The translations under genes were made by a program, and so were the position numbers. Positions 1 to 64,000 of a DNA stretch of 64,000 nt are shown piece after piece. The notes beneath the pieces are model-generated. The model saw only the letters and a program-made list of their open reading frames with translations. It was not told the origin of the DNA and ran no database searches. Source of the stretch: an uncultured Actinomycetota bacterium (lineage in GTDB: Bacteria > Actinomycetota > Aquicultoria > JACQXZ01 > CAYGBL01). The stretch's first letter is position 1, and the number at the start of each line of letters is the position of its first letter. Location: assembly GCA_964348135.1 (NCBI GenBank), contig CAYGBL010000010.1:5656-69655 (forward strand), given 5' to 3'.

Positions 1-453
1 GATTGCCTCGTTAAAACAACCGGGAACCTTGCGGAAATCCTCATGGGACTCAGCAGTTGAACCATCTAAGCTAACCGTTACTCTCTGAATACCGGCTTTC
101 TTGAGGCGCTCGGCTGTTTCTTCAGTAATATAAGTTCCATTTGTGCCAAGCACCATTCGCAGTCCTTGTTTGCTTCCATACCCGGCTATATCGTAGATAT
201 CCTGTCGAAGCATTGGTTCGCCCCCAGTTAGGATTATTACCGGGTTGCTGAAACTTATAATCTCATCAATAAGACTGTAAGCCTCCTCGGTAGTTAGTTC
301 TCGAGGATCGAGTTCATGAATGGCTGAAGCCCGGCAATGAACACAGTCCAAATTACAACTGTGGGTAAGTTCCCAGGCAATCATTCGCGGCGGCTGAGCT
401 ACGCCGGATGCAATCCTGTGCTTTTCCATGCTTACCTTAGTAATGTCGTGCAT
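1..453 (-). CDS. radical SAM protein, NirJ/AhbC/AhbD-like; N-terminal part only, gene runs off the window edge
   Basis: Manual translation from ATG 453 gives MHDITKVSMEKHRIASGVAQPPRMIAWELTHSCNLDCVHCRASAIHELDPRELTTEEAY..., with a CNLDCVHC (Cx3Cx2C) cluster motif. GGAG lies 7 nt upstream. It sits next to the hem genes. It is absent from the ORF track because it is truncated. Confidence 0.7.
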   Translation of the reverse strand, partial: MHDITKVSMEKHRIASGVAQPPRMIAWELTHSCNLDCVHCRASAIHELDPRELTTEEAYSLIDEIISFSNPVIILTGGEPMLRQDIYDIAGYGSKQGLRMVLGTNGTYITEETAERLKKAGIQRVTVSLDGSTAESHEDFRKVPGCFNEAI

Positions 454-477
454 TAAGACTCTCCATTGACAATATTA

Positions 478-599
478 AAAATCAAAAAGCAAATACCAAA
501 TATGAATATTGAAAACTTCCAAAAGAATCCACTTAGCGTTCTTATTTTTCAGTTTTTGATTTGTGTTTTTAATTTTTGCTTTTTGATATTTGATTTTAG
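478..599 (-). repeat. phased 7-nt degenerate tandem array (A/T-rich family A), flush with the hemB stop
   Basis: Read in 7-nt steps: aaaatca aaaagca aatacca aatatga atattga aaacttc caaaaga ... tttgatt tgtgttt ttaattt ttgcttt ttgatat ttgattt. The arms atcaaaaagcaaa (481-493) and tttgctttttgat (574-586) are complementary. Confidence 0.8.
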
Positions 600-1574
600 C
601 TACTGGCTTATCCACTCAGCTACTTCTTTGGCGTGGTAGGTGAGAATCATATCTGCACCCGCTCTCTTTATACAGCTAAGGATTTCAAGAGTTATATGCT
701 TTTCATCAATCCAGTTATTTCTACCCGCTGCTTTAACCATAGCGAACTCTCCGCTTACGTTATAAGCAGCTAGCGGATAGCCGAATTCTTCCTTCACTCT
801 AGATACAACATCCAAATATGCCATCGCCGGCTTTACCATCACAATATCTGCTCCTTCCTCTATATCCAGTACCACCTCGCGCAGAGCCTCCCAGATATTA
901 GGCGGATCCATCTGATATGAACGGCGATTACCAAACTTAGGAGCAGACTCAGCTGCCTCCCTAAAAGGTCCATAAAAATATGAGGCATATTTAGCAGCAT
1001 AGGACATAATGGGTATATCCTCAAAACCACTATCGTCCAAGATATCGCGTATAGCCGCAACTCTTCCATCCATCATATCGGAAGGAGCAACCATATCAGC
1101 ACCCGCCTTTGCATGAGAAAGGGCGGTTTGTGCGAGTAAGTCAAGGGTGGGATCATTCAAAATCTTTTCCCCCTTTACAATTCCACAGTGCCCGTGACTC
1201 ATATATTCACAAAGACAAACGTCGGTTATAACCAGGAGATTCGGCGCGGCTTCCTTAATGGCTCGGATCGCTCTCTGGGTTACTCCATCATCAGCATAAG
1301 CCTGCGAGGCTTCCTCATCTTTTTTATCCGGGATACCAAAGAGAACAATAGCAGGAATGCGTAAATCTTCTATCGCTTTTGCTTCCCTGGCAATTCTGTC
1401 AACCGAAAAATGATAATTTCCAGGCATAGAGGAAATCTCATGTTGTACATTCTCACCTTCTACGACAAATAAAGGATAAATAAGATCATCTACAGAAAGC
1501 TTAGTTTCTCGAATCAGACGTCGAAAATTCTCATTTGACCTCAACCTGCGCGCGCGGTATGAAGGGAAATACAT
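600..1574 (-). CDS. hemB: porphobilinogen synthase (delta-aminolevulinate dehydratase)
   Basis: The ORF translation is typical HemB (YPLFV, active-site region [18 protein letters not shown]). I prefer the ATG at 1574, which is preceded by AAGGAG with a 5-nt spacer, over the track start at 1601. Confidence 0.93.
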
Positions 1575-1812
1575 ATTTTCTCCTTTCTTTCCAAGACACA
1601 AGACTCAAGTCGCAAGATACAAGTCACTGGAAGCATGAAACAAACCCCAAATATATCCTTAAGAACTATATGCCTTTTGTTCATTGTGTTTCACAGTCTT
1701 GTCCCACTACATGCAACCTGAGTCCTGCGACCTGTCTTGAGCCCACTGAACTGCATCTATATAATTAGATTGTACTATTTTAACAGCTTATAGTCCCGCT
1801 TTCCAAGACTTT

Positions 1813-1887
1813 GGGGATGTAGCTCAGGGGGAGAGCGCTTCCTTCGCACGGAAGAGGTCGTGGGTTCAATTCCCACCATCTCCACCA
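1813..1887 (+). tRNA. tRNA-Ala (anticodon CGC), CCA encoded
   Basis: Cloverleaf read by hand: acceptor GGGGATG/CATCTCC with a G3:U70 pair, anticodon loop TTCGCAC, T-arm GTGGG TTCAATT CCCAC, discriminator A plus CCA. Confidence 0.93.
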
Positions 1888-2261
1888 TCCTTCGCTAAAG
1901 CTTCGGATGGCAGAAGATTCGGCTTTTATTAGCAAAGCTTTCGATTGTTGGAATTGAAGCGAAGGATGTCCTCCCGAAACTTCATGTGAAGGGGACAGCT
2001 TCAAAAGTGTTTGCGGTTAAGTGAAGAATGCCTGCCCTTAGCTTTAGCGAAGGGAGGCTACCTCTTTCTTTACTTCTCGGTTTGCTTGCTTCGCGAATGG
2101 CGAGCCACCTTCGTTCCCTTGTGGCTCCATTTGGCGAGTCACGTTCATGTGGCACAACCACTTTTGAAGCTATATTTGGTAAGCCATACTTAGTAGGACA
2201 AGGTTTGCCCTATTAAATTTCTGACCGTCGCTTTGTCAAGATGACCGTTTACCTGGTCTAA

Positions 2262-3650
2262 TCAATAAGTAGGCCTCTTTACCTTATTTTTATTTTGCTC
2301 AGGCCAATCTATCTCTTTCATCTCGGGAAATGGAAAAGCAGGATACGCAAATAGATAACCTTGTCCTAGTTCAACACCCAGATCCAACAAAATTTGAAGC
2401 TCGTTGATCGTTTCTATACCCTCTGCTATTAGTAAAACTCCTGCTTTATCAGCAAGATCTACAAAGGTGCGTACAAGCTGCTGTTTAACTGCATCCTTGT
2501 CGACACTTCTTATCAGCGACATATCAAGCTTAATGAAATCAGGTATCAGTTCAGCAACACACTGTAGACTGGTATATCCCGCTCCTGCATCATCAATAGA
2601 CATTTTGAAGCCAAGTTCTTTAAAATACCCGAAAGCATTCTTGAATTCATTAAAATTGGTTACGGCAGTTTGTTCAGTAACTTCCAAAACTATCTGATCG
2701 GTTGAGAGTTTCAACGGTTCTAAGATATTAGTGCTAATAATCTGTCTTAGATACGGATCTTCTACGGATTCAGACTCTACGTTTAGAAAAAGTAGAGACG
2801 AAGAAGGAAGTCCCCTGGCCCCTTCAAGTGCCTTCTGCCGACAAAGACATTCCAGTTTAAGAACCAGATTCGCCTCATAGGCAACGCGGAAAAGCTTGGT
2901 TGGCATTTCAAATTCCGTATTCTCTGGTCCACGGCATAGTGCCTCATAACCAACAACTTTACGTTCTGAAATATCAACTATAGGATGGTATATTGCTTTT
3001 ATACTCTCACTCTCAATTATCTTTTCTAGTGCCAGAGCACGTTTCTCAACATCGTGAAGCTGTGCTTCTTCTGCCTCTTTTAAGGCCTCTTCTAAACACC
3101 TGTAGACCAGACGCTCTACACCTACACCCCCTCCTTCCTTTAAGAGAGAGCCCCCCACATAGCAGCCGAACTTTTCATATAGGGAGGGTTTAAGCCGCTT
3201 CCTTAACTCTGTTTCAAGAAATGAGCCGACTTTCTCAGTAAGCTGCTTCAAGTCACTTTCCTCTAAATAGGCTTTTTTTCTCGGGGGTGCAACCAGAATA
3301 ACAAAGGCATTCCCACTTACCATTATCCTCGAAACTATGTCTGTATCACGCAGATAGGAGCCGCATAGATCCATTATTGTTTTTGCAATCGCCCTCATCA
3401 GATTGTCATAAGCCTCCCATCCATAAATCTCCTCTATCTTGCTATATCTGACTACATCGATGCAGATCAAAGCTACCTGTTTCTGCTCCTGCAGCCTCTG
3501 TTTGATCTCATCCAGAAGCAGCGGCACTGTGGGCAATCCTGTTACCTGATCTATACCCAGCTCTTTTAGCTTTTCTTTATCCTTCACCATCTGGTTTAGT
3601 TCTAACCAGTCTTGCAGGAATGGGAAGGTACTTTTATTATCTACTGCCAT
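2262..3650 (-). CDS. degenerate-GGDEF / EAL domain protein (probable c-di-GMP phosphodiesterase)
   Basis: The GGDEF position reads SGNAF. EAL signatures are present: YEALCRG, DDAGAGYTS, KLDMSLIR, AEGIE, GQGYLF. Confidence 0.85.
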   Translation of the reverse strand: MAVDNKSTFPFLQDWLELNQMVKDKEKLKELGIDQVTGLPTVPLLLDEIKQRLQEQKQVALICIDVVRYSKIEEIYGWEAYDNLMRAIAKTIMDLCGSYLRDTDIVSRIMVSGNAFVILVAPPRKKAYLEESDLKQLTEKVGSFLETELRKRLKPSLYEKFGCYVGGSLLKEGGGVGVERLVYRCLEEALKEAEEAQLHDVEKRALALEKIIESESIKAIYHPIVDISERKVVGYEALCRGPENTEFEMPTKLFRVAYEANLVLKLECLCRQKALEGARGLPSSSLLFLNVESESVEDPYLRQIISTNILEPLKLSTDQIVLEVTEQTAVTNFNEFKNAFGYFKELGFKMSIDDAGAGYTSLQCVAELIPDFIKLDMSLIRSVDKDAVKQQLVRTFVDLADKAGVLLIAEGIETINELQILLDLGVELGQGYLFAYPAFPFPEMKEIDWPEQNKNKVKRPTY

Positions 3651-3760
3651 ATTACCCTCCTCTAGCTCCTTCTAAATACCTATATTCATGTGGCACTTTT
3701 CCAAGTTTTGCATCTATGTCCATCCCCGCCACAGTAATTTCCACAATATCGGGCTTAGGT

Positions 3761-5290
3761 CTATGGTTTAAATGCTCTTACAAGAGCCTTTACCAATCCG
3801 GAAATAGTATATTCCTCGGATACTACTCCTACCTTAAATCCGAATTCTTTAGCAGTTTCAGCAGTAATAGGTCCTATACAGGCGACAGTTATCCCTTCCA
3901 AATCTTTCGTGAAATCAACACCCTTCAAGGCTCTGACAAAATTCTTTACGGTAGAAGAGCTGGTAAAAGTAATAATATCGATATCTTTCTTCAAAACCAG
4001 ATCTCGTAATCGAAGAGAGGCATCTTCATCCATTACTGTACGATATGCCGTTACAACCTCGACATCCGCTCCTAATTCTCTTAACTTCTCCGGCAGAATC
4101 TCTCTGGCTATCTCAGCACGAGGAATCAAAATTCTTAAACCTTTGACGCTCTTCCCAAACTCCTCAATAATTGCCTCCGCCTGATATTTTTTAGGAAGAT
4201 AATCAACGCGGAGCCCAAACCTTTCTAATCCTTTTGCCGTAGCAGGACCAATAGCAGCGAGCTTTATGCCCTTGAGTATTCTTAAATCTTTTTCCAAAAA
4301 CCTTAATCTTTCTGTAAATGCATTTACTCCATTTATGCTGGTAAAAATAATCCAATCATAGACAGGAGCTCGGGAATCAGAAATTCTTTGAACGGCTTTA
4401 TCGAGGGTTTTATAGCTGTCGGGAGGAACAATCTTGATAGTGGGAAGTTCCACGGCTTCAGCTCCAAACTCTTCCAGGGCTTCTACAAATTCTTTAGCCT
4501 GTTCATGCGTACGGGTAACCAAAATGCGCTTCCCGAAAAGAGGTTTTTTTTCAAACCACTCTAATTTTTCACGCAAGTTTACCACCTGTCCCATTATTAC
4601 AACTGCTGGCGGAGAAATCTTCTTCTCTTCTACCTGTTTTACTATAGTTTTTAGTGTTCCTCTCAAAGTCTGTTGTTTTGCTGTTGCCCCCCACCGAACC
4701 ACCGCAACGGGAGTATCTTCTGGTTTCCCATACTTTAAAAGCTCTTCGACAATTTGAGCCAAATTCCTCACACTCATAAGAAAGATTATTGTCTCTACCG
4801 CTGTTGCCAAACCTTTCCAATTAATACTCTTTTGTCTGGCCGGATCAAGATGACCGGTTACAAAGGCAACAGTAGAAGAAAAATTCCGATGAGTTACGGG
4901 GATTCCTGCATAAGCAGGAACGGCATAAGCAGAAGAAATACCTGGTACAACCTGAAAATCAATATCGCTATTTGCAAGGCTTTCTGCCTCTTCGCCACCG
5001 CGTCCGAAGATAAATGGGTCTCCTCCCTTTAGACGGGTAACAACCTTTCCTTCCCGCGCTTTCTCGATTAGTAGATTGTTAATTTCCTTCTGAGAAAAAG
5101 TGTGCTTATTCTCTTTTTTACCCACATAAATAAGCTGAACATCAGGCTTAGCAAAATCGAGAAGCTTTTTACTCGCTAGACGGTCGTAAACAATAACATC
5201 AGCCTTGCAAATACACTCAAGGCCTTTTATGCTTATGAGCTTATAATGACCGGGGCCGGCCCCTACCAGATATACTTTGCCAGTTGACAT
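3761..5290 (-). CDS. cobA-hemD: fused uroporphyrinogen-III C-methyltransferase / uroporphyrinogen-III synthase
   Basis: The N-terminus VYLVGAGPGHYKLISIKG...VVYDRL matches the SUMT fold. The C-terminal ~250 aa is HemD-like. Confidence 0.9.
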   Translation of the reverse strand: MSTGKVYLVGAGPGHYKLISIKGLECICKADVIVYDRLASKKLLDFAKPDVQLIYVGKKENKHTFSQKEINNLLIEKAREGKVVTRLKGGDPFIFGRGGEEAESLANSDIDFQVVPGISSAYAVPAYAGIPVTHRNFSSTVAFVTGHLDPARQKSINWKGLATAVETIIFLMSVRNLAQIVEELLKYGKPEDTPVAVVRWGATAKQQTLRGTLKTIVKQVEEKKISPPAVVIMGQVVNLREKLEWFEKKPLFGKRILVTRTHEQAKEFVEALEEFGAEAVELPTIKIVPPDSYKTLDKAVQRISDSRAPVYDWIIFTSINGVNAFTERLRFLEKDLRILKGIKLAAIGPATAKGLERFGLRVDYLPKKYQAEAIIEEFGKSVKGLRILIPRAEIAREILPEKLRELGADVEVVTAYRTVMDEDASLRLRDLVLKKDIDIITFTSSSTVKNFVRALKGVDFTKDLEGITVACIGPITAETAKEFGFKVGVVSEEYTISGLVKALVRAFKP

Positions 5291-5334
5291 ATGTCACCAT
5301 AAAACCGCTAGGCTGGAAGGTTTGATAAAGATAA

Positions 5335-5515
5335 TTATCTTGGAAGAGATAATCCCTCCAACTTCCCTTTAGGAAAGGTAATCCCTCCAACCTCCCTTTA
5401 GGAAAGGGAGGCTTTACATGTTTCCTCTTTTTTAAAGAGTTCTCTTTCTACCTCCCTTCTTTTATAAAGAGAATTCTTTAATTTCCCCTTTTTTTTAAGA
5501 GGGGTCGGGGGGAGA
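5335..5515. repeat. cluster of short A/T-looped palindromes, including a 29-nt direct duplication
   Basis: aatccctccaac(t/c)tccctttaggaaagg occurs twice (starts 5351 and 5380). It is followed by cctcttttttaaagag, ctcccttcttttataaagagaa and cccctttttttt aagagggg hairpins. Related motifs occur at 41985-42052. Confidence 0.75.
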
Positions 5516-6469
5516 TTAGGCACTAAAACTGTTATTATCCAAATGCATATTCCTTATATCCTGCAGAATCTCAAATGCTCCCTGTGATAACAGTTCCTTT
5601 GCAAGAGCTATTCCCAGCTCCTCAGCTCTATCCACACTTCCCTCAGCATTATCCTTGATCAGCCTTTTTCCATCCAGACTGGCAATTGCTGCGGTAAGCT
5701 TTAAAGTACCATCGTTAACTACCGAATAGGCTCCGATCGGTACCTGACACCCACCCTCAAGGGTGCGCATTAGAGCTCTTTCCGCTAAAACAGCTGCTCT
5801 TGATTCCTTATGATCCAACCTGATAACCAGTTCTTTGACTTCTTGATTATCCTTATGTATCTCAATGCCTATTGCGCCCTGACCAACTGCCGGAAGACAG
5901 ATGTTTGGGGATATTCTCTCGGAGATACGATCTTTCCAGCCCATGCGTTCAACGCCTGCCGAGGCAAGTATCACTGCATCGAATTGTTTCTCATCTAATT
6001 TGCGAATCCTTGTATCCAGATTTCCTCTTAAATCGACAAACCTGAATTGTTGAGAATAATGAAGAAGCTGCGCCTTTCTCCTTAGACTGCTGGTACCTAT
6101 AACCGCGTTCAGAGGCAAGTAACTAAAAGTGGTCTTATCCCTGGTGATTAATGCATCCCTTGGGTCTTTTCTCTCAAGAACCGCTCCAATAACGAGGCTT
6201 TGGGGAATTTCTGTAGGTACATCCTTCATGCTATGAACCGCTAAATCAATCTTACCGTCAAGCAGCTCATTCTCTATCTCCTTAACAAAAAGCCCCTTGC
6301 CACCGATCTTAGCTAAGGGCACATCCAGAATTTTGTCCCCGGAAGTCTTGATTCTCTTGATGTCAATCTCAAGCCCCGGCTCCAGTTCCTTTAGAGATTC
6401 TGCCACGTAATTGGACTGCCAGAGAGCTAATTTACTCCCCCTGCTTCCTATTGTTAACTTCCTATGCAT
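5516..6469 (-). CDS. hemC: hydroxymethylbilane synthase (porphobilinogen deaminase)
   Basis: LTIGSRGSKLALWQ and the dipyrromethane Cys region GGCQVPIG are present. ATG 6469 follows GGGAGG. The track start at 6493 lacks an RBS. Confidence 0.92.
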   Translation of the reverse strand: MHRKLTIGSRGSKLALWQSNYVAESLKELEPGLEIDIKRIKTSGDKILDVPLAKIGGKGLFVKEIENELLDGKIDLAVHSMKDVPTEIPQSLVIGAVLERKDPRDALITRDKTTFSYLPLNAVIGTSSLRRKAQLLHYSQQFRFVDLRGNLDTRIRKLDEKQFDAVILASAGVERMGWKDRISERISPNICLPAVGQGAIGIEIHKDNQEVKELVIRLDHKESRAAVLAERALMRTLEGGCQVPIGAYSVVNDGTLKLTAAIASLDGKRLIKDNAEGSVDRAEELGIALAKELLSQGAFEILQDIRNMHLDNNSFSA

Positions 6470-6493
6470 TTTCCTCCCTGGTATTAACCTCAT

Positions 6494-6566
6494 AGCCTCA
6501 TGCCTCAGAGCCTCATGAAACTATTTGAGATTTGCGACTCTGCGGCTTCGCGGCTAGGGGCTGCAA
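6494..6566 (-). repeat. intercistronic repeat family D (hemA to hemC spacer)
   Basis: It shares the 14-mer agcctcatgcctca with 11150-11163. ctctgcggcttc matches ctctgtggcttc at 11201-11212 at 11 of 12 positions. Confidence 0.7.
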
Positions 6567-7868
6567 TTATTTCTTGGGGCCTCCAGTATGCTCCCTGCCA
6601 GATTTTCCTTCTAAACCAAAGAGATGTCTGAGCGACTCTACATACACATATCCATCTTTGCGGTCACTGCATTCTTTAATTCTGACAATTGGTTGATGAA
6701 GAATCTTATTAACAATACCCGATGCCAATGCTTTGATTGTCTCCTTTTGCTTCTCATTCAAGGTTCCTAATCTGGAGAGGGCTTTGCTCAGCTCTATTTC
6801 CTTGATATCATCTGCTCTCTCTTTCAAAGCTGAAATAGTTGGAACCACTTCCAAACAACTCAACCAGAAAATAAATTCGGAAACCTCCTTCTCCACTATG
6901 CTTTCTGCTTTTTTAGCCTCTCTCGCCCGTTCCGCTAAATTTGCATCTACTACCGACTGAAGATCATCAATATCATATAAAAAAGCATTATAAATATCGT
7001 TTACTCCTGGCTCAATATCCCTGGGTACAGCTATGTCAATAAAGAAAATCGGCCTATTGCGTCTACGGTAGATGGCTTTGGCAACACCTTCTTTGCTTAT
7101 TACATAATGAGGAGCTCCCGTTGAACTTATAATTATATCTGCGTTAGTCATTGCTTCAAAAAGATTGTCAAACTCCACGGCATGTCCATTAAATCGTTCG
7201 GCCAATTCTACTGCTCTTTCAAAAGTACGGTTGGTAACCAAGACTGAGCTTACTCCGTTGGCAAGAAGATGTTTTGCTGTAAGCTCGCTCATTTCTCCCG
7301 CCCCCACTATCATTACGGTTCTGCCTTCCAGTTCCCCGAAAACTTTTTTAGCAAGCTCGACGGCTGCATAACTAATGGATACTGCACTTTCTCCAATCTC
7401 TGTCTCAGTTCGCACTTTCTTCCCTACTGAAAAGGCCTGCCGAAACAGACGGTTTACGATAATGTTGGCAGCTCCCGCATCGAATGCATACTCATAAGCC
7501 TCTTTTACCTGACCCAAAATTTGAGCTTCCCCCACTACCATAGAGTCGAGACTTGCAACAACTCTGAATAGATGATGGACGGCTTCTACAGAATCGTGAA
7601 AGTAAAGATAGGGAGAGAGTTCATCAGATTTAAACCCGTGGTAATCGCAGAGAAATCGTACTGTATCTTTTTTCCCTTCTTCAAGATTATTGGCTACTAT
7701 ATAGATTTCCGTACGATTGCATGTGGAGAGAATTACGCCTTCACTAATATTTTTATATGAAAGAAGTGCATGAAGTGCTTCGTCTTGGGTTTCAGCTGGA
7801 AAAGTCAGCTTTTCTCTAATCTCCACAGGGGCTGTTTTGTGGCTTAGTCCCGCTATTACAATATGCAT
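6567..7868 (-). CDS. hemA: glutamyl-tRNA reductase
   Basis: MHIVIAGLSHKTAPVEIREK, the catalytic region LSTCNRTEIY and the NADPH site VGAGEM are present. Confidence 0.95.
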   Translation of the reverse strand: MHIVIAGLSHKTAPVEIREKLTFPAETQDEALHALLSYKNISEGVILSTCNRTEIYIVANNLEEGKKDTVRFLCDYHGFKSDELSPYLYFHDSVEAVHHLFRVVASLDSMVVGEAQILGQVKEAYEYAFDAGAANIIVNRLFRQAFSVGKKVRTETEIGESAVSISYAAVELAKKVFGELEGRTVMIVGAGEMSELTAKHLLANGVSSVLVTNRTFERAVELAERFNGHAVEFDNLFEAMTNADIIISSTGAPHYVISKEGVAKAIYRRRNRPIFFIDIAVPRDIEPGVNDIYNAFLYDIDDLQSVVDANLAERAREAKKAESIVEKEVSEFIFWLSCLEVVPTISALKERADDIKEIELSKALSRLGTLNEKQKETIKALASGIVNKILHQPIVRIKECSDRKDGYVYVESLRHLFGLEGKSGREHTGGPKK

Positions 7869-8048
7869 AGCATTCTAACCTTCCGCACGTTTCGCATAGA
7901 ATGGGACATTTCACAAAAGATCGCCCCCGCCGGTAAAGTGCATTGTTGTTCAGGCAAGCAGAGCCAGCAGGGGCGATGACACGGTCCTCTTGGATACACT
8001 TCTTCATAACTGCCTGAACAATAACAATATACCATATTATAGTAACCT

Positions 8049-8681
8049 TTATACATCTCTTAAAAGTTCCTCAATAATCTCGCCTGGATCCACATTCTCA
8101 CCCTTCCTCAATCGGTCGAGAAGACCCAGTTCTAATACGCGAGATAGCATCCTTCTTTTACTTCCGGGGGCAGTAACCTGCTTCTTGATCTCCTTCCGTA
8201 TTTTTGCCAGAAGATTAAGGTATTCTCCGTATTCAGAGCCAAATTGCGTCTCTAGTTCTCTCCTTAATTCTCTTGCTAAACCAGGAAATTTCCCTCCTGT
8301 TGAAATGCAAATTTGTAAATCACCCCGGTTTACTATGGAGGGCATAAAGAAATTGCTTAGCTCTGGTTTATTGACCAGGTTTACCAGTAATCCTAAACTT
8401 ATTGCCTCTTCCCCAACCTGATAATTTACTTCATCGTTATCAGAGGCAGCAATAACCAGAAATGCTCTATCCAAGTCACCTCTATTGTATTTTTTGGCTT
8501 GATATGCAATCGCTCCTGCCTTAACCAGCTCTGCTAATCCCCGGCTTATTTGCGGGCTAATTACTTCAACCTTGCCATTGTAACTTAGAAGAGTCTCTAC
8601 TTTCCGTTCTGCTACGTTACCTCCTCCAATAACCACGCACTTCTTTCCTGAAAGATTAACGGTAATTGGAAAATATGCCAT
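8049..8681 (-). CDS. sirC: precorrin-2 dehydrogenase / sirohydrochlorin ferrochelatase (siroheme synthase N-terminal type)
   Basis: N-terminal Rossmann motif KKCVVIGGGNVAERK. The ~210-aa length is typical of SirC or the CysG N-domain. Confidence 0.85.
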   Translation of the reverse strand: MAYFPITVNLSGKKCVVIGGGNVAERKVETLLSYNGKVEVISPQISRGLAELVKAGAIAYQAKKYNRGDLDRAFLVIAASDNDEVNYQVGEEAISLGLLVNLVNKPELSNFFMPSIVNRGDLQICISTGGKFPGLARELRRELETQFGSEYGEYLNLLAKIRKEIKKQVTAPGSKRRMLSRVLELGLLDRLRKGENVDPGEIIEELLRDV

Positions 8682-8725
8682 CTCAATAATGCATAATTGT
8701 TAATTGATAATTGTGAACTTACCTT

Positions 8726-9550
8726 CTATATCCCATACTGGTGAAACACACTAAGATATGAGACTGTAATAAATCGAATAAAAAGGATGCTGGCAAAACC
8801 AATTAAGGCAAGAATAGCGGTTCTGCGACCTCGCCATCCCCATAAATATCGCGCTGCTAAATAGAATGCATATACCATCCAGGTTGCTGTCGTATTTATT
8901 ACCAGGGGATCGAAGAACCAGTTCTCAACAAATTGTTCAGCTCTTATCACACCCGTAATTATGGTCATAGTAATGAAGGGTAAAGCAAAGACGATAGACT
9001 TGGCACCTAAATCATCCAGGACTCCCAGGGAAGGCAGGCGCCGAAAGAAAATGTTCACTGTTCGTTTCTTAAGCTGAGTCTCCTGTATTAGATAGAGAAT
9101 ACCTAGAGCAGCCGCTAACGTAAAACTCGCGTAGGCAACAAAAATAACAGAAACATGAAGAGCTATCCAAGAGCTTTGCACTATACCGCTTAGTTGTGTA
9201 GGTGCTCCATACTTTGACCAGGCAAAACCTAGAAGCACCAATGTTACAGGGAGGACTAAAGAACCTAGAACCTTCATTTGATAGAGCTGTTCAACCACTA
9301 TAAAGATAAGAACTACGAACCATGCGAAAAGGAATAATGACTCAAAGCCCCCTTCAATTGGAACATAACCTGCTGAATACCATCTCACTCCAAAAGCTGC
9401 CGTATGAAAAAAGAGACCAATTCCAGTAACAAAAGATGATATCTTGCTCATAAGCTGCTTTTTTGTAGTAAAGAAATACAGATACAGAATGAAAGCAGCT
9501 GCATACATCATAAAGGCAATCCAAAAATTAATAATGACGAACTTTTCCAA
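8726..9550 (-). CDS. cytochrome c assembly family membrane protein (HemX/YpjD/CcsA-like, no canonical WWD motif)
   Basis: Polytopic membrane protein with the C-terminal YLWGWRGRR motif typical of the hemA-linked HemX/CcsA family. Confidence 0.75.
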   Translation of the reverse strand: MEKFVIINFWIAFMMYAAAFILYLYFFTTKKQLMSKISSFVTGIGLFFHTAAFGVRWYSAGYVPIEGGFESLFLFAWFVVLIFIVVEQLYQMKVLGSLVLPVTLVLLGFAWSKYGAPTQLSGIVQSSWIALHVSVIFVAYASFTLAAALGILYLIQETQLKKRTVNIFFRRLPSLGVLDDLGAKSIVFALPFITMTIITGVIRAEQFVENWFFDPLVINTTATWMVYAFYLAARYLWGWRGRRTAILALIGFASILFIRFITVSYLSVFHQYGI

Positions 9551-9561
9551 AGTATTACTCC

Positions 9562-9726
9562 TTAGTTGGGCCTTTTTTCTTTCTTCTCCGCGAGGCGCGA
9601 AAGTAAGCCCACTTCCTTCTCTACTCGTGAGATTCTGGAGACTAAATACAAAACGTAACCAAATAAAATTGCCCAGATGCCCATATACGCCACGATTACG
9701 TAAGGATAGGCCTCTCCAAATTCCAT
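9562..9726 (-). CDS. ccmD: heme exporter protein D-like small membrane protein
   Basis: Manual translation gives MEFGEAYPYVIVAYMGIWAILFGYVLYLVSRISRVEKEVGLLSRLAEKKEKRPN (54 aa, below the ORF-track cutoff). It has a single TM followed by a basic tail and lies directly after ccmC. GGGGAG lies 9 nt upstream. Confidence 0.7.
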   Translation of the reverse strand: MEFGEAYPYVIVAYMGIWAILFGYVLYLVSRISRVEKEVGLLSRLAEKKEKRPN

Positions 9727-9731
9727 AGTTA

Positions 9732-10421
9732 TCAGCTCCCCAGTATATCTTTGAAATATTTTACTTCTTCTCTCATTCTCTCCAGTGAGCTTCTTAAAAT
9801 TAGCAGAACAACATAGAGACCTGTCATTCCAAACATGGAAATTATAAAACTAATCAGCATACTGGACTCCATGCTAGCCCCTGAACTGGTAAATACTATA
9901 GGATGAACAGAAGGAATAAGCCGTACGGCAAAAAAAGTAAGAGGCGCATTTACAGAAGCTACAATAGCATAAACAGCAGCATAACGTGCTCTTCGACTCT
10001 CTTCATCAACAGATGTTCTTAAAACAAAATAACCAGCGTAGACCAGAAGAAGCACCAGGTATGTTGTTAGCCGTGGTTCCCAAGCCCACCATGCACCCCA
10101 CTCGGTGCGTACCCAGATTACTCCTGTCCATTCAACCAGTATGCCGAATAAAAAACCTATCTCTACCGAAGCATGACTCAGGAATTCATACTTCTGCGCT
10201 TTGGTTACCAGAAAAAGAACGCCAAATATGGCAGCAAATAAGAAAGCAATCAAAGAAGTCTCAGCAACCGACGTATGGAAATAGAATATTTTTTGACTAA
10301 AGGCTCCGTGGGGTGTTTGAGTGGTTACTATCATAGGAGCAACCATAAAAGATCCATAGATGCCTGCTAAAATCAACAATCCCGAAGCTATACCTAAAAA
10401 TAATGAGAGCTTATATTTCAT
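9732..10421 (-). CDS. ccmC: heme exporter protein C (heme lyase component)
   Basis: WWD motif WGAWWAWEPRLTT with flanking His in FYFHTS and SVHPIV. Confidence 0.9.
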   Translation of the reverse strand: MKYKLSLFLGIASGLLILAGIYGSFMVAPMIVTTQTPHGAFSQKIFYFHTSVAETSLIAFLFAAIFGVLFLVTKAQKYEFLSHASVEIGFLFGILVEWTGVIWVRTEWGAWWAWEPRLTTYLVLLLVYAGYFVLRTSVDEESRRARYAAVYAIVASVNAPLTFFAVRLIPSVHPIVFTSSGASMESSMLISFIISMFGMTGLYVVLLILRSSLERMREEVKYFKDILGS

Positions 10422-10424
10422 CTC

Positions 10425-11108
10425 TCACTCCCCAATAACAAAATCGTAAAGACCGTAGCTGATAAGCAAAAATATAATATCATAAACACCTAAGAATTTC
10501 AGAGAGGATATGGCAAGATCAATCTTTTTTGCACCCGCCATAATTAGACCTGTTGAACTAACTGCCGCAATCAAAACTGGAATAATTATAGGCAAAAAAA
10601 GTATAGGAAGCATAAGATCACGCGTTTTAGTATTTATGGATATAGTCGAAAGAAGAGTACCCACAGAAGCTATACCAATATTGCTAAGAAAAATAGCAGC
10701 AATGAAAAGACCGACTCTGTCCAGATAGCTCGTCTTAATGAAAAATACCGAGAATACAGGTATGGTAACAACTTCAACTAAAGAAAGAAATATCAGATTT
10801 CCTAACATTTTCCCAAAATATATTACAGGACGGTCAGCGGGTGAAAGGAGTAATCCCTCGAGACAACCTTCATCCTTCTCGTGCACAAAAGAACGATTAA
10901 GCCCTAACATTGATGCAAAAAGAAAAGCCAACCAAAGCAGTCCTCCCCCAAAAGCAGTCAAGTCTGTGGTTTCAGCTCCAAAGGCATAATTGAAGATAAC
11001 CATAGTGAGCATCACAAAAAGAAACATAGAGATTATCATCTCTTTGGTGCGCAATTCCATAATTATGTCTTTTCGTAGAATAGCCATCACTTGTTTAAGA
11101 AAAACCAT
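10425..11108 (-). CDS. ccmB: heme exporter ABC permease
   Basis: A 6-TM protein located between ccmA and ccmC, with a CcmB-like sequence (FxxEKDEGCLEGLLLSP). Confidence 0.85.
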   Translation of the reverse strand: MVFLKQVMAILRKDIIMELRTKEMIISMFLFVMLTMVIFNYAFGAETTDLTAFGGGLLWLAFLFASMLGLNRSFVHEKDEGCLEGLLLSPADRPVIYFGKMLGNLIFLSLVEVVTIPVFSVFFIKTSYLDRVGLFIAAIFLSNIGIASVGTLLSTISINTKTRDLMLPILFLPIIIPVLIAAVSSTGLIMAGAKKIDLAISSLKFLGVYDIIFLLISYGLYDFVIGE

Positions 11109-11142
11109 TTGCTCTCAATTTCCCAGTATAAATTGCCAGTTA

Positions 11143-11221
11143 AGTCTCAAAGCCTCATGCCTCAATGCACCAGAATATTCTGTAGCTTTGTAGCTTTGCG
11201 TCTCTGTGGCTTCTTTTATTC
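11143..11221 (-). repeat. intercistronic repeat family D (ccmA to ccmB spacer)
   Basis: It contains agcctcatgcctca (11150-11163, identical to 6494-6507) and the 8-nt units gtagcttt gtagcttt gcgtctct gtggcttc. Confidence 0.7.
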
Positions 11222-11929
11222 TTATATTTCTCCTTTAACTTTCTGCTGATATATTTGTTGAAATGCTTCAGTATCTATGCTCTCCTTATTCTGTTGAAAG
11301 ATAATCTTTCCTTCGTCCAAAATCATTGCTGAACTACAAAGTGAAAGCCCTTTTGATAGATTGTGTGTCACCATAATAAAAGTATGGTCAGCTCTGATCT
11401 GTTCCAATAAGCCATCAAGAATTTCTACTGCGTGAGGATCCAATCCACTGTGAGGTTCATCAAGAAAGAGAATAGAGGGTTGGTGAAGAAGGGCTCTGGC
11501 AATTGACAACCGCTGTAACATTCCTCTGGAAAAGGTTCGCACTAGATCATACCTGCGGTGGGAGAGCTCAACCCTTTCCAGAAGATAATCTATCCTATCC
11601 TCAAAGCTTGGTGCCTGATACATACTGGCGTAGAATCTTAAATTCTCATATGCTGTAAGATCAGGATAGAGCAGAGGATAATGCGATATGAAACCAATTT
11701 TTTTTCTTGCTCCTACAGAATCTTCCTCCAGCGAAGTACCTGCTACAATAACCTTACCGCTAGATGGCGCAACGAGTGTAGACAGAATTTTAAGAAGGGT
11801 AGTTTTCCCTGCACCATTGGGACCAAAAACGCTGAGAAAGCCACCCTTGCTTACCTGGAAAGAAACATCTTTAAGGACTTTTCTCTTTCCAAAAGATTTG
11901 TTGAGTTTCTCAACTTCAATTTCAACCAT
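11222..11929 (-). CDS. ccmA: heme exporter ABC ATPase
   Basis: Walker A GPNGAGKTT, signature FSRGMLQRL, Walker B ILFLDEP. Confidence 0.9.
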   Translation of the reverse strand: MVEIEVEKLNKSFGKRKVLKDVSFQVSKGGFLSVFGPNGAGKTTLLKILSTLVAPSSGKVIVAGTSLEEDSVGARKKIGFISHYPLLYPDLTAYENLRFYASMYQAPSFEDRIDYLLERVELSHRRYDLVRTFSRGMLQRLSIARALLHQPSILFLDEPHSGLDPHAVEILDGLLEQIRADHTFIMVTHNLSKGLSLCSSAMILDEGKIIFQQNKESIDTEAFQQIYQQKVKGEI

Positions 11930-11933
11930 CTTT

Positions 11934-13943
11934 TCACGTTGCCTCTTGTTTCGCTTCCACTTCCTTTCTCACAGGTAAAAGGGCAATGATGCTTCCTAAC
12001 ACTACAATAAGGCTTCCTACCCAAACCCAGGATATAAGAGGATTTATAAAAGTGCTCATAACCAGTTTGTTATTTGAGTCCACTCCTTCAAAAATAACAA
12101 AAATGTCCCTAAAGAGTTCGTATCTTATGTCCACTTCCCGGGTTGACTGATTCTGCAACTGATAAAATACTACTCTTGGCTTAATAGTAGCTACATACTG
12201 TTGACCACCTCTTTTGTAGATATCAAAGATGGCGCCATAAAGTTCCCGATTGGGAGCAGAACCTACATCTACTCTGCGAAAACTTAAAGCAAGATCGCCA
12301 GCTTCGAAAAAGGATCCGGGTGCATTGTTTACACGATTTTTAACGTTGAGAACAAACATAGTAGAGCCTATTAGTCCTATTACTATTATGGCAACACCCA
12401 GATGCGTTAAAAACCCACCGCCCGTACCGGGGCTATAGCGAAAAATGTGGAGAAGCCCAGAGAAAAATCCGGCCTCCATTCTTTCTGCCCTCCGTCTTGC
12501 TGTGGTTATAATGAGCTGGATTACTGCGGCCAGAGAAAAGATGGCAATCAACCAGCCTATGTATCCCAGAACTGCAGGTCTTCTTGCAGAATCAGCGGCT
12601 TTAAGTACTAGTTCCTGATTTCGCCAGTAAAAAAAGAGAGGGACGGCTGCAATGACAGCAGCACCCGTGGGGATAGTTATTTTCTGCACAAGTTTGCCGG
12701 CTTCCGTCCTTCTCCAATTTAATAGAGGACAGAGAGTAAGGATAAGAATATAGACCAGACCTATTGGTGGAGCCAACCTATTATAGAACTCAGGACCCAT
12801 ACGTAGTCCTGTAAAGGAAGGTAATATAGTAGCAATAAGTACAATGGCTGCAGAGATAACCAGGATAAGATTACTCAGATAATAGGTAAACTCCCGGGAA
12901 AGGATTGACTCAAACCCCTCATCTGCTTCAAAGAGTTTGCGTCTGGAATAAAGAAGTCCAAATCCACCAAAGATTATAAGCGCCATAAAGAAGCCAAATA
13001 TACCGGTAAATACGAGATTTCTTTGAAAAGCGTGAACTGACTGGATTAGGCCCGAACGAGTAATGAAAGTTGCTACAATAGTGAGCCAGAAAGAGATAAT
13101 AGCTAGACCAATAGACCAGGATTTAAAACTTCCTCTATGCCGATATGCTGTGAAGGAATGCAGCAGAGCTGTCCCCGTAAGCCAGGGAAGAAGTGAAGCA
13201 TTCTCTACCGGATCCCAACCCCAGTATCCACCCCAGCCAAGAACAACGTAGGCCCAAAGAGCACCAAGAAAAATACCAATAGTCACAAATAACCACGCAA
13301 AGATAGTCCATCTCCGACAGAGATGAACCCAGGTAGCATCAGCCTTCTTCGCAAGAAGAGCTGCAATTGCATAGGCGAAAGGCACAGTCAAACCTGCATT
13401 ACCTAGAAAAACAGTGGGGGGATGAAGAATCATTGCCCAGTGAAGCAGCAAAGGATTTATACCTCTTCCTGCAGCTGCAAATGGTGGCGCTGCCTTAAAG
13501 GGATCAGCCGCCAAAACCAGAACGGCCAGGAAGAAAAATTGAACCGCATTTATCACAAGCAGTACATACGTGGACATTATATCCGGTTGTTTCTGCTTGC
13601 GGTAAGCTATAATCGCTGCTATAGTTGCAGTCATCCATAGCCAGAGGAGAAGCGACCCTTCATGACCTGCCCAGAAAGCAGATATACGATAAACAAGCGC
13701 CATATCGGCGCTTGAATGGTTAGCTACATATTCAAAGCTGAAATCTTTTGCAATAAAAGCTGCAAGGAGAACTGAACTCGACAGAGATATGGTTATAAAA
13801 AGCCAGATTAGACCCCAGTAGGAGTTTCGCAAATTGGCTTGTCTCTGCTTCCCTTGTGTACTCAGGGCATAGATCATAAAAACCAGGTAGAAGGCAGATA
13901 TTAGAGCAGAAACTACCAGGAACAGCTTACCCAGAATTATCAT
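11934..13943 (-). CDS. ccmF: cytochrome c-type biogenesis protein CcmF (heme lyase)
   Basis: A 669-aa polytopic protein with the WWD motif WGGYWGWDPVENAS. Confidence 0.92.
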   Translation of the reverse strand: MIILGKLFLVVSALISAFYLVFMIYALSTQGKQRQANLRNSYWGLIWLFITISLSSSVLLAAFIAKDFSFEYVANHSSADMALVYRISAFWAGHEGSLLLWLWMTATIAAIIAYRKQKQPDIMSTYVLLVINAVQFFFLAVLVLAADPFKAAPPFAAAGRGINPLLLHWAMILHPPTVFLGNAGLTVPFAYAIAALLAKKADATWVHLCRRWTIFAWLFVTIGIFLGALWAYVVLGWGGYWGWDPVENASLLPWLTGTALLHSFTAYRHRGSFKSWSIGLAIISFWLTIVATFITRSGLIQSVHAFQRNLVFTGIFGFFMALIIFGGFGLLYSRRKLFEADEGFESILSREFTYYLSNLILVISAAIVLIATILPSFTGLRMGPEFYNRLAPPIGLVYILILTLCPLLNWRRTEAGKLVQKITIPTGAAVIAAVPLFFYWRNQELVLKAADSARRPAVLGYIGWLIAIFSLAAVIQLIITTARRRAERMEAGFFSGLLHIFRYSPGTGGGFLTHLGVAIIVIGLIGSTMFVLNVKNRVNNAPGSFFEAGDLALSFRRVDVGSAPNRELYGAIFDIYKRGGQQYVATIKPRVVFYQLQNQSTREVDIRYELFRDIFVIFEGVDSNNKLVMSTFINPLISWVWVGSLIVVLGSIIALLPVRKEVEAKQEAT

Positions 13944-13953
13944 GCGATAGGCC

Positions 13954-14352
13954 TCACTTCTTCTCTTCTGACTGATATTTGGTAGGACATTTAGTTATTA
14001 TCTTCTTTGCATCCAGCTGCGAGTCTGAATTGTAGATGCCTTCAGCAACTACCTGTATTCCTTCTCCAAAAGTTTGAGGCATAACTCCATTGTAGTTTAT
14101 CTGCATAGTCTTTGCCTTGTCTGAGATAAGGAAATGATAGCCTTTTGTATCTTGCTTGAGTGAATCTTTTACAACAATCCCCCCTACTCTTACGGGAACC
14201 CCAATTAACGACGGATCGCTCTGGAGTTCGCTCACAGTCTTATAGTACGAATATGTGCCGATGGACGACTGATAAAGCAGAAATCCAACTACCACAAGTA
14301 AAATAACAGTAATAATTATTAATCGATTTCTGCTCCTTTTATTTATCGCCAA
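13954..14352 (-). CDS. ccmE: heme chaperone CcmE, Cys-type (CxxxY) variant
   Basis: N-terminal anchor plus OB-fold (VRVGGIV). The heme-binding position reads KCPTKY instead of HDENY. Confidence 0.88.
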   Translation of the reverse strand: MAINKRSRNRLIIITVILLVVVGFLLYQSSIGTYSYYKTVSELQSDPSLIGVPVRVGGIVVKDSLKQDTKGYHFLISDKAKTMQINYNGVMPQTFGEGIQVVAEGIYNSDSQLDAKKIITKCPTKYQSEEKK

Positions 14353-14678
14353 AGGAAATCCACCTCCCGTAAAATCATTAAAAAAATACTCCTCGGCATG
14401 AGTTTGGAAAGGAGCACTCTGTTCACATCAAAACTATGCAACGCACTGCTACCAGCCTGAACGTTCTCATATTACCAAATAATGGTGGTGCTGGCAATAT
14501 CGATCCATACCTCAAATTTACGATATCTATATTGTAATATGCATGTAAGATTTTATTTCGCAAGGAAGGTACCTTCCGTTTTTCAGATACGCACAGGTTC
14601 CATCCCCAAAAACATGCGTTTGACTTGCAAACATACCTTTTACTGCTCCGCTCAAAACCTAAATTATGGTAAACTAAT

Positions 14679-15350
14679 ATGCACACCTGTCTTAGAAACT
14701 ATTGTTCAAGAAGCATGGAAAAAAGACCTTTTTTCCTCAACCATAAAAATAACATTATTATTCTGGCAGCAATTGTCTTGGCCATAGCGGTTGCTTTATT
14801 CTCTCCACCAGAGAAAACACTTGGAAATATTGCGAAGTTTATCTATTTACATGGAGCTCTAAGCTGGGTGGGAATCCTAGTCTTTACCCTAGCTGGTCTT
14901 TTAGGAGCTGCATTTATGCTTTTTAAGAGATACAACATTTTTGTCTATTCCCGTGCTTTTGAAAAAACTGCTATTTTACTGTGGTTCATTCACTTTCTGA
15001 TGGGAATTGCCTCTATGCAGATTGCATGGGGAGGGATCTTCTGGCAAGAACCGAGGTTCCTAACTGCTGCTCTTATTCTTCTTGCCTCCGTTGCTCTTTA
15101 TACCACTGCACATTTAACGGACAAATTTCTTATCAGTGCAGGTCTGTACTTTGCTAACGCTGTAGTTGTTTGGATCCTCCTTTCAAATACTGAACGTGTT
15201 TTTCATCCTGCAAATCCTATAATGGGAGGACGTTCACTCAATATTAAACTCTATGCCGGGATCATTACTATCTTTCTCTTCATTGCTGCACTTGGTATTG
15301 CCCAAAATTTCAAACAGCAAATGGTTGCTCATTCTGAACTCAAAAAGTAA
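14679..15350 (+). CDS. divergent CcmC-like heme-handling membrane protein (start may be ATG 14715)
   Basis: Six predicted TMs, a degenerate WWD-like motif AWGGIFWQEPRF, and His residues in YLHGALSW and RVFHPANP at positions analogous to the CcmC axial His residues. Confidence 0.6.
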   Translation: MHTCLRNYCSRSMEKRPFFLNHKNNIIILAAIVLAIAVALFSPPEKTLGNIAKFIYLHGALSWVGILVFTLAGLLGAAFMLFKRYNIFVYSRAFEKTAILLWFIHFLMGIASMQIAWGGIFWQEPRFLTAALILLASVALYTTAHLTDKFLISAGLYFANAVVVWILLSNTERVFHPANPIMGGRSLNIKLYAGIITIFLFIAALGIAQNFKQQMVAHSELKK

Positions 15351-15353
15351 TTC

Positions 15354-15839
15354 TTAATGACCCTGGTGTTCAGTTTTACCCTGAATAGTTTCTACGGCAT
15401 GAGGTAGAGCTGGAAGAATAACATTCAGACTCTCGCGCACCGCCTTTTCGCTTCCAGGAAGATTTATAATTAAAGCATTAGCCCGTAAACCACTTATTGC
15501 CCTTGAAAGCATTGCAAAGGGAGTAATCCTCATGCTCTCCGACCTCACAGCTTCACTAAAACCAGGTGCTAAGCGTTCAATCACATCCCGCGTTGCTTCA
15601 GGAGTTACATCACGGGGAGACAGACCTGTTCCCCCTGTTGTCAATACTATGTCCACTTTGAGATTGTCGCAAAAATCAATAAGCTCTTTTTTAATCATAT
15701 CCTTTTCATCTGGAACTATTTTATGAGCAACTATCTCAGCACCTGCCTCTTCCATTATACTGCGGATTGCTTTCCCGCTTTCGTCCCTACGTTCTCCTTT
15801 AGAACCTTTATCGCTTACTGTAAGGATTGCGATTTTCAT
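15354..15839 (-). CDS. mogA: MogA/MoaB family molybdopterin adenylyltransferase
   Basis: ILTVSDKGS...TTGGTGLSPRDVTPEAT signature. Confidence 0.9.
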   Translation of the reverse strand: MKIAILTVSDKGSKGERRDESGKAIRSIMEEAGAEIVAHKIVPDEKDMIKKELIDFCDNLKVDIVLTTGGTGLSPRDVTPEATRDVIERLAPGFSEAVRSESMRITPFAMLSRAISGLRANALIINLPGSEKAVRESLNVILPALPHAVETIQGKTEHQGH

Positions 15840-15847
15840 TACTCACC

Positions 15848-15938
15848 TCTGGTCTAGAATGGGCTTCAAAGCTACAAGCCCCGGGCCTCAGAAAGTTCAT
15901 ATAGACTTTGTGGCTGTCAAGCTCTGAGGCTTTGTGGC
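15848..15938 (-). repeat. intercistronic repeat family D (MOSC to mogA spacer)
   Basis: caaagctacaag is the reverse complement of cttgtagctttg-type units seen at 11181-11196. gcctcaga and tctgaggc are inverted arms. ctttgtggct resembles ctctgtggct at 11201. Confidence 0.6.
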
Positions 15939-16541
15939 CTAACCTTTCATACGTACAACTCTTATTTCATCTCCCACTTTAACTCTTCCTCCCTTGAGCA
16001 CTTTTGCAAAGATCCCCTCACGCGGCATCACACAGTCACCAGCCTGATAGTATATAGCACACCGTGTGTGGCACTCCTTTCCTATCTGGCTCACTTCCAA
16101 AACCACATCATCACCAATAGTTATCGTTGTACCTATAGGGAGGCTGATAAGATCAACACCTTTTGTGGTTATATTCTCTGCAAAATCTCCCGGGCCTACC
16201 TTGAGCCCAAGTTTGCGCATCTTTTCTATACTCTCTTCCGCAAGCAAGCTTACTTGCCGGTGCCAATCTCCAGCATGAGCATCTCCTTCTAACCCCCTGT
16301 TCTCCAGAATGCTACAGTTGCCTACATTTCTCTTCCGTACGGTCTTTCGCTCACTTATATTTACAGAGATAACCACAGGGTTCGAGGTTCGAGGTTCAAG
16401 GTTCTTTTCATTTTCGACTTTAGACTGCCGACTGCCGACTGCCGACTGCTTACCTTTTGCCTTTAATCCGTGACCTGTGACGTGTGGTTTCTGTCTTTTG
16501 CCTTGAGCCTTGAGCTTTGAGCTTTGAGCGTTCTTTTTCAT
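15939..16541 (-). CDS. MOSC domain protein with a repeat-encoded K/Q/S-rich N-terminal tail
   Basis: The C-terminal ~145 aa is a MOSC fold (GLEGDAHAG...VSLL...[10 protein letters not shown]). ATG 16541 follows AAGGAGG with a 4-nt spacer and overlaps the moaC stop (ATGA). Confidence 0.85.
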
Positions 16542-17137
16542 TTGTCCTCCTTCCTCACAAACTCCCCGCTTTTACCTCCGCTTTTCTTTATTAACCTGAT
16601 ATCCGTGATAGTTATTCCCCTATCAACCGCTTTACACATATCATAAATGGTTAAACCAGCAACGGAAACAGCAGTCAAAGCTTCCATTTCAACACCAGTT
16701 GCTGCCTTGGTGCGGACAATTGCCTCAATTTCAATACTATTTTTTTGGTCATCTATATAAAAATTCATATCAATACGGGTAATAGGAAGGGGGTGACACA
16801 TAGGAATTAGATCCCATGTCTTTTTAGCAGCCATGATACCTGCAATTTGAGCTACAGCCAAGACATCTCCCTTTTTGACTTTTCCTTCCTTTATCAGTGC
16901 AAGAGTTTCTGCTTTCATAAACACCCTTGCTTTTGCAACCGCCTCCCGAAGTGTCTCTTTTTTCTCGCTCACATCAACCATTCTTGCTCTTCCCTGTTCC
17001 CCAAAGTGCGTCAACCCTCTTTCTTGTGGCTTGTCGCTTGAGTCTTGGGGTTTCCCTTCTTGACTGTCGACTCCCGACTGCCGACTGCCCACTTGCTTTC
17101 CGTCCTGACTCCTGACTCTTGACTCCTGACTATTCAT
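16538..17137 (-). CDS. moaC: cyclic pyranopterin monophosphate synthase with a repeat-encoded N-terminal tail
   Basis: The core [18 protein letters not shown]...MCHPL...[18 protein letters not shown] is typical MoaC. ATG 17137 follows GGAGG with a 5-nt spacer, 1 nt after the moaA stop. The track start at 17149 is a TTG. Confidence 0.88.
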
Positions 17138-17138
17138 C

Positions 17139-18116
17139 TCATCCTCCAATCTGGAACATTCCCCTTTTGAGCTTTATTGCAGCTAACGACTCCCGCTGCT
17201 TGGGTTTGCTAAGCAAAATATTTTTTATAAATTCCTTTATCTTCTCCTTGCGGGGATCCTCTCTAAGAAGTGCCCTCACATCTATTTCCTCTTCAGAGAA
17301 AAGACAAACTTTTAACTTACCATCAGCTGTTAAGCGCAGTCTATTACAGGAATCACAGAAATGCCGGCTGATGGGTGATATAAAACCGATTGTACCCAGC
17401 GCATCGCTCATATAGAAATATTTTGCCGGGCCAGCACCAATTGGGGGATCAGCAGGCTCCAGTTTTCCCAGTTTCTCTATCCTATCTTTCATCTCTTCAC
17501 AAGAAACAAAGGTTTTAGGATCAATTTCTTTATTAAAGGGCATGTGTTCAATAAACCTTATATGCACTGGAAACTCCCTAATTAAATCGGCAAATGGCTT
17601 GAAATCATCATTTATCCTTCTCAAAATAACTACATTAATCTTCACTGGATTGAAACCAACCGCTAGGGCCTTCTTTACTCCCTGCATAACTATTTTAAGA
17701 TCTCCGCAGCGGGTAAGATTCCTATAGACATCAAGGTCAAGTGAATCAATGCTAATGTTTACTCTCGTAAGTCCTGCCCGGGCAAGAGCTGAGGCATAGT
17801 TTTTCAACAAAATTCCATTTGTGGTAAGGGAAAGATCTCGTAAGCCCTGAATCCTGCATAGGCTCTTAACCAAGCCTACCACATCTTTACGTATCAGAGG
17901 TTCTCCTCCAGTAAGTCTTATACGAGAAATTCCTGTTTCTATTGCTGCCTCAGCAAAAAGAAGTATCTCTTCGTAAGTAAGTATCTCCTCGTGAGGTTTC
18001 CACTTTACACCTTGAGGAGGCATACAGTAGAGACAGCGTAGATTGCATCTATCAGTGATAGATATGCGCAAGTAATCTATTATGCGATTGTGTTTATCAA
18101 TAAGTTCAACCATCAT
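17139..18116 (-). CDS. moaA: GTP 3',8-cyclase (radical SAM)
   Basis: [20 protein letters not shown] cluster motif and the C-terminal second cluster [15 protein letters not shown]. Confidence 0.95.
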
Positions 18117-18175
18117 GTCTCCATTTCACCTGGCTACCTGGTCGCCCGGATTCCTGGAATCTAGCCCCAAAGGGG

Positions 18176-19399
18176 CTAATGATCTTCCTCCATCCCAATC
18201 ATCTGCACTTTTATTTTTTCTCCAGCTCTGATCAGAGTTGCCTCCTTAGGAACTAGCGCAAGACCGTTCGCCAGGATCATAGATTTCAAGATTCCCGAAC
18301 CCTGCGGCCCGGTTGCTTTGGTAAAGAAATTGCCGTCCTTTTGAAAAACGTGTACCCTCACCAGATGAAGTCTACCCGGTTTCTTCTTGATATCTTCCAC
18401 CAGAGTAGCTTCAACCTCTGGCCGGAAAAGGTAGCTCTTTCCCATCATCTTTAAAATTGATGGTCTCACAAACTGCTCGAAGGAAACCATCACTGCAACC
18501 GGATTACCTGGTAGCCCGAAAAGTGGTTTGCCTTGGATAAAGCCAAAAGCAAGGGGCTTACCCGGTTTCATAGCTACTTTCCAAAAATTCATCTCTCCAA
18601 CTTCAGTCAACACATCTTTGACCATATCGTAGTCCCCTACGGAAACACCGCCCGATGTAACAAAAATATCTATTTTGGAAACGTTTTCTAGTATCTTTTT
18701 CTTGAGTTCTTCCCGTTTATCCCTTACTATACCCAGAGACACAGGGGTGCTCTTACATTCCTTTACCAAAGCAACCAGGGAATAGCTGTTACTATCTCTG
18801 ATTTTCCCCGGGCCAACCTCCTCCTTGATATCGACCAGCTCATCACCGGTAGCGATTATACCGACTCTTGGCTTCCGCCTTACCTTCACACTGGGCTTTC
18901 CTAAACTGGCCAACATGCCAAATTCTGCTGCCCCAATACCTGAACCAGCTTTGATGACAAGTTCTCCCTCTTTTACATCCTCGCCAGCTTCGCGAATATT
19001 GTCCCCGGGGCGCGCTTCTTTAAATATATAGACTTTTCTCTCTTTTAATGAGGTATCTTCCACCGGCACTACAGCATCCGCATTTTTAGGAAGGGGTGCA
19101 CCAGTCATAATCTTTATGGTTGAACCAGGAGTTACGGCCTTAGTAGAAACATAGCCGGCAGGCAAATCTTCCATCACTTCAAGGATGGCAGGATTATCTT
19201 TGCTTGCTCCTTTAGTATCCTGGGATTGTAAAGCGAACCCATCCATTGCTGAATTATTAAATGGGGGAATGTCTGCATCAGAATAGACATCCTCTGCCAG
19301 AACCATCCCTAAAGAATCCAGGAGGGAAACGCTAATAACGTCAAGCGGTTTTATGGAATCAAGTATTCTTTTTCTTGCTTCCTCAAGATCAATCATCAA
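18176..19399 (-). CDS. moeA: molybdopterin molybdenumtransferase
   Basis: Typical MoeA sequence (NSAMDGFA, TGAPLP, SGGVSVGDYD, GLPGNPVA). Confidence 0.93.
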   Translation of the reverse strand: MMIDLEEARKRILDSIKPLDVISVSLLDSLGMVLAEDVYSDADIPPFNNSAMDGFALQSQDTKGASKDNPAILEVMEDLPAGYVSTKAVTPGSTIKIMTGAPLPKNADAVVPVEDTSLKERKVYIFKEARPGDNIREAGEDVKEGELVIKAGSGIGAAEFGMLASLGKPSVKVRRKPRVGIIATGDELVDIKEEVGPGKIRDSNSYSLVALVKECKSTPVSLGIVRDKREELKKKILENVSKIDIFVTSGGVSVGDYDMVKDVLTEVGEMNFWKVAMKPGKPLAFGFIQGKPLFGLPGNPVAVMVSFEQFVRPSILKMMGKSYLFRPEVEATLVEDIKKKPGRLHLVRVHVFQKDGNFFTKATGPQGSGILKSMILANGLALVPKEATLIRAGEKIKVQMIGMEEDH

Positions 19400-19469
19400 A
19401 TTCTCCTTACTCTTTAATAGTTACTTTCCCAGGTTATCGCCTTGCATCATAGCTTCTTTATGGCCAAAG

Positions 19470-19565
19470 CGTTCACCGTTCTCCGTTCAACGATTACTTC
19501 TCCTCACTCCTCACGCTTCACTTTCCACTTTTCACCCTTGACCCTTGTCACATAACTCATAACTC
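19470..19565 (-). repeat. phased, drifting 7-nt tandem array filling the tupC to moeA spacer
   Basis: Fourteen consecutive in-register units: cgttcac cgttctc cgttcaa cgattac ttctcct cactcct cacgctt cactttc cactttt caccctt gaccctt gtcacat aactcat aactctc. Confidence 0.85.
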
Positions 19566-20636
19566 TCACTTCCTAATCGCATGCACTGCTGAGGCTTTAA
19601 AAGCTGCTTTTACCACACTTCCAATCTTAAGATCCAGCTCTTCCTTTGACTGTTTAGTTATGTAAGAAACTAAAGGGAATCCGCAATCAAGGTCAACTTT
19701 AGTTAGAGCTCCCATATTTAGTAATCTAATGACTTTAGCCAGAAAATGATTACGCGCACTGGTATGATATTCCTCATCAGCTTCTTCTATTAAAACTTCT
19801 TCTGGCCTTATGCACACCAGTACTTTTTCGTTCTCCTTATATTCTCCTACTACTTCAACCTCATTTCCATACACTGCAATTCTTGTTAACCCACCCTGAC
19901 ACATCATCACTTCTCCTGGAAGTATCGTTTCTACACCTACAAAATTTGCCACCATCTCGCTCGCTGGATAGTTAAATACCTCAAAAGGAGAACCCTTTTG
20001 AAGAATTCTACCGTTATCCATTACCACAATACGATCTGCTACTATTAGTGCTTCCGTACGGTCATGAGTAACATATACAGTAGTCAGCCCCATCTTTTTT
20101 ATGAGCATAATCAGGTCTTCCCTAATGCTTTCTCTGGTAGGCGGATCGAGGAAAGTGAAAGGCTCATCCAGAAAAAGCACCTCCGGTTTGACAACTATGG
20201 CACGTGCTAAAGAGACTCTTTGAGCTTCACCCCCTGAAAGCTGCCAGGCAGGTTTAGCCGAAAGGTGTCCTATCTTCATTTGTTCAAGGATTGTACTTGC
20301 TCTCTCCTTAATTTCCTTTTCGGGAACTTTTCTTACTCTTAGACCATAGGCAACATTAGCAAAGACACTCTGATTAAAGAGCAAGGGGTCTTGAAAAACC
20401 ATTGCCATTTTCCGTCGCTCTGATAGCTCACTCCGTGAATCTCCAATTCTCCTACCTTCAAGATATATCTCTCCTCTATCCGGGCTTTCCAGTAGATTAA
20501 TAACTCTGAGCAGCGTGCTCTTCCCTGCTCCATTGGGCCCGATGATAGCTAGGATTTCTCCCGGCTCAACAATGAGCCGGTTTATATCCAGAACTCTTCT
20601 TTCCCCATAATGATGAAGGAGATTCTTTATCTCCAG
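19566..20636 (-). CDS. tupC: tungstate/molybdate-type ABC transporter ATPase with a C-terminal TOBE-like domain; non-canonical start
   Basis: The track ORF (from 20408) starts after the Walker A motif. The same frame stays open upstream and encodes LEIKNLLHHYGERRVLDINRLIVEPGEILAIIGPNGAGKSTLLRV... with no ATG, GTG or TTG. The likely start is CTG at 20636, or at 20651. Confidence 0.8.
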   Translation of the reverse strand: MEIKNLLHHYGERRVLDINRLIVEPGEILAIIGPNGAGKSTLLRVINLLESPDRGEIYLEGRRIGDSRSELSERRKMAMVFQDPLLFNQSVFANVAYGLRVRKVPEKEIKERASTILEQMKIGHLSAKPAWQLSGGEAQRVSLARAIVVKPEVLFLDEPFTFLDPPTRESIREDLIMLIKKMGLTTVYVTHDRTEALIVADRIVVMDNGRILQKGSPFEVFNYPASEMVANFVGVETILPGEVMMCQGGLTRIAVYGNEVEVVGEYKENEKVLVCIRPEEVLIEEADEEYHTSARNHFLAKVIRLLNMGALTKVDLDCGFPLVSYITKQSKEELDLKIGSVVKAAFKASAVHAIRK

Positions 20637-21346
20637 CCGCGGATATGCCAGGGTATCGCACCTCTCTGCTGACTCTGAGTCAAAACTAGATTAACCACAA
20701 AAGCCAGAACCAAAAGAATAAATCCTAAGGCAATGGCCATTTCAAATCGACCTATTCTCGTTTCCAGAACGGTTGCCGTAGTAAGAACACGCGTCTGCCC
20801 TTTAATGTTCCCCCCTACCATCATGACAGCCCCTACCTCAGAGATAACTCCCCCAAAACCTGCCATAATTGCTGCAAGCGTAGGGAGCTTTGCCTCTTTG
20901 AGTAAAGTCCAGACCATCTGCAAACGAGAAGCACCCAGGGAAAGGGCCTGCTGTCCGAGTCGCGGATCGAGCTGCTGAACAGCCGATAAAGTAAGTCCGG
21001 CTACAATAGGTTCTGCAATTATTACTTGAGCTATAATCATAGCTGCGGGAGTATAGAGCAGTTCCAAGAACCCTAAAGGTCCACTCCTCCAGAGGAATAG
21101 GGAGACAAAAAGACCGACTACAACCGGCGGCAGTCCCATAGCTGTATTGGTAAGTGCAATCAGGAAACGCCGCCCAGGAAAACGGGAAAGGGCAAGAAAT
21201 ATCCCCCAGGGAATTCCCAGAAGCAAAGAGATAAAAACTGCGCTTCCCGAAACCTTAAGAGAAAGCCAGGCTATTTCGTATACTTCGGGTTCTCCTCTCA
21301 AGATGAGCAGAACCGCCTGTTTAAGTCCTTGATATAAGAGCTCCAT
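20627..21346 (-). CDS. tupB: tungstate/molybdate-type ABC transporter permease
   Basis: Polytopic BPD-transport type permease located between the binding protein and the ATPase. Confidence 0.85.
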   Translation of the reverse strand: MELLYQGLKQAVLLILRGEPEVYEIAWLSLKVSGSAVFISLLLGIPWGIFLALSRFPGRRFLIALTNTAMGLPPVVVGLFVSLFLWRSGPLGFLELLYTPAAMIIAQVIIAEPIVAGLTLSAVQQLDPRLGQQALSLGASRLQMVWTLLKEAKLPTLAAIMAGFGGVISEVGAVMMVGGNIKGQTRVLTTATVLETRIGRFEMAIALGFILLVLAFVVNLVLTQSQQRGAIPWHIRGWR

Positions 21347-21365
21347 ATAAACCTCGTTATCGGCT

Positions 21366-21421
21366 ATTCGTTATTCGTTATTCGGAATTAGCAATTCGTA
21401 ATTAGTAATTCGTTCTTAGCT
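21366..21421 (-). repeat. phased 7-nt array, family C (tupA to tupB spacer)
   Basis: Units: attcgtt attcgtt attcgga attagca attcgta attagta attcgtt cttagct. Positions 21373-21412 are the exact reverse complement of 37289-37328 (40/40). Confidence 0.9.
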
Positions 21422-21445
21422 GACCTTTTCCTAATTTCTAGTTTC

Positions 21446-22315
21446 CTAATTCCCCTTCTTTGCATCCGGCACAAATAAAGGTTCACCGTGCTTGTCAATT
21501 CCAAATTCCCCTATCATCTCCTGAATCCTCGGTGAAGTCAGAAATTCTATAAAGGCTTCGGCACCCTTCGAGTTAATTTTTGGATACTTTTCTGGATTTA
21601 CTGCAATAACCGCATAGGGATTAAGGAGAAGGGAGTCCTTTTCCGCCAGAACTACTAATTCGATACGCTGGGAGGCAAGGAAAGTACCCCTATCTGCCAA
21701 TGTGTATCCTCTTTTTTCATTTGCTATCTTGACAGTCTCACCCATACCCTGTCCTGACTCAATATACCAGCTCCCACTGGGATTTATCTGAACACTCTCC
21801 CAAATCAGTTTCTCTTTTTTATGGGTTCCTGAATCATCACCTCTGGATATGAAGGTCGCTCCAGATGAGGCAATCTTTCTGAAGGCATCTCCAGCAGTAC
21901 TTCCTTTAATCTTTGCTGGATCATCTACTGGTCCAATTATAACAAAATCATTGTGCATAACCGGAATTCTCTTTACGCCAAAACCCTTTGCTACCAGTCC
22001 CTCCTCTGCCCTCTTAGAATGAACTAAAAGAATGTCTGCGTCACCACGCTCGCCCATTTTTAGCGCTTCACCCGTGCCAACAGCCACAACTTTTACCTGA
22101 GCTCCATTCTCTTTTTCAAAAATAGGTACGAGTTCATCAAGTAAACCGGTATCCTGCGTACTGGTTGTAGTCGCAAGCACCAGTCTTCCCACAGTTTCAC
22201 TCTTCTCTGCAGACTTACGTTCAGATTCTTTAGCAGCCTTCTGCTGACAACCGAAAGCAACCAACATTAGAATCGCTATTAAAACAACTACGAATTGCCT
22301 ATTGCTCACTTCCAT
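21446..22315 (-). CDS. tupA: tungstate ABC transporter substrate-binding lipoprotein (TupA-like)
   Basis: Lipobox VAFGC. The LVLATTTSTQDTGLLD (TTTS) motif is typical of the TupA family. Confidence 0.8.
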   Translation of the reverse strand: MEVSNRQFVVVLIAILMLVAFGCQQKAAKESERKSAEKSETVGRLVLATTTSTQDTGLLDELVPIFEKENGAQVKVVAVGTGEALKMGERGDADILLVHSKRAEEGLVAKGFGVKRIPVMHNDFVIIGPVDDPAKIKGSTAGDAFRKIASSGATFISRGDDSGTHKKEKLIWESVQINPSGSWYIESGQGMGETVKIANEKRGYTLADRGTFLASQRIELVVLAEKDSLLLNPYAVIAVNPEKYPKINSKGAEAFIEFLTSPRIQEMIGEFGIDKHGEPLFVPDAKKGN

Positions 22316-22367
22316 CTCCCTTCAAGTTATATCCGTTTTCCATTTCCGAGTAATAATATAAAAGTAA

Positions 22368-22393
22368 ACCCGCCTCCTGAAAGGTGGACGGGT
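22368..22393 (-). terminator. riboswitch expression-platform hairpin followed by a U-rich tract
   Basis: The minus strand reads ACCCGUCCACCUUUCAGGAGGCGGGU followed by UUACUUUUAU. It lies between the aptamer and the tupA start. Confidence 0.55.
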
Positions 22394-22428
22394 ATCCAAA
22401 AATATAATTCCTCTTTAGAATACACGTT

Positions 22429-22528
22429 CTCCTTTCCAAATACGGGAGGCACAATGGTTTCCCTTTGTACCCTATCGGCCATTCTCCTTACCCCGCCGAC
22501 GACGGAGTTTAGGAGACCTGGCTCGGAG
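22429..22528 (-). promoter_or_regulatory. Moco (molybdenum/tungsten cofactor) riboswitch aptamer upstream of tupA
   Basis: The minus strand reads CUCCGAGCC...GGCCGAUAGGG...GUGCCUCCCGUAUUUGGAAAGGAG. The 3' block matches the conserved GCCUCCCGUAUCUGGAAAGG of the E. coli moaA Moco motif as I recall it. A paralogous copy lies at 23501-23600. Confidence 0.8.
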
Positions 22529-22535
22529 AATCTAT

Positions 22536-22700
22536 CAGAAATCCAAATCCAAAACGAAAAAATCAAAATTACAAATCAAAATGAGAAACTTGTCACGAAA
22601 ATTCCTTGTCGTTAGCCCCAACAATTTAGTTCAAAATCCTAACACCATTTTGGATCTTCAATTGTCATTTTACATTTTGAACTTTGCAGTTTGAATTTAT
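22536..22700 (-). repeat. A/T-rich family A element flush with the stop of the MobB-like gene
   Basis: It shares gaaatccaaa and aatcaaaatga with 60018-60040. Positions 22648-22693 match 60071-60116 at 37 of 46 positions by manual alignment. Confidence 0.75.
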
Positions 22701-23432
22701 TTAAAAACAGCCAAGCTCACATTGAAAAATCTTAACCTTAAGTTCATCAGCTGCCTTGCCTACCATGTGATAAGGAACTGCCAGTTCTTCAGCTATCTTT
22801 CTTGCATTATGGCAAGATATTTTTCCTTCTCTGGACATTTCTCTTACCACCTGCTGTATTCTTTCCTCCATATCCTCCCTCCAAACATTTCTTAAATCTT
22901 CAAGCAACAATTTAAAATCCTCACCTCCTGCTTTATTAGGGTCAAAAGTTAGCATTCTTGCACCAGCGTTGATATTAAAAATTTTCGTCCTGATATCCTT
23001 ATTCTTACTATATTCAATAATTACGTTTGCCCTGGCCATAGCTTCAATCGCCGAAGGTTTAACTCTGTCCCAGCAGGAATTCATAATAAAAACGGCAAAA
23101 GCTGGCTTCAAATAGTTGAGAACACTATTTCCCTCAATAATTACATTTGATCCTGGAGGCAAGAGCGACAACGCTTTCTTCAAATCAAGTTCCAGCTGCC
23201 CTCCGTTGGTACATACCCAGAACACTGGATTTGCTCCTGCTTTCAAAAACTTTGAAGTATCGGTTCCATGCTTATCAAGAATCTCAGGGTCCGTTATTAC
23301 CCCGGTTCCGTTACCCGGGTAGTGGAGCGAATACTTTAAAGCTGCAAGACCTTTAATTCTTTTGATGATAGATACAGCCAGATTTGTCTTTCCCACATCT
23401 TTACATGCACCTGATATCGTCACAATTTTCAA
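22701..23432 (-). CDS. MobB-like P-loop protein with a C-terminal Cys-containing HTH-like domain
   Basis: P-loop ACKDVGKT near the N-terminus. The C-terminal ~55 aa reads ISCHNARKIAEELAVPYHMVGKAADELKVKIFQCELGCF. TTG start at 23432 with AAGGAG 10 nt upstream. It is preceded by its own Moco riboswitch. Confidence 0.6.
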   Translation of the reverse strand: MKIVTISGACKDVGKTNLAVSIIKRIKGLAALKYSLHYPGNGTGVITDPEILDKHGTDTSKFLKAGANPVFWVCTNGGQLELDLKKALSLLPPGSNVIIEGNSVLNYLKPAFAVFIMNSCWDRVKPSAIEAMARANVIIEYSKNKDIRTKIFNINAGARMLTFDPNKAGGEDFKLLLEDLRNVWREDMEERIQQVVREMSREGKISCHNARKIAEELAVPYHMVGKAADELKVKIFQCELGCF

Positions 23433-23452
23433 TATTTTTCCACTCCTTGGAC

Positions 23453-23483
23453 AAAAAAATCCTCTCCCCGCAATTGGAGAGAG
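23453..23483 (-). terminator. riboswitch expression-platform terminator
   Basis: The minus strand reads CCUCUCUCCAAUUGCGGGGAGAGG followed by AUUUUUUUG. Confidence 0.7.
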
Positions 23484-23500
23484 GTTTACACCCTGTTTTT

Positions 23501-23600
23501 CTCCTTTCCAAATGCGGGAGGCGTAGACGTTTCCCTCTACACCCTATCGGCCATTTCCCTTACCCTGCTGTCAGCGTGGCTTAGGGAAAAAGGCTCGGAG
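23501..23600 (-). promoter_or_regulatory. Moco riboswitch aptamer, second copy, upstream of the MobB-like gene
   Basis: The minus strand reads CUCCGAGCCUUUUUCCCUAAGCC...GGCCGAUAGGGUGUAGAGGGAAACGUCUACGCCUCCCGCAUUUGGAAAGGAG, colinear with 22429-22528. Confidence 0.8.
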
Positions 23601-23910
23601 ACGTATAAGATTGTAACATTAATTACAATTCGACGTTACTTTTAATTCTCCTTCTTTATATAATAAATATTTTTAGATTTGAATCATAGCCCAATTCTAT
23701 GGGTTATTGCTCTTTTCAGCAATTCCGTATTGAGTTCTATGGCATTATAACTATTTTTTATATAATTTGTAACTCAAAATCTGAGAGCCTCTAAGTTGCA
23801 TTTAAAGAAATTGTGAAGGAAAAACGGAATTAAAGTGAATTTATCCACCTTCACATAAACCAACTAATACATGTGAATTAATATGGATAAGATGGATATG
23901 AAGTGGAGCC

Positions 23911-24489
23911 CTATTTAACCAGTGATTGGGCGTAAGAGAGGTCGCTTAAGGTATTTACATTGAAAAAAAGCATATGGGTATCTCCAAAGCGGCTGGTTTC
24001 CTCTCTGGTTACTTCCCGCACTTTTATGTTCCCAAAGAGCGAATTGATTTTCAGATCGTTACTTCCAAGCTGTTTTTCGATAGTCTTAAGACAGCTCTTG
24101 TTGTAGAAAGCATGGAGGGATTCATAGTAGCTGTTGAGTTTAGGTACAACTGCATCGAAACCATTGCACTGTTCTTTCATGTATTTTATCAAATCACTGT
24201 TAAGGAAAGGCATATCGCATCCAACCACAAAATTCCATTTGCTCTCAGCTGCAAGAAGCCCGGAATATATTGCTACAAGAGGACCCTTTCCTGGTTGCAC
24301 ATCTTTAACTATTCTGAGTCCGAAAGAGCGGTAAGCCTCTGCTGAACTGGTTACGATTAAAATAGAATCAAACAGGGGAGTTAGAAGAGAAATTGTGTTT
24401 TCGATAATGCTGCTCTCCCCTATTTTCAGCAGAGCCTTATTAGTCCCAATTCGAGTATTTTTACCTCCGGCTAAAATGATTCCCGTCAT
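23911..24489 (-). CDS. mobA: molybdenum cofactor guanylyltransferase
   Basis: MTGIILAGGKNTRIG..NKALL plus the downstream VGCDMPF motif. The track start at 24501 is a TTG 4 codons upstream. Confidence 0.88.
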   Translation of the reverse strand: MTGIILAGGKNTRIGTNKALLKIGESSIIENTISLLTPLFDSILIVTSSAEAYRSFGLRIVKDVQPGKGPLVAIYSGLLAAESKWNFVVGCDMPFLNSDLIKYMKEQCNGFDAVVPKLNSYYESLHAFYNKSCLKTIEKQLGSNDLKINSLFGNIKVREVTREETSRFGDTHMLFFNVNTLSDLSYAQSLVK

Positions 24490-24561
24490 TTTCACTTCCA
24501 AATATTTTTACCTAGAACATTCCTAAAATAACTCTAAATAACAAATTGTCTTATTCCAGTA

Positions 24562-24804
24562 TTAGCGGCTGATGAGCGGATGTACACCGGTTACTACCAC
24601 TTTCTTTTCCCGAAGAAGAGAAGATAAGTAGTCCCTTAAAGAGAAATCAAACTTGATTGCTATTCCACAATCAGAGCTTAGATGACGGGGAACAGGGATA
24701 AGCATTATCTTAAATCCATGTTCTCGCAGAACCTTCTCGGCTTTTAATGCATGATGGGTTGAGCCAAATAGTATCACTCCATCGCGAGCACCCAAATTCA
24801 CCAT
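24562..24804 (-). CDS. DUF3343 (putative Se/S carrier-like) small protein
   Basis: An 80-aa protein with the pattern FGSTHHALKAEKVL...IPVPRHLSSDCGIAI that I recognise as DUF3343. Confidence 0.7.
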   Translation of the reverse strand: MVNLGARDGVILFGSTHHALKAEKVLREHGFKIMLIPVPRHLSSDCGIAIKFDFSLRDYLSSLLREKKVVVTGVHPLISR

Positions 24805-25718
24805 TATGCTTCCCCACCGCGCTTACTTTCTACCCTTGTCTTTAAGAACTCTAAAAAAAGTTCAGTTAACCGGTTAAAGGGTCTACCTCGCCTGACTGTT
24901 ATATAAAGGTTGCGCTCAATTGGCATATCCTCGATCTTGACTACTCTTACTGTACCTAATTCTATCGCCTTCTCTGCTGCCCATCGGGAAATAATGGAAG
25001 CTCCTAATCCAGCTTCAACCGCCGTAATTACCGCCTCATTGCTGCCTAATTCCATTACTACACTGAAATCAATCAGCTTTATGCCTTTTTTAGATAACTC
25101 TTTTTCCACTACCATACGGGTACCTGAACCTTCTTCCCGGACGACTAATTTCTCACCAATGATTTCCTTCAAAGATACTTTGCCTTCTTGATAATGCTCA
25201 TAATTAGCAGGGACAATAAATATGAGTTCATCCTTTAAAAAGGGGCTAAATTCCAAGCGCTTGTCCTCAATAGCTGCTCCTACTACTCCAATGTCAAATT
25301 CTCCGTTTATTACTCTCTCAACAGTCTCTTCAGTGTCTGCTATCTCCAAAGAAAGTACTGCCTCCGGATATTTCTTTTTAAAAGCACCGAACATTTTTGG
25401 AAGTACATACTCACCGGGAATGGTGCTTGCTCCAATAGTTAAGCTCCCTTTTGGTGATTCTTGAAATTCTTCAATCTGGCTCTCCAGAGACTTAACCTCC
25501 GATATTATTTTTCTAGATGATTTATATACTAATTCCCCCGCCTCTGTCAGTCTTACTCTTTTGCCCGAACGGTCTATCAGTTGAACACCCAGAGATTCTT
25601 CGAGGGATTGAATCTGAAAAGTTATTGCAGGCTGTGAGATCTTAAGCCTTTTTGCACTTGCGGAGAAACTCCCTGTCTCGACAACTGTTACGAAACTATA
25701 TAACTGCGCAATCTTCAT
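24804..25718 (-). CDS. LysR family transcriptional regulator
   Basis: N-terminal wHTH (FSASAKRLKISQPAITFQIQSLEE) plus a LysR substrate-binding domain. It is divergent from the 26104 operon. Confidence 0.92.
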   Translation of the reverse strand: MKIAQLYSFVTVVETGSFSASAKRLKISQPAITFQIQSLEESLGVQLIDRSGKRVRLTEAGELVYKSSRKIISEVKSLESQIEEFQESPKGSLTIGASTIPGEYVLPKMFGAFKKKYPEAVLSLEIADTEETVERVINGEFDIGVVGAAIEDKRLEFSPFLKDELIFIVPANYEHYQEGKVSLKEIIGEKLVVREEGSGTRMVVEKELSKKGIKLIDFSVVMELGSNEAVITAVEAGLGASIISRWAAEKAIELGTVRVVKIEDMPIERNLYITVRRGRPFNRLTELFLEFLKTRVESKRGGEA

Positions 25719-26017
25719 ATAGTAACTCTTCCCTTATTTATAATAATAGAACTAACAGTGCCAACCCTTAAAACACATTTAATGGACTGAATGAGCGTAC
25801 GATATATTTTTGGCTGTAAATGTCTTCCCTCAATATACTGACTGATTGATAATACTCATAATAACACTAAAACTTTAGAAATAGAATTGAACTTTGTTAT
25901 CAATTGTTTTTATACATCAAAGAGTCATTAAGCTGCAAATTTGTCTTACATCAGCTCATGTCACCACGGATAGTAATTTCCATATAATGCCATCTACAAA
26001 TTTTTCGCACAGCCCCC

Positions 26018-26046
26018 TTGCCTAAACGTGAAAATTCCTGTATATT
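26018..26046 (+). promoter_or_regulatory. candidate sigma70-type promoter for the 26104 operon
   Basis: TTGCCT, a 17-nt spacer, then TATATT, about 55 nt upstream of the ATG. Confidence 0.4.
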
Positions 26047-26103
26047 AATTATTACATTTTTACATAATAAGTATTAATATTGTTTATGTTTAAGGAGGGA
26101 ACT

Positions 26104-26781
26104 ATGCGGTTAAAACTTAAATATTTGGGAGTCTTATTTTTAATGGTTCTTCTGCTTATTGCGCTTGGCTGTCAGCAGAAACAAGCGAAACAAGAACCAA
26201 AACCTGAAACGGAGACAGAAGAAGAGCTTGCTCAACCCACCAGAAAAAACCCGTTAGTCGTTGATACCGACAACAATGAAGTCCTTATCTATACTGAAGT
26301 AAACGGCAAATATTTCTCAGAGTGGACAAGACACGGGGTAGTTTCTAAGGACGGCTCAAATGGTGATAAATCTGTCTTAAGAGCTTGGGCAAATGCTTTA
26401 AAGCTACATGATGCCTTGATTTCTATAGAAGCAAAGCCAGGCGACAATGTCAAACTTGATTCACCAATAGGAACTATTGTAGAAGGCGATACCCTGGAGG
26501 TTAAGGTCAGCTGGGACGGTAAAACCTATGATTTTGAAGACATCATCAAGTCTGAACCAGATAGAGGAATGGAAGTACGGTTTGGAGGCAACTACCAGAC
26601 CCAGAGCGAGAAAAAAACCGGCTGCCTGCTCTGTTTGGATAGCTGTGCCGCTGGAATTACCAGTAATGCAAAATGGGAATGGGGTGCCACACACACAGAG
26701 AATAAAGTAAAATTCTATGGACGTGAAGATATCTTGCCACCTGATGGCAGCCCAGTTATAGTGAGCTTCTCACTAAAATAA
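26104..26781 (+). CDS. secreted lipoprotein, YdjY-like, with a CLLCLDSC motif
   Basis: Signal peptide with lipobox IALGC. AAGGAGG lies upstream of ATG 26104. It is followed by a TVP38/DedA gene, as in the E. coli ydjXYZ arrangement (from memory). Confidence 0.6.
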   Translation: MRLKLKYLGVLFLMVLLLIALGCQQKQAKQEPKPETETEEELAQPTRKNPLVVDTDNNEVLIYTEVNGKYFSEWTRHGVVSKDGSNGDKSVLRAWANALKLHDALISIEAKPGDNVKLDSPIGTIVEGDTLEVKVSWDGKTYDFEDIIKSEPDRGMEVRFGGNYQTQSEKKTGCLLCLDSCAAGITSNAKWEWGATHTENKVKFYGREDILPPDGSPVIVSFSLK

Positions 26782-26804
26782 TACTGGAGGATTAATAATT
26801 ACTA

Positions 26805-27512
26805 ATGCCTGATAAAGATAAGAAAAAATTTTTGATAGGAGGAGCACTGCTCCTCTCTATCCTTCTATATTTATTTGTGCCGGGTTTCCAGACGTTTATA
26901 AAGCAAGCTTTCGGGCTGCTTAGCCGCGGAGATGTAAAAGCCCTAAAAACCTACCTTCTTTCATTTGGCTTGTGGGCTCCCATTATCTCAGGTGCATTGA
27001 TGGTTTTACAATCTATCATTGCCCCTCTGCCGGCATTCGTAATCACCTTCACTAACGGGTTGCTCTTTGGAGTATGGTGGGGAACCCTGCTTTCCTGGAG
27101 CAGCGCCATGGTAGGAGCAGCTATCTGTTTCTTTATTGCGCAAACATTCGGCCGGCCCGCAACGGAAAAACTTGTGAGCAGAAGAAGTCTGGAAATAGCA
27201 GATGGATTCTTTGCCCGTTACGGTAAACATGCAGTTCTAATTGCCCGGCTTATTCCAATAATTTCCTTCGATGTGGTAAGCTATGGAGCGGGTTTAACTT
27301 CTATTGGCTTTTGGCCCTTCTGGCTCGCTACCGGTATTGGGCAACTTCCAGCAACCATCGTATATTCCTATCTGGGCCAGAGTCTTACCGGAACGGTAAA
27401 AATACTGTTTTGGGTTTTCGTTGTCGTCATTACTCTTTTGGTTTTAAGCTCCGCATTGAAGTTAAACCTTAATCGAGGGAAAACAGATGAAAGGAAACAA
27501 GTCTTTTCTTAA
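26805..27512 (+). CDS. TVP38/TMEM64 (DedA superfamily, VTT domain) membrane protein
   Basis: Membrane protein with the PLPAFVITFTNGLLFG and RLIPIISFDVVSYGAGLT motifs. Confidence 0.85.
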   Translation: MPDKDKKKFLIGGALLLSILLYLFVPGFQTFIKQAFGLLSRGDVKALKTYLLSFGLWAPIISGALMVLQSIIAPLPAFVITFTNGLLFGVWWGTLLSWSSAMVGAAICFFIAQTFGRPATEKLVSRRSLEIADGFFARYGKHAVLIARLIPIISFDVVSYGAGLTSIGFWPFWLATGIGQLPATIVYSYLGQSLTGTVKILFWVFVVVITLLVLSSALKLNLNRGKTDERKQVFS

Positions 27513-28419
27513 GTTTGCAAAAATAATAATTTCTATTCTTCTTATCTCTATCATCCTATACCAAACAGATTTCTCAGAGGGCCGGGACCTAATTTTGCAA
27601 GCCAGGATTTTCTATGTAGGTATGGCATTCGTCATTGCAGTTTTCGCCATCTTCCTGAGTGCGTATAAATGGCAATTGGTACTCGTATCTCAAGGTTTGG
27701 TTGTTCCTTTCTTCAAACTTGTCTCCTTTTACTTCGTAGGCTTGTTTTTCAACAATTTTCTTCCCACTAGCATAGGTGGAGACGTTGTACGAGCGTACGA
27801 TCTATCAAGAACTATTAAGAGCTCCTCTTACTCCATCGCCTCTATACTCGCAGAAAGAATTCTCGCAAGTGTTGCCCTCGGTTTCACAGCAGCTTTTGCA
27901 TTATTGCTGGGATATCAGCTAGCGAAACCATATTTCTCATGGATAATTATGTTCTTGGCACTTTCACTGCTTATATTTATCTTTGTTGCTTATCTTCATC
28001 GTTGGGAGAGATCTATAAACAGGATGAGATGGAAAAGCCTAAGAACATATCTTTTAGAAATTAGCAATGGCATGAGATTGCCACTCAAAAATAAATCTAC
28101 TCTTTTCTGGATTCTGTTTCTATCTTTTTTATTTCAGACCTCAGTGGTATTGATTAATCTTGTCATATTCCACGCTTTCAATCTTAAGGTCTCAGCAGTC
28201 TATTGCTTCATTTTTATCCCTATCATTTCAGCTCTCTCAATGCTTCCCGTATCCGTTAACGGTTTGGGATTAAGGGAGGGAGCTTACATCTATTTCTTTG
28301 GCAGACTTGGTTTGTCCGCAACGCAAGCAGTAAGTGCCTCACTTGCTTTCTTCTTCATAGTTACCCTAACAAGCCTACTAGGAGGTGCCATTCTTTTAGT
28401 AAGGAGAGCTAATCAATGA
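27487..28419 (+). CDS. flippase-like domain (UPF0104 / LPG-synthase TM type) membrane protein
   Basis: Polytopic protein with NNFLPTSIGGDVVRAYDL, characteristic of this family. Confidence 0.8.
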   Translation: MKGNKSFLKFAKIIISILLISIILYQTDFSEGRDLILQARIFYVGMAFVIAVFAIFLSAYKWQLVLVSQGLVVPFFKLVSFYFVGLFFNNFLPTSIGGDVVRAYDLSRTIKSSSYSIASILAERILASVALGFTAAFALLLGYQLAKPYFSWIIMFLALSLLIFIFVAYLHRWERSINRMRWKSLRTYLLEISNGMRLPLKNKSTLFWILFLSFLFQTSVVLINLVIFHAFNLKVSAVYCFIFIPIISALSMLPVSVNGLGLREGAYIYFFGRLGLSATQAVSASLAFFFIVTLTSLLGGAILLVRRANQ

Positions 28420-28853
28420 GAAAAATATTGGATTCCAAAGAGGCCGGCCAAAAGACTATCCACTACTTTTCCAGAGGTTATAATTGTGCCCAATCCATAC
28501 TAAGAGCGTGCAGCGAAACAAAAGGAATTATTCTTGAAAAGAGTGTGCTTAAAGCTGCCAGCACTCTAGCAGGAGGAATAGGCTATTGCGGCTGTGTCTG
28601 TGGCGCACTACTAGGAAGCCTGCTCTTTATTGGAGTTCTATACGGAGATGGAAAAACTCCGGGAAGGAACAAAAAAGCTCTTACATATGCAAGGGAGTTC
28701 TACCAGCGCTTTGAAGAAAGATTCTCCGCATCTTGCTGCGTTATTCTACGTGAAGGTATTTCTTTCGGAGATAAAAGGCTGCATAACCACTGTTCAGCTA
28801 TCTCAGCTCAAACAGCAGAAATGCTTATTGATTTTATTAATGAAACGGGATAG
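28416..28853 (+). CDS. C_GCAxxG_C_C family protein
   Basis: GYNCAQSILRA and GYCGCVCGALLGS motifs. The start overlaps the upstream stop (ATGA). Confidence 0.85.
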   Translation: MRKILDSKEAGQKTIHYFSRGYNCAQSILRACSETKGIILEKSVLKAASTLAGGIGYCGCVCGALLGSLLFIGVLYGDGKTPGRNKKALTYAREFYQRFEERFSASCCVILREGISFGDKRLHNHCSAISAQTAEMLIDFINETG

Positions 28854-28859
28854 AAATCA

Positions 28860-29312
28860 ATGAAGAACCTGCAAGCTTCAATGCTTCAAGCCAATTTCAT
28901 TTTCGCACACATCTTCTGGGGCAGTTTGATCGGCTTCGAGATAGCCTGGGCATCCATGAAAATAAATTGGATTGACATGCGGTTTAATACAGGGCTGTTT
29001 TTCCTTTTGGGAATGGCCGTTGGGCTTGTTCTTGCTTTGTCTAAAGGCAAGCTCAAATCGCGATTATCAGTACATCCATTTATTATATTCGTTCCTGTCT
29101 TCGTTCTATCTGGTTACGTTTTAGTTAGCATGGCTGGAAATCCTCACGCTGCTATAATCGTTGGGCCTATTTTGATAAGAGAAGGGCTGAACCTCAGGGA
29201 GATTCAGTTGGACTTTATACAAAAAATTGTATTATGGTATCTTGTTTTTGGCTTTTTAAGCTCAATTGCATTTCTTTACGGAAAGAGCTCTAACTCCACT
29301 TATGAAAAGTGA
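28860..29312 (+). CDS. small integral membrane protein, function unknown
   Basis: A 150-aa ORF with about 4 hydrophobic segments, in operon register. Confidence 0.6.
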   Translation: MKNLQASMLQANFIFAHIFWGSLIGFEIAWASMKINWIDMRFNTGLFFLLGMAVGLVLALSKGKLKSRLSVHPFIIFVPVFVLSGYVLVSMAGNPHAAIIVGPILIREGLNLREIQLDFIQKIVLWYLVFGFLSSIAFLYGKSSNSTYEK

Positions 29313-29479
29313 GCCCGCCCTTTAAAGCGTGAAATTTGACATATTATATACAGTTAGCCTAATTTCATTTTTCATAAGCAGTTATTTAATCTTTGCCGCT
29401 TAGATATCTGTACAATATATTATTAATATTTTAAGTGTCTTTGTCTGATACAAAATAGTAACATTAATTCAAAATCGAA

Positions 29480-30151
29480 ATGATATCCATAATAATTCCG
29501 ACTTTCAACGAAGAGAAAATACTTCCGGCTACTCTTGAACATCTTAGCAGCTTTGAGGATTGCGAGGTAATCGTAGCTGATGGAGATAGCAGCGATGGCA
29601 CAGCGAGTATTGCAAAAAAATTTGCTATTCTAGCTTCATCATCTCCAGGAAGAGGAAAACAACTGAACAAAGGTGCGAGTCTTGCCAGGGGTGAAATCCT
29701 GCTCTTTTTGCACGCTGATACTTTTCTTCCCGCAAAGGCACTAACAGCAATTAAAGAATACCTTAAGAGCCCTAAAGTAATAGGTGGAAGATTTCTCATT
29801 CAAATCGATAGCAATCGTATAATATACCGCATAATTGAAACTGGCATAAATATGCGTGACTGGATAACCAAAGGATTTACAGGTGATCAAGCTATGTTTA
29901 TAAAAAGGCATGCCTTTGAGATGTTGGGAGGATTTAAAGAATTTCCTTTTATGGAAGATCTGGATATGGCTCAAAGGATGCGTAAACTGGGTAAAATAGT
30001 CAGAATCCCTTTAGCGGTACGGACTTCAGTACGTCGCTGGGAAAATAACGGCGTACTTAAGACTATCCTGCTTATGTGGATAATTAGGGTGCTGTATTTA
30101 CTTGGTGTCTCTCCTTATACCCTTAAGAGGTTATATAATGACACAAGATAG
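29480..30151 (+). CDS. family 2 glycosyltransferase resembling the TIGR04283 (arsenosugar / rSAM-selenodomain-associated) type
   Basis: IIIPTFNEE...VIVADGDSSDGT...GRGKQLNKGA...LLFLHADTFLP...GDQAMFIKR..FMEDLDMAQRMRK...RTSVRRWE. The family assignment is from memory of the model. Confidence 0.7.
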   Translation: MISIIIPTFNEEKILPATLEHLSSFEDCEVIVADGDSSDGTASIAKKFAILASSSPGRGKQLNKGASLARGEILLFLHADTFLPAKALTAIKEYLKSPKVIGGRFLIQIDSNRIIYRIIETGINMRDWITKGFTGDQAMFIKRHAFEMLGGFKEFPFMEDLDMAQRMRKLGKIVRIPLAVRTSVRRWENNGVLKTILLMWIIRVLYLLGVSPYTLKRLYNDTR

Positions 30152-32255
30152 TTTAAAGAAAGAAATTAAGAAAATCTACGGAAGTGCGTTAGAGGCAGAA
30201 CGTGATCTCTGTTCCACGGAACAGGAAAAACTCCCCGATGATAGTTGTTGTATGTGTGATCCAGGACAATACAGCATGGTCCTCGACCGTTTGCCCGCTT
30301 CTTGCCGGAATTTTTCCTTAGGTTGTGGGAATCCGCTATCCTATCACAATCTGCAATCTGACGATATTGTGGTAGACATTGGATCAGGAGCAGGGTTAGA
30401 TGTAATGCTTGCAGCGCTTAAAGTTCCTCGAGGCAAGGCTGTAGGCATAGATTTTACTATGGAGGTGGTTAAAAGGGGCCGCGAAAACGCAGCCCTGGCA
30501 AATATTCTTAACGCCGAGTTCCTGCTTGCGGAAATAGAAAATCTTCCCTTATTTGACGACTTCGCATCTCTGGTTATTAGTAATTGCGTAGTTAATCTTC
30601 TTCCTGATAAAGAAAGAGCTTTTCAGGAGATTGCAAGAATTCTCAAGCCAGGAGGTTTCTTGCTTATTTCGGATATCGTGAGCAAAGAACCTATCCCCGA
30701 AAAACTCCGCAATGATCCCAAACTTTGGTCTTCTTGCATATCAGGAGCCATACCTGAATATGAATACCTTTCCTTAATTAGAAAATCTGGGATAGGAGGA
30801 TTGGCAATTTTCGAAAGAACTCATATAGACGTATCGGGGCTTAAGCTCTTTAGTATAACTGTTAAGGGTCTTAAACATCAGCATAACTCTGCTCTCAAGC
30901 TTAAAAATCTCAAATATTTTGATACCGCCAGCGTATTCCTAATTCCCGAAGAACCATTCTGGTTTAAAACATCGGCAAGAGCAGCCAACCTGTTAAGAAT
31001 GAGTTCCCCTGCAGAAGGGGAATCTGTATATAAAAGTTTAAATGACCAGGATTTTGAAGCCGAGCTGCAAGTCAGAGAAATAGCTGCAAATGACTCATCC
31101 AAATCCACTTATTATTCGGGCAGGGGTAAATTTATAAAACCAGAAACACTTTCCGAGCTCTGGTTACACATCACTCAACAATGCAACTTGCAGTGCATTC
31201 ATTGTTTAATATCCTCGACCCTGAAAAAAGAGGATATCTTAAGTGTTAAGGAACTGGTTAACTTGATTGAAGAAGCGCAAGCTTTAGGAGTTAAACGTTT
31301 CTATCTAACTGGTGGTGAACCTTTCCTTAGGAAAGACATCATCGATATAATCGAGCTAATAACACAAAAAACCAACTTGGTAATCCTTACAAATGGAACA
31401 CTCATTAAACCTTACCTTTCCCGTCTTTCGCAAAACCAGCGGTTGCTGCTGCAAGTTAGCCTGGAAAGCCATCTCCCTGAAATCCATGAAACCATAAGGG
31501 GAAAAGGTAGTTTCGAACCAGCCCTTGAAGGTATTAAGAGTCTTGTTTCCTACGGCCTTAATCCTGTCATTGCAACCACTCTGACCAGAATAAATGCTCC
31601 CTATATGGCCAAGACAGCACATTATCTTTCCCAGCTGGGAGTGAAGCATCTTCACATTCTCTTTCTTCATCCTAGAGGAAGAGCAGCGCTTACTAACAAA
31701 CTTACAATCTCCGCAATTGAGGCAAGCAAGACAATGAGGAATCTGAAAGAGGTTGCCTCCAAATTGAACATCAGTATTGACAATTTTAAGGCTTTACAAG
31801 CACGCTTAACGGGAAAAAGAGCGTTAAAATACGATCTTTGCATTGCCGGATATGAAATCCTGGCTATAGGAAATAACGGCCAGATATACCCCTGCCCTGC
31901 CTTAGTGGGAAGTGAAGAATTTTCATGCGGTTCTCTAAGAAATAAAAGCTTAAGAGACATCTGGCTCAATAGTGCCGCAACCAAAAGAATAAGAGCAGAA
32001 AGTTTGTCTAAAAATGATAAATGCCGAACTTGCGATATGAGGTTTTTTTGCGGTGCCGGCTGTATTTCTTTTAAATATTTCTCAACCGGAAGACTCGACG
32101 GGCTTGACCCTTACTGCAAAGTCTATTATTCAATGTTACAAACAGAGCTTAAGGATCTCTCCTCCACCTTGGAATGTAATTCTTCTAATTTCCAGACTTC
32201 AATGCGCACATCATTTGATCAAAAGAACACGGTCAAAGGTTTCCACTGTGCCTGA
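30138..32255 (+). CDS. fusion protein: ArsM-like SAM-dependent methyltransferase + radical SAM / SPASM domain
   Basis: N-terminal half: IKKIYGSAL, CC pair, GCGNPLSY, VVDIGSGAGLDV, ISNCVVNLLPDK, LKPGGFLLISDIV, SSCISGA, which follow the ArsM pattern. C-terminal half: ITQQCNLQCIHC (Cx3Cx2C), and SPASM motifs YPCPALVGSEEFSCGSL and KCRTCDMRFFCGAGC. ATG 30138 follows AAGAGG and overlaps the GT2 end. Confidence 0.8.
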   Translation: MTQDSLKKEIKKIYGSALEAERDLCSTEQEKLPDDSCCMCDPGQYSMVLDRLPASCRNFSLGCGNPLSYHNLQSDDIVVDIGSGAGLDVMLAALKVPRGKAVGIDFTMEVVKRGRENAALANILNAEFLLAEIENLPLFDDFASLVISNCVVNLLPDKERAFQEIARILKPGGFLLISDIVSKEPIPEKLRNDPKLWSSCISGAIPEYEYLSLIRKSGIGGLAIFERTHIDVSGLKLFSITVKGLKHQHNSALKLKNLKYFDTASVFLIPEEPFWFKTSARAANLLRMSSPAEGESVYKSLNDQDFEAELQVREIAANDSSKSTYYSGRGKFIKPETLSELWLHITQQCNLQCIHCLISSTLKKEDILSVKELVNLIEEAQALGVKRFYLTGGEPFLRKDIIDIIELITQKTNLVILTNGTLIKPYLSRLSQNQRLLLQVSLESHLPEIHETIRGKGSFEPALEGIKSLVSYGLNPVIATTLTRINAPYMAKTAHYLSQLGVKHLHILFLHPRGRAALTNKLTISAIEASKTMRNLKEVASKLNISIDNFKALQARLTGKRALKYDLCIAGYEILAIGNNGQIYPCPALVGSEEFSCGSLRNKSLRDIWLNSAATKRIRAESLSKNDKCRTCDMRFFCGAGCISFKYFSTGRLDGLDPYCKVYYSMLQTELKDLSSTLECNSSNFQTSMRTSFDQKNTVKGFHCA

Positions 32256-32455
32256 GTTCTAACTGCAAGCCGTAGTTCTGCGGCTAAATAAAGAGGCTAA
32301 ATTACCATTTTTATCCTTTAGGCAGGATTTTTGCTTTAAATGTGGAATTGATTAAAAAAGGAGGAGAGCTATCAAGAAATAATTTATGGTTCTAGGTGAA
32401 CCAAAGTGTGGTAGTGAATATCTCCTCCTTCTTTTCTGTCCCAAAGCGCTGGTAT

Positions 32456-32947
32456 TTAAATATCCAAGCTGTTAGCCCTTGCTACTGATACATCCAGTTT
32501 AAAAGAAGCGGGTGTCCCGTTGGGTTTTGTTAACTTCAAGCCCTTTGATTCAAATGTAAAATCAACGCTTTGATGGCCTGCTTCAACAGGTGTCACGTTT
32601 AAAGTAATGTTCAAAGATCTACCCGGGGGCAATCCCTTAAAAGCCCAAACTCCTTCATCCTCACCTTTGTCCAAAGGTTTGGGTTTTATAGAATTAACAA
32701 TCCAATTCTTTAGCTTTTTACTGCGAAGCGTTATCCCAGGAATATTTTGTTTGTCCTGATTAGTTATAGAAATACGTATCTCCGAGGAAGTTGCAATTTC
32801 CTGCACTTCCGGAGTATCTGCCCATACTGCTACGCTAATTTCTTCTTTGCCTGTAGGAACTGTATATCCACATCCGAAGAGAACTAGTGCTACCAGAATA
32901 ATAGTCAAAGTAATATTAATAAATTTTATATTTGAAATCTCTCTCAC
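32456..32947 (-). CDS. lipoprotein, beta-sandwich-like, function unknown
   Basis: Signal peptide with lipobox LFGC. There are no recognisable catalytic motifs. Confidence 0.6.
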   Translation of the reverse strand: MREISNIKFINITLTIILVALVLFGCGYTVPTGKEEISVAVWADTPEVQEIATSSEIRISITNQDKQNIPGITLRSKKLKNWIVNSIKPKPLDKGEDEGVWAFKGLPPGRSLNITLNVTPVEAGHQSVDFTFESKGLKLTKPNGTPASFKLDVSVARANSLDI

Positions 32948-33280
32948 TCTTCTATATTAATCTATACTGCCGCTTTTTGCATCTCAATCTTTGAAGACAC
33001 ACTATTGGCTTTAACACACCAGATTGAAAGTCAGATCGAAGTTACATTATTTTTAAATACAATAGCGCGTTCCCCTCCGCTTTTTCAAAATGGTAATCTT
33101 TCGTGCCTATCATTACTATCACTGATTTATAATTTCCAGCCTCCCGTTTCAACCACTACTGTAATTTATCATTTAGCCACAAAATATATAAACAAATCAA
33201 AATTCTAACTCCTTAAAGGGAAATACTGAAGAATAGCAGAAAAAATAAATGGTTTTAAGGATAACTATAATTTTTTACCT

Positions 33281-35533
33281 ATGAAGGTTTTCAACAAAGT
33301 CCAAAATAGATTATTTATACTGTTCCTCTTTGTAGCTGCTATACCTATGACTATCCTCGCGAGCACTCTGCTTATATACAATACAACTTATCTGAAGAAC
33401 TATTCACTCAACAATAAAAAAATGACAGCACAAACTGCCACAGCCCTTGCCCAGCAGTTTCTCAACCACGCTAAGGAAGATATTGAAAGCGTCGCAAAAT
33501 CCCCCATTGTAATGGCAAATATGGAAAAGGGAAATATAAGCTTCCTGGCAGACTTCATCGAGAATTTCCAAAAATCTCATAAATTCTTCGTTAGTATTGC
33601 GATGATGGATAGTGAAGGTTATGTTCAGGCTATCTATCCTGAGAATTCTGCAATCATTGGAAACAATCTGGCCTACCAGAAATATTTCATCGAAGTAATG
33701 AAAACTGAAGAGACCTACCTTTCAAACCTTGTTAACTCAGAGCCGAAAGAAGACTTTGAAACGGTTGTCGTAGCTGTACCGGTAAGAGACAAATTGGGAA
33801 ATATCTTGGGTCTGGCACTCGGCCATATTGACCTTAGTAAGCTTACGAATATTCTAAGAGAAGCTAGTACCAGTGCCTCGGCTAAGACTATTCTTATAGA
33901 TAGAAAGGGCGAGATAGTATCCCATCCTGATGCAAAAATGATAACCAAAAATGCGAAGGAAAAAGATAACTGGGCCGTCAAGGTTTTAGCCGGGACAAAG
34001 GGTGTTAGTGAGGAGGTAAATGCTGAAGGTGAAAAAATCCTTTATGTTTATTTACCTATTACCGGCACAGGCTGGGGGCTGGCTATTGAAGAGCCCTTAA
34101 ATGATGCACTTGGTATCTTCTCCCAGACAAAATGGTTAATTGTAATGATAGGAATACTGTCAGGTTTGGTTGTTTTTCTCCTTAGCCTTTTAGGAGGCAG
34201 ACGTTTCTCGGCACCCATTTCCCAACTCTATAAAGGAGCCGAGCTCATCGCTCAGGGTAACTGGAATCTGAACCTGGAGATAAGAACGGGAGATGAAATT
34301 GAACAGCTAGCCAATCAATTTAATAGAATGGCAGCAGGGCTAAAGGAATCCTATAGCAATCTAGAAAAAAAGATAAGAGACCGAACAAAGGAATTGGAAC
34401 TTGTCAACCAACAGCTCTCGCAGGCAAAAACAAAACTTGAAGCGGTATTCCGGCAAATGGCTGATGGTCTCCTGGTAATAGATGACGGCGGCCGAATAAT
34501 CGAATTCAATCCAGCTATGGAACAACTATCTGGCTGGAAAGCTTATGAAATAAAAGGGAGATATTGCTATGAGGTTCTGCAAATTGAAGATCAAAATGGA
34601 AACAAGCTCTGTCAAAATAAATGTCCTCTTATAGAAATACTCGAAACAAACCAACTTGTTACCAAAACCGATGTTACCGTTCTTAATAAAGATGGAATAA
34701 GGATAGACATTTCCTATAATGGAGTACCCCTTCTGGACTCTTGCGGAGAGTTGAGCGGGGCAGTTATAACCTTTCAAGATATGAGAGAAAGCAAGGAATT
34801 GGAGAAATTAAGAGAACAGTTTGTTACCATGGTCACTCACGAACTTCGTGCACCCATAACTAATATAAAGGGCTGGCTCTCAATGCTTATGGAAGAGTGT
34901 AACAAAACAATCAGCGAGAAGGAGTGGGAAATTTTAAAAGAGATTAAACAAAATAACGAATACCTTCTTAATCTGGTAAACGAGATGCTTGATGTTTCAA
35001 AAATTGAACAAGATAGTTTCATCGTTAACATTAAAACATGCAATCTAGGTAGGACACTAAGAAGAGTTGCCAGTGAGATGAAGGTTCTAGCCAGAGAAAA
35101 GGGTCTATCCCTTGAGTTTCTAGAGAAAGAGCTTCCTCCTGTTCTTGCAGATGAAGAAAGAGTTGTTCAGGTATTATACAATCTTATCGGAAATGCTATT
35201 AAATTTACTAATCATGGCAAAATAGAAATATGGTGCGAGGAAGACAAAAATAGTCTCATCACGCATATTTCCGATACAGGGCAGGGAATTCCTCCTGCAA
35301 ATATCCCACGTATATTCGATAAGTTCTTTACTATGCAAAATCAGCAGTTGCACAAAACTAAAGGCACAGGACTTGGCCTCTATATCTCCAGGCTTGTTGT
35401 AGAAAGGATGTCAGGTGAGATTTGGGTAAAAAGCCTGGAAAGAAAAGGGAGTACCTTTAGCTTTAGTTTACCCCTTATCCCCAGTTTTCAAAAAGAAAGA
35501 CCTTCTTCAGTAAAAACTACAACACAATCCTGA
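33281..35533 (+). CDS. sensor histidine kinase (Cache-like periplasmic domain, HAMP, PAS, HisKA, HATPase)
   Basis: Two TMs flank a ~270-aa extracytoplasmic domain. The H-box is VTHELRAPIT, with N/G boxes NLIGNAIKFT and GTGLGLYIS. Confidence 0.9.
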   Translation: MKVFNKVQNRLFILFLFVAAIPMTILASTLLIYNTTYLKNYSLNNKKMTAQTATALAQQFLNHAKEDIESVAKSPIVMANMEKGNISFLADFIENFQKSHKFFVSIAMMDSEGYVQAIYPENSAIIGNNLAYQKYFIEVMKTEETYLSNLVNSEPKEDFETVVVAVPVRDKLGNILGLALGHIDLSKLTNILREASTSASAKTILIDRKGEIVSHPDAKMITKNAKEKDNWAVKVLAGTKGVSEEVNAEGEKILYVYLPITGTGWGLAIEEPLNDALGIFSQTKWLIVMIGILSGLVVFLLSLLGGRRFSAPISQLYKGAELIAQGNWNLNLEIRTGDEIEQLANQFNRMAAGLKESYSNLEKKIRDRTKELELVNQQLSQAKTKLEAVFRQMADGLLVIDDGGRIIEFNPAMEQLSGWKAYEIKGRYCYEVLQIEDQNGNKLCQNKCPLIEILETNQLVTKTDVTVLNKDGIRIDISYNGVPLLDSCGELSGAVITFQDMRESKELEKLREQFVTMVTHELRAPITNIKGWLSMLMEECNKTISEKEWEILKEIKQNNEYLLNLVNEMLDVSKIEQDSFIVNIKTCNLGRTLRRVASEMKVLAREKGLSLEFLEKELPPVLADEERVVQVLYNLIGNAIKFTNHGKIEIWCEEDKNSLITHISDTGQGIPPANIPRIFDKFFTMQNQQLHKTKGTGLGLYISRLVVERMSGEIWVKSLERKGSTFSFSLPLIPSFQKERPSSVKTTTQS

Positions 35534-35602
35534 GTTACTGAAATCATATGAAAATATTGTAATAACTAAATTTTTGCTATAGAATTAAGTAAAATTAATA
35601 AT

Positions 35603-35718
35603 TCACGGGAGCTGCTTTGTAGCAGCTGAGAGTCCTACCAGAGTAGGAGACCGTTTGAACCTGAGTCGTAAGACCCCTACTAATAGTGGGGCTGGGTAAT
35701 GCCAGCGAAGGAAACGAA
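35603..35718 (+). promoter_or_regulatory. TPP (THI-box) riboswitch
   Basis: CUGAGAG...ACCGUUUGAACCUGA...GGGUAAUGCCAGCGAAGGAA matches the conserved THI element, with an extended P3-region hairpin (GACCCCUACUAAUAGUGGGGCU). It lies upstream of thiM. Confidence 0.9.
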
Positions 35719-35734
35719 AGAAATTATTTTATCT

Positions 35735-35767
35735 GCCGTATCTTCGCTGAGATACGGCTTTTTTATT
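35735..35767 (+). terminator. TPP riboswitch terminator
   Basis: GCCGUAUCUUCGCUGAGAUACGGC followed by UUUUUUAUU. Its cuucgcug segment is complementary to aptamer cagcgaag (35703-35710). Confidence 0.8.
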
Positions 35768-35796
35768 AAAAATTATACTAGTTAAATCAAAGCTTA

Positions 35797-36615
35797 ATGG
35801 AGGTTAAAGTGGAGCTGCATAAGCAAATTGCTAACGATTTAGGAGAGATTAGAAGAAAAAAGCCCCTTCTTCACCATATCACCAACTTTGTGGTAATGAA
35901 CGAAACTGCTAATGCAACGCTTTGTCTTGGTGCGTTACCTGTTATGTCCCATGCGAAAGAAGAAGTGGAAGAGATGGTAAGGGCGTCCGGAGCATTAGTG
36001 CTCAATATCGGAACGCTTACTCCAGAACTAATAGATTCCATGGTCCTCGCAGGAAAGAAAGCAAACGAACTCAGCATTCCGGTAATTCTTGATCCAGTTG
36101 GAGCAGGTGCAACCATGCTACGCACAGAGGCAAGTTACCGTTTACTCAATGACGTAAAAATTGACGTCGTCCGCGGTAACTCTGCAGAAATTTCCATCTT
36201 GGCAGGACAATCAGCTGAGATTCGCGGAGTAGAAGCGATATCAAACCAGACAGATCCTAAAAGTATTACACAGAAATTGGCAAAGGAGAGGGGTATGGTA
36301 GTCGCTATAACTGGAAGGGAAGACGTTATTAGCGATGGGAGCAAAACAGCTCTAGTTCAAAATGGGCACGCCATGCTTAGCGCAATTACCGGTACCGGCT
36401 GCATGGCTACTACCGCTATTGCAGCATTTGTGGCTGTCAATAAAGATCGTTTTCAAGGAACAATTGGCGGCCTGGTTGCCTTTGGGCTTGCTGGGGAGAA
36501 AGCGGCGAAAGCTTCGAAGGGACTTCCAGGAACTTTTCACACAAAGCTATACGATGCTCTGTCGCAACTGCAGGCAAGCGACATAATCACCTCAGCAAAA
36601 GTGAGAATCTACTAA
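35797..36615 (+). CDS. thiM: hydroxyethylthiazole kinase
   Basis: PLLHHITNFVVMNETAN and the ITGTGCM motif. Confidence 0.93.
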   Translation: MEVKVELHKQIANDLGEIRRKKPLLHHITNFVVMNETANATLCLGALPVMSHAKEEVEEMVRASGALVLNIGTLTPELIDSMVLAGKKANELSIPVILDPVGAGATMLRTEASYRLLNDVKIDVVRGNSAEISILAGQSAEIRGVEAISNQTDPKSITQKLAKERGMVVAITGREDVISDGSKTALVQNGHAMLSAITGTGCMATTAIAAFVAVNKDRFQGTIGGLVAFGLAGEKAAKASKGLPGTFHTKLYDALSQLQASDIITSAKVRIY

Positions 36616-37256
36616 TGGACTTAAGCCTGTATGTCATAACTGCAGAGATTCCAGAGAAGAACCGTACTCACCAAGATGTGGCGAAAGCAGCAATATATGG
36701 AGGTGCATCTGTTTTACAATTCCGGGAAAAAGAGAAGAAAAACCAGGAAAAATTAACTATCGCATATGAGCTAAGAGAAATTACAAAAAAACACAGAATT
36801 CCATTTATTGTTAATGACCACCCGGAAATGGCTCTGGCTGTTAATGCCGACGGACTTCATTTGGGACAAAGTGATATGCCTTTGTCTGAAGCACGCAATA
36901 TTTTTAGCTCTGGAATTATTGGCATTTCGGTTACATCCGTTGATGAATCCATCAAGGCAGAAAGAGAAGGAGCAGACTATCTGGGAGTAGGACCCATCTT
37001 TGCAACACCAAGTAAAAGTTATGCTGGAGAACCCATAGGATGTGGTACATTACGGGAAATAAGAAAGAGAGTGAAGATTCCCTTAGTAGCTATTGGAGGA
37101 ATAAACATGAACAGTTTAGAAGATGTAATTAGAGCAGGTGCCAACGGGATTGCTGTTATTTCAGCTATTGCTGTCGCTTCAGATATGGAAAATGCTTCGA
37201 GAGAGCTAAAAACAAGGATCTTAGAGCTTAAATCAAAATTAGGAATTCGAAATTAG
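36615..37256 (+). CDS. thiE: thiamine-phosphate synthase
   Basis: LYVIT..., VLQFREK, VNDHPEMA, GVGPIFAT.SK, AIGGI. Confidence 0.93.
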   Translation: MDLSLYVITAEIPEKNRTHQDVAKAAIYGGASVLQFREKEKKNQEKLTIAYELREITKKHRIPFIVNDHPEMALAVNADGLHLGQSDMPLSEARNIFSSGIIGISVTSVDESIKAEREGADYLGVGPIFATPSKSYAGEPIGCGTLREIRKRVKIPLVAIGGINMNSLEDVIRAGANGIAVISAIAVASDMENASRELKTRILELKSKLGIRN

Positions 37257-37280
37257 AAATTGGGAAGGGTTTAACTAAAA

Positions 37281-37357
37281 GCGAATAGCGAATTACTAAT
37301 TACGAATTGCTAATTCCGAATAACGAATTCCTAATTTCTAGTAACGAATAATTAATT
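37281..37357 (+). repeat. phased 7-nt array, family C (thiE to thiC spacer)
   Basis: Units: gcgaata gcgaatt actaatt acgaatt gctaatt ccgaata acgaatt cctaatt tctagta acgaata attaatt. Positions 37289-37328 are the reverse complement of 21373-21412. Confidence 0.9.
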
Positions 37358-37367
37358 AGGTGAGAGA

Positions 37368-38672
37368 ATGACTCTAATAGAGAAATTAAACCTTGGCGAA
37401 ATTCCAAAAAAGATAAGAAAAGTAGCAGCATACGAAAAGATAGAGCCTTATATGCTGAGTGAAAAGGTGCTTAAAGGAAGAGCTATTCTCCCTTGCAATC
37501 GCAAACACAAAGAAATAAGAGCTGTGGCTATAGGAGAAGGTCTGCGTACCAAAGTGAACGCCAACATAGGTACCTCAGAAGATTACCCCTACCTGGAAGA
37601 TGAGCTTAAAAAGTTAAGAGTCGCTATAGAAGCAGGAGCTGATACAGTTATGGATCTAAGTACAGGTGGAAATCTCGATCAGATAAGACATGAAATCATC
37701 GCTAATTCATCCATTCCTGTAGGAACAGTGCCAATATATCAAGCTGCCCTGGAAGCTAAAGAAAAATACGGAAGTATCGTGGAGATGAGTACTGATCTTA
37801 TCTTCGAAGTTATCGAAAAGCAAGCCGAAGACGGAGTCGATTTTATGACAGTTCACTGCGGGGTAACTCAGAGAGCTCTCCAGTCGCTTCAAGAACAGGG
37901 TAGGATTACTGAGATTGTGAGTAGGGGGGGTGCCTTTATTGCTGCCTGGATGCTCCGACATCAAAGAGAAAATCCCCTCTATGAAGATTTTGACCATTTA
38001 CTTAAAATTGCTAAGAAGTTCGACGTGACTCTCAGTCTGGGTGATGGCATGCGGCCTGGTTGTCTGGCTGATGCAAGCGACCGTGCCCAATTTGCCGAAC
38101 TTCTTACCTTGGGTGAATTAGTAGGAGAGGCACGAAAGACTAGAGTCCAAGTTATAGTAGAAGGTCCCGGACATCTTCCTTTCGATCAAATAGTAGCCAA
38201 CGTCCAAATGGAAAAGGAGATCTGTGAAGGAGCACCCTTTTACCTCCTCGGGCCTCTGGTAACTGATGTTGCACCCGGGTATGACCACATTACTTCAGCA
38301 ATTGGAGGCACGATGGCTGCATATGCTGGAGCGGATTTCCTCTGCTATGTAACGCCGCGTGAACATCTCGGTCTTCCCACCATAGAGGATACAAAAGAGG
38401 GGGTTATTGTGTGCCGGATTGCGGCCCACGCTGCAGACATCGCAAAGGGTGTAAAGGGCGCAGATGAATGGGACTTGAAAATGGCTAAGGCACGTAAAGC
38501 ACTTGATTGGAGCAGTCAAATAGCGCTTTCTATAAACCCGGAAAAGGCCAACAATGCCCATCAAGAAAGAAAAGGTAACGAGCAGGAAACCTGTACTATG
38601 TGTGGGGAATTCTGTGCTATGAAATTGGTATCCCAATTCCTCGGTTCAAAATATCAGGAAAAGTGTCTCTAG
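37368..38672 (+). CDS. thiC: phosphomethylpyrimidine synthase (short form)
   Basis: The ThiC core is present: GTVPIYQA, MTVHCGV, IVSRGG, EGPGH, and the C-terminal CTMCGEFCAM cluster motif. Confidence 0.95.
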   Translation: MTLIEKLNLGEIPKKIRKVAAYEKIEPYMLSEKVLKGRAILPCNRKHKEIRAVAIGEGLRTKVNANIGTSEDYPYLEDELKKLRVAIEAGADTVMDLSTGGNLDQIRHEIIANSSIPVGTVPIYQAALEAKEKYGSIVEMSTDLIFEVIEKQAEDGVDFMTVHCGVTQRALQSLQEQGRITEIVSRGGAFIAAWMLRHQRENPLYEDFDHLLKIAKKFDVTLSLGDGMRPGCLADASDRAQFAELLTLGELVGEARKTRVQVIVEGPGHLPFDQIVANVQMEKEICEGAPFYLLGPLVTDVAPGYDHITSAIGGTMAAYAGADFLCYVTPREHLGLPTIEDTKEGVIVCRIAAHAADIAKGVKGADEWDLKMAKARKALDWSSQIALSINPEKANNAHQERKGNEQETCTMCGEFCAMKLVSQFLGSKYQEKCL

Positions 38673-38677
38673 TTGCA

Positions 38678-39688
38678 ATGAGAATAGAAGAAATCGGAGA
38701 ATTCGGTTTAATAGAAAAAATTTCTGAGCTTGCAGGAACTTCTTCTGATGATGTGGTGCTTTCTATCGGGGATGATGCAGCTGTAGTGAAAACAAGCTCT
38801 AATCTCTACACGCTGCTTACAACAGAAAATTTTCTAGAAGGGGTGCATTTCAAGTTAGATTCTATCTCTCCTTATCAACTTGGTTACAAGTCCCTTGCGG
38901 TTAACTTAAGTGATATTGCTGCCATGGCAGGACTTCCTCGCTTTGTTCTGGTCTCTCTGGCTCTGAAACCTAAAACAAAGGTGAAATTCGTAGATGAACT
39001 TTACAAAGGTATGCTGCAATTGGCTAAGAAATTCGGAGTAAATATAATAGGGGGAGATACTTCCAGCTCTATTCAAGTTTCAGTAAATGTAACTGTAATC
39101 GGTGAAGTAGAACCTGAACTCTTTAGAATTCGGGGAGCAGCTCAGATAGGAGATAAAGTTTTAGTAACTGGCAATCTGGGAGCTTCCTCCGCAGGCCTCG
39201 AACTTCTACTTAAATTTGCCGACAGAAAAATATCCGAATTCGATAAAGAGCTTAAGAACGCTCATCTTCTTCCCCAACCAAGGATAAAAGAGGCACGTAT
39301 AGCAGCCAAAATGGGAGCTAAAGCTATGGAAGATATTAGCGACGGTTTGGCAATAGAGATAAAACACATCTGCCAGAGTAGCGGAGTAGGAGCACATTTA
39401 CTAAGCACCGAACTCCCAGTCGCAAGGGGCGTAAATGATGTTGCGGCAGAGCTTGGAAAGAATCCTTTGGACTTCGTCCTTGCCGGTGGAGAAGATTACG
39501 AGCTGGTATTCACCGCTTCTTCCAAATTGGCAGGTGATATTACGGACGCTGTCGAGAATGAAACAGGTACCAAGGTTACTGTAGTAGGTGAAATCATTCC
39601 TTCTCCCAAAATAACTATAGAAAACGGAAAGGGAAAGATTGAAGATCTTCCCATTAGAGGTTACGAACACTTTTCCTCTCTACAGTAA
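38678..39688 (+). CDS. thiL: thiamine-monophosphate kinase
   Basis: [15 protein letters not shown]...GDDAAV...[11 protein letters not shown] pattern. The track ORF start at 38600 overlaps thiC and is unlikely. Confidence 0.9.
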
Positions 39689-39699
39689 GATGGAGGCCA

Positions 39700-40485
39700 A
39701 TGACAATCCCTTCTGTTTTAACAATCGCTGGCTCTGATTCTGGTGGTGGCGCAGGTATTGAAGCAGACCTTAAAACCTTCGCCCGTCTAAAAGTGCATGG
39801 TCTCTGTGCTATTACCGCTATAACCTCCCAAAATACTCACTCAGTAAAAGATATATTTTACCTTCCAGCGGAAGTGGTAATTTCTCAAATTGAGACCGTT
39901 GCAAGAGATATTGAGATAAGCGCTGTTAAAACCGGTATGCTGGGAAGAGGTACACTGATAACACAGGTTTGTAAAGTGATCAAAAATCTCAAACTTCCCA
40001 ATCTTGTAGTCGACCCTGTAATAGAAAGTAAGAGCAAAACCTTACTTATGAATGAAGAGGGAAAGAGTCTGATAAAAACAAAGCTTATTCCTTTGGCGAC
40101 AGTTGTCACACCTAACATCGAGGAAGCAGAACTCCTGTCTGGACTGAAGATCAACTCAGTAGAGAAGATGAAGGAAGCCGCAAAGACAGTAAACAATTTG
40201 GGAGCCCAATGGGTTGTAATTACAGGAGGACATCTTGAAGAGAAAGCAACTGATATCTTGTATAACGGCTCTCAATTCTGGGAATATGCAGAGAAAAAAA
40301 TCCACTCTACAGGAGTCCATGGAACAGGTTGTACATTTTCCTCTGCAATCGCTGCTTATCTAGCTAAAGGGTTGGAAGTACCGGATGCTGTATTAAACGC
40401 CAAAGAGTTTATAAGCAAAACAATACAAAATGCCCTGGAAGTAGGAAAGGGATACCCACTCGCTAATCAATTCTATGATTTATAA
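39700..40485 (+). CDS. thiD: hydroxymethylpyrimidine / phosphomethylpyrimidine kinase
   Basis: [22 protein letters not shown] and the [12 protein letters not shown] motif. Confidence 0.93.
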
Positions 40486-40492
40486 AACAAGA

Positions 40493-40511
40493 GCCCCGCC
40501 GTTGGCGGGGC
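40493..40511. terminator. bidirectional GC hairpin between convergent thiD and csp
   Basis: GCCCCGCC GUU GGCGGGGC. Confidence 0.7.
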
Positions 40512-40526
40512 TTGATAGACAAACCT

Positions 40527-40733
40527 TTAGCCGATTTTCACGACTTTGGTTGCCTGTGGCTTACCGCGGTTTCCTTCAGTAATTTCAAATTGCACACGTT
40601 CACCCTCTTGAAGAGACTTATAACCCTCGCTTTCAATGGCTGAAAAATGTACAAATACATCACTACCATCTTCCTGCTCAATAAAGCCATAACCTTTAGC
40701 AGCATTAAACCACTTGACCTTACCTTCTGCCAA
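40527..40733 (-). CDS. cspA: cold-shock protein (CspA family)
   Basis: [17 protein letters not shown]...VFVHFSAI. I prefer the internal TTG at 40733, preceded by GGAGG with an 8-nt spacer, over the track TTG at 40748. Confidence 0.9.
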
Positions 40734-40935
40734 CTTACAAACCTCCAATCATACTCCCGTGTCCAAACATATTGGGCATCCAAGATTACTTGTGCTTTAG
40801 GCACGCTACTAAACGATACACATATAACCTTAAAAAGTCAAGGTATATCTGCTGGCACAAAACAAGTTTCTTAACCTTGAAAATACTTACGCTTGATATA
40901 ACCCAGCAGGTTGTGTTAATAAAAAGTGAGCCGTT

Positions 40936-41901
40936 ATGTCAATTGGAAAAGAAATGCTCAGATATAAATGTCTAGGCGCGTTAATTGGTACCTTTGTAGG
41001 TGATGCTTTAGGTATGCCCTTTGAAGGATGGCACTTTAAGGCAATCGAACGAAGGTACGGAAAAATTAATAGAATGTATAATGCTCGTCTGGGAAAAGGA
41101 ACCTATACAGATGACACTCAAATGATGATAGCAGTGGCTGAATCTCTAGTTGAGAATAAGGGCTTCAATGGTAAAGATATGGCCAGTAAATTCTTATTGA
41201 ACTACGACCCACGACGCGGTTATGGGCAGGGAACTGTTCGTTCTCTTTCGCTGTTGAGATCTGGAGTTGACTGGCAGGAAGCAGGTAAACGTGTCTTTAA
41301 AGGAGGCTCTTTTGGAAACGGTTCTGCCATGCGGGTAGCACCAGTTGGAATCTTTTATGCGCAAAACACGATGAAACTCAAAGAGGTGGCTTACAAGAGC
41401 AGTCAAATCACCCATGCTCATAGTCTGGGTAAAGAGGGTGCAGCCCTACAAGCTTCAGCAGTGGCCGAGGCTTTCCTGCGTTCTCCACAGGATAAATTAC
41501 ATCCAGAGGACTTCCTGGCTAACCTTATACGCAAAATACCGAGAGAGGCAGTAATATTTCACCAGAAACTCAATATCATAGGACACCTTCTAAAGGAGAA
41601 ACCCTCGAAAGATGAGGTAGTAGAAAAACTGGGTATTGACAGCCGCGCTTTTCAATCCATACCCTCGGCTATTTATTGTTTTCTTGCCAACTCTGAAAGT
41701 TTCGAGGAATCATTAGTCTATGCCGTAGGTCTGGGGGGTGACGCAGACACCATAGGCGCGATGACTGGTGCAATTGCCGGCGCTTATCATAGTCTTAGCA
41801 ATATTCCTGTTCAATGGATTGATGAACTGGAGAACGACTATAAAGGTAAAGATTATGTTATGGAGCTTGGAAATAAAATTTTTGATTTAGTTTATAAATA
41901 A
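40936..41901 (+). CDS. ADP-ribosylglycohydrolase family protein
   Basis: GDALGMPFEG, YTDDTQM and GGDADTIGAMTGAIAGAY motifs. Confidence 0.88.
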   Translation: MSIGKEMLRYKCLGALIGTFVGDALGMPFEGWHFKAIERRYGKINRMYNARLGKGTYTDDTQMMIAVAESLVENKGFNGKDMASKFLLNYDPRRGYGQGTVRSLSLLRSGVDWQEAGKRVFKGGSFGNGSAMRVAPVGIFYAQNTMKLKEVAYKSSQITHAHSLGKEGAALQASAVAEAFLRSPQDKLHPEDFLANLIRKIPREAVIFHQKLNIIGHLLKEKPSKDEVVEKLGIDSRAFQSIPSAIYCFLANSESFEESLVYAVGLGGDADTIGAMTGAIAGAYHSLSNIPVQWIDELENDYKGKDYVMELGNKIFDLVYK

Positions 41902-42082
41902 GAATTAAAGGATTCGAGGGGTAATAGAGTCAAGGGTTCTAGTAAATGCTAAAAATTCTAAATCCCAAACACCAAATTGTAATAATCTCTTCTAATCCCT
42001 CTTTAAAAAAGAGGGGAACATATAAAACTTCCCTTTCCTAAAGGGAAGTGGGATGGGACACAGTGCAGGAAAGGCTCCTCTT

Positions 42083-42439
42083 ATGGTCAAGATCGACTCA
42101 ACTGCATTTGGAAAGGTAGTAGTTAATGGTAATAAATACGAGGATATTCTAATAATAGGCAATAGTGTTATACCAAGAGATAAAGAGAAAATTAGAGCTA
42201 TTTATGGAACGTCGCATATGCTGAGTAAGGAAGAGGCTGTGAAACTGCTTAAAGATAATCCAGAAATAGTAGTCATTGGGAACGGTCAACACGGAGCTTT
42301 AAAAGTAGATGAAGAAGCAGCTGGAGTTATTAAAAAATCGGCTGAACTGATTGTTGCACGAACTCCCGAAGCCATCAAGAAATATAATGAATGCTCAAGA
42401 ATGAAACGCACAAATGCTTTGATACATGTAACCTGCTAG
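42083..42439 (+). CDS. Mth938-like (DUF498) domain protein
   Basis: MVKIDSTAFGKVVVNGNKYEDILII...VVIGNG pattern. The upstream ATG at 42053 is possible. Confidence 0.7.
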   Translation: MVKIDSTAFGKVVVNGNKYEDILIIGNSVIPRDKEKIRAIYGTSHMLSKEEAVKLLKDNPEIVVIGNGQHGALKVDEEAAGVIKKSAELIVARTPEAIKKYNECSRMKRTNALIHVTC

Positions 42440-42691
42440 CGATTCACTTTGCTACAGACAGCTTCCTAAAGTTTAGCAAATATAATACTATCTTAAATCC
42501 TTTGGATTACCAGGCACTTCAAGATATGGCTAAGCTATGTCAGTATTCCTCGTCACCTGAAACTCAGCCCTTCTTCACATAAGTGTCGAAGGGCAGCTCT
42601 TAACCTTGGAAGTACATACGTGCTCTTTGACTTGAGAAAAGCACCTTAAACTTATTGAAGGCTTCTAAATTAAGCGAAGCGACAAGTCGAA

Positions 42692-42788
42692 TGGCGGGAG
42701 TGTGTGGGAATCGAACCCACCTAGAACGCTTCTAACGCTCTACCGTGGTTTTGAAGACCAGGCAGCCCACCAGGACTACTCCACTCCC
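42692..42788 (-). tRNA. selC: tRNA-Sec (anticodon UCA), CCA encoded
   Basis: The minus strand reads GGGAGUGG...CUUCAAA anticodon loop...long variable arm UAGAGCGUUAGAAGCGUUCUA...T-arm GUGGGUUCGAUUCCCAC...ACACUCCCGCCA. It lies directly downstream of selB. Confidence 0.88.
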
Positions 42789-42797
42789 ATATCAGCT

Positions 42798-42867
42798 ATT
42801 AGGAATTAGTTATTCGTAATTCGTTGTTAACATCTGTTCTTAATTTCTAATTTCTAATATCTAATAT
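42798..42867 (-). repeat. phased 7-nt array, family C-like (selB to selC spacer)
   Basis: Units: attagga attagtt attcgta attcgtt gttaaca tctgttc ttaattt ctaattt ctaatat ctaatat. Confidence 0.85.
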
Positions 42868-42871
42868 CCCA

Positions 42872-44767
42872 CTATCTCAGAACTCTAAAGTCTCCCTCTC
42901 TGCGAGTTACTTTCTTAGAATCAAAATACTCCAAGAGTGGAACGGCATATTTCCTTGAGGTATTAATAAGGTCTCTAAACTGGCTGACTGTCATTTTTCC
43001 ATTCTTTTTTATAAATTCCCTAAGCTTCTCTTCAATCTCTTTTATGGCCTGCTTATGAAAGTAGAGATTCTGCTTTACCTGAATCACTGCACCTTGTGAA
43101 ATTAGAATATTCATCAGAAGTCTTGTCTCTTTTGTCTTCTTTTCACCCCCGTTAATCAATTCCTCAGGACTAGGAGGAGAGAATTTTTGCCTGAGCAATT
43201 CTTTTTCAATCAGCCCAAGTATCGTGTGCTGCTCTTCACTCAGTTCCAGCCTGGCATCAGCATGATATACCGACTCTCCTTCCAGACGAATCAGTCCCTC
43301 CTCCTTCAATAAATTTAAAATTGCCTGAGCCGCTCTGTCCGAGAGATTGGACATGTACTTCTGACGCAAGATCTCCCTTGACATCCCTGGACTTAAAGGA
43401 TTAGCTTTATGATACTCCCTAAGCGTCTTAATAATCAATTCTTTCCACTTGTTTAGAGAGGCTGAGAGCCAATAGAACTCAATTCCTTCAGTCTTCAGGG
43501 AACTAACATCCTCTGCCACTAGCAGCGCCTGCAATCCCTCTTTAACTGTTGAACCCTCTAATTCACAGTGCCCTACAAGCTCTCGCTCAGTTAATGGTAC
43601 ACTTTTCAGCATAAGACTTATGAGTTCTAAAGGATCACCCCTTCTCAAAACCTCCAAATCTTCCAAAATGCTTAAATCTTTTTGCCGATGTTTGGCTGCA
43701 TGGCTGTTGAGAATCTTTCCTCCCCCAATTGTATAAGCTGGAGAATAGGTACGGATAATAAAATGATCATTATATTTAGGTACTATAGGTGACTCCAGAC
43801 GAAACTGAATAAAAGCATCCTCTCCAGGAAAAACTTCGTCTTGCCCGATGAGTACGGCTCGTGCCATAACTTCACTAGTTCCATGATGAAAACGTACCCT
43901 TGTCTTGTTCTTAAACTGCTTTGCTGAGTGGAGAAGGTGGAAGTAAGTATCAACCATGCTACTTATCGCAAGATAATCCGGAGCCACAACTACATCCCCC
44001 CGGTAAAGTTGCTCTGGCTTGACTCCCGCAATATTTAGAGCAACCCGCTGGCCAGCATATGCCTCTTTGACCTCTTTTCCGTGAACCTGAACACTCCGCA
44101 TACGTACATCTATTCCCTTGGGAAGAATTCTGGCTTGATCATCTGTTTTCATCTTCCCCGACCAAAGAGTTCCAGTAACTACACTACCTACTCCTTTAAG
44201 CACAAAGACACGGTCTATGGGCAGTCTAAATGGCAGCTTTACATCCTTCTCTATTACTTCATCAGCAAGTTCATCAATCTTAGTAATCAGCTCAGAAATA
44301 CCGCTGCCTGTTACTGAGGATACGGGGATTATAGGGGCACCGGCAAGAACAGTGCCCTGAAGAATCGTTCGAATATCCTCCTTGACAACTTCAAGCCACT
44401 CCTCATCCACCAAATCTGCCTTAGTTAAGGCAACGATTCCACGAGGAACTTCCAGAAGGTCAATGATAAACAAATGCTCTTCTGTTTGCGGCATCACTCC
44501 ATCATCAGCTGCAACTACCAGAAGAACTATATCAATACCAGTAGCTCCAGCAAGCATATTCTTTACAAAGCGCTCATGGCCCGGTACATCTACTACACCC
44601 AGAGATTTCCCGCTAGGAAGTCTCATTTCAGCAAAACCCAGGTCAATAGAGATGCCGCGCTTTTTCTCTTCCTTCAGGCGGTCAGTGTCAAAACCGGTAA
44701 TAGCTTTTATGAGTTCTGTTTTGCCATGATCAATATGGCCTGCGGTTCCCAGAATTATATGTCTCAT
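42872..44767 (-). CDS. selB: selenocysteine-specific translation elongation factor
   Basis: GTPase motifs GTAGHIDHGKT, DVPGHERF and TKADL, plus a long winged-helix C-terminus. Confidence 0.95.
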   Translation of the reverse strand: MRHIILGTAGHIDHGKTELIKAITGFDTDRLKEEKKRGISIDLGFAEMRLPSGKSLGVVDVPGHERFVKNMLAGATGIDIVLLVVAADDGVMPQTEEHLFIIDLLEVPRGIVALTKADLVDEEWLEVVKEDIRTILQGTVLAGAPIIPVSSVTGSGISELITKIDELADEVIEKDVKLPFRLPIDRVFVLKGVGSVVTGTLWSGKMKTDDQARILPKGIDVRMRSVQVHGKEVKEAYAGQRVALNIAGVKPEQLYRGDVVVAPDYLAISSMVDTYFHLLHSAKQFKNKTRVRFHHGTSEVMARAVLIGQDEVFPGEDAFIQFRLESPIVPKYNDHFIIRTYSPAYTIGGGKILNSHAAKHRQKDLSILEDLEVLRRGDPLELISLMLKSVPLTERELVGHCELEGSTVKEGLQALLVAEDVSSLKTEGIEFYWLSASLNKWKELIIKTLREYHKANPLSPGMSREILRQKYMSNLSDRAAQAILNLLKEEGLIRLEGESVYHADARLELSEEQHTILGLIEKELLRQKFSPPSPEELINGGEKKTKETRLLMNILISQGAVIQVKQNLYFHKQAIKEIEEKLREFIKKNGKMTVSQFRDLINTSRKYAVPLLEYFDSKKVTRREGDFRVLR

Positions 44768-44888
44768 AGCATTTGTTATCCTGCCCCAACTTGTTTAAGT
44801 TAGTATTTTGCCTGAAGGTGTGCGCCATTGGTAATAGTAAGATTGAATCAGTGGGGAGTTTGTCAGCTGGTAACCGGGAGCAAAATTC

Positions 44889-46343
44889 TCACTCTTGACT
44901 CCCGACTCCTGACTCATGACTTTCTATCTTCTCAAATCCCTCTACAACTTCACTATACTCTTCAGGAAGGATTGTGCGGGCATCTAAAAGTATCTTTTCT
45001 TCTTTTATGCGAACAATTATGGGTGGGACATTTTCCCGCAGTCTTTGCTCTACTTCTCCAACTGTACTAAATCTTGGTTCCAGCAACACCACATAGGTAG
45101 GTAATTCTGTTAGAGGAAGAGCCCCACCTCCAGCACGGCCTATTTCGTCTTTCACTTCCACTTTAAATTTGTCCGGAACTTTCGCCCTCAGCATATCTGC
45201 TAATTCTTCGGCCCTCTTCTTCAATTCCTCAAGCGGGATGGTTATCATTCTTAGAGTCGGGATGTTCTCAAACGATTTTTGTGGATCAAAGTAAGCCTTC
45301 AACGTTGCTTCGAGCGCTGCAATTGTAAATTTGTCAACTCTAATTGCACGAGCCAAGGGATGTTTCTTAAGCCTGGAAATATATCTGCTTTTACCAATTA
45401 TAATACCGGCCTGCGGCCCACCAAGAAGTTTGTCCCCGCTGAAAGTGATAACGTCCACTCCTGCTCTTAGCGCACCGGCAGCGGTAGGTTCTCCAGCCAA
45501 CTGCAAGGATGGTAAATCGGCTAAAACACCGCTGCCTAAATCATACATAACGGGAAGGTTAAACTCCCTTCCCAACTGAACCAGTTCTTCAATCATTGCT
45601 TCGTGGGTAAACCCTACAATCTTAAAGTTCGAAGCATGCACTTTTAAAAGCATCGCTGTATTTTCATTAATGGCAGCCCGGTAGTCCGAGACATAGGTTT
45701 TATTTGTAGTTCCCACCTCCTGTAAAACAGCTCCACTCTCTCTCATAACATCAGGGATGCGGAAGGAACCGCCTATCTCCACTAGTTCGCCGCGGGATAC
45801 AATAACTTCTCTTTCTTTAGCAAAGGTACAAAGAGTCAGCAAAACTGCAGAGGCATTGTTGTTAACCACCATACCATCTTCTGCTTTAGTAAGAGTCCTA
45901 ATTAGCTCAGTTAGATGGTCGTGCCGAGATCCTCTCTCACCTTTATCCAGGTCAAACTCAAGGTTGGAGTAATGACTGGCCACCTCTACCAGGCCCCTCA
46001 CCGCTTCTTGAGAGAGGATTGAGCGGCCTAGATTGGTATGGATAACAACGCCGGTAGCATTTATCACTCTGCGTAAACTGGGAGAAACGATGTCTTCTAC
46101 TTTCCTCTGTACCTGCGGAACCATTGCCTCCGAGCTCAAATCCAATTGTAAGAGCTTACTCTCATCCTCCGTGGTAAGAATACGTTCCCTAAGATCATCT
46201 ATAACAAAGCGGGTTGCATCAACGACTACATCACGCGGATACAGTTCCATCATAAGTTGAATTTCTGAAAGCTTCAGTACCTCATCGACTGCTGATAGCC
46301 TGCGTAGATATTCTTTTTTGTTTAAATTCAATTCACCGTTCAT
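44889..46343 (-). CDS. selA: L-seryl-tRNA(Sec) selenium transferase
   Basis: RRVINATGVVIHTNLGRS and the PLP-Lys region FSGDKLLGGPQAG. The last ~11 codons (ESHESGVGSQE) are encoded by a gactcct-type 7-nt array. Confidence 0.95.
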   Translation of the reverse strand: MNGELNLNKKEYLRRLSAVDEVLKLSEIQLMMELYPRDVVVDATRFVIDDLRERILTTEDESKLLQLDLSSEAMVPQVQRKVEDIVSPSLRRVINATGVVIHTNLGRSILSQEAVRGLVEVASHYSNLEFDLDKGERGSRHDHLTELIRTLTKAEDGMVVNNNASAVLLTLCTFAKEREVIVSRGELVEIGGSFRIPDVMRESGAVLQEVGTTNKTYVSDYRAAINENTAMLLKVHASNFKIVGFTHEAMIEELVQLGREFNLPVMYDLGSGVLADLPSLQLAGEPTAAGALRAGVDVITFSGDKLLGGPQAGIIIGKSRYISRLKKHPLARAIRVDKFTIAALEATLKAYFDPQKSFENIPTLRMITIPLEELKKRAEELADMLRAKVPDKFKVEVKDEIGRAGGGALPLTELPTYVVLLEPRFSTVGEVEQRLRENVPPIIVRIKEEKILLDARTILPEEYSEVVEGFEKIESHESGVGSQE

Positions 46344-46667
46344 AATTTTACGTTCTCCGTTCGCAGTCCACCGTTCACCGTTTAAAAATCAGCCATCATC
46401 TATAAAGTTTTTGCAGGCGCTTCATTCTTGAGCTTCAGTCTTCAATTTTTTCAGGCTGACCGAGAATGTTAAAATTTATATTTCGAGCCCGCCTGCCGTC
46501 GCCTGCGGCTCAGCCAATGGCGGGCAGGCAAGGTCGATAACATAAATTTTGTGTTAAATACGGTAGTTCTCGATTCGCTTCGCTCACTCGAACAATAAAA
46601 TTTCTTCTTAATCTGTACAGTCGCCTGTTTACACTTGACTCCTGACTTATGACCTATGACCTTTGAT

Positions 46668-47246
46668 TCAAACAGCTATTACTTTATCTGCCTGTATAAA
46701 TGAGTCAACAATGTCATACATATTAGATATATTACCTACACTAACCTTTTCTTTCAATTGAAAAAAATCAAGGCAGGTGCCACAAATCAGAATCTCCGTT
46801 CCTGCTGATTCTATCTTCTGCAGATTTTCCAAAACCGGTGATCCTTCAATGGTAAGCTTTACTCCACTATTCATAAATATAATCTTTTTGGGTTTTATAT
46901 CCTTCTCTGTCAAGGTATAGATCAAACTCTTTATCAAAACTCTTCCTAATTCTTCATCTCCTCGTCCTACAGTCTCGGAACTAATAAAAATAACACTTGG
47001 TTCTACAGATGCTTTGTTCTCTACGTTTTTTTCTACTGACTTGTTAAGCTTTAAAACAAAATCTTTTCCATCTTTTGCGATATCCACAGAAAACCCAAAT
47101 TTTTCTCCTAATCTGCCTACGTTTTCCTTAGCCGCATCGCTATCTACCAGAACCTTCAACGTTTTCTCTCCAGACTCAATTGCTTTCCTGGTTAAAATAA
47201 CTGGCTGCGGACAATCCAGCCCTCTCGCATCGATTGATTTTGCCAT
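46668..47246 (-). CDS. yedF: selenium metabolism protein YedF (TusA-like + DsrE-like domains)
   Basis: N-terminal IDARGLDCPQPVI (CPxP) and a C-terminal DsrE-like half with ICGTCLD. Confidence 0.85.
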   Translation of the reverse strand: MAKSIDARGLDCPQPVILTRKAIESGEKTLKVLVDSDAAKENVGRLGEKFGFSVDIAKDGKDFVLKLNKSVEKNVENKASVEPSVIFISSETVGRGDEELGRVLIKSLIYTLTEKDIKPKKIIFMNSGVKLTIEGSPVLENLQKIESAGTEILICGTCLDFFQLKEKVSVGNISNMYDIVDSFIQADKVIAV

Positions 47247-48296
47247 CTATTCCTCCCTCTCAATAACCCTTATCGTTCCCGGTTTTTCCTTAAGCACCCT
47301 CCCTATGACTGCTCTTGTATCGACACCCCTTTGAGAAAGCGCATCTAATAAGGATTTCTTCCGTTCAGGCGATACACTCATAAGCAAGCCTCCGGAAGTT
47401 TGGGGATCAAAAAGGATATCAAGCCAGACTTTCTCCAAAGCACTGTCAGCAATAATCTGATCTTTCAGAGCATCACGATTACTTTTTGCCCCACCCGGTA
47501 CTACTCCCATCTCAGCATGCTCCTGTGCCTTTGGCCATATGGGTATATTATTTACCCATACTTCAGCTGAAGTCCCACTCGCTTCCATCATCTCAAAAAG
47601 ATGACCTAAAAGACCAAATCCAGTAATATCTGTCCCTGCATTAACACCAACTGCAACCATTGCCTCTGACGCCCTCTTATTAAGCTGAGTGACGCTCTTA
47701 AGCTCACCCCTAATATCATCTTCCGATATCAATCCGCCTTTCAGAGCTGTCGCCAATATTCCAATGCCCAATGGCTTGGTTAAAACTAAATAATCACCCT
47801 TCTTAGCGCCGTTGACTCTCACAATACTCTTCTCTTCAACTACACCAACCACAGACATCCCAAATTTGGGCACTTCATCTTCTACTGAATGCCCACCTAC
47901 AATCAATACCCCAGCTTCTTCCGCTTTTTCCCGTGCACCCCGTAAAATCTCAGCTAAGATAGAAAGATCAAGCCTGCAAGGAAAACAGACTATATTAAGA
48001 GCAGTCAACGGTTTTCCTCCCATAGCGTAAACGTCACTGAAAGAATTGGCAGCAGAAATCTGACCATAAAGGTAAGGATCATCCACAACAGGAGTGAAGA
48101 AATCCAAAGTCTGAACCAATAAAATGTTTTCCGTCAGACGGTAGATGGAGGCATCATCAGCTGTCTCTATCCCCACTAACAGTTCTTCTGCCGTTTGTAC
48201 CGGAAAGTTCTGCAATATGCTTCTTAGGTCTGCCAGACCTATTTTAGATGCTCAGCCGCTCTTTTTTGAAAGCCTTGTAAGTTTAATTTCTTCCAG
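47247..48296 (-). CDS. selD: selenide, water dikinase; selenoprotein form (in-frame UGA at 48254-48252), probable CUG start
   Basis: The track ORF begins at an internal TTG (48215). Upstream, the same frame reads (L)EEIKLTRLSKKSG-U-ASKIGLADLRSIL, which aligns with E. coli [31 protein letters not shown] lies 6 nt before CTG 48296, and a TAG closes the frame 7 codons further upstream. Confidence 0.85.
48225..48241 (-). promoter_or_regulatory. candidate bacterial SECIS hairpin for the selD UGA
   Basis: UAGGUCU GGC AGACCUA begins 11 nt after the UGA. Confidence 0.55.
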
Positions 48297-48583
48297 CTTA
48301 TACCTCCCTCTAAGTTCCTATGGACATTTATGTTTCATAGTGGTGCCGATGAATACGCAGAAAATATAAATAAACATTATACTATTTATAACATATTTGC
48401 ATTTAAAACAGAATGCTGCTTGGAGATTGTTACCGGCTATTTTAAGCTATACGGTTCGTTATCTTAAGACCTTCTCAATATATAGTGGGCAGTAACAATC
48501 TACTATTTAGTTTAGACAACAGTAAAATGCGAGCCCAGTTAGCCCGCATTTCTCTAAAACACCAATATTACACTCAGTTTGTG

Positions 48584-48772
48584 CTATTTCTCCTCTTTCG
48601 GGGATTCAATAGTCAAATCTGTCTTTATGTCTTTTGAAGCCTTTCGAAATTCTCGTATTGCCTTACCCACGGCACCACCGATTTCAGGTAATTTCATCGG
48701 GCCAAAAATTATCAGAGCGATGACAAGAATTATCACCAGCTCAGGGACGCCCAGGCCTAACATTAAGTTCAC
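48584..48772 (-). CDS. tatA: twin-arginine translocase subunit TatA/E
   Basis: GVPELVIILVIALIIFGPMKLPEIG signature. Confidence 0.9.
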   Translation of the reverse strand: MNLMLGLGVPELVIILVIALIIFGPMKLPEIGGAVGKAIREFRKASKDIKTDLTIESPKEEK

Positions 48773-48805
48773 CTCCTGTACAGGAAAAACAAAGTAACCA
48801 AAGTT

Positions 48806-49495
48806 TCAAGTAATACTTGTCTCTAATATTGATTCTTCTTGTACTGTCTTTGTTTTGCCGATTCTAGACAGATAGTAAAGAGTGTGAAGTAGTTCTTTCA
48901 CGGGGTCACTGACGTGAAGATGAATATGTGAAGGGATTTGTAGCATTACTGGGGCATAGCTAAGAATTACCTTCACTCCTCCTTCAACCAGTAAATCCGC
49001 CACCCTTTGGGCTCCTGCCGATGGAACGGCAATGACTCCGATCGATATGTCCAATCTTTTAATTGTTTTTGCAAGGGTACGTACGTCTCTAATAATATAC
49101 TTGTCAAGCTTCTTTCCAATTTTATTGGGATCAGAATCAAATACTGCAACAATTGGGAACCCGTGTTTGGGAAGTGCTTCATATTCTATAATAGCTGCTC
49201 CCAAATTACCTGCTCCCACTAAGGCAATCTTATGCTCTTCACCGAAACCAAGGATATTTTGAATTTTGGATATGAGATATTCAATATTGTATCCAACACC
49301 TTTCTTTCCAAAGGTACCAAAATACGTAAAATCACGCCTTATTTCAGCGGGATTAACGCCTACATACTTGCCTATCTGTTGAGAAGAAATAGTTCGAAGA
49401 CCTTGATGGCGAAGCTGTATCAGACATTCAAGATAAGAAGGAAGCCTTTCAATCACGCCATCAGGTATACAGGAAGAAGGTGTGTAACCCTTCAT
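48806..49495 (-). CDS. rex: redox-sensing transcriptional repressor Rex
   Basis: RLPSYLECL...ISSQQIGKYVGVNPAEIRRDFTYFG...VGAGNLG. The start is uncertain: ATG 49495, or 49522 as in the track. Confidence 0.9.
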   Translation of the reverse strand: MKGYTPSSCIPDGVIERLPSYLECLIQLRHQGLRTISSQQIGKYVGVNPAEIRRDFTYFGTFGKKGVGYNIEYLISKIQNILGFGEEHKIALVGAGNLGAAIIEYEALPKHGFPIVAVFDSDPNKIGKKLDKYIIRDVRTLAKTIKRLDISIGVIAVPSAGAQRVADLLVEGGVKVILSYAPVMLQIPSHIHLHVSDPVKELLHTLYYLSRIGKTKTVQEESILETSIT

Positions 49496-49696
49496 AATAC
49501 AAACCCCCAATAATAAGTACAACTATAATACCTTCAACATATTTATTAAAAAATCCTGCATAATCTGCAACATTTGTTACAAATCTTTTTATACCAAATA
49601 ATACCAAAATTGAACGTGGAAATCTACACTTTTACCCACTAATACGCTTTCACTACCAAAATATGCCTTTAGGAACTGGCAAACCCTGTTGTCTTA

Positions 49697-50827
49697 CTAT
49701 ACTCCCAATTCAGTCTTTACCTTTATGAGCCGTATAATATCACTCCTTGTAACCAATCCTACTAACCTGTTACCGTGTACTACAAGAAGATGTCCAATTT
49801 CACCTTGAGCCATTCTTGTTAATGCGTGCACTGCCTCGTCCTCAGGTGATATTACTATTACTTTCTCTAAAGGAGTCAATACATCCTGGGCAGTTTTGTA
49901 AGCCCATTCCTCACGAGGGATTTCTTTTATATCATGAAGCGTGATTATACCCAGTAGCTCACCATCTCTTACCACAGGAAAACGGCCAAATTTGAATTTT
50001 AAAAAATAATCATTGACTAGCTGATCCAAAGTATAATTGGGTTCAACCGTCTCAACCTCTTTAGACATAATATCTCGAACTCTTACTTGTGAGAGGGCTT
50101 TTTCAAAAACCAAATGCTGATAGCTGCTCTGTGCTGCTTGCTGCAGGAACCAGCCAATCAGGATAAACCAACCTAATCCCCATTGCTGAGTGAGTACGCC
50201 TAAAAAACCCGCGAAGATTAGAATATAAGCGAAAACTTCACCAGCCCTAGTCGCAATGCGTGTGGCGGCAGTAATATCCTTAAGCCAACTCCAAAGGCCA
50301 GCCCGTAACACCCTGCCCCCATCTAAAGGGAACCCGGGGATAAGATTGAATACAGCAAGAAGCACATTTATGATACTTAAATATTGAGCTGGGGCAGTGA
50401 AGAATACGCTTAAGTCAAGAATCCGGGATATGAACCAAATAAATCCAAAAATAAAGGCAAGTCCCAGACTAGAAAGTGGGCCAGCTACTGCCATTTTAAA
50501 TTCAACGCCTGGGCTTTTGGGTTCTTGAGACATTTGAGCTACACCGCCGAAAATAAAAAGAGTAATTTTTCTTATAGGAATATTATTAAGCTTCGCTACT
50601 AAAGAATGGGAAAGTTCATGAAAAATTACCGAGCCAAAAAACAATAAGGAAGTAACGACACCAAGAATGACGTTAGATATTGCGGACAGTTCAGGGTATT
50701 GATTGGGAAAGTAAGCTGTAGCTAGACTTAAAGTAACCAGTACAAAAATTACAAACCATGTAATATTTATTTCAATAGAAATACCGAAAATTGATCCAAT
50801 CCGTATTCCGCCCATTGGAAGAGGCAT
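49697..50827 (-). CDS. site-2 protease family (M50) with tandem CBS domains
   Basis: HELSHSLVA zinc motif in a polytopic N-terminal half, with a C-terminal CBS pair. Confidence 0.9.
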   Translation of the reverse strand: MPLPMGGIRIGSIFGISIEINITWFVIFVLVTLSLATAYFPNQYPELSAISNVILGVVTSLLFFGSVIFHELSHSLVAKLNNIPIRKITLFIFGGVAQMSQEPKSPGVEFKMAVAGPLSSLGLAFIFGFIWFISRILDLSVFFTAPAQYLSIINVLLAVFNLIPGFPLDGGRVLRAGLWSWLKDITAATRIATRAGEVFAYILIFAGFLGVLTQQWGLGWFILIGWFLQQAAQSSYQHLVFEKALSQVRVRDIMSKEVETVEPNYTLDQLVNDYFLKFKFGRFPVVRDGELLGIITLHDIKEIPREEWAYKTAQDVLTPLEKVIVISPEDEAVHALTRMAQGEIGHLLVVHGNRLVGLVTRSDIIRLIKVKTELGV

Positions 50828-50952
50828 AGTCTCCTCCTTAATCGGTCTATGATTCTATAACTACTTACGATTCCCTTGAAACTGATATTCCCTAGGTTTG
50901 AAAAGGGTAAACCTGACCTAAGATAGAATGAGTACCAAAGAGGGAGAAGAAG

Positions 50953-52170
50953 ATGAAAGATTTCATCGCTGATCTGCATATCCATTCTAAATATAGTAGA
51001 GCAACAAGTACGGAGATGGATCTTGAAAATCTCAGCTACTGGGCTAAGCTCAAGGGAATAACTCTTTTGGGAACAGGTGATTTTACTCACCCGTTTTGGC
51101 TAGAGGAACTGGAAAAGAAACTTGAGCCGCTGGGAAATGGGATCTTTCAGTTTAAACAGTGTTATTTCACCATTACCGGTGAGATAAGCTGCATCTATAG
51201 TAAAGAGCGGAAAACTCGGAAAATCCACCTTCTTCTCCTTGTTCCTGGTTTTGAAGAAGCTAAGGAATTATCTAAGAGATTTGGGCGCATTGGAAAAATA
51301 GAGTCCAATGGGAGACCTATCTTGGGTACCGATGCAAAGTACATTGCTCGGGTTGCCTGGGAATACGGCTGTATAGTTATACCCGCCCATATCTGGACTC
51401 CTCATTTTTCTCTTTTTGGTGCTCATTCAGGATTTGATACAATAGAAGAATGCTTCGAAGACGATTCCCCGCGCGTCAAAGCTATAGAGACAGGGCTCTC
51501 CTCTGATCCTGCCATGAATTGGCGCCTTTCTAAACTCGACAGTAGAGCTATTGTATCATTTTCCGATGCTCATTCGCCATCTCGTATTGGTAGAGAAGCT
51601 TGCATTATGAGAACTGAGTTAAGTTTTGAAGGTATGCGAGCAACTCTAACAGATAGAGATAAACTCCTTGCTACCATCGAATTCTTTCCCCACGAGGGAA
51701 AGTATCATTTCAGCGGGCATCGCAATTGTGGAATAGTTATGTCTCCAGAGGAGACCCAGAAATCTCAGCTTTGCCCAAAGTGCAAAAGAGAGGTAACTCT
51801 AGGAGTTACGCATAGGGTCGAACAACTTGCCGACAGGCCTTCAGACTTCCAACCTTCAAATGCCCCTAAATTCTATAGCCAAATCCCATTAGAAGAAATA
51901 GTAAGCGAGGCTCTCAATAAACAGGTAGCTACGGTTTCCGTAAGGAACGAATATCTCAGACTAATCTCGACTTTGGGAAATGAGTTCAATATTCTTCTTG
52001 ATCGCTCCATTGAAGAGATCTCCGGAATTAATGCTAAAATAGCTGAAGGTATTCAAAGAGTAAGAGAGGGTCGTATTAAGATCGAACCAGGTTATGATGG
52101 TGTTTATGGAAAGATAAGCATCTTTGAAGAAGGTAAAAAATCCAGTCAGCTAGATCTATTTAGTATATAA
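50953..52170 (+). CDS. endonuclease Q-like PHP-domain protein (TIGR00375 type)
   Basis: The N-terminus FIADLHIHSKYSRATS...LLGTGDFTHPFW parallels archaeal EndoQ as I recall it. An internal CPKCKR zinc-ribbon is present. Confidence 0.7.
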   Translation: MKDFIADLHIHSKYSRATSTEMDLENLSYWAKLKGITLLGTGDFTHPFWLEELEKKLEPLGNGIFQFKQCYFTITGEISCIYSKERKTRKIHLLLLVPGFEEAKELSKRFGRIGKIESNGRPILGTDAKYIARVAWEYGCIVIPAHIWTPHFSLFGAHSGFDTIEECFEDDSPRVKAIETGLSSDPAMNWRLSKLDSRAIVSFSDAHSPSRIGREACIMRTELSFEGMRATLTDRDKLLATIEFFPHEGKYHFSGHRNCGIVMSPEETQKSQLCPKCKREVTLGVTHRVEQLADRPSDFQPSNAPKFYSQIPLEEIVSEALNKQVATVSVRNEYLRLISTLGNEFNILLDRSIEEISGINAKIAEGIQRVREGRIKIEPGYDGVYGKISIFEEGKKSSQLDLFSI

Positions 52171-52429
52171 AGGTATTGTTTATATCTCAGTCTAAATGCC
52201 TCATAAGGAGGAAAGCGAAAAGTCAAAGTTCAAATTTCAATAATTAAAAGAGGATAGGGTTCGAGGATTCGAGTAAAAATTAAGAATTCTACATCTTAAT
52301 TACCGCTCGAATCCTACATTCTTCGTACCCTTCCATTTTCAATAGTGCATCTTTGCTCTTAATTTTTAATTAATGTTAGTCATATAGAACTCGCCTTTAT
52401 AAAAAGTGCAAACAAACAATGGAGGCATT

Positions 52430-53329
52430 ATGAAGATTCTAGTTGTAGGATCCGTGGCGCTTGATACAATTGAGACACCGTTCGGGAAAGTTGAAAATGT
52501 CTTAGGAGGAAGTGCGGTACATTTTTCCTGCTCTGCCAGTTTCTTCGCATCAGTCGCTCTTGTTGGCGTGGTGGGGCAAGATTTTCCAGAAGAATATCTG
52601 CAATTTCTATCCAGCCGCAATATTGACATCTCGGGTCTGCAGGTCTCCAAAGGAAAAACTTTCCGCTGGAAAGGGTATTATGAATATGATTTAAACCAAG
52701 CTCATACCCTCGAAACCCAGTTAAACGTCTTTAAAAAATTCCACCCTAGGCTCCCGCAAAAATATAAAAATGCAGATTTTATTTTTTTAGCAAACATTGA
52801 TCCCGATCTTCAAAAAGAAGTATTAAAACAAATTAAAAATCCCAAGCTCATCTGCTGTGATACCATGAATTTCTGGATAGAAAATAAACAAAAATCACTA
52901 CTGGAGACTATCGAACGTGTGAACATTGCCCTTATGAACGATGCTGAAGCAAGGGAGCTCTGTAAAACATACAGTTTACTTGATGCTGCTCGCAAAATCA
53001 TATCTCTAGGTCCTCGTACTGTTATCTTTAAGAAGGGTGAACATGGAGCTTTAATGTTCACTGATTCCTCGCATTTCTCTGCCCCTGCTTTTCCACTTGA
53101 GGAAATAAATGATCCTACTGGAGCCGGGGATAGTTTTGCTGGTGGCTTTATTGGATATCTGGCAAAGAGTGAAGACCTCTCGGAAACTAACATTAGGAAA
53201 GCTGTTATTTATGGAAGCGTAATGGCTTCCTTTAATGTTGAAGGGTTTAGTGTAAACCGCCTGAGAAGCCTCACTCACAAAGAAATAGATGAGAGGTATG
53301 AGATATTTAAGAAGATAACCAACTTTTAG
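52430..53329 (+). CDS. PfkB/ribokinase family sugar or nucleoside kinase
   Basis: MKILVVGSVALD...GGSA and the C-terminal DPTGAGDSFAGGF motif. ATG 52430 follows GGAGG. Confidence 0.88.
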   Translation: MKILVVGSVALDTIETPFGKVENVLGGSAVHFSCSASFFASVALVGVVGQDFPEEYLQFLSSRNIDISGLQVSKGKTFRWKGYYEYDLNQAHTLETQLNVFKKFHPRLPQKYKNADFIFLANIDPDLQKEVLKQIKNPKLICCDTMNFWIENKQKSLLETIERVNIALMNDAEARELCKTYSLLDAARKIISLGPRTVIFKKGEHGALMFTDSSHFSAPAFPLEEINDPTGAGDSFAGGFIGYLAKSEDLSETNIRKAVIYGSVMASFNVEGFSVNRLRSLTHKEIDERYEIFKKITNF

Positions 53330-53409
53330 TCTGGCAGATTTAGCTTGGCGGTAAATGTCTAATGACGAATTTTAAAAGTTTAGGACATTGGTCATTAATC
53401 ATTACAAGC

Positions 53410-54225
53410 TTATTCTAGCTTTGCACCAGCCAAAGCATTACTACATATACAGTCTCGTTCCACCGGTATCTTAGGAATCATTTCAAAAAGAAGCTTCCTT
53501 ACCTTATCATTGTTTTGCTGTAGAATCTTTATAATATCTCCCGCAGACACAGGTTTAATATCAGGTTCGCCTTCAAGACCAACGTCATAATCTGTTATAA
53601 GAGCAATACTTACGTAGCAAATCTCCAGCTCACGTGCTAAGTATGCTTCAGGATACTGTGTCATATTAATAACTTCCCAGCCCTGAGATTGATACCATTT
53701 GCTTTCAGCTCTTGTACTGAAACGAGGCCCTTGAATAACTACTACAGTACCCTTTTTGTGCACTGTAATTCCTAGTTCCTCAGCTGTATTGATTGCAATT
53801 TCCGCTAGCTCAGGACAGTAAGGATCAGCCGCACTTACATGTGTTGCAACTGGGCCGTCATAGAAGGTATCCTGTCTTCCCCATGTTCTATCTATAAATT
53901 GATCGCAAATAACAAATTCACCTGGTTTAATATGAGTCTGCAGACTACCACAAGCGCAAGGAGCAATAATTCTAGTAACCCCGAGCTGCTTCATTGCATC
54001 AAGATTTGCACGATAGTTTATCATATGAGGAGGATATTGGTGCTTTGCTCCATGTCTTGGAAGAAAAGCAACCTTGTATTCCCCGATTTCTCCAATATGA
54101 ACCTTGTCGCTTGCTCTCCCGTAAGGAGTAACTATGTCGTGCTCCTCTACATTTTCCAAAAAACTGTAGAATCCCGAGCCCCCGAATACACCAATTTCAG
54201 CACTCGCTTTCTTCCTTTCAATCAT
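53410..54225 (-). CDS. mtnP: S-methyl-5'-thioadenosine phosphorylase
   Basis: IGVFGGSGFY...FLPRHG..H...PH.INYRAN pattern. Confidence 0.9.
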   Translation of the reverse strand: MIERKKASAEIGVFGGSGFYSFLENVEEHDIVTPYGRASDKVHIGEIGEYKVAFLPRHGAKHQYPPHMINYRANLDAMKQLGVTRIIAPCACGSLQTHIKPGEFVICDQFIDRTWGRQDTFYDGPVATHVSAADPYCPELAEIAINTAEELGITVHKKGTVVVIQGPRFSTRAESKWYQSQGWEVINMTQYPEAYLARELEICYVSIALITDYDVGLEGEPDIKPVSAGDIIKILQQNNDKVRKLLFEMIPKIPVERDCICSNALAGAKLE

Positions 54226-54228
54226 TTA

Positions 54229-54885
54229 CTACTCCTCCCATTGCACAGTTTTTATTCCTTCAATTCCAGAAAGATTCTCAATAACAGTCTCTGTGAATAC
54301 ACCCCTGGGAATATCAACAGTTAACCTTATACTGGCTATACCTTCTTGTTCCTGAGTCATTTCAATATTTCTAATATTTACAGATAGTTCTCCTAGATTT
54401 GCCCCAACTTTTCCCAGCATTCCGGGTCTGTCTTGCATTCGAACTACTATAAACTCCGTGCCTTTTGTCTTAAGAAATCTAGTCTCAATGATTTTAAATC
54501 CAGATAAAACAAGAAGGACCAAAATAGTGGTAGCTATAGCTGCAAAGTAGAAACCAGCCCCTATTGCCAATCCTACACCAGCTATAGTCCACAGGCTCGC
54601 TGCGGTAGTGAGGCCTTTGACTATCGATCCCTGTCTTATGATTGTACCCGCACCAAGGAAACCAATGCCGGTAATTACTCCTGATGCAATTCGACTGGGA
54701 TCAGCGCGCATTTCACCGATAAAGGGATATATAGATACCATCATTATCAGTGCAGAACCTATGCAGACGAGTACGTGAGTTCTGAACCCAGCAGGTCTAT
54801 CCGCGATTTCTCTTTGAAAGCCGATAATGCTTCCGCAGATCGAAGAAATAATTAAGCGAATTATTATATCAATACTGCTTATCAT
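54229..54885 (-). CDS. MgtC/SapB family membrane protein with a C-terminal ACT-like domain
   Basis: The N-terminal GFQREIADRPAGFRTH motif is typical of MgtC. Confidence 0.85.
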   Translation of the reverse strand: MISSIDIIIRLIISSICGSIIGFQREIADRPAGFRTHVLVCIGSALIMMVSIYPFIGEMRADPSRIASGVITGIGFLGAGTIIRQGSIVKGLTTAASLWTIAGVGLAIGAGFYFAAIATTILVLLVLSGFKIIETRFLKTKGTEFIVVRMQDRPGMLGKVGANLGELSVNIRNIEMTQEQEGIASIRLTVDIPRGVFTETVIENLSGIEGIKTVQWEE

Positions 54886-54963
54886 TTTACATAACCCATG
54901 CTTAAATTCTATTACTTTATATTTTATCCCTTCTCAAATACTGCTCAAAGAACAAAATAAAAA

Positions 54964-54979
54964 GGGCTGCAAGCAGCCC
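54964..54979 (-). terminator. hairpin terminator after the zinc-ribbon gene
   Basis: GGGCUG CUUG CAGCCC followed by UUUUUAUUUU on the minus strand. Confidence 0.65.
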
Positions 54980-55003
54980 TTTAAATATCCTCTTATAACT
55001 CAA

Positions 55004-55192
55004 TCAGCTACGAGTTCCGGTTTTCGCCCATATTAGCTTTTTTCTTAACGTTTTCTCTGTACCCTCTTCATCATTCGTTCTTGCCAAAACCTTTATTTCT
55101 TTTTTTATAAGCTCTCTAAGTCTATTCAGACAATTCTTACAGTACGCGACTTCTTTATAATTTTCAGTTCCACAATATGGACATATAATCAA
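55004..55192 (-). CDS. small zinc-ribbon protein
   Basis: CPYCGTEN...CKNC motif. 62 aa. Confidence 0.55.
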   Translation of the reverse strand: MIICPYCGTENYKEVAYCKNCLNRLRELIKKEIKVLARTNDEEGTEKTLRKKLIWAKTGTRS

Positions 55193-55380
55193 GTTAATCT
55201 TTTCCTTAAAATAATAATCCTATTAATTACCATATACCAAGTATTCTAAAAAAATAAACTTATTCCTTTTTAATTTGCAATTAAATTAACAATCATTTAA
55301 ATCAACTATAACTCATTCAATAAAAAGGATTTTATAAGCTCAAATTGAATTTATAAATTGTTTAATCTAAAGGAGATGAA

Positions 55381-56523
55381 ATGATGAGGCTTAATTATTC
55401 ATCTATATCAACATACCAAACATGTCCACTTCAATATAAATTGCAATATATCGAAAAAATACCACGCAAACCGTCCTATGCTCTTAGCTTTGGAGATAGT
55501 CTCCACAAGACTATTGAATACTTCTATAGTGTCCCCTACCCAAAACCTTATAGTCTTGAGCAGATTCTTGATCATTTAAAGAAAGTGTGGCGATCCGACG
55601 GATACGCCAGCCGAAGCGAAGAAGAAGCTCATTTCAATCATGCTTTGCAGGTGCTTACTATTTTCTATCAGAGCAACTTAACAGATTTTCAACTCCCGGT
55701 AGCTATTGAATATCGCTTTGAGTTAAAAATTGATAATCTTACTTTAACTGGCAAAATTGATAAAATGGATAAACTTAAAAGCGGCGGTTTCGAAATAACC
55801 GATTTCAAAACTAATCGGCGCCTTCCACCCCTGCAAAAGATCAGGGCAGATCTCCAACTTTCAATATACCACCTGGCTGCTCAGCATATTTGGGGAGTAG
55901 AACCCGAAAAGCTCACACACTACTTTCTCCTACCCAATCAAAAAGTAAGTACTACAAGATCACAAGAGCAAATTGAGGAAACCCTAAATATTATTAGATC
56001 TATAGCTGAGGATATAACAGCCGAGATATTTAATCCACACGAAAATAACCTTTGTCCCTGGTGCGACTACCAATGCTATTGTCCTTTATACCGTCACCAG
56101 TATATAAGAGAAGAAGAGGCTACGACAGCAGAAGCTGAGACTGAATACATTGAGAAGATAATCGATGAATATGTAGAATTGAAAAAGCAGGATAGAGAAC
56201 TGAGCCAGAGAATCTCCGAACTACAGGAACGTATCCACAAATATTGTGAAGAAAACAATCTATCACGTCTATATAGTAACCGGGCGATGATTTCGCGTAC
56301 CACACGAGAAAAATACACTTATGATTTGAATCGATTGCGAGAGATTCTCGAACCTCTCCATTTATGGGAAAAAGTAATCAAAGTAGACAGTAAATCTCTA
56401 AAGGAAATGGTAGAAAAAGAGAATTTCACCGAAGAGATCAAGAGGGCTATCGAAACGTCAAGGCAGGTTGAAGAAATATCTTATGCATTATATTTAAGAG
56501 AACTTCAAACCAGCAACACTTAA
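55381..56523 (+). CDS. PD-(D/E)XK nuclease with a Cas4/AddB-like Cys cluster and a C-terminal coiled-coil extension
   Basis: N-terminal YQTCPLQYKLQYI, core GKIDKMD...FEITDFKT, and Cys triad CPWCDYQCYCP. A ~130-aa charged helical tail follows. Confidence 0.8.
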   Translation: MMRLNYSSISTYQTCPLQYKLQYIEKIPRKPSYALSFGDSLHKTIEYFYSVPYPKPYSLEQILDHLKKVWRSDGYASRSEEEAHFNHALQVLTIFYQSNLTDFQLPVAIEYRFELKIDNLTLTGKIDKMDKLKSGGFEITDFKTNRRLPPLQKIRADLQLSIYHLAAQHIWGVEPEKLTHYFLLPNQKVSTTRSQEQIEETLNIIRSIAEDITAEIFNPHENNLCPWCDYQCYCPLYRHQYIREEEATTAEAETEYIEKIIDEYVELKKQDRELSQRISELQERIHKYCEENNLSRLYSNRAMISRTTREKYTYDLNRLREILEPLHLWEKVIKVDSKSLKEMVEKENFTEEIKRAIETSRQVEEISYALYLRELQTSNT

Positions 56524-56590
56524 CAGGACATAAAACAGAAGCTCAAAATTATACCAGCAATGAACAGGGTTGATTCAATATTAATATAAA

Positions 56591-56616
56591 CATGAAAGCC
56601 CTCTGGGGCTTTCATG
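56591..56616. terminator. bidirectional terminator hairpin
   Basis: CAUGAAAGCCC UCUG GGGCUUUCAUG with U-tracts on both sides. It lies between convergent genes. Confidence 0.8.
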
Positions 56617-56647
56617 TTTGTATTTTTCAAATAAAACTACTATCTGC

Positions 56648-56791
56648 CTATTTCTGACTACCAATTTTAAACATCTTTGTACCGCATGTCGAACAGGTTC
56701 CTGTTGTAGCTGGCTTTCCATTTTTCATTGTAATCTCAGTAGGATTTGCCATTTCTCTTTTAGTCTTACACTTCATACAATATGCTTCCAT
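56648..56791 (-). CDS. DUF5679-type small zinc-ribbon protein
   Basis: Manual translation gives MEAYCMKCKTKREMANPTEITMKNGKPATTGTCSTCGTKMFKIGSQK (47 aa, not in the ORF track). AAGGAGG lies 5 nt upstream of the ATG. Confidence 0.75.
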   Translation of the reverse strand: MEAYCMKCKTKREMANPTEITMKNGKPATTGTCSTCGTKMFKIGSQK

Positions 56792-56814
56792 TTACGCCTC
56801 CTTTAACTTATCCT

Positions 56815-57030
56815 TTAAGATCTTGCTTTACTTGTTGCCATATCTATTAACATAAGAGCAACGGCAAAGAGAAGCGAGGTGTCAGTAAATCGCAAAAAAG
56901 CTACTGGTGCCAGTTCAGCAACTGGAAAAACTATTCGTGCCAATCTTAGTATTATTGCAACAACAAGACTAATAGCTGCTATAACGACAAATATCCTGGC
57001 AATAAGTGTCATCTTTCCCACCCCCTTCAA
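56815..57030 (-). CDS. small two-TM membrane protein, unknown function
   Basis: A 71-aa hydrophobic ORF immediately downstream of the DUF5679 gene. Confidence 0.45.
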   Translation of the reverse strand: MKGVGKMTLIARIFVVIAAISLVVAIILRLARIVFPVAELAPVAFLRFTDTSLLFAVALMLIDMATSKARS

Positions 57031-57128
57031 CAGACTTTAGCCAGCCTAGAAAAGGTTTCTACTTTAATCAAAAAAATCCTAGAATTTAAATAGTTTTTGT
57101 TATTAGGATATTTGTATATACTTAGGGT

Positions 57129-57782
57129 ATGTTCAAGAATCGGTTAGAAGCTGGATACAAGCTGGCTAAAGAACTAGAAGGGTTTGTGAACAAGAAACTC
57201 TTCTTGATAAGTATCGCACGCGGCGGTGTGCCTGTCGCTTTTGCTATCTCCCAAAAACTGAATGTTCCCATTGATGTAATAATCCCTTGTAAAATACCTA
57301 TACCCTGGAATCCTGAAGCTGGATTCGGAGCAGTTACAGCAGATGGTGCTATTGTATTAAACGAACCTATGGTAGCCAGTCTGGAACTTACACCAGAAGA
57401 AATACAAAGGGAAGTTGCTAAAATAAAAGTAGAAATCGAACGTAGAAATAAAGAGTATAGAGGGAATAAACCTTTCCCCTACCTGGAAGGGAAAACAGCA
57501 GTCATTATTGACGACGGTCTCGCTTCTGGTTATACAATGTTAGCAGCAATTGAATCAGTTAAAAAACATCATCCTGCAAGAGTTATTGTTGCCGTACCTG
57601 CTGCCTCAAATAGTGCGGTTCGTCTGGTTAAATCACAAGTTGACGAGCTAATCTGTCTCATCTCTCAGGATAAAATTGCTTTCGCTGTTGCAGATTATTA
57701 TGAAGAATGGACAGACCTTAGTGATCAAGAAGTTATCCAGTATTTAAAGAAAGCGGAAAAGCTTCAAGCTGGTTCCAGTTAA
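57129..57782 (+). CDS. phosphoribosyltransferase family protein
   Basis: PRPP-binding loop AVIIDDGLASGYT. Confidence 0.85.
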   Translation: MFKNRLEAGYKLAKELEGFVNKKLFLISIARGGVPVAFAISQKLNVPIDVIIPCKIPIPWNPEAGFGAVTADGAIVLNEPMVASLELTPEEIQREVAKIKVEIERRNKEYRGNKPFPYLEGKTAVIIDDGLASGYTMLAAIESVKKHHPARVIVAVPAASNSAVRLVKSQVDELICLISQDKIAFAVADYYEEWTDLSDQEVIQYLKKAEKLQAGSS

Positions 57783-57792
57783 GAACATACTT

Positions 57793-57999
57793 TTATTTTT
57801 CCAGATCCTTAATCTCCTTATCGACTTCCTTTAGCTCTTCTTCTAAATCTTCCTTATATTCTTTGAGCATTTGCAGATATTCCTCTTTTTTGGAGAAATA
57901 CCGTGGCTGATGGAAGTAAAAGCCCCACTGAGGAAAAGCAAAATCGACTATTCTGCCCCAGGGCCCAAATCTACCGAATCTCCTATAATGGTGCATCAT
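57793..57999 (-). CDS. small protein with an aromatic/Arg-rich N-terminus and an acidic coiled coil (DUF5320-like)
   Basis: MMHHYRRFGRFGPWG...KEYKEDLEEELKEVDKEIKDLEK. The family call is tentative. Confidence 0.45.
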   Translation of the reverse strand: MMHHYRRFGRFGPWGRIVDFAFPQWGFYFHQPRYFSKKEEYLQMLKEYKEDLEEELKEVDKEIKDLEK

Positions 58000-58100
58000 T
58001 TCTTAACACCTCCATCATAAATTCTACCCCCTGCCATGGATCAAACAAATAAAAACTAGATTTTGAAGGACTTTGTTTTCCGCCACCGAACACTATTTTC

Positions 58101-59519
58101 GTGAAAAATGGCATGCAAACAAACAGGAAAACAAAGATATTTCTACTCCTAATTGCAGTTCTGCTTCTCCTTGGCTGTACGTCCAAAAAGACTATAAAAA
58201 GAATCAAGCCCCCCAAGCCACTCAAGTACGAAATTAAAGATGTAAACGCCCTTGTCTCCGATGATATGGAAGCAGTGAAACCTGATCTTGACTCCAATCT
58301 CTCTGCAGAAAGTCAAAAAATTGTGTCACTACTAACAGATTATACAAACAAAGCCTTTCTCAAGCCTAAGGAGCGTTCGCTCCGAAATAATATCTTCCTT
58401 GCCCCTTTCTCGCAAAAACTTAAGGAACAAGAAGGAGATCAGTGGGATGGTCTCAGCCTGGGAGATGCAACATCTTTGATAAAGAGGCTTTCTAAAACCG
58501 AAGGCGAGATTCCAGGGTTATGGATCTATTTTAACGACAACCTGCAACCACTTCTAGCTTCTCTGGATTTCAACTTCATGGCTACCTATGAGTTAAAAGA
58601 TGAACAATTGGCTCATCTCAAAGGTCAGGGAAATTTTGTCTTAGAAGCTCAGAATGAAAATAGATGGAAGATTATTGGTTATCAATTTAGACATGAGATA
58701 AAAAGTCAAATTAGTCGACCTGAATCCAAGAATGAGCAGAATTATCCTCTTAAGCTGGAGCGAGTTAGAGAATCCACCAGCTGGGAAGACAAACGTCCAA
58801 TAACTATCCTCCTCTTGGGAAGCGACTCCCGAACTGAAGACATAGGAGGAAGAAGTGACGCCATTATGCTAATAAAGGTCAACCCTATTAGTAAAAAGGC
58901 AATCCTTGTTTCTTTCCCACGAGATGCTCGCATCAACATTCCCGGATATGGCGCTACCAGGATAAACAATGCTATGGCCTATGGGGGACCACAGCTTGCT
59001 GTACGTACTATAGAGAACTACAGTGGAATTTCTATTGACTATTTTGCTGTTACGACTTTTAAAGGCTTTGTAAGAATGATGGACAACATAGGAGGTCTGC
59101 AGATAACTATTAATGAACCAATCCACGACCGGTTTGCCGGAGCATTTCTTCCTGCAGGTTTTCAGAAATTAAATGGTGGACAAGTGCTTGCATACTCTCG
59201 AGCTCGGCATATTCCTGGTGGTGACCTCACACGAGCATCTCATCAACAGCATATAGTAACTGCCCTTTTTGAACAGCTCCAAAACCATAATTCTGCATTC
59301 GATATTCTGAATCTCATTCCATTAATCACTAAGAACATAACTACCAATCTTTCTGCCAAAGAGATGTTTATCTTGGCTAAAGGAGTGTTTTCAGTTAAAA
59401 GGGAGAATGTAGAAGCAATAGTCCTACCAGGATATATGAAGACAATTGGCGGTGCTAGTTATATCATCCTTAATACCTCAAAGGCCGAGGAGGTATTTGA
59501 GAAAGTAAAGACTTTATAG
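58101..59519 (+). CDS. LytR/CpsA/Psr (LCP) family protein with an N-terminal lipoprotein signal and an extra N-terminal domain
   Basis: Lipobox LLLGC. LCP core ILLLGSDSR...GRSDAIMLIKVNP...SFPRD...RINNA. Possible starts are GTG 58101 or ATG 58113. Confidence 0.88.
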   Translation: MKNGMQTNRKTKIFLLLIAVLLLLGCTSKKTIKRIKPPKPLKYEIKDVNALVSDDMEAVKPDLDSNLSAESQKIVSLLTDYTNKAFLKPKERSLRNNIFLAPFSQKLKEQEGDQWDGLSLGDATSLIKRLSKTEGEIPGLWIYFNDNLQPLLASLDFNFMATYELKDEQLAHLKGQGNFVLEAQNENRWKIIGYQFRHEIKSQISRPESKNEQNYPLKLERVRESTSWEDKRPITILLLGSDSRTEDIGGRSDAIMLIKVNPISKKAILVSFPRDARINIPGYGATRINNAMAYGGPQLAVRTIENYSGISIDYFAVTTFKGFVRMMDNIGGLQITINEPIHDRFAGAFLPAGFQKLNGGQVLAYSRARHIPGGDLTRASHQQHIVTALFEQLQNHNSAFDILNLIPLITKNITTNLSAKEMFILAKGVFSVKRENVEAIVLPGYMKTIGGASYIILNTSKAEEVFEKVKTL

Positions 59520-59780
59520 TTTATAATTCATATCCTAAAGCCGTAATCTGATATAAAGGAATTCAAGGAGCCAAAGCACCGAGCGTAAATCTTAAAAAAC
59601 AAAAACTTGAATCCCGCAATCCCACCAAGCAGTTCATCTAAAAATATTTTTAGTAACCTGCAATAATTGTTTAGTTATTTAAGCACCAAGAATAAAAATC
59701 CCCCTAAATATGGCTTATTTCTGCACTTTTTCGCTGCAGGAAAGGAATTTACATTTTTTTTAAAAATTTAAGATTAATAC

Positions 59781-59809
59781 TTGACAAATGCAAATAGAGG
59801 TGTAACATA
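59781..59809 (+). promoter_or_regulatory. candidate promoter for the orphan RNA
   Basis: TTGACA (59781-59786), a 16-nt spacer, then TAACAT (59803-59808). Confidence 0.45.
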
Positions 59810-59814
59810 GAGTA

Positions 59815-59952
59815 TGTCCCAAGAAGCCATTAGGCAACCTTGCTGGAAGGTGTCAAGCCAGAAGGCAAGAGTCCCGAGGGTTTCTTGGGACTAATGGCCC
59901 TAGAGGATCAGTAGGGGGAAACCCTGAAAGTTTTCTGGGGCCATTTGTTTTT
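59815..59952 (+). ncRNA. candidate structured small RNA or orphan riboswitch-like element, class not recognised
   Basis: A 10-bp helix pairs GUCCCAAGAA (59816-25) with UUCUUGGGAC (59882-91). Internal hairpins are present (CUUGCUGG...CCAGAAGGCAAG; CCCGAGGG; AGGGGGAAACCCU). The terminal stem pairs AAUGGCCC with GGGCCAUU and is followed by UGUUUUU. It lies between convergent genes. Confidence 0.5.
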
Positions 59953-60016
59953 GCTCCTTTTCATAATTTTGTAGTCATATTATAAAATATACATCATATA
60001 AGCTGCATGATTACTC

Positions 60017-60122
60017 TGAAATCCAAAAATCAAAATGAATAAATCAAAATTATAGATAAAAATTTTAAATTTTTGGATTTTGAATTGTGATTTCACATTT
60101 TGAATTTTTAGTTTTGCTTTTC
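60017..60122 (-). repeat. A/T-rich family A element flush with the stop of the PflX-like gene
   Basis: Units: ccaaaaa tcaaaat gaataaa tcaaaat ... tttggat tttgaat tgtgatt tcacatt ttgaatt tttagtt ttgcttt. aaatccaaaa (60019-28) is complementary to ttttggattt (60071-80). Confidence 0.8.
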
Positions 60123-61160
60123 TTAACATACCTCAATCTCAAATTCCTCAGCTAACTCTAAAGCTCGCTTTTTTTCTTCCAGGTTTAAGATCCGATTTAT
60201 TTCCGGATAGTTATGTGCCTTATATTCTGGATGATATTGAAACATAAGATTGAAATACACAGTTGGGATATTTTCGTGAACCCACTGCATAATGGACTTT
60301 GTGCAACACTCAAGATGGTTAGGTATGACTAGATGCCGAAGGATTACATCGGCTTGTTTAAAAGCCCTGCTAAAATTGCGAGAAACTACGAAAAAATAAT
60401 TTCCCACATCAGAATATTTACCTGCGCAACGATCATTTCCATAACGTAAATCGGCTAAATATAAGTCCACAATCCCTTCTAAAAGTGAAGCAGTTTCCGA
60501 TGAGTGATACATATTAGAATTCCAGATCATTGCTATATTAAGATTAACCTGCTTAATTATTCTTAAAATGGTAAAAAGATGGGGATCAGGGTTTCCACCT
60601 ACAAAATTCACGTTTTTTGAACCAAAAGCGTGCCGCATCTTTATGATTCTTGCCATCTCCTCTAACTCGATCACTCTTCCTGCAGAGGGACAGGCAGCAA
60701 TTTCCCAGTTTTGACAGTAGCAGCAGCTAAAGGTACAACCAGAGAAGAAAATGGTATGAGAAGGTACTAATTCTGGTTCTTCTCCCCAATGGAGAAACTC
60801 CGAAGAATAGTAAGAAGTGCTATCAACTCCACAGTAACCAGTTTCTCCTTGAATTCGATTGGCACCGCACCGTCTTTCGCAAAAATGGCAATCGGAAAGA
60901 ATTCGCCTCGCCAGTTCAATCTTCAAATCAAGCATGGAAGGAGCGGCTGGAGCTATTTTTTCTACGAATTCTTTATTTTTATGCCTGAGCTCTTTATGCT
61001 CCAACACTGCTCGGGAATGTGCCGCCCAAAGATTCGATTCGCTCTGAGAACTGAGCTCGTCAAGATCAATCTTCACTCTTTTAGCAATTAAGTTATTTGC
61101 CAATCGTCTTTTATCGAGAATAGCTTGATAATTTACAAGTTTATTTTCAATTTTTCTCAT
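60123..61160 (-). CDS. radical SAM protein, PflX-like (COG1313 type activase homolog)
   Basis: N-terminal CHFCERRCGANR...GYCG and the radical SAM motif GCTFSCCYCQNW. The start is uncertain (ATG 61160 or TTG 61205). Confidence 0.8.
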   Translation of the reverse strand: MRKIENKLVNYQAILDKRRLANNLIAKRVKIDLDELSSQSESNLWAAHSRAVLEHKELRHKNKEFVEKIAPAAPSMLDLKIELARRILSDCHFCERRCGANRIQGETGYCGVDSTSYYSSEFLHWGEEPELVPSHTIFFSGCTFSCCYCQNWEIAACPSAGRVIELEEMARIIKMRHAFGSKNVNFVGGNPDPHLFTILRIIKQVNLNIAMIWNSNMYHSSETASLLEGIVDLYLADLRYGNDRCAGKYSDVGNYFFVVSRNFSRAFKQADVILRHLVIPNHLECCTKSIMQWVHENIPTVYFNLMFQYHPEYKAHNYPEINRILNLEEKKRALELAEEFEIEVC

Positions 61161-61348
61161 TGATGTCACTTTGTACTTTATTGCTATATATTTATATAAT
61201 AACAAAATAGCAACTAGATTTTGCTGTGCTTAACGGTATATTGTAATCCTTAGTATGAAAAATGCATATGTGATAAGATTAATCAAAAGTGTAAATATAG
61301 GAATGATAAGTGCCTTTTGGGTCAAGATCCAAGAATGGGAGTAATGGG

Positions 61349-61717
61349 ATGCCAAAGAAGATTTTAGTAGTCGATGATCAACCAGACATTGTAAGGTTGG
61401 CAAAGACTAAATTAACCAGCGAAGGTTTCGATGTCGTAGAAGCATATAATGGAGAGGAAGCCCTTGAGAAGGTTAATTCAGAAAACCCTGACTTAATTAT
61501 TTTAGACGTAATGATGCCCAAGATGGACGGATGGGAAGTAGCTAGACGATTGAAATCCAGCGACACGACTAAAGATATTCCCATCATAATGCTAACTGCG
61601 AGAGGGCTGGGAGAAGAATCTGTGGATGAATTTAGTCAGGTCGAAGAATATTATACCAAACCATTTAGCCCCCAGGGGCTTGCGAAGCTGGCAAAAAAGC
61701 TTTTGCATCAATCCTGA
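61349..61717 (+). CDS. single-domain response regulator (CheY-like receiver)
   Basis: KILVVDDQPD...DLIILDVMMPKMDG...PIIMLTA. No output domain is present. Confidence 0.9.
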   Translation: MPKKILVVDDQPDIVRLAKTKLTSEGFDVVEAYNGEEALEKVNSENPDLIILDVMMPKMDGWEVARRLKSSDTTKDIPIIMLTARGLGEESVDEFSQVEEYYTKPFSPQGLAKLAKKLLHQS

Positions 61718-61752
61718 TACAGATCCTAATCTTTCTATCTAACCTCTTTCAT

Positions 61753-62364
61753 TTATTCAATAAACCTGACTATCTCTTTCAAAGACCTGCGTGGTTGAGG
61801 TGGGGGTATCCGAGCAGGCCGTCCCAGAGGAACCAGAGCCATCAAATTACTACCATCCTCTATATTAAGTATTTCTTCCAATCTTTCAATTGCAACTAAA
61901 GGCCCGGTCATCCAGCATGCTCCGTAACCCAGAGCATGCGCCGCTAATAATAGATTCTGAACGGCAGCAGCAACACTCTGCTCATCACTATGGTGGTAAA
62001 TTGTAAAACCTCGTTTTTCCAAAATTTGAGACATTGAAGACTTGTAATGTCTAACAACTATTGCTATAACTACAGGCGCATGCGTGAAAAAAGTGAAGAG
62101 ATACCTATACTTTCTCAGATCTTTCTCACACCCTTTTGTCTCTGGCCAGTTAAGCAATTCATCCATTCTCTCATGAACTGCTTGTGCCATTTCTTCTATG
62201 ACCTTCTCTTTTCTAATAACAATGAAATTCCATGGCTGTCGGTTATTACCCGAGGGCGCTTGTCGTGCAGCATCGATTATTTTATAAATGTCCTCGTCAT
62301 AAACGGGTTCATTTGTAAATTTTCTGATACTTCTTCGGCTTTTCAGTGCCTCGAACAGTTCCAC
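61753..62364 (-). CDS. nitroreductase family protein
   Basis: RRSIRKF...APSGNNRQPW signature. Confidence 0.88.
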   Translation of the reverse strand: MELFEALKSRRSIRKFTNEPVYDEDIYKIIDAARQAPSGNNRQPWNFIVIRKEKVIEEMAQAVHERMDELLNWPETKGCEKDLRKYRYLFTFFTHAPVVIAIVVRHYKSSMSQILEKRGFTIYHHSDEQSVAAAVQNLLLAAHALGYGACWMTGPLVAIERLEEILNIEDGSNLMALVPLGRPARIPPPQPRRSLKEIVRFIE

Positions 62365-62366
62365 AC

Positions 62367-62795
62367 TTATCCTTTAGCTTTACGAATAATCCGTATAAAT
62401 TCAGCAGGTCTTACTACTTCTAATCTTGCCACCTTTCCCAACTTCAACATATGCACATCATTAGTAACAATATAATCAGCATTAGCTGTAATAGCACAAT
62501 CCATAAACTTGTTGTCTTCTCTATCTTCCTTAATAAGCATATGTTTTCTTGCTTTGCTTACTTTCTTGCCTTGCCTAAAGATATCATTTATCTTTTCCTT
62601 ATATTTCTCGGATGCACCAATATTTCTAAGAATAAGTCCAGCTTCCTTAAGTATGCTTCCCGTATATAGAACTTTAAAATTGGCTTTGCTAAGACAGAGT
62701 TTAATTATTGCAGCCGAAGCACTCCTGGGATTGAAATAGCCAGCTACCAGAAGGTTAGTATCCAGAACTATTCTAATAATCTTTCTCTTTGTCAA
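62367..62795 (-). CDS. PIN-domain protein (putative toxin, TIGR00305-like)
   Basis: The N-terminal IVLDTNLLV and downstream acidic residues (EDREDNKFMDCA, TNDVH) fit a PIN fold. Confidence 0.75.
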   Translation of the reverse strand: MTKRKIIRIVLDTNLLVAGYFNPRSASAAIIKLCLSKANFKVLYTGSILKEAGLILRNIGASEKYKEKINDIFRQGKKVSKARKHMLIKEDREDNKFMDCAITANADYIVTNDVHMLKLGKVARLEVVRPAEFIRIIRKAKG

Positions 62796-63907
62796 TGACT
62801 TCGGCCCATCCTTCTGGCTGCCTGAATTACCCCTTCTTCTCCCTTTAAAATACGGGCAATTAGAGCTGATTTATTGCCCTGATTCCCTATTAAAATACGC
62901 CAGTTCTCTTTAGGTCTAGCACCCCACCTATATTTGTAAGCTTCAGCTCCTCTTAAAAAATCAAAATATTCATATTCTTCTTTGATTAGCTCTCTAATCA
63001 CATGGGCAACAAGAACCGTCCCTGGACTTAGTCTGCTTAGGCTGGGGTCGAAGCCACCTAAATAGTAGTAAAATATTTTTTTATATTTAAATCCATATAG
63101 AGAGGCAGCTATTTTTTTATTTAGCTCCAGATTGTATAAAACCAGCTGTCCGTCTTGATACAATGTGGATGAAACTGCCCGGTGGAATTTTTTAAAGCGG
63201 GGCTGGATAAAAAGCCCTGGTTGATACTTTCTAAACCATCGTTTTTGGTGAAGAGACATAAAAACATTTAGGCTTTTTTCAAGAGATTGCCTTCCATCAA
63301 TATCTTTCATATTCGCATTATATGTCCTATTTATTCTTCGTGTGCTGTACTCTATATTCCACCTCATCTTTTTACTAAGATTTTTCTTAAAGTCGCTCCA
63401 GCTTGCAGGAAGGTTAACCTTCAAACAGTAGTCCTGGACAATAGTATCGATCCATATTCCTTTATTAAGCGGTTGTTTTCGGAGAAACTCTAAAGCGGGA
63501 CTGGAAAGGGGTATTTGCTGAAAATCAATAAGATGCCAATTCTGTTTTGTTCCAAAAAGATAATCAAAGAGAGAAGTAAGAAATTGTTCTTCTCTACCCG
63601 GACTATAAATAAAGTCCAAGTAATCCGAAGGCCCAAGACCCATAAGACCAATAATTTTGACAGGAAGTCCTGCATAGAGTGACGAGATAAAAAGAGGAGC
63701 TATTCCAATTATCTTTTCTCTATCCCATACGAGAAGAATGAATAACTCCCTACCTGACCCATAGGCCTTCCACCATTCCCAGAGCCAATCCCAGGTCTGA
63801 AATATGGTAACATGCCTGGATTTCTCTGCCAGCTCCTCCCAAAGCTGTTTAATTTCGTTGAACTCTGAGAGTGTATTTATCTCCTCAACTCTTAAATTTC
63901 TTCTCAT
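62792..63907 (-). CDS. GNAT family acetyltransferase (CelD/BioF2-like, FemAB-type fold)
   Basis: FQTWDWLWEWWKAYG at the N-terminus and a C-terminal YLGGFDP...SPG..L....I.....EY..FDFLRG.E.YK..WGA pattern. Confidence 0.8.
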   Translation of the reverse strand: MRRNLRVEEINTLSEFNEIKQLWEELAEKSRHVTIFQTWDWLWEWWKAYGSGRELFILLVWDREKIIGIAPLFISSLYAGLPVKIIGLMGLGPSDYLDFIYSPGREEQFLTSLFDYLFGTKQNWHLIDFQQIPLSSPALEFLRKQPLNKGIWIDTIVQDYCLKVNLPASWSDFKKNLSKKMRWNIEYSTRRINRTYNANMKDIDGRQSLEKSLNVFMSLHQKRWFRKYQPGLFIQPRFKKFHRAVSSTLYQDGQLVLYNLELNKKIAASLYGFKYKKIFYYYLGGFDPSLSRLSPGTVLVAHVIRELIKEEYEYFDFLRGAEAYKYRWGARPKENWRILIGNQGNKSALIARILKGEEGVIQAARRMGRSH

Positions 63908-63909
63908 AG

Positions 63910-64000
63910 TTAAGTATCGGCTCCCAAAGTTTTGCTATCCATGCTGAATAGCATGAATATATCGTTCCCTTCGTGGTAAAATGTCACATCTAACTGATCT
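63910..64000 (-). CDS. C-terminal fragment of an unidentified protein (gene starts beyond the window)
   Basis: The open frame ends ...DQLDVTFYHEGNDIFMLFSMDSKTLGADT-TAA, 2 nt before the GNAT start. Confidence 0.35.
   Translation of the reverse strand, partial: DQLDVTFYHEGNDIFMLFSMDSKTLGADT

Follow-up and report, generated by a model that had tools for sequence, protein, structure and literature searches.

The 98 bases at positions 19470–19567 of the window, the 64,000-nucleotide stretch of DNA analysed here, are a real degenerate heptamer tandem array, one of about twenty in the window. We consider it likely that this target is a degenerate heptanucleotide SSR array akin to the cyanobacterial STRR sequences and the Xanthomonas and Nostoc repeats, grown by slippage within a transcribed, untranslated spacer after the tupC stop. 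Cyanobacteria have been known to carry heptamer tandem repeats since 1990, and other bacteria since 2007–2015. The target sits in a Moco-riboswitch tup–moe–moa operon, with the following parts and neighbours:

22413–23612, minus strand: two Moco/tungsten riboswitch aptamers at the operon head, 23485–23612 and 22413–22540 (Rfam).
19566–20651, minus strand: tupC, a wtpC-like ABC ATPase gene, full length only with a CTG start at 20651.
19470–19567, minus strand: the target, a 14-unit degenerate heptamer array (lag-7 match, TRF, direct reading of the sequence).
19498–19567, minus strand: 10-unit sub-array adjoining the tupC stop codon (alignment to the relative L411).
19470–19497, minus strand: 4-unit sub-array, GTGAACG family on the sense strand (lag-7 scan, TRF).
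19397–19469, minus strand: non-repetitive rest of the tupC–moeA spacer, 73 nt, with the moeA Shine–Dalgarno (SD) sequence AAGGAG (sequence reading).
18176–19396, minus strand: moeA, molybdopterin molybdotransferase (ORF and homology).

Read in register from 19470, fourteen heptamers fill the target, each exactly as written in the preliminary description of this DNA, and autocorrelation gave a lag-7 match of 0.659 (60 of 91 positions) against 0.21–0.29 at lags 1–6 and 8. The match is 0.51 at lag 14 and 0.48 at lag 21; this fall of similarity with distance is the 'drift' between neighbouring units that had been described, although the drift is broken between units 4 and 5. Because these two units agree at only one of seven bases, we regard the target as two abutting sub-arrays; TRF reports it as three pieces. 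The GTGAACG family of the shorter sub-array reappears just upstream of selA (46351–46382). On the minus (sense) strand the target runs TGA GAGTTAT GAGTTAT GTGACAA GGGTCAA ... GGAGAAC GGTGAAC G, and by count it is 40% G, 35% A, 18% U and 7% C, that is, C-poor and 74% purine. Its first triplet is the tupC stop codon TGA (19566–19568), and by direct reading each of the three frames is closed by TGA or TAA inside the first 65 nt. The array had been taken to be the whole tupC–moeA spacer but accounts for 96 of the 169 nt (57%) between the tupC stop and the moeA ATG (19396). With a fold z-score of −0.58, like that of shuffles, it is unstructured, and in the window its unit order is not repeated anywhere and it lacks an inverted arm. 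No promoter or terminator was predicted in the spacer. Rfam 15 covariance models, applied over 16300–22700 at gathering thresholds and at E ≤ 1, matched none of the arrays; the only Rfam matches in the window are Moco riboswitches and tRNAs.

The plus strand of the target is 74% pyrimidine, so we asked whether the periodicity could be a chance or composition artefact of a pyrimidine-rich stretch. The match is specific to lags 7, 14 and 21, however, and the L411 orthologue is in register. The preliminary description had called for TRF and a lag-7 comparison with shuffles, and run on the window both bore it out. Maximal lag-k segments scoring at least 10 were counted, with dinucleotide shuffles as control: lag 7 has 19 of them, 743 nt in all, where the shuffles have 0.2, and each of lags 2–6 and 8–12 has 0–1; period 7 occupies 21 of the 48 TRF rows. 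The probability of an artefact is thus negligible. TRF and the lag-7 scan also recovered all 13 of the further heptamer loci listed in the preliminary description. Its 8-nt version at 18126–18157, by contrast, is absent from the TRF list and is ordinary conserved spacer common to L164. A CRISPR array, already dismissed there, was rejected for the target as well, since contiguous 7-nt units stand against repeats of ~23–50 nt with unique spacers, and no 23–50-nt repeat family with unique spacers was found.

Gene boundaries are where the arrays recur, and many directly adjoin a stop or start codon, as had been noted: the stops of tupC, tupA, thiE, selB, selA and tusA/dsrE fall within or beside them, and 12 of 13 heptamer loci sit between co-oriented genes. 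Each of the 11 AGTCRGG dimers reads on the sense strand, eight of nine unidirectional arrays, read by eye, are purine-rich on that strand, and several arrays carry SD-like GAGGAG or AGGAG motifs every 7 nt. Taken across the window, the arrays combine a 7-nt unit in tandem with several unit families and many copies, as the STRR sequences do. Four of them are the following:

1592–1627, minus strand: array just upstream of hemB, the sole exception in being pyrimidine-rich on the hemB sense strand (TRF, lag-7 scan).
8686–8713, minus strand: four-unit array in the gap between a ccsA-like gene and sirC (TRF, lag-7 scan).
46351–46382, minus strand: (GAACGGT)n array that precedes selA and keeps the phase of its opening codons ATGAACGGTGAAT (lag-7 scan, sequence reading).
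46628–46666, minus strand: array that abuts the stop codon of the TusA/DsrE gene (lag-7 scan, sequence reading).

The arrays had been placed almost exclusively in gaps between co-oriented genes. This describes most of them, but others extend into or lie within reading frames:

17062–17131, minus strand: (AGTCRGG)n and (GGCAGTC)n arrays inside the MoaC frame that opens at ATG 17137 (ORF and comparison with relatives).
16379–16532, minus strand: three arrays in the N-terminal extension of a MOSC-domain ORF (ATG 16541; ORF and comparison with relatives).
44891–44921, minus strand: (AGTCRGG)n array forming the last 10 codons of selA, SHESGVGSQE and stop (lag-7 scan, sequence reading).

The moaC and MOSC arrays sit in ORFs, stay in frame and are predicted to form protein tails rather than spacers; the former would insert 24 aa into the N-terminal tail of MoaC. 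Both the selA and the thiE ORF terminate within arrays. The moaC inserts measure 159 nt in L163 and 72 nt in the window, both multiples of 3 and not of 7, and the MOSC tails of the window and L410 differ by SSKLKAQ, that is, by 21 nt or three units, the sole cleanly resolved step. It is true, as had been argued, that a 7-nt period does not come from codon structure, but arrays may still be translated, with their changes held to whole codons. That sister arrays lie in the ORF ends of MoaC, MOSC, SelA and ThiE is what could be said for translation of the target, whether into a repeat peptide or into extra C-terminal residues of TupC. The target, however, opens with the tupC stop and has stops in three frames, which refutes this for canonical decoding and leaves it a vanishingly small probability.

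The host is an uncultured anaerobic sediment bacterium and not a cyanobacterium, in agreement with the earlier impression from its gene content. Among GTDB representatives, its best ThiC and MoeA relatives (58–63%) belong to anaerobic Bacillota, Actinomycetota and Chloroflexota; its genes fit an anaerobe (selenocysteine machinery, tungstate uptake, Rex, and a NirJ/Ahb-like radical-SAM gene beside heme genes), and near-identical contigs come from pooled marine-sediment metagenome assemblies of the Gulfs of the Kathiawar Peninsula. Exact searching with the 3′ half of the tRNA-Ala gave no match. We compared this one window with a few short contigs of relatives. Five related uncultured lineages, with MoeA, TupC and MoaC 71–83% identical, have arrays in the same tup–moe–moa operon, where they occupy spacers in L163, L164, L411/L410 and L412; unrelated loci give about one weak period-7 TRF row per 21 kb. 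The arrays thus appear, from these contigs, to be a trait of the lineage.

Position is conserved between the relatives, whereas length and sequence vary. The nine stop-proximal units of the target align without gaps to L411 4972–5036, at ~72% identity over 65 nt and in one register, and the 'drift' along them is therefore inherited. In at least six of the target units, position 5 differs in parallel, being G or T in the window and C in L411. Inheritance together with concerted evolution would fit this pattern. Across the other lineages the unit sequence of this spacer is not kept: L163 and L164 have unrelated unit families and hairpin layouts there, and L412 has 3 units only. The tupC–moeA spacer is 160–187 nt long in the window, L163 and L164, with unrelated sequences. 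The moaA–moaC junction lacks arrays in several close relatives. After the moaC ATG, L408 and L409 hold a single AGTCAGGAG or GGTCAAGAG, and the (AGTCRGG)n inserts of L163 and the window occupy that very point between otherwise conserved flanks. These presence/absence pairs show array growth from a single AGTCAGGAG seed and so fit slipped-strand expansion, a process that may be read from the pairs rather than one seen directly. The array ahead of selA, which shares the phase of the codons that open this gene, likewise speaks for local expansion. Among three near-identical assemblies (99.7–100%), the compared arrays show no change in copy number; the one strain difference, a 68-nt deletion, is in a low-quality assembly, and we do not trust it because that assembly also has frameshifts in genes.

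An alternative is that the arrays are selected cis-acting RNA elements that set how strongly, or how stably, the cistrons of an operon are expressed relative to each other, either because an RNA-binding protein of S1, CsrA or cold-shock type binds along their period or because ribosomes stand by on them. In keeping with this, the arrays are biased to the sense strand, repeat SD-like motifs every 7 nt, abut stops and reach SD sequences, the unit AACGAGG supplying the tupB SD in the window and L164. The register and identity that the target keeps with L411, the conservation of the tupA–tupB composite (described below) in the window, L164 and L411, and the similar spacer lengths despite unrelated sequences point the same way, and roles in stability or translational coupling have been proposed for such repeats (PMC2670836, PMC4679880). 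Yet the unit sequence at one spacer changes across lineages (L163, L164, L412), the moaA–moaC junction is array-free in several close relatives, and one genome contains many unit families with no significant structure and no Rfam family; the binding protein is only hypothetical. On balance we think cis-acting elements unlikely. The orientation bias and the nine-unit register kept across species are not obviously neutral, so selection or a transcription-linked bias may act on SSR arrays as well.

Other arrays are composite or have A-rich and T-rich parts:

21354–21445, minus strand: tupA–tupB spacer, composite of (AAATTAG)n and (ACGAATT/ACTAATT)n (repeat comparison within the window).
37236–37358, plus strand: thiE–thiC spacer, a copy of the tupA–tupB composite element, with the thiE stop TAG inside a unit (repeat comparison).
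42790–42868, minus strand: spacer from selB to tRNA-Sec, where the composite element occurs a third time and forms a weak AU hairpin (repeat comparison, folding).
471–597, minus strand: A-rich array that pairs with a complementary T-rich one into a hairpin, downstream of hemB (fold z −1.9).
60017–60120, minus strand: paired A-rich and T-rich arrays that follow the stop codon of a radical-SAM gene, between convergent genes (lag-7 scan, folding).
22545–22694, minus strand: A-rich and T-rich heptamer-like arms between a 243-aa ORF and the second Moco riboswitch, with AAAATGTAAAATGACAAT common to L164 (comparison with L164).

The composite element of ~90 nt lies in its three spacers in one transcriptional orientation, at 76–84% identity over 68–80 nt, and its two halves are reverse complements of each other; the AACGAGG that provides the tupB SD is the last unit of the tupA–tupB array. 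Hairpin-type arrays in the relatives' spacers have fold z-scores of −2.7 to −5.3. Among the matches listed, a metagenome scan for an ACGAATT-type array returned very diverse samples, a purely illustrative result, as part of them equals the chance level estimated for this short AT-rich pattern.

Such dispersed copies raise the question of whether miniature mobile or dispersed elements of MITE, REP or SDR type, inserting at gene boundaries, make up the arrays or gave rise to them. Besides the composite, this would account for a ~25-nt segment, GCCTGCCCTGAGCGNAGNCGAAGGG, that occurs within arrays at different genes in L163 and L408, and for contigs that end within arrays. But the target has neither a second copy in the window nor an inverted arm or structure, neither terminal inverted repeats nor target duplications nor a transposase/RAYT gene came to notice, and the presence/absence pairs reflect growth from a resident seed rather than foreign insertion. 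We therefore judge a mobile origin very unlikely, and a REP- or MITE-like dispersed palindrome was rejected for the target (z −0.58, no second copy), being only partly matched by the AT-rich composite. REP/BIME intercistronic palindromes of enterobacteria resemble the paired arrays only, as hairpins between cistrons near stops in dispersed copies; REP elements lack a 7-nt period and are linked to RAYT, and the target is not a hairpin. The three composite copies nonetheless call for a copying process beyond local slippage.

Several known systems resemble the arrays. The STRR sequences of heterocystous cyanobacteria, reportedly described by Mazel et al. in 1990, had been named as the precedent; the comparison is right, although there is a closer one. 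Like the arrays of the window, STRR sequences repeat a heptanucleotide in tandem and fall into several families within one genome; they occupy transcribed spacers, hupS–hupL for example, and have hairpin potential (PMC2670836). The unit AGTCAGG forms perfect arrays in Anabaena and many other cyanobacteria, and exact (AGTCRGG)3 occurs at >120 genome loci, many of them cyanobacterial. The canonical units are nearly absent from the window, with 0 matches for STRR1 (CCCCAGT), 2 for STRR2 (TTGGTCA), which make up a weak 3-unit stretch at 53381–53401, and 0 for STRR3 (CAACAGT). In contrast to the cyanobacterial array that we inspected, which is perfect, those of the window are degenerate; some lie in reading frames, and the host is not cyanobacterial.

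Closer still are the heptameric intergenic SSRs of Xanthomonas (GGGAATC) and of Nostoc and Anabaena (GGGGA(C/T)T) (Rehm et al. 2015, PMC4692102). About 90% of these are intergenic, mostly between same-direction ORFs and 0–50 bp from the stop of the 5′ neighbour; they form inverted pairs at times, their location is conserved between related species with variable length and sequence, and one lies inside an operon, pecE–pecF (PMC4692102). Heptamer repeats at fixed places between co-oriented ORFs, near the upstream stop and variable in sequence, are a shared theme (PMC4692102, PMC2670836, PMC4679880), and polymerase slippage has been put forward as the origin of long SSRs (Mrazek 2007, cited in PMC4692102). 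The arrays of the window share with these SSRs and with the long-SSR class of Mrazek et al. 2007 their head-to-tail 7-nt units, a length beyond chance, closeness to upstream stops and conserved positions. They differ in that their units are not G-quadruplex formers, that many unit families occur together in far more degenerate arrays, that the sense-strand bias is stronger, Xanthomonas using both strands roughly equally (PMC4692102), and that the host belongs to an anaerobic sediment lineage. Intergenic heptamers also repeat directly in marine Beggiatoaceae, some cyanobacteria and Bacteroidetes, where the unit is TAACTGA; many stand a few nt ahead of a start codon, their spread is patchy, and a post-transcriptional role is suspected (MacGregor 2015, PMC4679880). 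That system uses one unit containing two stop codons in 2–6 copies, whereas the window has many families, mostly after stops; it contains no TAACTGA tandem, and its one 2-mismatch match is at chance level.

We propose that a local 7–9-nt seed would be copied head-to-tail by slipped-strand mispairing or tandem duplication, a step that sister arrays display and that we infer for the target. The units would then diverge by point mutation and be partly re-homogenised, which would yield the neighbour-similar, 'drifting' units. Arrays would survive where 7-nt steps are harmless, in spacers and at gene ends; within ORFs only whole-codon changes would persist and give low-complexity peptide tails, the 21-nt, three-unit step being the cleanest case. 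On the mRNA, the target would form a C-poor, purine-rich, unstructured linker with stops in every frame, between tupC termination and an independent moeA ribosome-binding site. Two arrays of opposite polarity together would make intercistronic hairpins, expected to affect transcript stability or translational coupling.

Heptamer arrays are a known kind of repeat, represented by the cyanobacterial STRR sequences and the heptameric SSRs; what is new is their occurrence in this uncultured anaerobic sediment lineage. At the speculative end, and quite improbably in our view, the arrays might be a functional post-transcriptional layer of the lineage, perhaps passed by horizontal transfer between cyanobacteria, Bacteroidota, Planctomycetota and other carriers of these units, in which strand-specific periodic platforms or paired hairpins are read by a dedicated RNA-binding protein or nuclease for cistron stoichiometry and in-frame copies are co-opted as disordered tails. 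For annotation, the arrays matter in that gene callers place truncated starts and assemblies break at them, and some apparent 'spacers' are, as predicted from ORFs, coding sequence. They also provide a dense comparative set, one riboswitch-controlled operon traceable through at least five related lineages, in which arrays are born from one seed, keep a nine-unit register, change units in parallel or turn over completely. Together with the whole-codon constraint on in-frame arrays, this set would make both the model of slippage and concerted evolution and selection on orientation and position directly testable.

Scanning the window for maximal lag-k segments yielded 19 segments at lag 7, 743 nt in total, where dinucleotide-preserving shuffles gave 0.2; every other lag from 2 to 12 gave 0–1 segments. 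Period 7 also made up 21 of the 48 Tandem Repeats Finder (TRF) rows of the window, and pooled intergenic DNA peaked at lags 7, 14 and 21, peaks that were absent from coding DNA. All 13 heptamer loci that the preliminary description had listed besides the tupC–moeA array were recovered. Period-8 tandem repeats were few in the window, far rarer than the period-7 arrays; short ones lay at or near gene boundaries (6488–6516, 11146–11198 and 26043–26065; TRF scores 32–44). A weak 3-unit array, TAGGACA TTGGTCA TTAATCA, lies in a convergent gap at 53381–53401, and its middle unit is the cyanobacterial STRR2 unit, a match at about chance level.

The operon that holds the target array runs on the minus strand in the order promoter-like site, Moco/tungsten riboswitch (23485–23612), terminator, 243-aa ORF, second riboswitch (22413–22540), tupA, tupB, tupC, moeA, moaA, moaC, MOSC-domain gene and mog. 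The two riboswitch aptamers, in tandem within one operon, are 77% identical over 103 nt; a terminator-like hairpin (23484–23461) follows the first, and the second directly precedes tupA. No ATG, GTG or TTG precedes the Walker A region of tupC. The codon aligned with the TTG start in the related contig L164 is CTG both in the window (20649–20651, minus strand, with GAGAGGTG upstream) and in the related contig L163, and the 361-aa product read from it matches the WtpC profile end to end. A non-canonical CTG start is thus probable on alignment and would account for the truncated 280-aa product returned by gene callers. Further downstream, the moeA–moaA spacer (18117–18175) is conserved with L164 (8676–8737), and what had been taken for an 8-nt version of the arrays (18126–18157) is part of this conserved spacer. 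A hairpin, AGCCCC-TTT-GGGGCT (loop AAA in L164), comes right after the moeA stop; the L163 spacer has grown to 311 nt and contains nested heptamer-array hairpins (z −4.0).

Within the target array (19470–19567), the 14 heptamers originally read by eye were exact on the plus strand. Autocorrelation gave an identity of 0.659 of bases at lag 7, 0.51 at lag 14 and 0.48 at lag 21, with 0.21–0.29 at lags 1–6 and 8, so neighbouring units are alike and their likeness falls with distance. Identities between adjacent units, counted by hand, were 6, 5, 4, 1, 5, 5, 4, 6, 5, 6, 4, 4 and 5 of 7, the single real break falling between units 4 and 5; the target consists of two abutting sub-arrays, 19470–19497 and 19498–19567, and TRF divides the stretch further. 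Its first triplet is the tupC stop codon TGA (19566–19568). The heptamer units were said to fill the whole tupC–moeA spacer, but of the 169 nt that lead up to the moeA ATG (19396) they cover only 96; the final 73 nt, in which the moeA SD lies, are free of repeats. Counted by hand, the mRNA strand of the array consists of 40% G, 35% A, 18% U and 7% C, and it reads stop codons in all three frames. It folded no better than shuffles (z −0.58), matched no Rfam family even at E ≤ 1, and contained no promoter or terminator predicted by a promoter/terminator scan. In function, the target array would be a purine-rich linker without structure that follows the tupC stop, and paired arrays elsewhere may form hairpins.

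Among the GTDB species representatives no close relative was found (MoeA ≤ 58%, ThiC ≤ 63%), the best MoeA and ThiC matches being in anaerobic Actinomycetota, Bacillota and Chloroflexota. The gene content, with selA/selB/selD and tRNA-Sec, tungstate uptake, Rex, Ccm system I and a NirJ/Ahb-like radical-SAM gene, agrees with the earlier remark that it does not look cyanobacterial. Metagenomes of marine sediment from the Gulfs of the Kathiawar Peninsula yielded contigs 99.7–100% identical to the window, and five related lineages with the tup–moe–moa operon were present in metagenomes.

Related lineages with the tup–moe–moa operon, by contig (values against the window)
L411/L410: TupC 82%, MoaC 83%
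L164–L166: MoeA 79%
L412: TupC 80%
L163: MoeA 76%
L408 and L409: short contigs

Heptamer arrays occur in this operon in all related lineages, whereas three unrelated 21-kb loci gave one weak period-7 row each; with arrays in every relative and almost none in the unrelated loci, the arrays are a lineage trait on the basis of one window and the relatives' short contigs. The NirJ/Ahb-type radical-SAM gene (1–459, minus strand) starts right after the hemB hairpin arrays, and together with sirC, cobA-hemD, hemA, hemB and hemC it suggests siroheme-dependent (alternative) heme synthesis. Within 55381–56523 and 62367–63907, a PD-(D/E)XK nuclease that carries DUF7376 plus a Mu Gam/TOTE-type domain is conflict-system-like, and, separately, a PIN-domain gene adjoins a GNAT acetyltransferase-domain gene.

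Some arrays are translated. Those at 17062–17131, first assigned to a spacer, lie instead inside the MoaC frame. It opens at ATG 17137, which has GGAGG ahead and overlaps the moaA stop, and it takes in the arrays before reaching the conserved N-terminus of MoaC (L/F, then 15 residues). This start was chosen by gene callers on four contigs, and L163 has no other in-frame start upstream of the conserved N-terminal motif. The L409 and L408 MoaC proteins have matching N-terminal tails without arrays (MNGQEEKPQDSSGKPQE... and MESQEKPTQKPQE...), and their DNA has a single GGTCAAGAG or AGTCAGGAG at the site of the (AGTCRGG)n insert, with conserved flanks. The insert measures 72 nt in the window and 159 nt in L163, both multiples of 3 and not of 7. 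The window, L410, L163 and L408 all have an array-built N-terminal extension of the MOSC protein that stays in frame, and the window and L410 versions differ by SSKLKAQ, that is, 21 nt or exactly three units; NCBIfam profiles begin at residue 40–49 of the MoaC and MOSC ORFs. The selA and thiE ORFs both terminate within arrays, and the selA start is an in-phase continuation of the upstream array. Together, the moaC, MOSC, selA and thiE cases show arrays expanding locally, in tandem, from a seed already in place, and selection for frame acting on those arrays that are translated. At 15939–17137, MoaC and the MOSC-domain protein each have an ORF of their own, equivalent to one half of the known fused MoaC/MOSC family NF011069; their junction reads stop, strong SD, ATG, array-built tail.

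In L411, the closest relative, nine units come after the tupC stop; they align gap-free and in register with the first nine of the window (~72% identity over 65 nt), the order of unit variants being the same. Because these units keep both register and variant order, the drift along the array is inherited, not recent; the gradual drift first described holds as a decay of likeness with distance, interrupted once. Parallel differences at position 5 of the unit affect at least six units (G or T in the window, C in L411), from which we infer concerted evolution between units. L412 has only three units (AGCAGAG) after the tupC stop, and the L163 and L164 spacers carry unrelated unit families, set out as inverted arm pairs whose folding gives strong hairpins (z −2.7 and −5.3). 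Across these layouts, the tupC–moeA spacer stays array-rich while its sequence turns over. Short-read contigs are broken inside or next to heptamer arrays: L287 ends at window 17011 and 21402, one end inside the tupA–tupB array, and the L411 end and L410 start mark a break just past the tupC–moeA array. One assembly (L162 9951) lacks 68 nt in the thiE–thiC array, so that the thiE frame is fused with the array (222 versus 213 aa); it also has frameshifted genes, and the deletion may be an artefact.

Unit families recur between loci. All 11 AGTCRGG dimers, at four loci, were on the sense strand (0.76 expected by chance), and GTGAACG-type units lie upstream of moeA and selA alike. A composite element of ~90 nt, (AAATTAG)n then (ACGAATT/ACTAATT)n, occurs in the tupA–tupB, thiE–thiC and selB–tRNA-Sec spacers in one transcriptional orientation (76–84% identity over 68–80 nt) and is kept at tupA–tupB in L164 and L411; its halves are reverse complements, and its hairpins are weak in the AT-rich form (z +1.0 to −2.0). 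Paired A-rich/T-rich arrays come after hemB and after the radical-SAM gene at 60 kb. Local slippage alone leaves the dispersed copies unexplained, and sequence must to some extent be copied or converted between loci. Another dispersed repeat, a 29-nt tandem unit with an inverted copy (80–89% complementary; palindrome CTTCCCTTTCCTAAAGGGAAG), lies in the hemD–hemC gap and downstream of the 40936–41901 gene (5340–5436 and 42003–42056). A ~25-nt segment, GCCTGCCCTGAGCGNAGNCGAAGGG, sits inside heptamer arrays of two different genes in two lineages (L163 ~12470–12500, L408 ~1408–1435) and resembles small dispersed repeats that have been reported from within the heptamer arrays of cyanobacteria. The 324-nt TusA/DsrE–selA gap, with heptamer arrays at both ends, holds a GC-rich imperfect palindrome, GCCCGCCTGCC...GGCGGGCAGGC (~46485–46535), identical in three assemblies.

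Exact (AGTCRGG)3 was found at at least 120 genome loci; the matches listed include many filamentous cyanobacteria as well as Bacteroidota, Planctomycetota, Acidobacteriota, Verrucomicrobiota, Chloroflexales and Lysobacteraceae, and Anabaena cylindrica has a perfect 8-copy intergenic (AGTCRGG)n array. In many bacteria no long SSRs are more over-represented than heptameric repeats, for which polymerase slippage has been hypothesised (Mrazek 2007, as cited in PMC4679880 and PMC4692102). Those of Xanthomonas and Nostoc are ~90% intergenic, mostly between co-oriented ORFs and ≤50 bp from the upstream stop; they sometimes occur in pairs, and their places are conserved while their sequences vary (PMC4692102). 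For the STRR hairpins that lie between hupS and hupL, an influence on transcript stability or on translational coupling has been suggested (PMC2670836). The STRR likeness was rightly seen, although canonical STRR1–3 and TAACTGA units are absent from the window. Orientation bias and register conservation keep a selected RNA-level role in play, one that we regard as rather unlikely; the mechanism with the best support is slipped-strand expansion, together with concerted evolution, acting in spacers that are transcribed and at the ends of genes. Compared with STRR and other known heptamer repeats, the arrays here are more degenerate, multi-family and in a new host lineage: the element is of a known kind in a new lineage, not a new kind.

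Follow-up and report, generated by a model that had tools for sequence, protein, structure and literature searches.

A fused ArsM-type methyltransferase and radical SAM/SPASM enzyme replaces ArsS in a conserved membrane cassette and probably serves an undescribed organoarsenic route

The plus-strand genes of the window, the whole stretch of 64,000 nucleotides analysed here, end at 32255 in an intact ORF for a 705 aa protein in which a decayed RRE-like linker joins an ArsM-type methyltransferase to a radical SAM domain that has a complete SPASM region of eight cysteines (Table 1). In a conserved gene cassette this fusion stands where two other Actinomycetota MAGs carry the arsenosugar enzyme ArsS. 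With a probability of about one half, we read it as a non-orthologous fused replacement of ArsM and ArsS whose product would be of the arsenosugar type and handled at the membrane; this product is probably an organoarsenic compound, formed by an undescribed route. All ORFs of the initial annotation were confirmed at their coordinates, and its remark that it did not recognise the fusion as a described system agrees with our searches of the literature and of curated models, which returned none describing an ArsM and radical SAM fusion.

Table 1. Features of the operon and its upstream region, in window positions.
Feature	Position	Strand	Evidence and remarks
DUF3343 / Se_S_carrier small protein	24562..24804	-	PF11823, 81 bits; same direction as LysR gene
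LysR-family regulator, divergent from operon	24804..25718	-	NF040786 'selenium metabolism-associated LysR', 321 bits (cut-off 250)
AT-rich divergent intergenic region, presumed promoter/operator	25719..26103	.	Hexamers, palindromes, RBS
YdjY-domain lipoprotein	26104..26781	+	NF040466, 134 bits; lipobox Cys23; invariant C174-x2-C177-x3-C181
VTT/DedA (TVP38) membrane protein	26805..27512	+	PF09335, 95 bits
LPG_synthase_TM flippase-like membrane protein	27487..28419	+	PF03706, 148 bits; TIGR00374, 96 bits
C_GCAxxG_C_C Cys-rich putative redox protein	28416..28853	+	PF09719, 81 bits; TIGR01909, 76 bits
Conserved unnamed membrane protein, 150 aa	28860..29312	+	Relatives in cassettes
GT2 glycosyltransferase, TIGR04283 family	29480..30151	+	249.8 bits (cut-off 182)
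Fusion, ArsM-type methyltransferase domain	30138..30872	+	Residues 1-245; C37/C38, C63, C150, C200
Fusion, degenerate RRE/PqqD-like linker	30873..31142	+	Residues 246-335
Fusion, radical SAM core, full SPASM and stop codon	31143..32255	+	CX3CX2C at 31182-31205; SPASM from C568, about 31839

The ArsM-type identity of the N-terminal domain was borne out. The best NCBIfam match of the fusion is the arsenite methyltransferase model NF008823 (211.9 bits, residues 2-237), with Methyltransf_31 at residues 74-202 (94 bits) in the HMM search, and among PDB sequences ArsM/AS3MT proteins come far ahead (E 1e-23 to 1e-18) of generic class I methyltransferases, which reach only about 1e-8. ArsM/AS3MT are also the best PDB matches by fold (rmsd 2.6-3.5 Å over about 230 residues), and C72, C174 and C224 of CmArsM are matched in the alignment by the GCGNP, SNCVVNL and CISGA motifs of the fusion. 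The HMM search likewise placed Radical_SAM at residues 345-480 (87 bits; CX3CX2C motif CNLQCIHC) and SPASM at residues 568-633 (42.5 bits against a cut-off of 21.5), with the complete cysteine set C568, C586, C629, C632, C638, C642, C660 and C704. The AF2 model is confident for the protein as a single unit (pLDDT 89, pTM 0.87), which we count in favour of our reading.

This protein is not one of a kind but a member of a large unnamed family. Seven full-length homologs (38-47% identity) have the same architecture, so that an assembly or frameshift artefact is discounted, and the fusion, which was present in 76 of the 80 best GTDB loci, recurs in many phyla. The window's protein sits in a rare clade in which the methyltransferase comes first: 14 fusions of this radical SAM lineage have that order, and 173 begin with the radical SAM domain. 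Of 181 fusions, 180-181 have each of the As(III)-binding cysteines C63, C150 and C200, 180 have CX3CX2C, and 142 retain the C37/C38 pair. Only around one family member in four has kept the complete SPASM set, which weighs against our reading, since subfamilies may differ in chemistry.

Strong comparative support for a non-canonical organoarsenic route, as first proposed from the sequence, comes from the cassette. The VTT/DedA, LPG_TM flippase-like, C_GCAxxG_C_C, GT2 and fusion genes are kept in all five methyltransferase-first contexts, YdjY in four of the five, and TIGR04282 also in four. In two Actinomycetota MAGs (L093 and L108), largely the same cassette, with orthologs 36-63% identical to those of the window, ends in a canonical ArsS (TIGR04167, 367 and 406 bits, respectively, against a cut-off of 300); in L108 the ArsS gene is followed by one for an MTAP-like phosphorylase, which fits the processing of an adenosylated arsenical. 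ArsS occurred in 7 of 80 GT2-anchored loci and in none of about 84 fusion-anchored ones. The genes seen most often beside fusions of this family are those for TIGR04282, TIGR04283 and VTT; 28 fusion-anchored loci have TIGR04282, as do 33 GT2-anchored ones. In one locus (L096) a standalone radical SAM/SPASM protein of the fusion's lineage is encoded between VTT and GT2-TIGR04282, which also favours our reading. A generic methyltransferase, a GT2 outside the expected family and an artefact had each been named beforehand as grounds for rejection; all three were tested and the evidence went the other way in each.

The known ArsM and ArsS pathway of Synechocystis sp. PCC 6803, in which arsS is co-transcribed with arsM and ArsS adenosylates DMAs(III) (PMC13598754; bioRxiv 10.1101/2022.09.23.509062), likewise pairs a radical SAM enzyme with an As(III) SAM methyltransferase and associates with the TIGR04283 GT2, as do the fusion and, together with TIGR04282, its relatives. 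Here, however, both activities lie on one polypeptide, the host is an uncultured anaerobe rather than a cyanobacterium, and the radical SAM domain is of the SPASM/RRE maturase lineage, with neither the DUF3641 Cys-rich domain nor a TIGR04167 match. Its identity to ArsS is 24% over 138 aa, with homology limited to the radical SAM core, and its nearest relatives are peptide maturases, which counts against our reading. Also to be set against it are the lack of recurrent ars resistance genes near the fusion loci, the arsenosugar role of TIGR04282/TIGR04283, which is a comparative-genomics name only, and, in the 64 kb window, the lack of a TIGR04282 gene and the presence of a selenium-associated LysR.

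This lineage difference raises an unlikely alternative, that the same architecture carries out a radical chemistry other than 5'-adenosylation while the ArsM domain holds a methylated arsenical, for instance by coupling arsenic to another carbon radical or by acting on a sugar or lipid intermediate, and so yields a new class of organoarsenical. The two auxiliary-cluster sites are kept in the methyltransferase-first clade, the nearest structural relatives perform H-abstraction and cross-linking, not adenosylation, and the cassette accepts several unrelated radical SAM types: Moorella thermoacetica has a third, BioB-like enzyme in the same slot, and Nitrospira pairs GT2-TIGR04282 with a KamA-like one. 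The Moorella and Nitrospira cases also weigh against our own reading, as the cassette may be a generic platform without a specific tie to arsenic. Nevertheless, finding the fusion in the very position of ArsS, among largely the same cassette genes, most simply means the same step, and the association with GT2, TIGR04282 and VTT persists in the half of the family from which the auxiliary-cluster cysteines are gone.

The fold and domain order of RRE-dependent radical SAM/SPASM RiPP maturases (CteB, SuiB, PqqE, MftC, anSME), namely RRE-like, radical SAM and SPASM with two auxiliary-cluster sites, are those of the fusion, and CteB, SuiB, SkfB, anSME and PqqE are its best structural matches, the Foldseek alignments with CteB spanning 460-471 columns and thus exceeding the roughly 370-residue radical SAM plus SPASM portion. 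The fusion might then be a maturase that uses its RRE to bring in a peptide or one of the cassette proteins (such as YdjY or C_GCAxxG_C_C, both with invariant cysteine motifs), to be cross-linked or oxidised by the SPASM radical SAM domain and tailored by the methyltransferase. PqqD/RRE matches do occur in radical SAM-first relatives (33 bits in P0017 and 25 bits in P0031, cut-off 23.4). The RRE-like fold first suggested for the window's linker held only in part: the AF2 model has three strands and two helices, one helix short of an RRE, and the PqqD HMM finds no match there, whereas it does in relatives, so that this linker is only a degenerate RRE. Family-specific maturase HMMs all scored below their cut-offs, the invariant ArsM cysteine triad would be needless for a peptide methyltransferase, and the family is not associated with a protease or ABC exporter, its recurrent partners being GT2, TIGR04282 and VTT. 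Neither the surroundings of 76 fusion loci, where only frame shadows of adjoining genes appeared, nor the intergenic gaps of the window held a conserved small ORF, and no precursor peptide was found. We regard a maturase role as very improbable.

Selenium or tellurium had been named as alternative substrates in the initial annotation. A reading in which one of these, or antimony, takes the place of arsenic, the ArsM-like domain methylates a chalcogen or metalloid bound to a thiol, and a seleno-sugar or similar compound is made by the operon under the selenium-associated LysR seems quite unlikely. The LysR and DUF3343/Se_S_carrier genes directly upstream speak for it, as do a rhodanese in place of YdjY in one locus (L009), the existence of rhodanese-YdjY fusions, recurrent MerA-like flavoprotein, redoxin and CcdA neighbours, and, judging from NCBIfam names, selenoproteins within the ArsS, C_GCAxxG_C_C and some ArsM-like families. 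However, this alternative is less well supported than the initial annotation suggested: LysR/DUF3343 was absent beside the cassette in every relative examined, so the presumed regulatory link is not conserved, the selA/selB/selD/yedF/tRNA-Sec genes, which lie over 10 kb from the operon beyond unrelated ones, are ordinary Sec machinery, and all three As(III)-binding cysteines of ArsM/AS3MT are invariant.

Returning to the fused replacement of ArsM and ArsS, and beside the domain identities, residue conservation, synteny and ArsS replacement observed here, we infer what the substrate is, each step of the chemistry and which way transport runs, as follows. The genes at 26104-32255 would form one operon, whose terminal enzyme would perform the work of two separate proteins. 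As(III), bound by C63, C150 and C200 with the aid of the C37/C38 pair, would be methylated with SAM and handed as a thiolate-bound species to the radical SAM/SPASM domain, which would cleave a second SAM and join carbon to arsenic; with ArsS as the model, the simplest such reaction would be 5'-deoxyadenosylation of dimethylarsenite. The ArsM domain would double as the arsenic-binding substrate domain, a part that in ArsS and ArsL falls to Cys-rich C-terminal regions, and the remnant RRE would be an interdomain adaptor rather than a leader-peptide binder. A C-As-forming radical SAM enzyme also works with an ArsM-type methyltransferase in the arsinothricin pathway of Burkholderia gladioli (arsQML), where As(III) is held by cysteine thiolates for the radical step (PMC13598754). 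Unlike the fusion, ArsL is a non-canonical radical SAM enzyme that uses a 3-amino-3-carboxypropyl radical and a C-terminal RCCLKC motif, with no SPASM domain, fusion, GT2 or membrane cassette.

Ahead of the operon, the intergenic region has promoter-like hexamers (26018-26046, plus strand), imperfect palindromes (26042-26089 and 25876-25914) and an AAGGAGG RBS before the ATG of the YdjY gene; no Rfam element was found in it. The remaining operon genes were also as first identified (Table 1), including the TIGR04283-type GT2, the end of which overlaps the start of the fusion gene by 14 nt; an AAGAGG RBS precedes the fusion ATG. This GT2 would attach the sugar that carries the arsenic to a membrane acceptor, with a TIGR04282 CofC-like nucleotidyltransferase also taking part in most relatives; the VTT/DedA protein (61-64% identity in cassette relatives) and the LPG_TM protein would take either the product or its lipid carrier through the membrane and deliver it to the YdjY lipoprotein, and the C_GCAxxG_C_C protein may have a thiol redox or chaperone function. 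A membrane or lipid-linked product thus belongs to the conditional part of our reading. YdjY has orthologs in L011, L012, L333 and L093, and its AF2 model (pLDDT 90) found no PDB fold match; the 150 aa membrane protein, with no family match in profile searches, is 35-41% identical to cassette genes of L011, L012 and L093. YdjY is paired with VTT/DedA, as in the window, in the E. coli ydjXYZ locus, whose order we take to be ydjXYZ-ynjABCD-ynjE-ynjF, and in a Desulfosporosinus hippei module (L336) that also has LPG_TM, C_GCAxxG_C_C, rhodanese, a CDP-alcohol phosphatidyltransferase and an ABC importer; unlike the window, both lack a GT2 and a radical SAM enzyme. If our reading is true, an unusual radical SAM enzyme, fused to one that methylates arsenic, stands in for the known arsenosugar enzyme ArsS.

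The ORF map places the seven plus-strand genes of the operon where the initial annotation had put them, and most of these are tightly spaced, with overlaps of 4-26 nt or short gaps, the exception being a 167-nt gap ahead of the GT2 gene. An AAGAGG ribosome-binding site precedes the ATG of the methyltransferase-radical SAM fusion, whose gene shares 14 nt with the end of the GT2 gene, and an AT-rich gap of 385 bp lies between the operon and the LysR/DUF3343 pair. The glycosyltransferase is of the TIGR04283 type, as had been proposed, its match passing the curated cut-off, and the suggested set of membrane genes is borne out by family matches plus one protein without a match (see the table). No Rfam element was found in the operon or its leader. 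Scanning this region for promoters, terminators and palindromes gave consensus matches and nothing further informative. The YdjY family compared (P0138, P0139, P0156 and P0192 among its proteins) has TRHG and CX2CX3C as invariant motifs; the AlphaFold2 model of the window's YdjY protein is confident (pLDDT 90), and no fold relative of it was found in the PDB. In some members of this family a rhodanese domain is fused to YdjY. There is no TIGR04282/DUF2064 gene anywhere in the 64-kb window, and its sole MTAP gene, a bona fide housekeeping one lying 21 kb from the operon, was rejected as a part of the cassette.

Features of the window that bear on the fusion operon and its surroundings
Feature	Position	Strand	Match or remark
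Mo/W-cofactor genes MoaA, MoaC, MoeA, MOSC, MobA	fill 15.3-24.5 kb
Tungstate-type ABC transporter	21446-22315 and downstream genes		preceded by riboswitch
Moco/Tuco riboswitch	22413-22540	-	78 bits
Unannotated ORF	22701-23432		243 aa; P-loop-like N-terminus; preceded by riboswitch
Moco/Tuco riboswitch	23485-23612	-	85 bits
DUF3343/Se_S_carrier gene	24562-24804	-	downstream of LysR gene
LysR gene	24804-25718	-	NF040786, 321 bits (cut-off 250)
YdjY-domain lipoprotein	26104-26781	+	NF040466, 134 bits
VTT/DedA protein	26805-27512	+	95 bits
LPG_synthase_TM flippase-like protein	27487-28419	+	148 bits
C_GCAxxG_C_C protein	28416-28853	+	81 bits
Unnamed membrane protein	28860-29312	+	no family match
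GT2	29480-30151	+	TIGR04283, 249.8 bits (cut-off 182), whole model length covered
Fusion	30138-32255	+	705 aa
Lipoprotein-like ORF	32456-32947	-	163 aa; convergent with operon; no Pfam or NCBIfam family matched
ThiC	37368-38672
tRNA-Sec	42692-42790
YedF	46668-47246
SelD	47247-48300	-	in-frame TGA at 48252-48254, motif SKKSG-U-ASKIG
MTAP	53410-54225

The N-terminal domain of the fusion had been read as an ArsM-type methyltransferase, and it indeed scores better to ArsM than to generic class I methyltransferases: against PDB sequences, the N-terminal half matches ArsM/AS3MT at E values of 1e-23 to 1e-18 and the generic enzymes at about 1e-8. The top NCBIfam match of the whole protein is the arsenite methyltransferase NF008823 (211.9 bits, residues 2-237), and Methyltransf_31 is matched at residues 74-202. 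In Foldseek comparisons, CrArsM, CmArsM and human AS3MT superpose on this domain with an rmsd of 2.6-3.5 A over about 230 residues. In the sequence alignment, C63 (GCGNP), C150 (SNCVVNL) and C200 (CISGA) correspond to C72, C174 and C224 of CmArsM, and the C37/C38 pair falls in the region of its C44. The cysteines equivalent to the As(III)-binding C72, C174 and C224 are invariant in 180 or 181 of the 181 distinct fusions. Fold and cysteine positions are common to the domain and ArsM/AS3MT. The curated cut-offs are not reached (211.9 against 263, a full-length cut-off, for NF008823, 98 against 400 for AsSugarArsM NF038099 and 130.5 against 500 for NF040538), and the domain lacks the C-terminal part that is present in stand-alone ArsM. 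These sequence and model comparisons point to an ArsM-type domain, for which As(III) methylation is the predicted activity.

The second half carries the complete radical SAM domain and SPASM region that had been noticed in it, Radical_SAM PF04055 being matched at residues 345-480 (87 bits) and SPASM PF13186 at residues 568-633 (42.5 bits, cut-off 21.5). The CX3CX2C motif (C349, C353 and C356) is invariant in 180 of the 181 distinct fusions, and the eight SPASM cysteines are conserved within the clade of the window's protein, which is among the 45-46 of the 181 that hold the full set. About half of the fusion family has lost its SPASM cysteines. The best families for this half are generic SPASM maturases (WgkB, MftC, NirJ2 and AhbD), all far under their cut-offs. 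That the radical SAM partner differs from ArsS, the arsenosugar enzyme, was also confirmed: the 25 best matches of the radical SAM domain are all to SPASM or MoaA-type families, TIGR04167 not being among them, and the ArsS of a Ca. Aquicultor locus (L108) aligns with the fusion only in the radical SAM core (24% identity over 138 aa). Whereas ArsS has a Cys-rich C-terminal domain and is delimited by a cut-off of 300 bits, the fusion has neither that domain nor such a score; the genomic tie to TIGR04283 GT2 and TIGR04282 is common to ArsS and the fusion family, though the window itself lacks TIGR04282.

For the linker between the two domains, modelling had been suggested to look for an RRE-like fold, and the evidence points both ways. 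The AlphaFold2 model of the fusion (69 sequences; pLDDT 89, pTM 0.87) gives residues 246-335 three strands and only two helices, and Foldseek aligns the protein with the RRE-containing sactisynthase CteB over 460-471 columns, which exceeds the radical SAM and SPASM portion of about 370 residues; anSME, SuiB, SkfB and PqqE are further matches. The PqqD HMM, however, finds no match in the window's linker, is borderline in one relative (P0002, 22.4 bits) and scores above its cut-off in two others (P0017 and P0031). Because the match is absent here and present in the homologous segment of the latter two, the modelled linker would be a decayed RRE. No conserved small ORF that could be a precursor peptide was found near the 76 fusion loci, only frame shadows of neighbouring genes, nor was any found in the window's intergenic gaps; together with the apparent decay of the RRE, this makes a role of the fusion in RiPP synthesis unlikely.

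A protein-level search found 300 relatives with E<=1e-20, and nearly all of the 120 listed, which go under generic database names only, have both a methyltransferase and a radical SAM domain. When one genome per GTDB species was scanned with a profile, more than 575 stretches matched, and 76 of the best 80 loci hold a fusion ORF, in Nitrospirota, Scalindua/Brocadiales, Acidobacteriota, Thermoanaerobaculia, Elusimicrobia, Chloroflexia, Desulfobacterota, Omnitrophota and archaea among others. With so many relatives having the same two domains, an assembly artefact was rejected. The radical SAM domain comes first in 173 sequences and the methyltransferase in 14, the latter being the small clade of the window's protein (680-735 aa). 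Radical SAM identity is 39-46% within this methyltransferase-first clade and up to 41% between the two orders, whereas methyltransferase identity falls from 42-55% to 30-39%; since the former domain is equally close between orders and the latter less so, permutation and independent fusion are indistinguishable. A scan of GTDB genomes with the single protein gave no close relative, only partial matches to one or other domain, and a metagenome scan for further methyltransferase-first members gave, among the matches listed, relatives of at most 36% identity. One radical SAM-first subfamily (P0072-P0118, about 1010-1090 aa, e.g., in Desulfoluna species) has an extra C-terminal DUF5714 domain. The fusion passes no curated NCBIfam cut-off, and no paper in the literature searched was found to connect ArsM with either a SPASM enzyme or a radical SAM fusion, in keeping with the earlier impression that it matches no described system.

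The neighbours of the fusion genes were counted by de novo ORF clustering around the 76 loci, and the most frequent were TIGR04282/DUF2064 (21 loci; 28 fusion-anchored loci by tblastn), VTT (20) and the TIGR04283 GT2 (19), followed by a PiT-family transporter (17), DUF547 (14), an unnamed membrane protein (13), a periplasmic redoxin (12), and a MerA-like flavoprotein and DUF3179 (9 each). Arsenic-resistance genes do not recur among them. The methyltransferase-first clade comprises five independent contexts (the window, L009/L010, L011, L012 and L333), and all five have VTT, LPG_TM, C_GCAxxG_C_C, GT2 and fusion in the same order. YdjY is present in four, with a rhodanese in its place in L009, and TIGR04282 also in four, the window being the exception; tblastn confirmed orthologs of the window's unnamed membrane protein in L011 and L012.

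Selenium, named in the initial annotation as an alternative substrate, is possible. The LysR protein passes a selenium-associated model and DUF3343 adjoins its gene, but this support is limited to an adjacency specific to the window: neither LysR nor DUF3343 stands beside the cassette in the methyltransferase-first relatives. The selenium block at 42.7-48.3 kb (tRNA-Sec, SelB, SelA, YedF and a Sec-containing SelD) is a standard set separated from the operon by unrelated genes, namely a histidine kinase, thiamine genes and an ADP-ribosylglycohydrolase, and was rejected as a part of the system. SelD itself is probably a selenoprotein, judging from its in-frame TGA, owing to which a mechanical ORF call shortens it. 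Upstream of LysR lie the Mo/W-cofactor genes and the tungstate-type ABC transporter, behind two Moco riboswitches. ThiC has a best identity of only 63% among GTDB representatives, across Bacillota, Actinomycetota and Dehalococcoidia MAGs, and therefore no representative in the genome collection is close to the host lineage at the species level.

Arsenic as the substrate is favored by a second scan, anchored on the GT2, whose family occurs in cyanobacteria, Nitrospira, Methylomirabilota and others. The GT2 closest to that of the window (55% identity) belongs to an Actinomycetota MAG (L093), in which YdjY (59%), VTT (63%), C_GCAxxG_C_C (36%), the unnamed membrane protein (41%) and GT2 are followed by ArsS (TIGR04167, 367 bits against a cut-off of 300). 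In the Ca. Aquicultor locus, LPG_TM, C_GCAxxG_C_C, GT2 and ArsS (406 bits) are followed directly by an MTAP-like nucleoside phosphorylase (6871-7659; 166 bits, under the MTAP cut-off), a candidate for removing adenine from an adenosylated arsenical. Of the 80 loci anchored on the GT2, 7 have ArsS, as against none of about 84 anchored on the fusion, and a further locus (L096) holds, between VTT and GT2-TIGR04282, a stand-alone RRE-radical SAM/SPASM protein of the fusion's lineage. These comparisons place the fusion at the ArsS position of a shared cassette, a non-orthologous displacement of ArsS by which the predicted ArsM activity also enters the same polypeptide. Dimethylarsenite is the compound that ArsS adenosylates, and in Synechocystis the ArsS gene shares a transcript with arsM (PMC13598754; bioRxiv 10.1101/2022.09.23.509062). 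Organoarsenical biosynthesis by ArsM and a radical SAM enzyme is already known in principle, and it is the fusion form that would be new.

The cassette also occurs with other partners. Moorella thermoacetica (L335, CP136551.1, 8001-13647) has YdjY, LPG_TM, C_GCAxxG_C_C, GT2 (226 bits), TIGR04282 (173 bits) and VTT with, in the slot that ArsS or the fusion takes in other cassettes, a radical SAM protein of 337 aa (CPQNCVFC) that is not ArsS, is unrelated to the fusion and has a weak BioB-like match as its sole one. Nitrospira (L099, L106, L111, L116 and others) has a conserved block of TIGR04283 GT2, TIGR04282, a KamA-family radical SAM protein, a dCTP-deaminase-like protein and an SDR. In Desulfosporosinus hippei (L336, FNCP01000021.1, 602-9413), VTT, LPG_TM, YdjY, a small protein and C_GCAxxG_C_C stand without a GT2 or radical SAM gene and adjoin an ABC importer, a CDP-alcohol phosphatidyltransferase and a rhodanese, a module which we take to resemble the E. 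coli ydjXYZ-ynj region. The membrane module is thus separable and the radical SAM slot plastic, which makes it less certain that the reaction of the fusion is exactly that of ArsS. The CDP-alcohol phosphatidyltransferase of Desulfosporosinus does support a lipid-linked intermediate.

The mechanism that we propose for the fusion operon as a whole, with a probability of about 0.5, builds on domain identities and genomic relationships. The ArsM domain would bind As(III) on its cysteine triad and methylate it, and the thiolate-bound product would be passed to the fused radical SAM domain for formation of a C-As bond, adenosylation being the simplest case. A phosphorylase, the TIGR04282 nucleotidyltransferase (if present) and the inverting GT2 would then make the nucleoside into a glycoside carried by a membrane acceptor, and VTT/DedA and the LPG_TM protein would flip the product toward the YdjY lipoprotein. 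More speculatively, and on balance doubtful, the fusions may be an undescribed, phylum-spanning family of anoxic environments that makes C-As bonds without ArsS or ArsL, and the YdjY/VTT/LPG_TM/C_GCAxxG_C_C/GT2 cassette, kin of the uncharacterised E. coli ydjXYZ genes, may be a general platform for attaching to a membrane lipid, and then exposing or exporting, what several unrelated radical SAM enzymes produce, in a new lipid-linked organo-metalloid pathway.

Among the main forms of arsenic in food webs are arsenosugars and arsenolipids and, to our knowledge, of the enzymes for their synthesis only the first committed one, ArsS, is known, mainly from cyanobacteria. The fusion would be a second radical SAM solution, not homologous to the first and joined to ArsM, and such fusions are widespread in anammox bacteria, Nitrospirota, Acidobacteriota, Desulfobacterota and archaea. 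Its uncharacterised partners TIGR04282, TIGR04283, YdjY, VTT/DedA and C_GCAxxG_C_C would gain a first functional handle, and a cultured carrier of the cassette has been identified in the acetogen Moorella thermoacetica. If the proposal is true, radical SAM enzymology would gain a naturally channelled two-SAM enzyme, and the synthesis of complex organoarsenicals would reach anoxic sediments, soils and groundwater.
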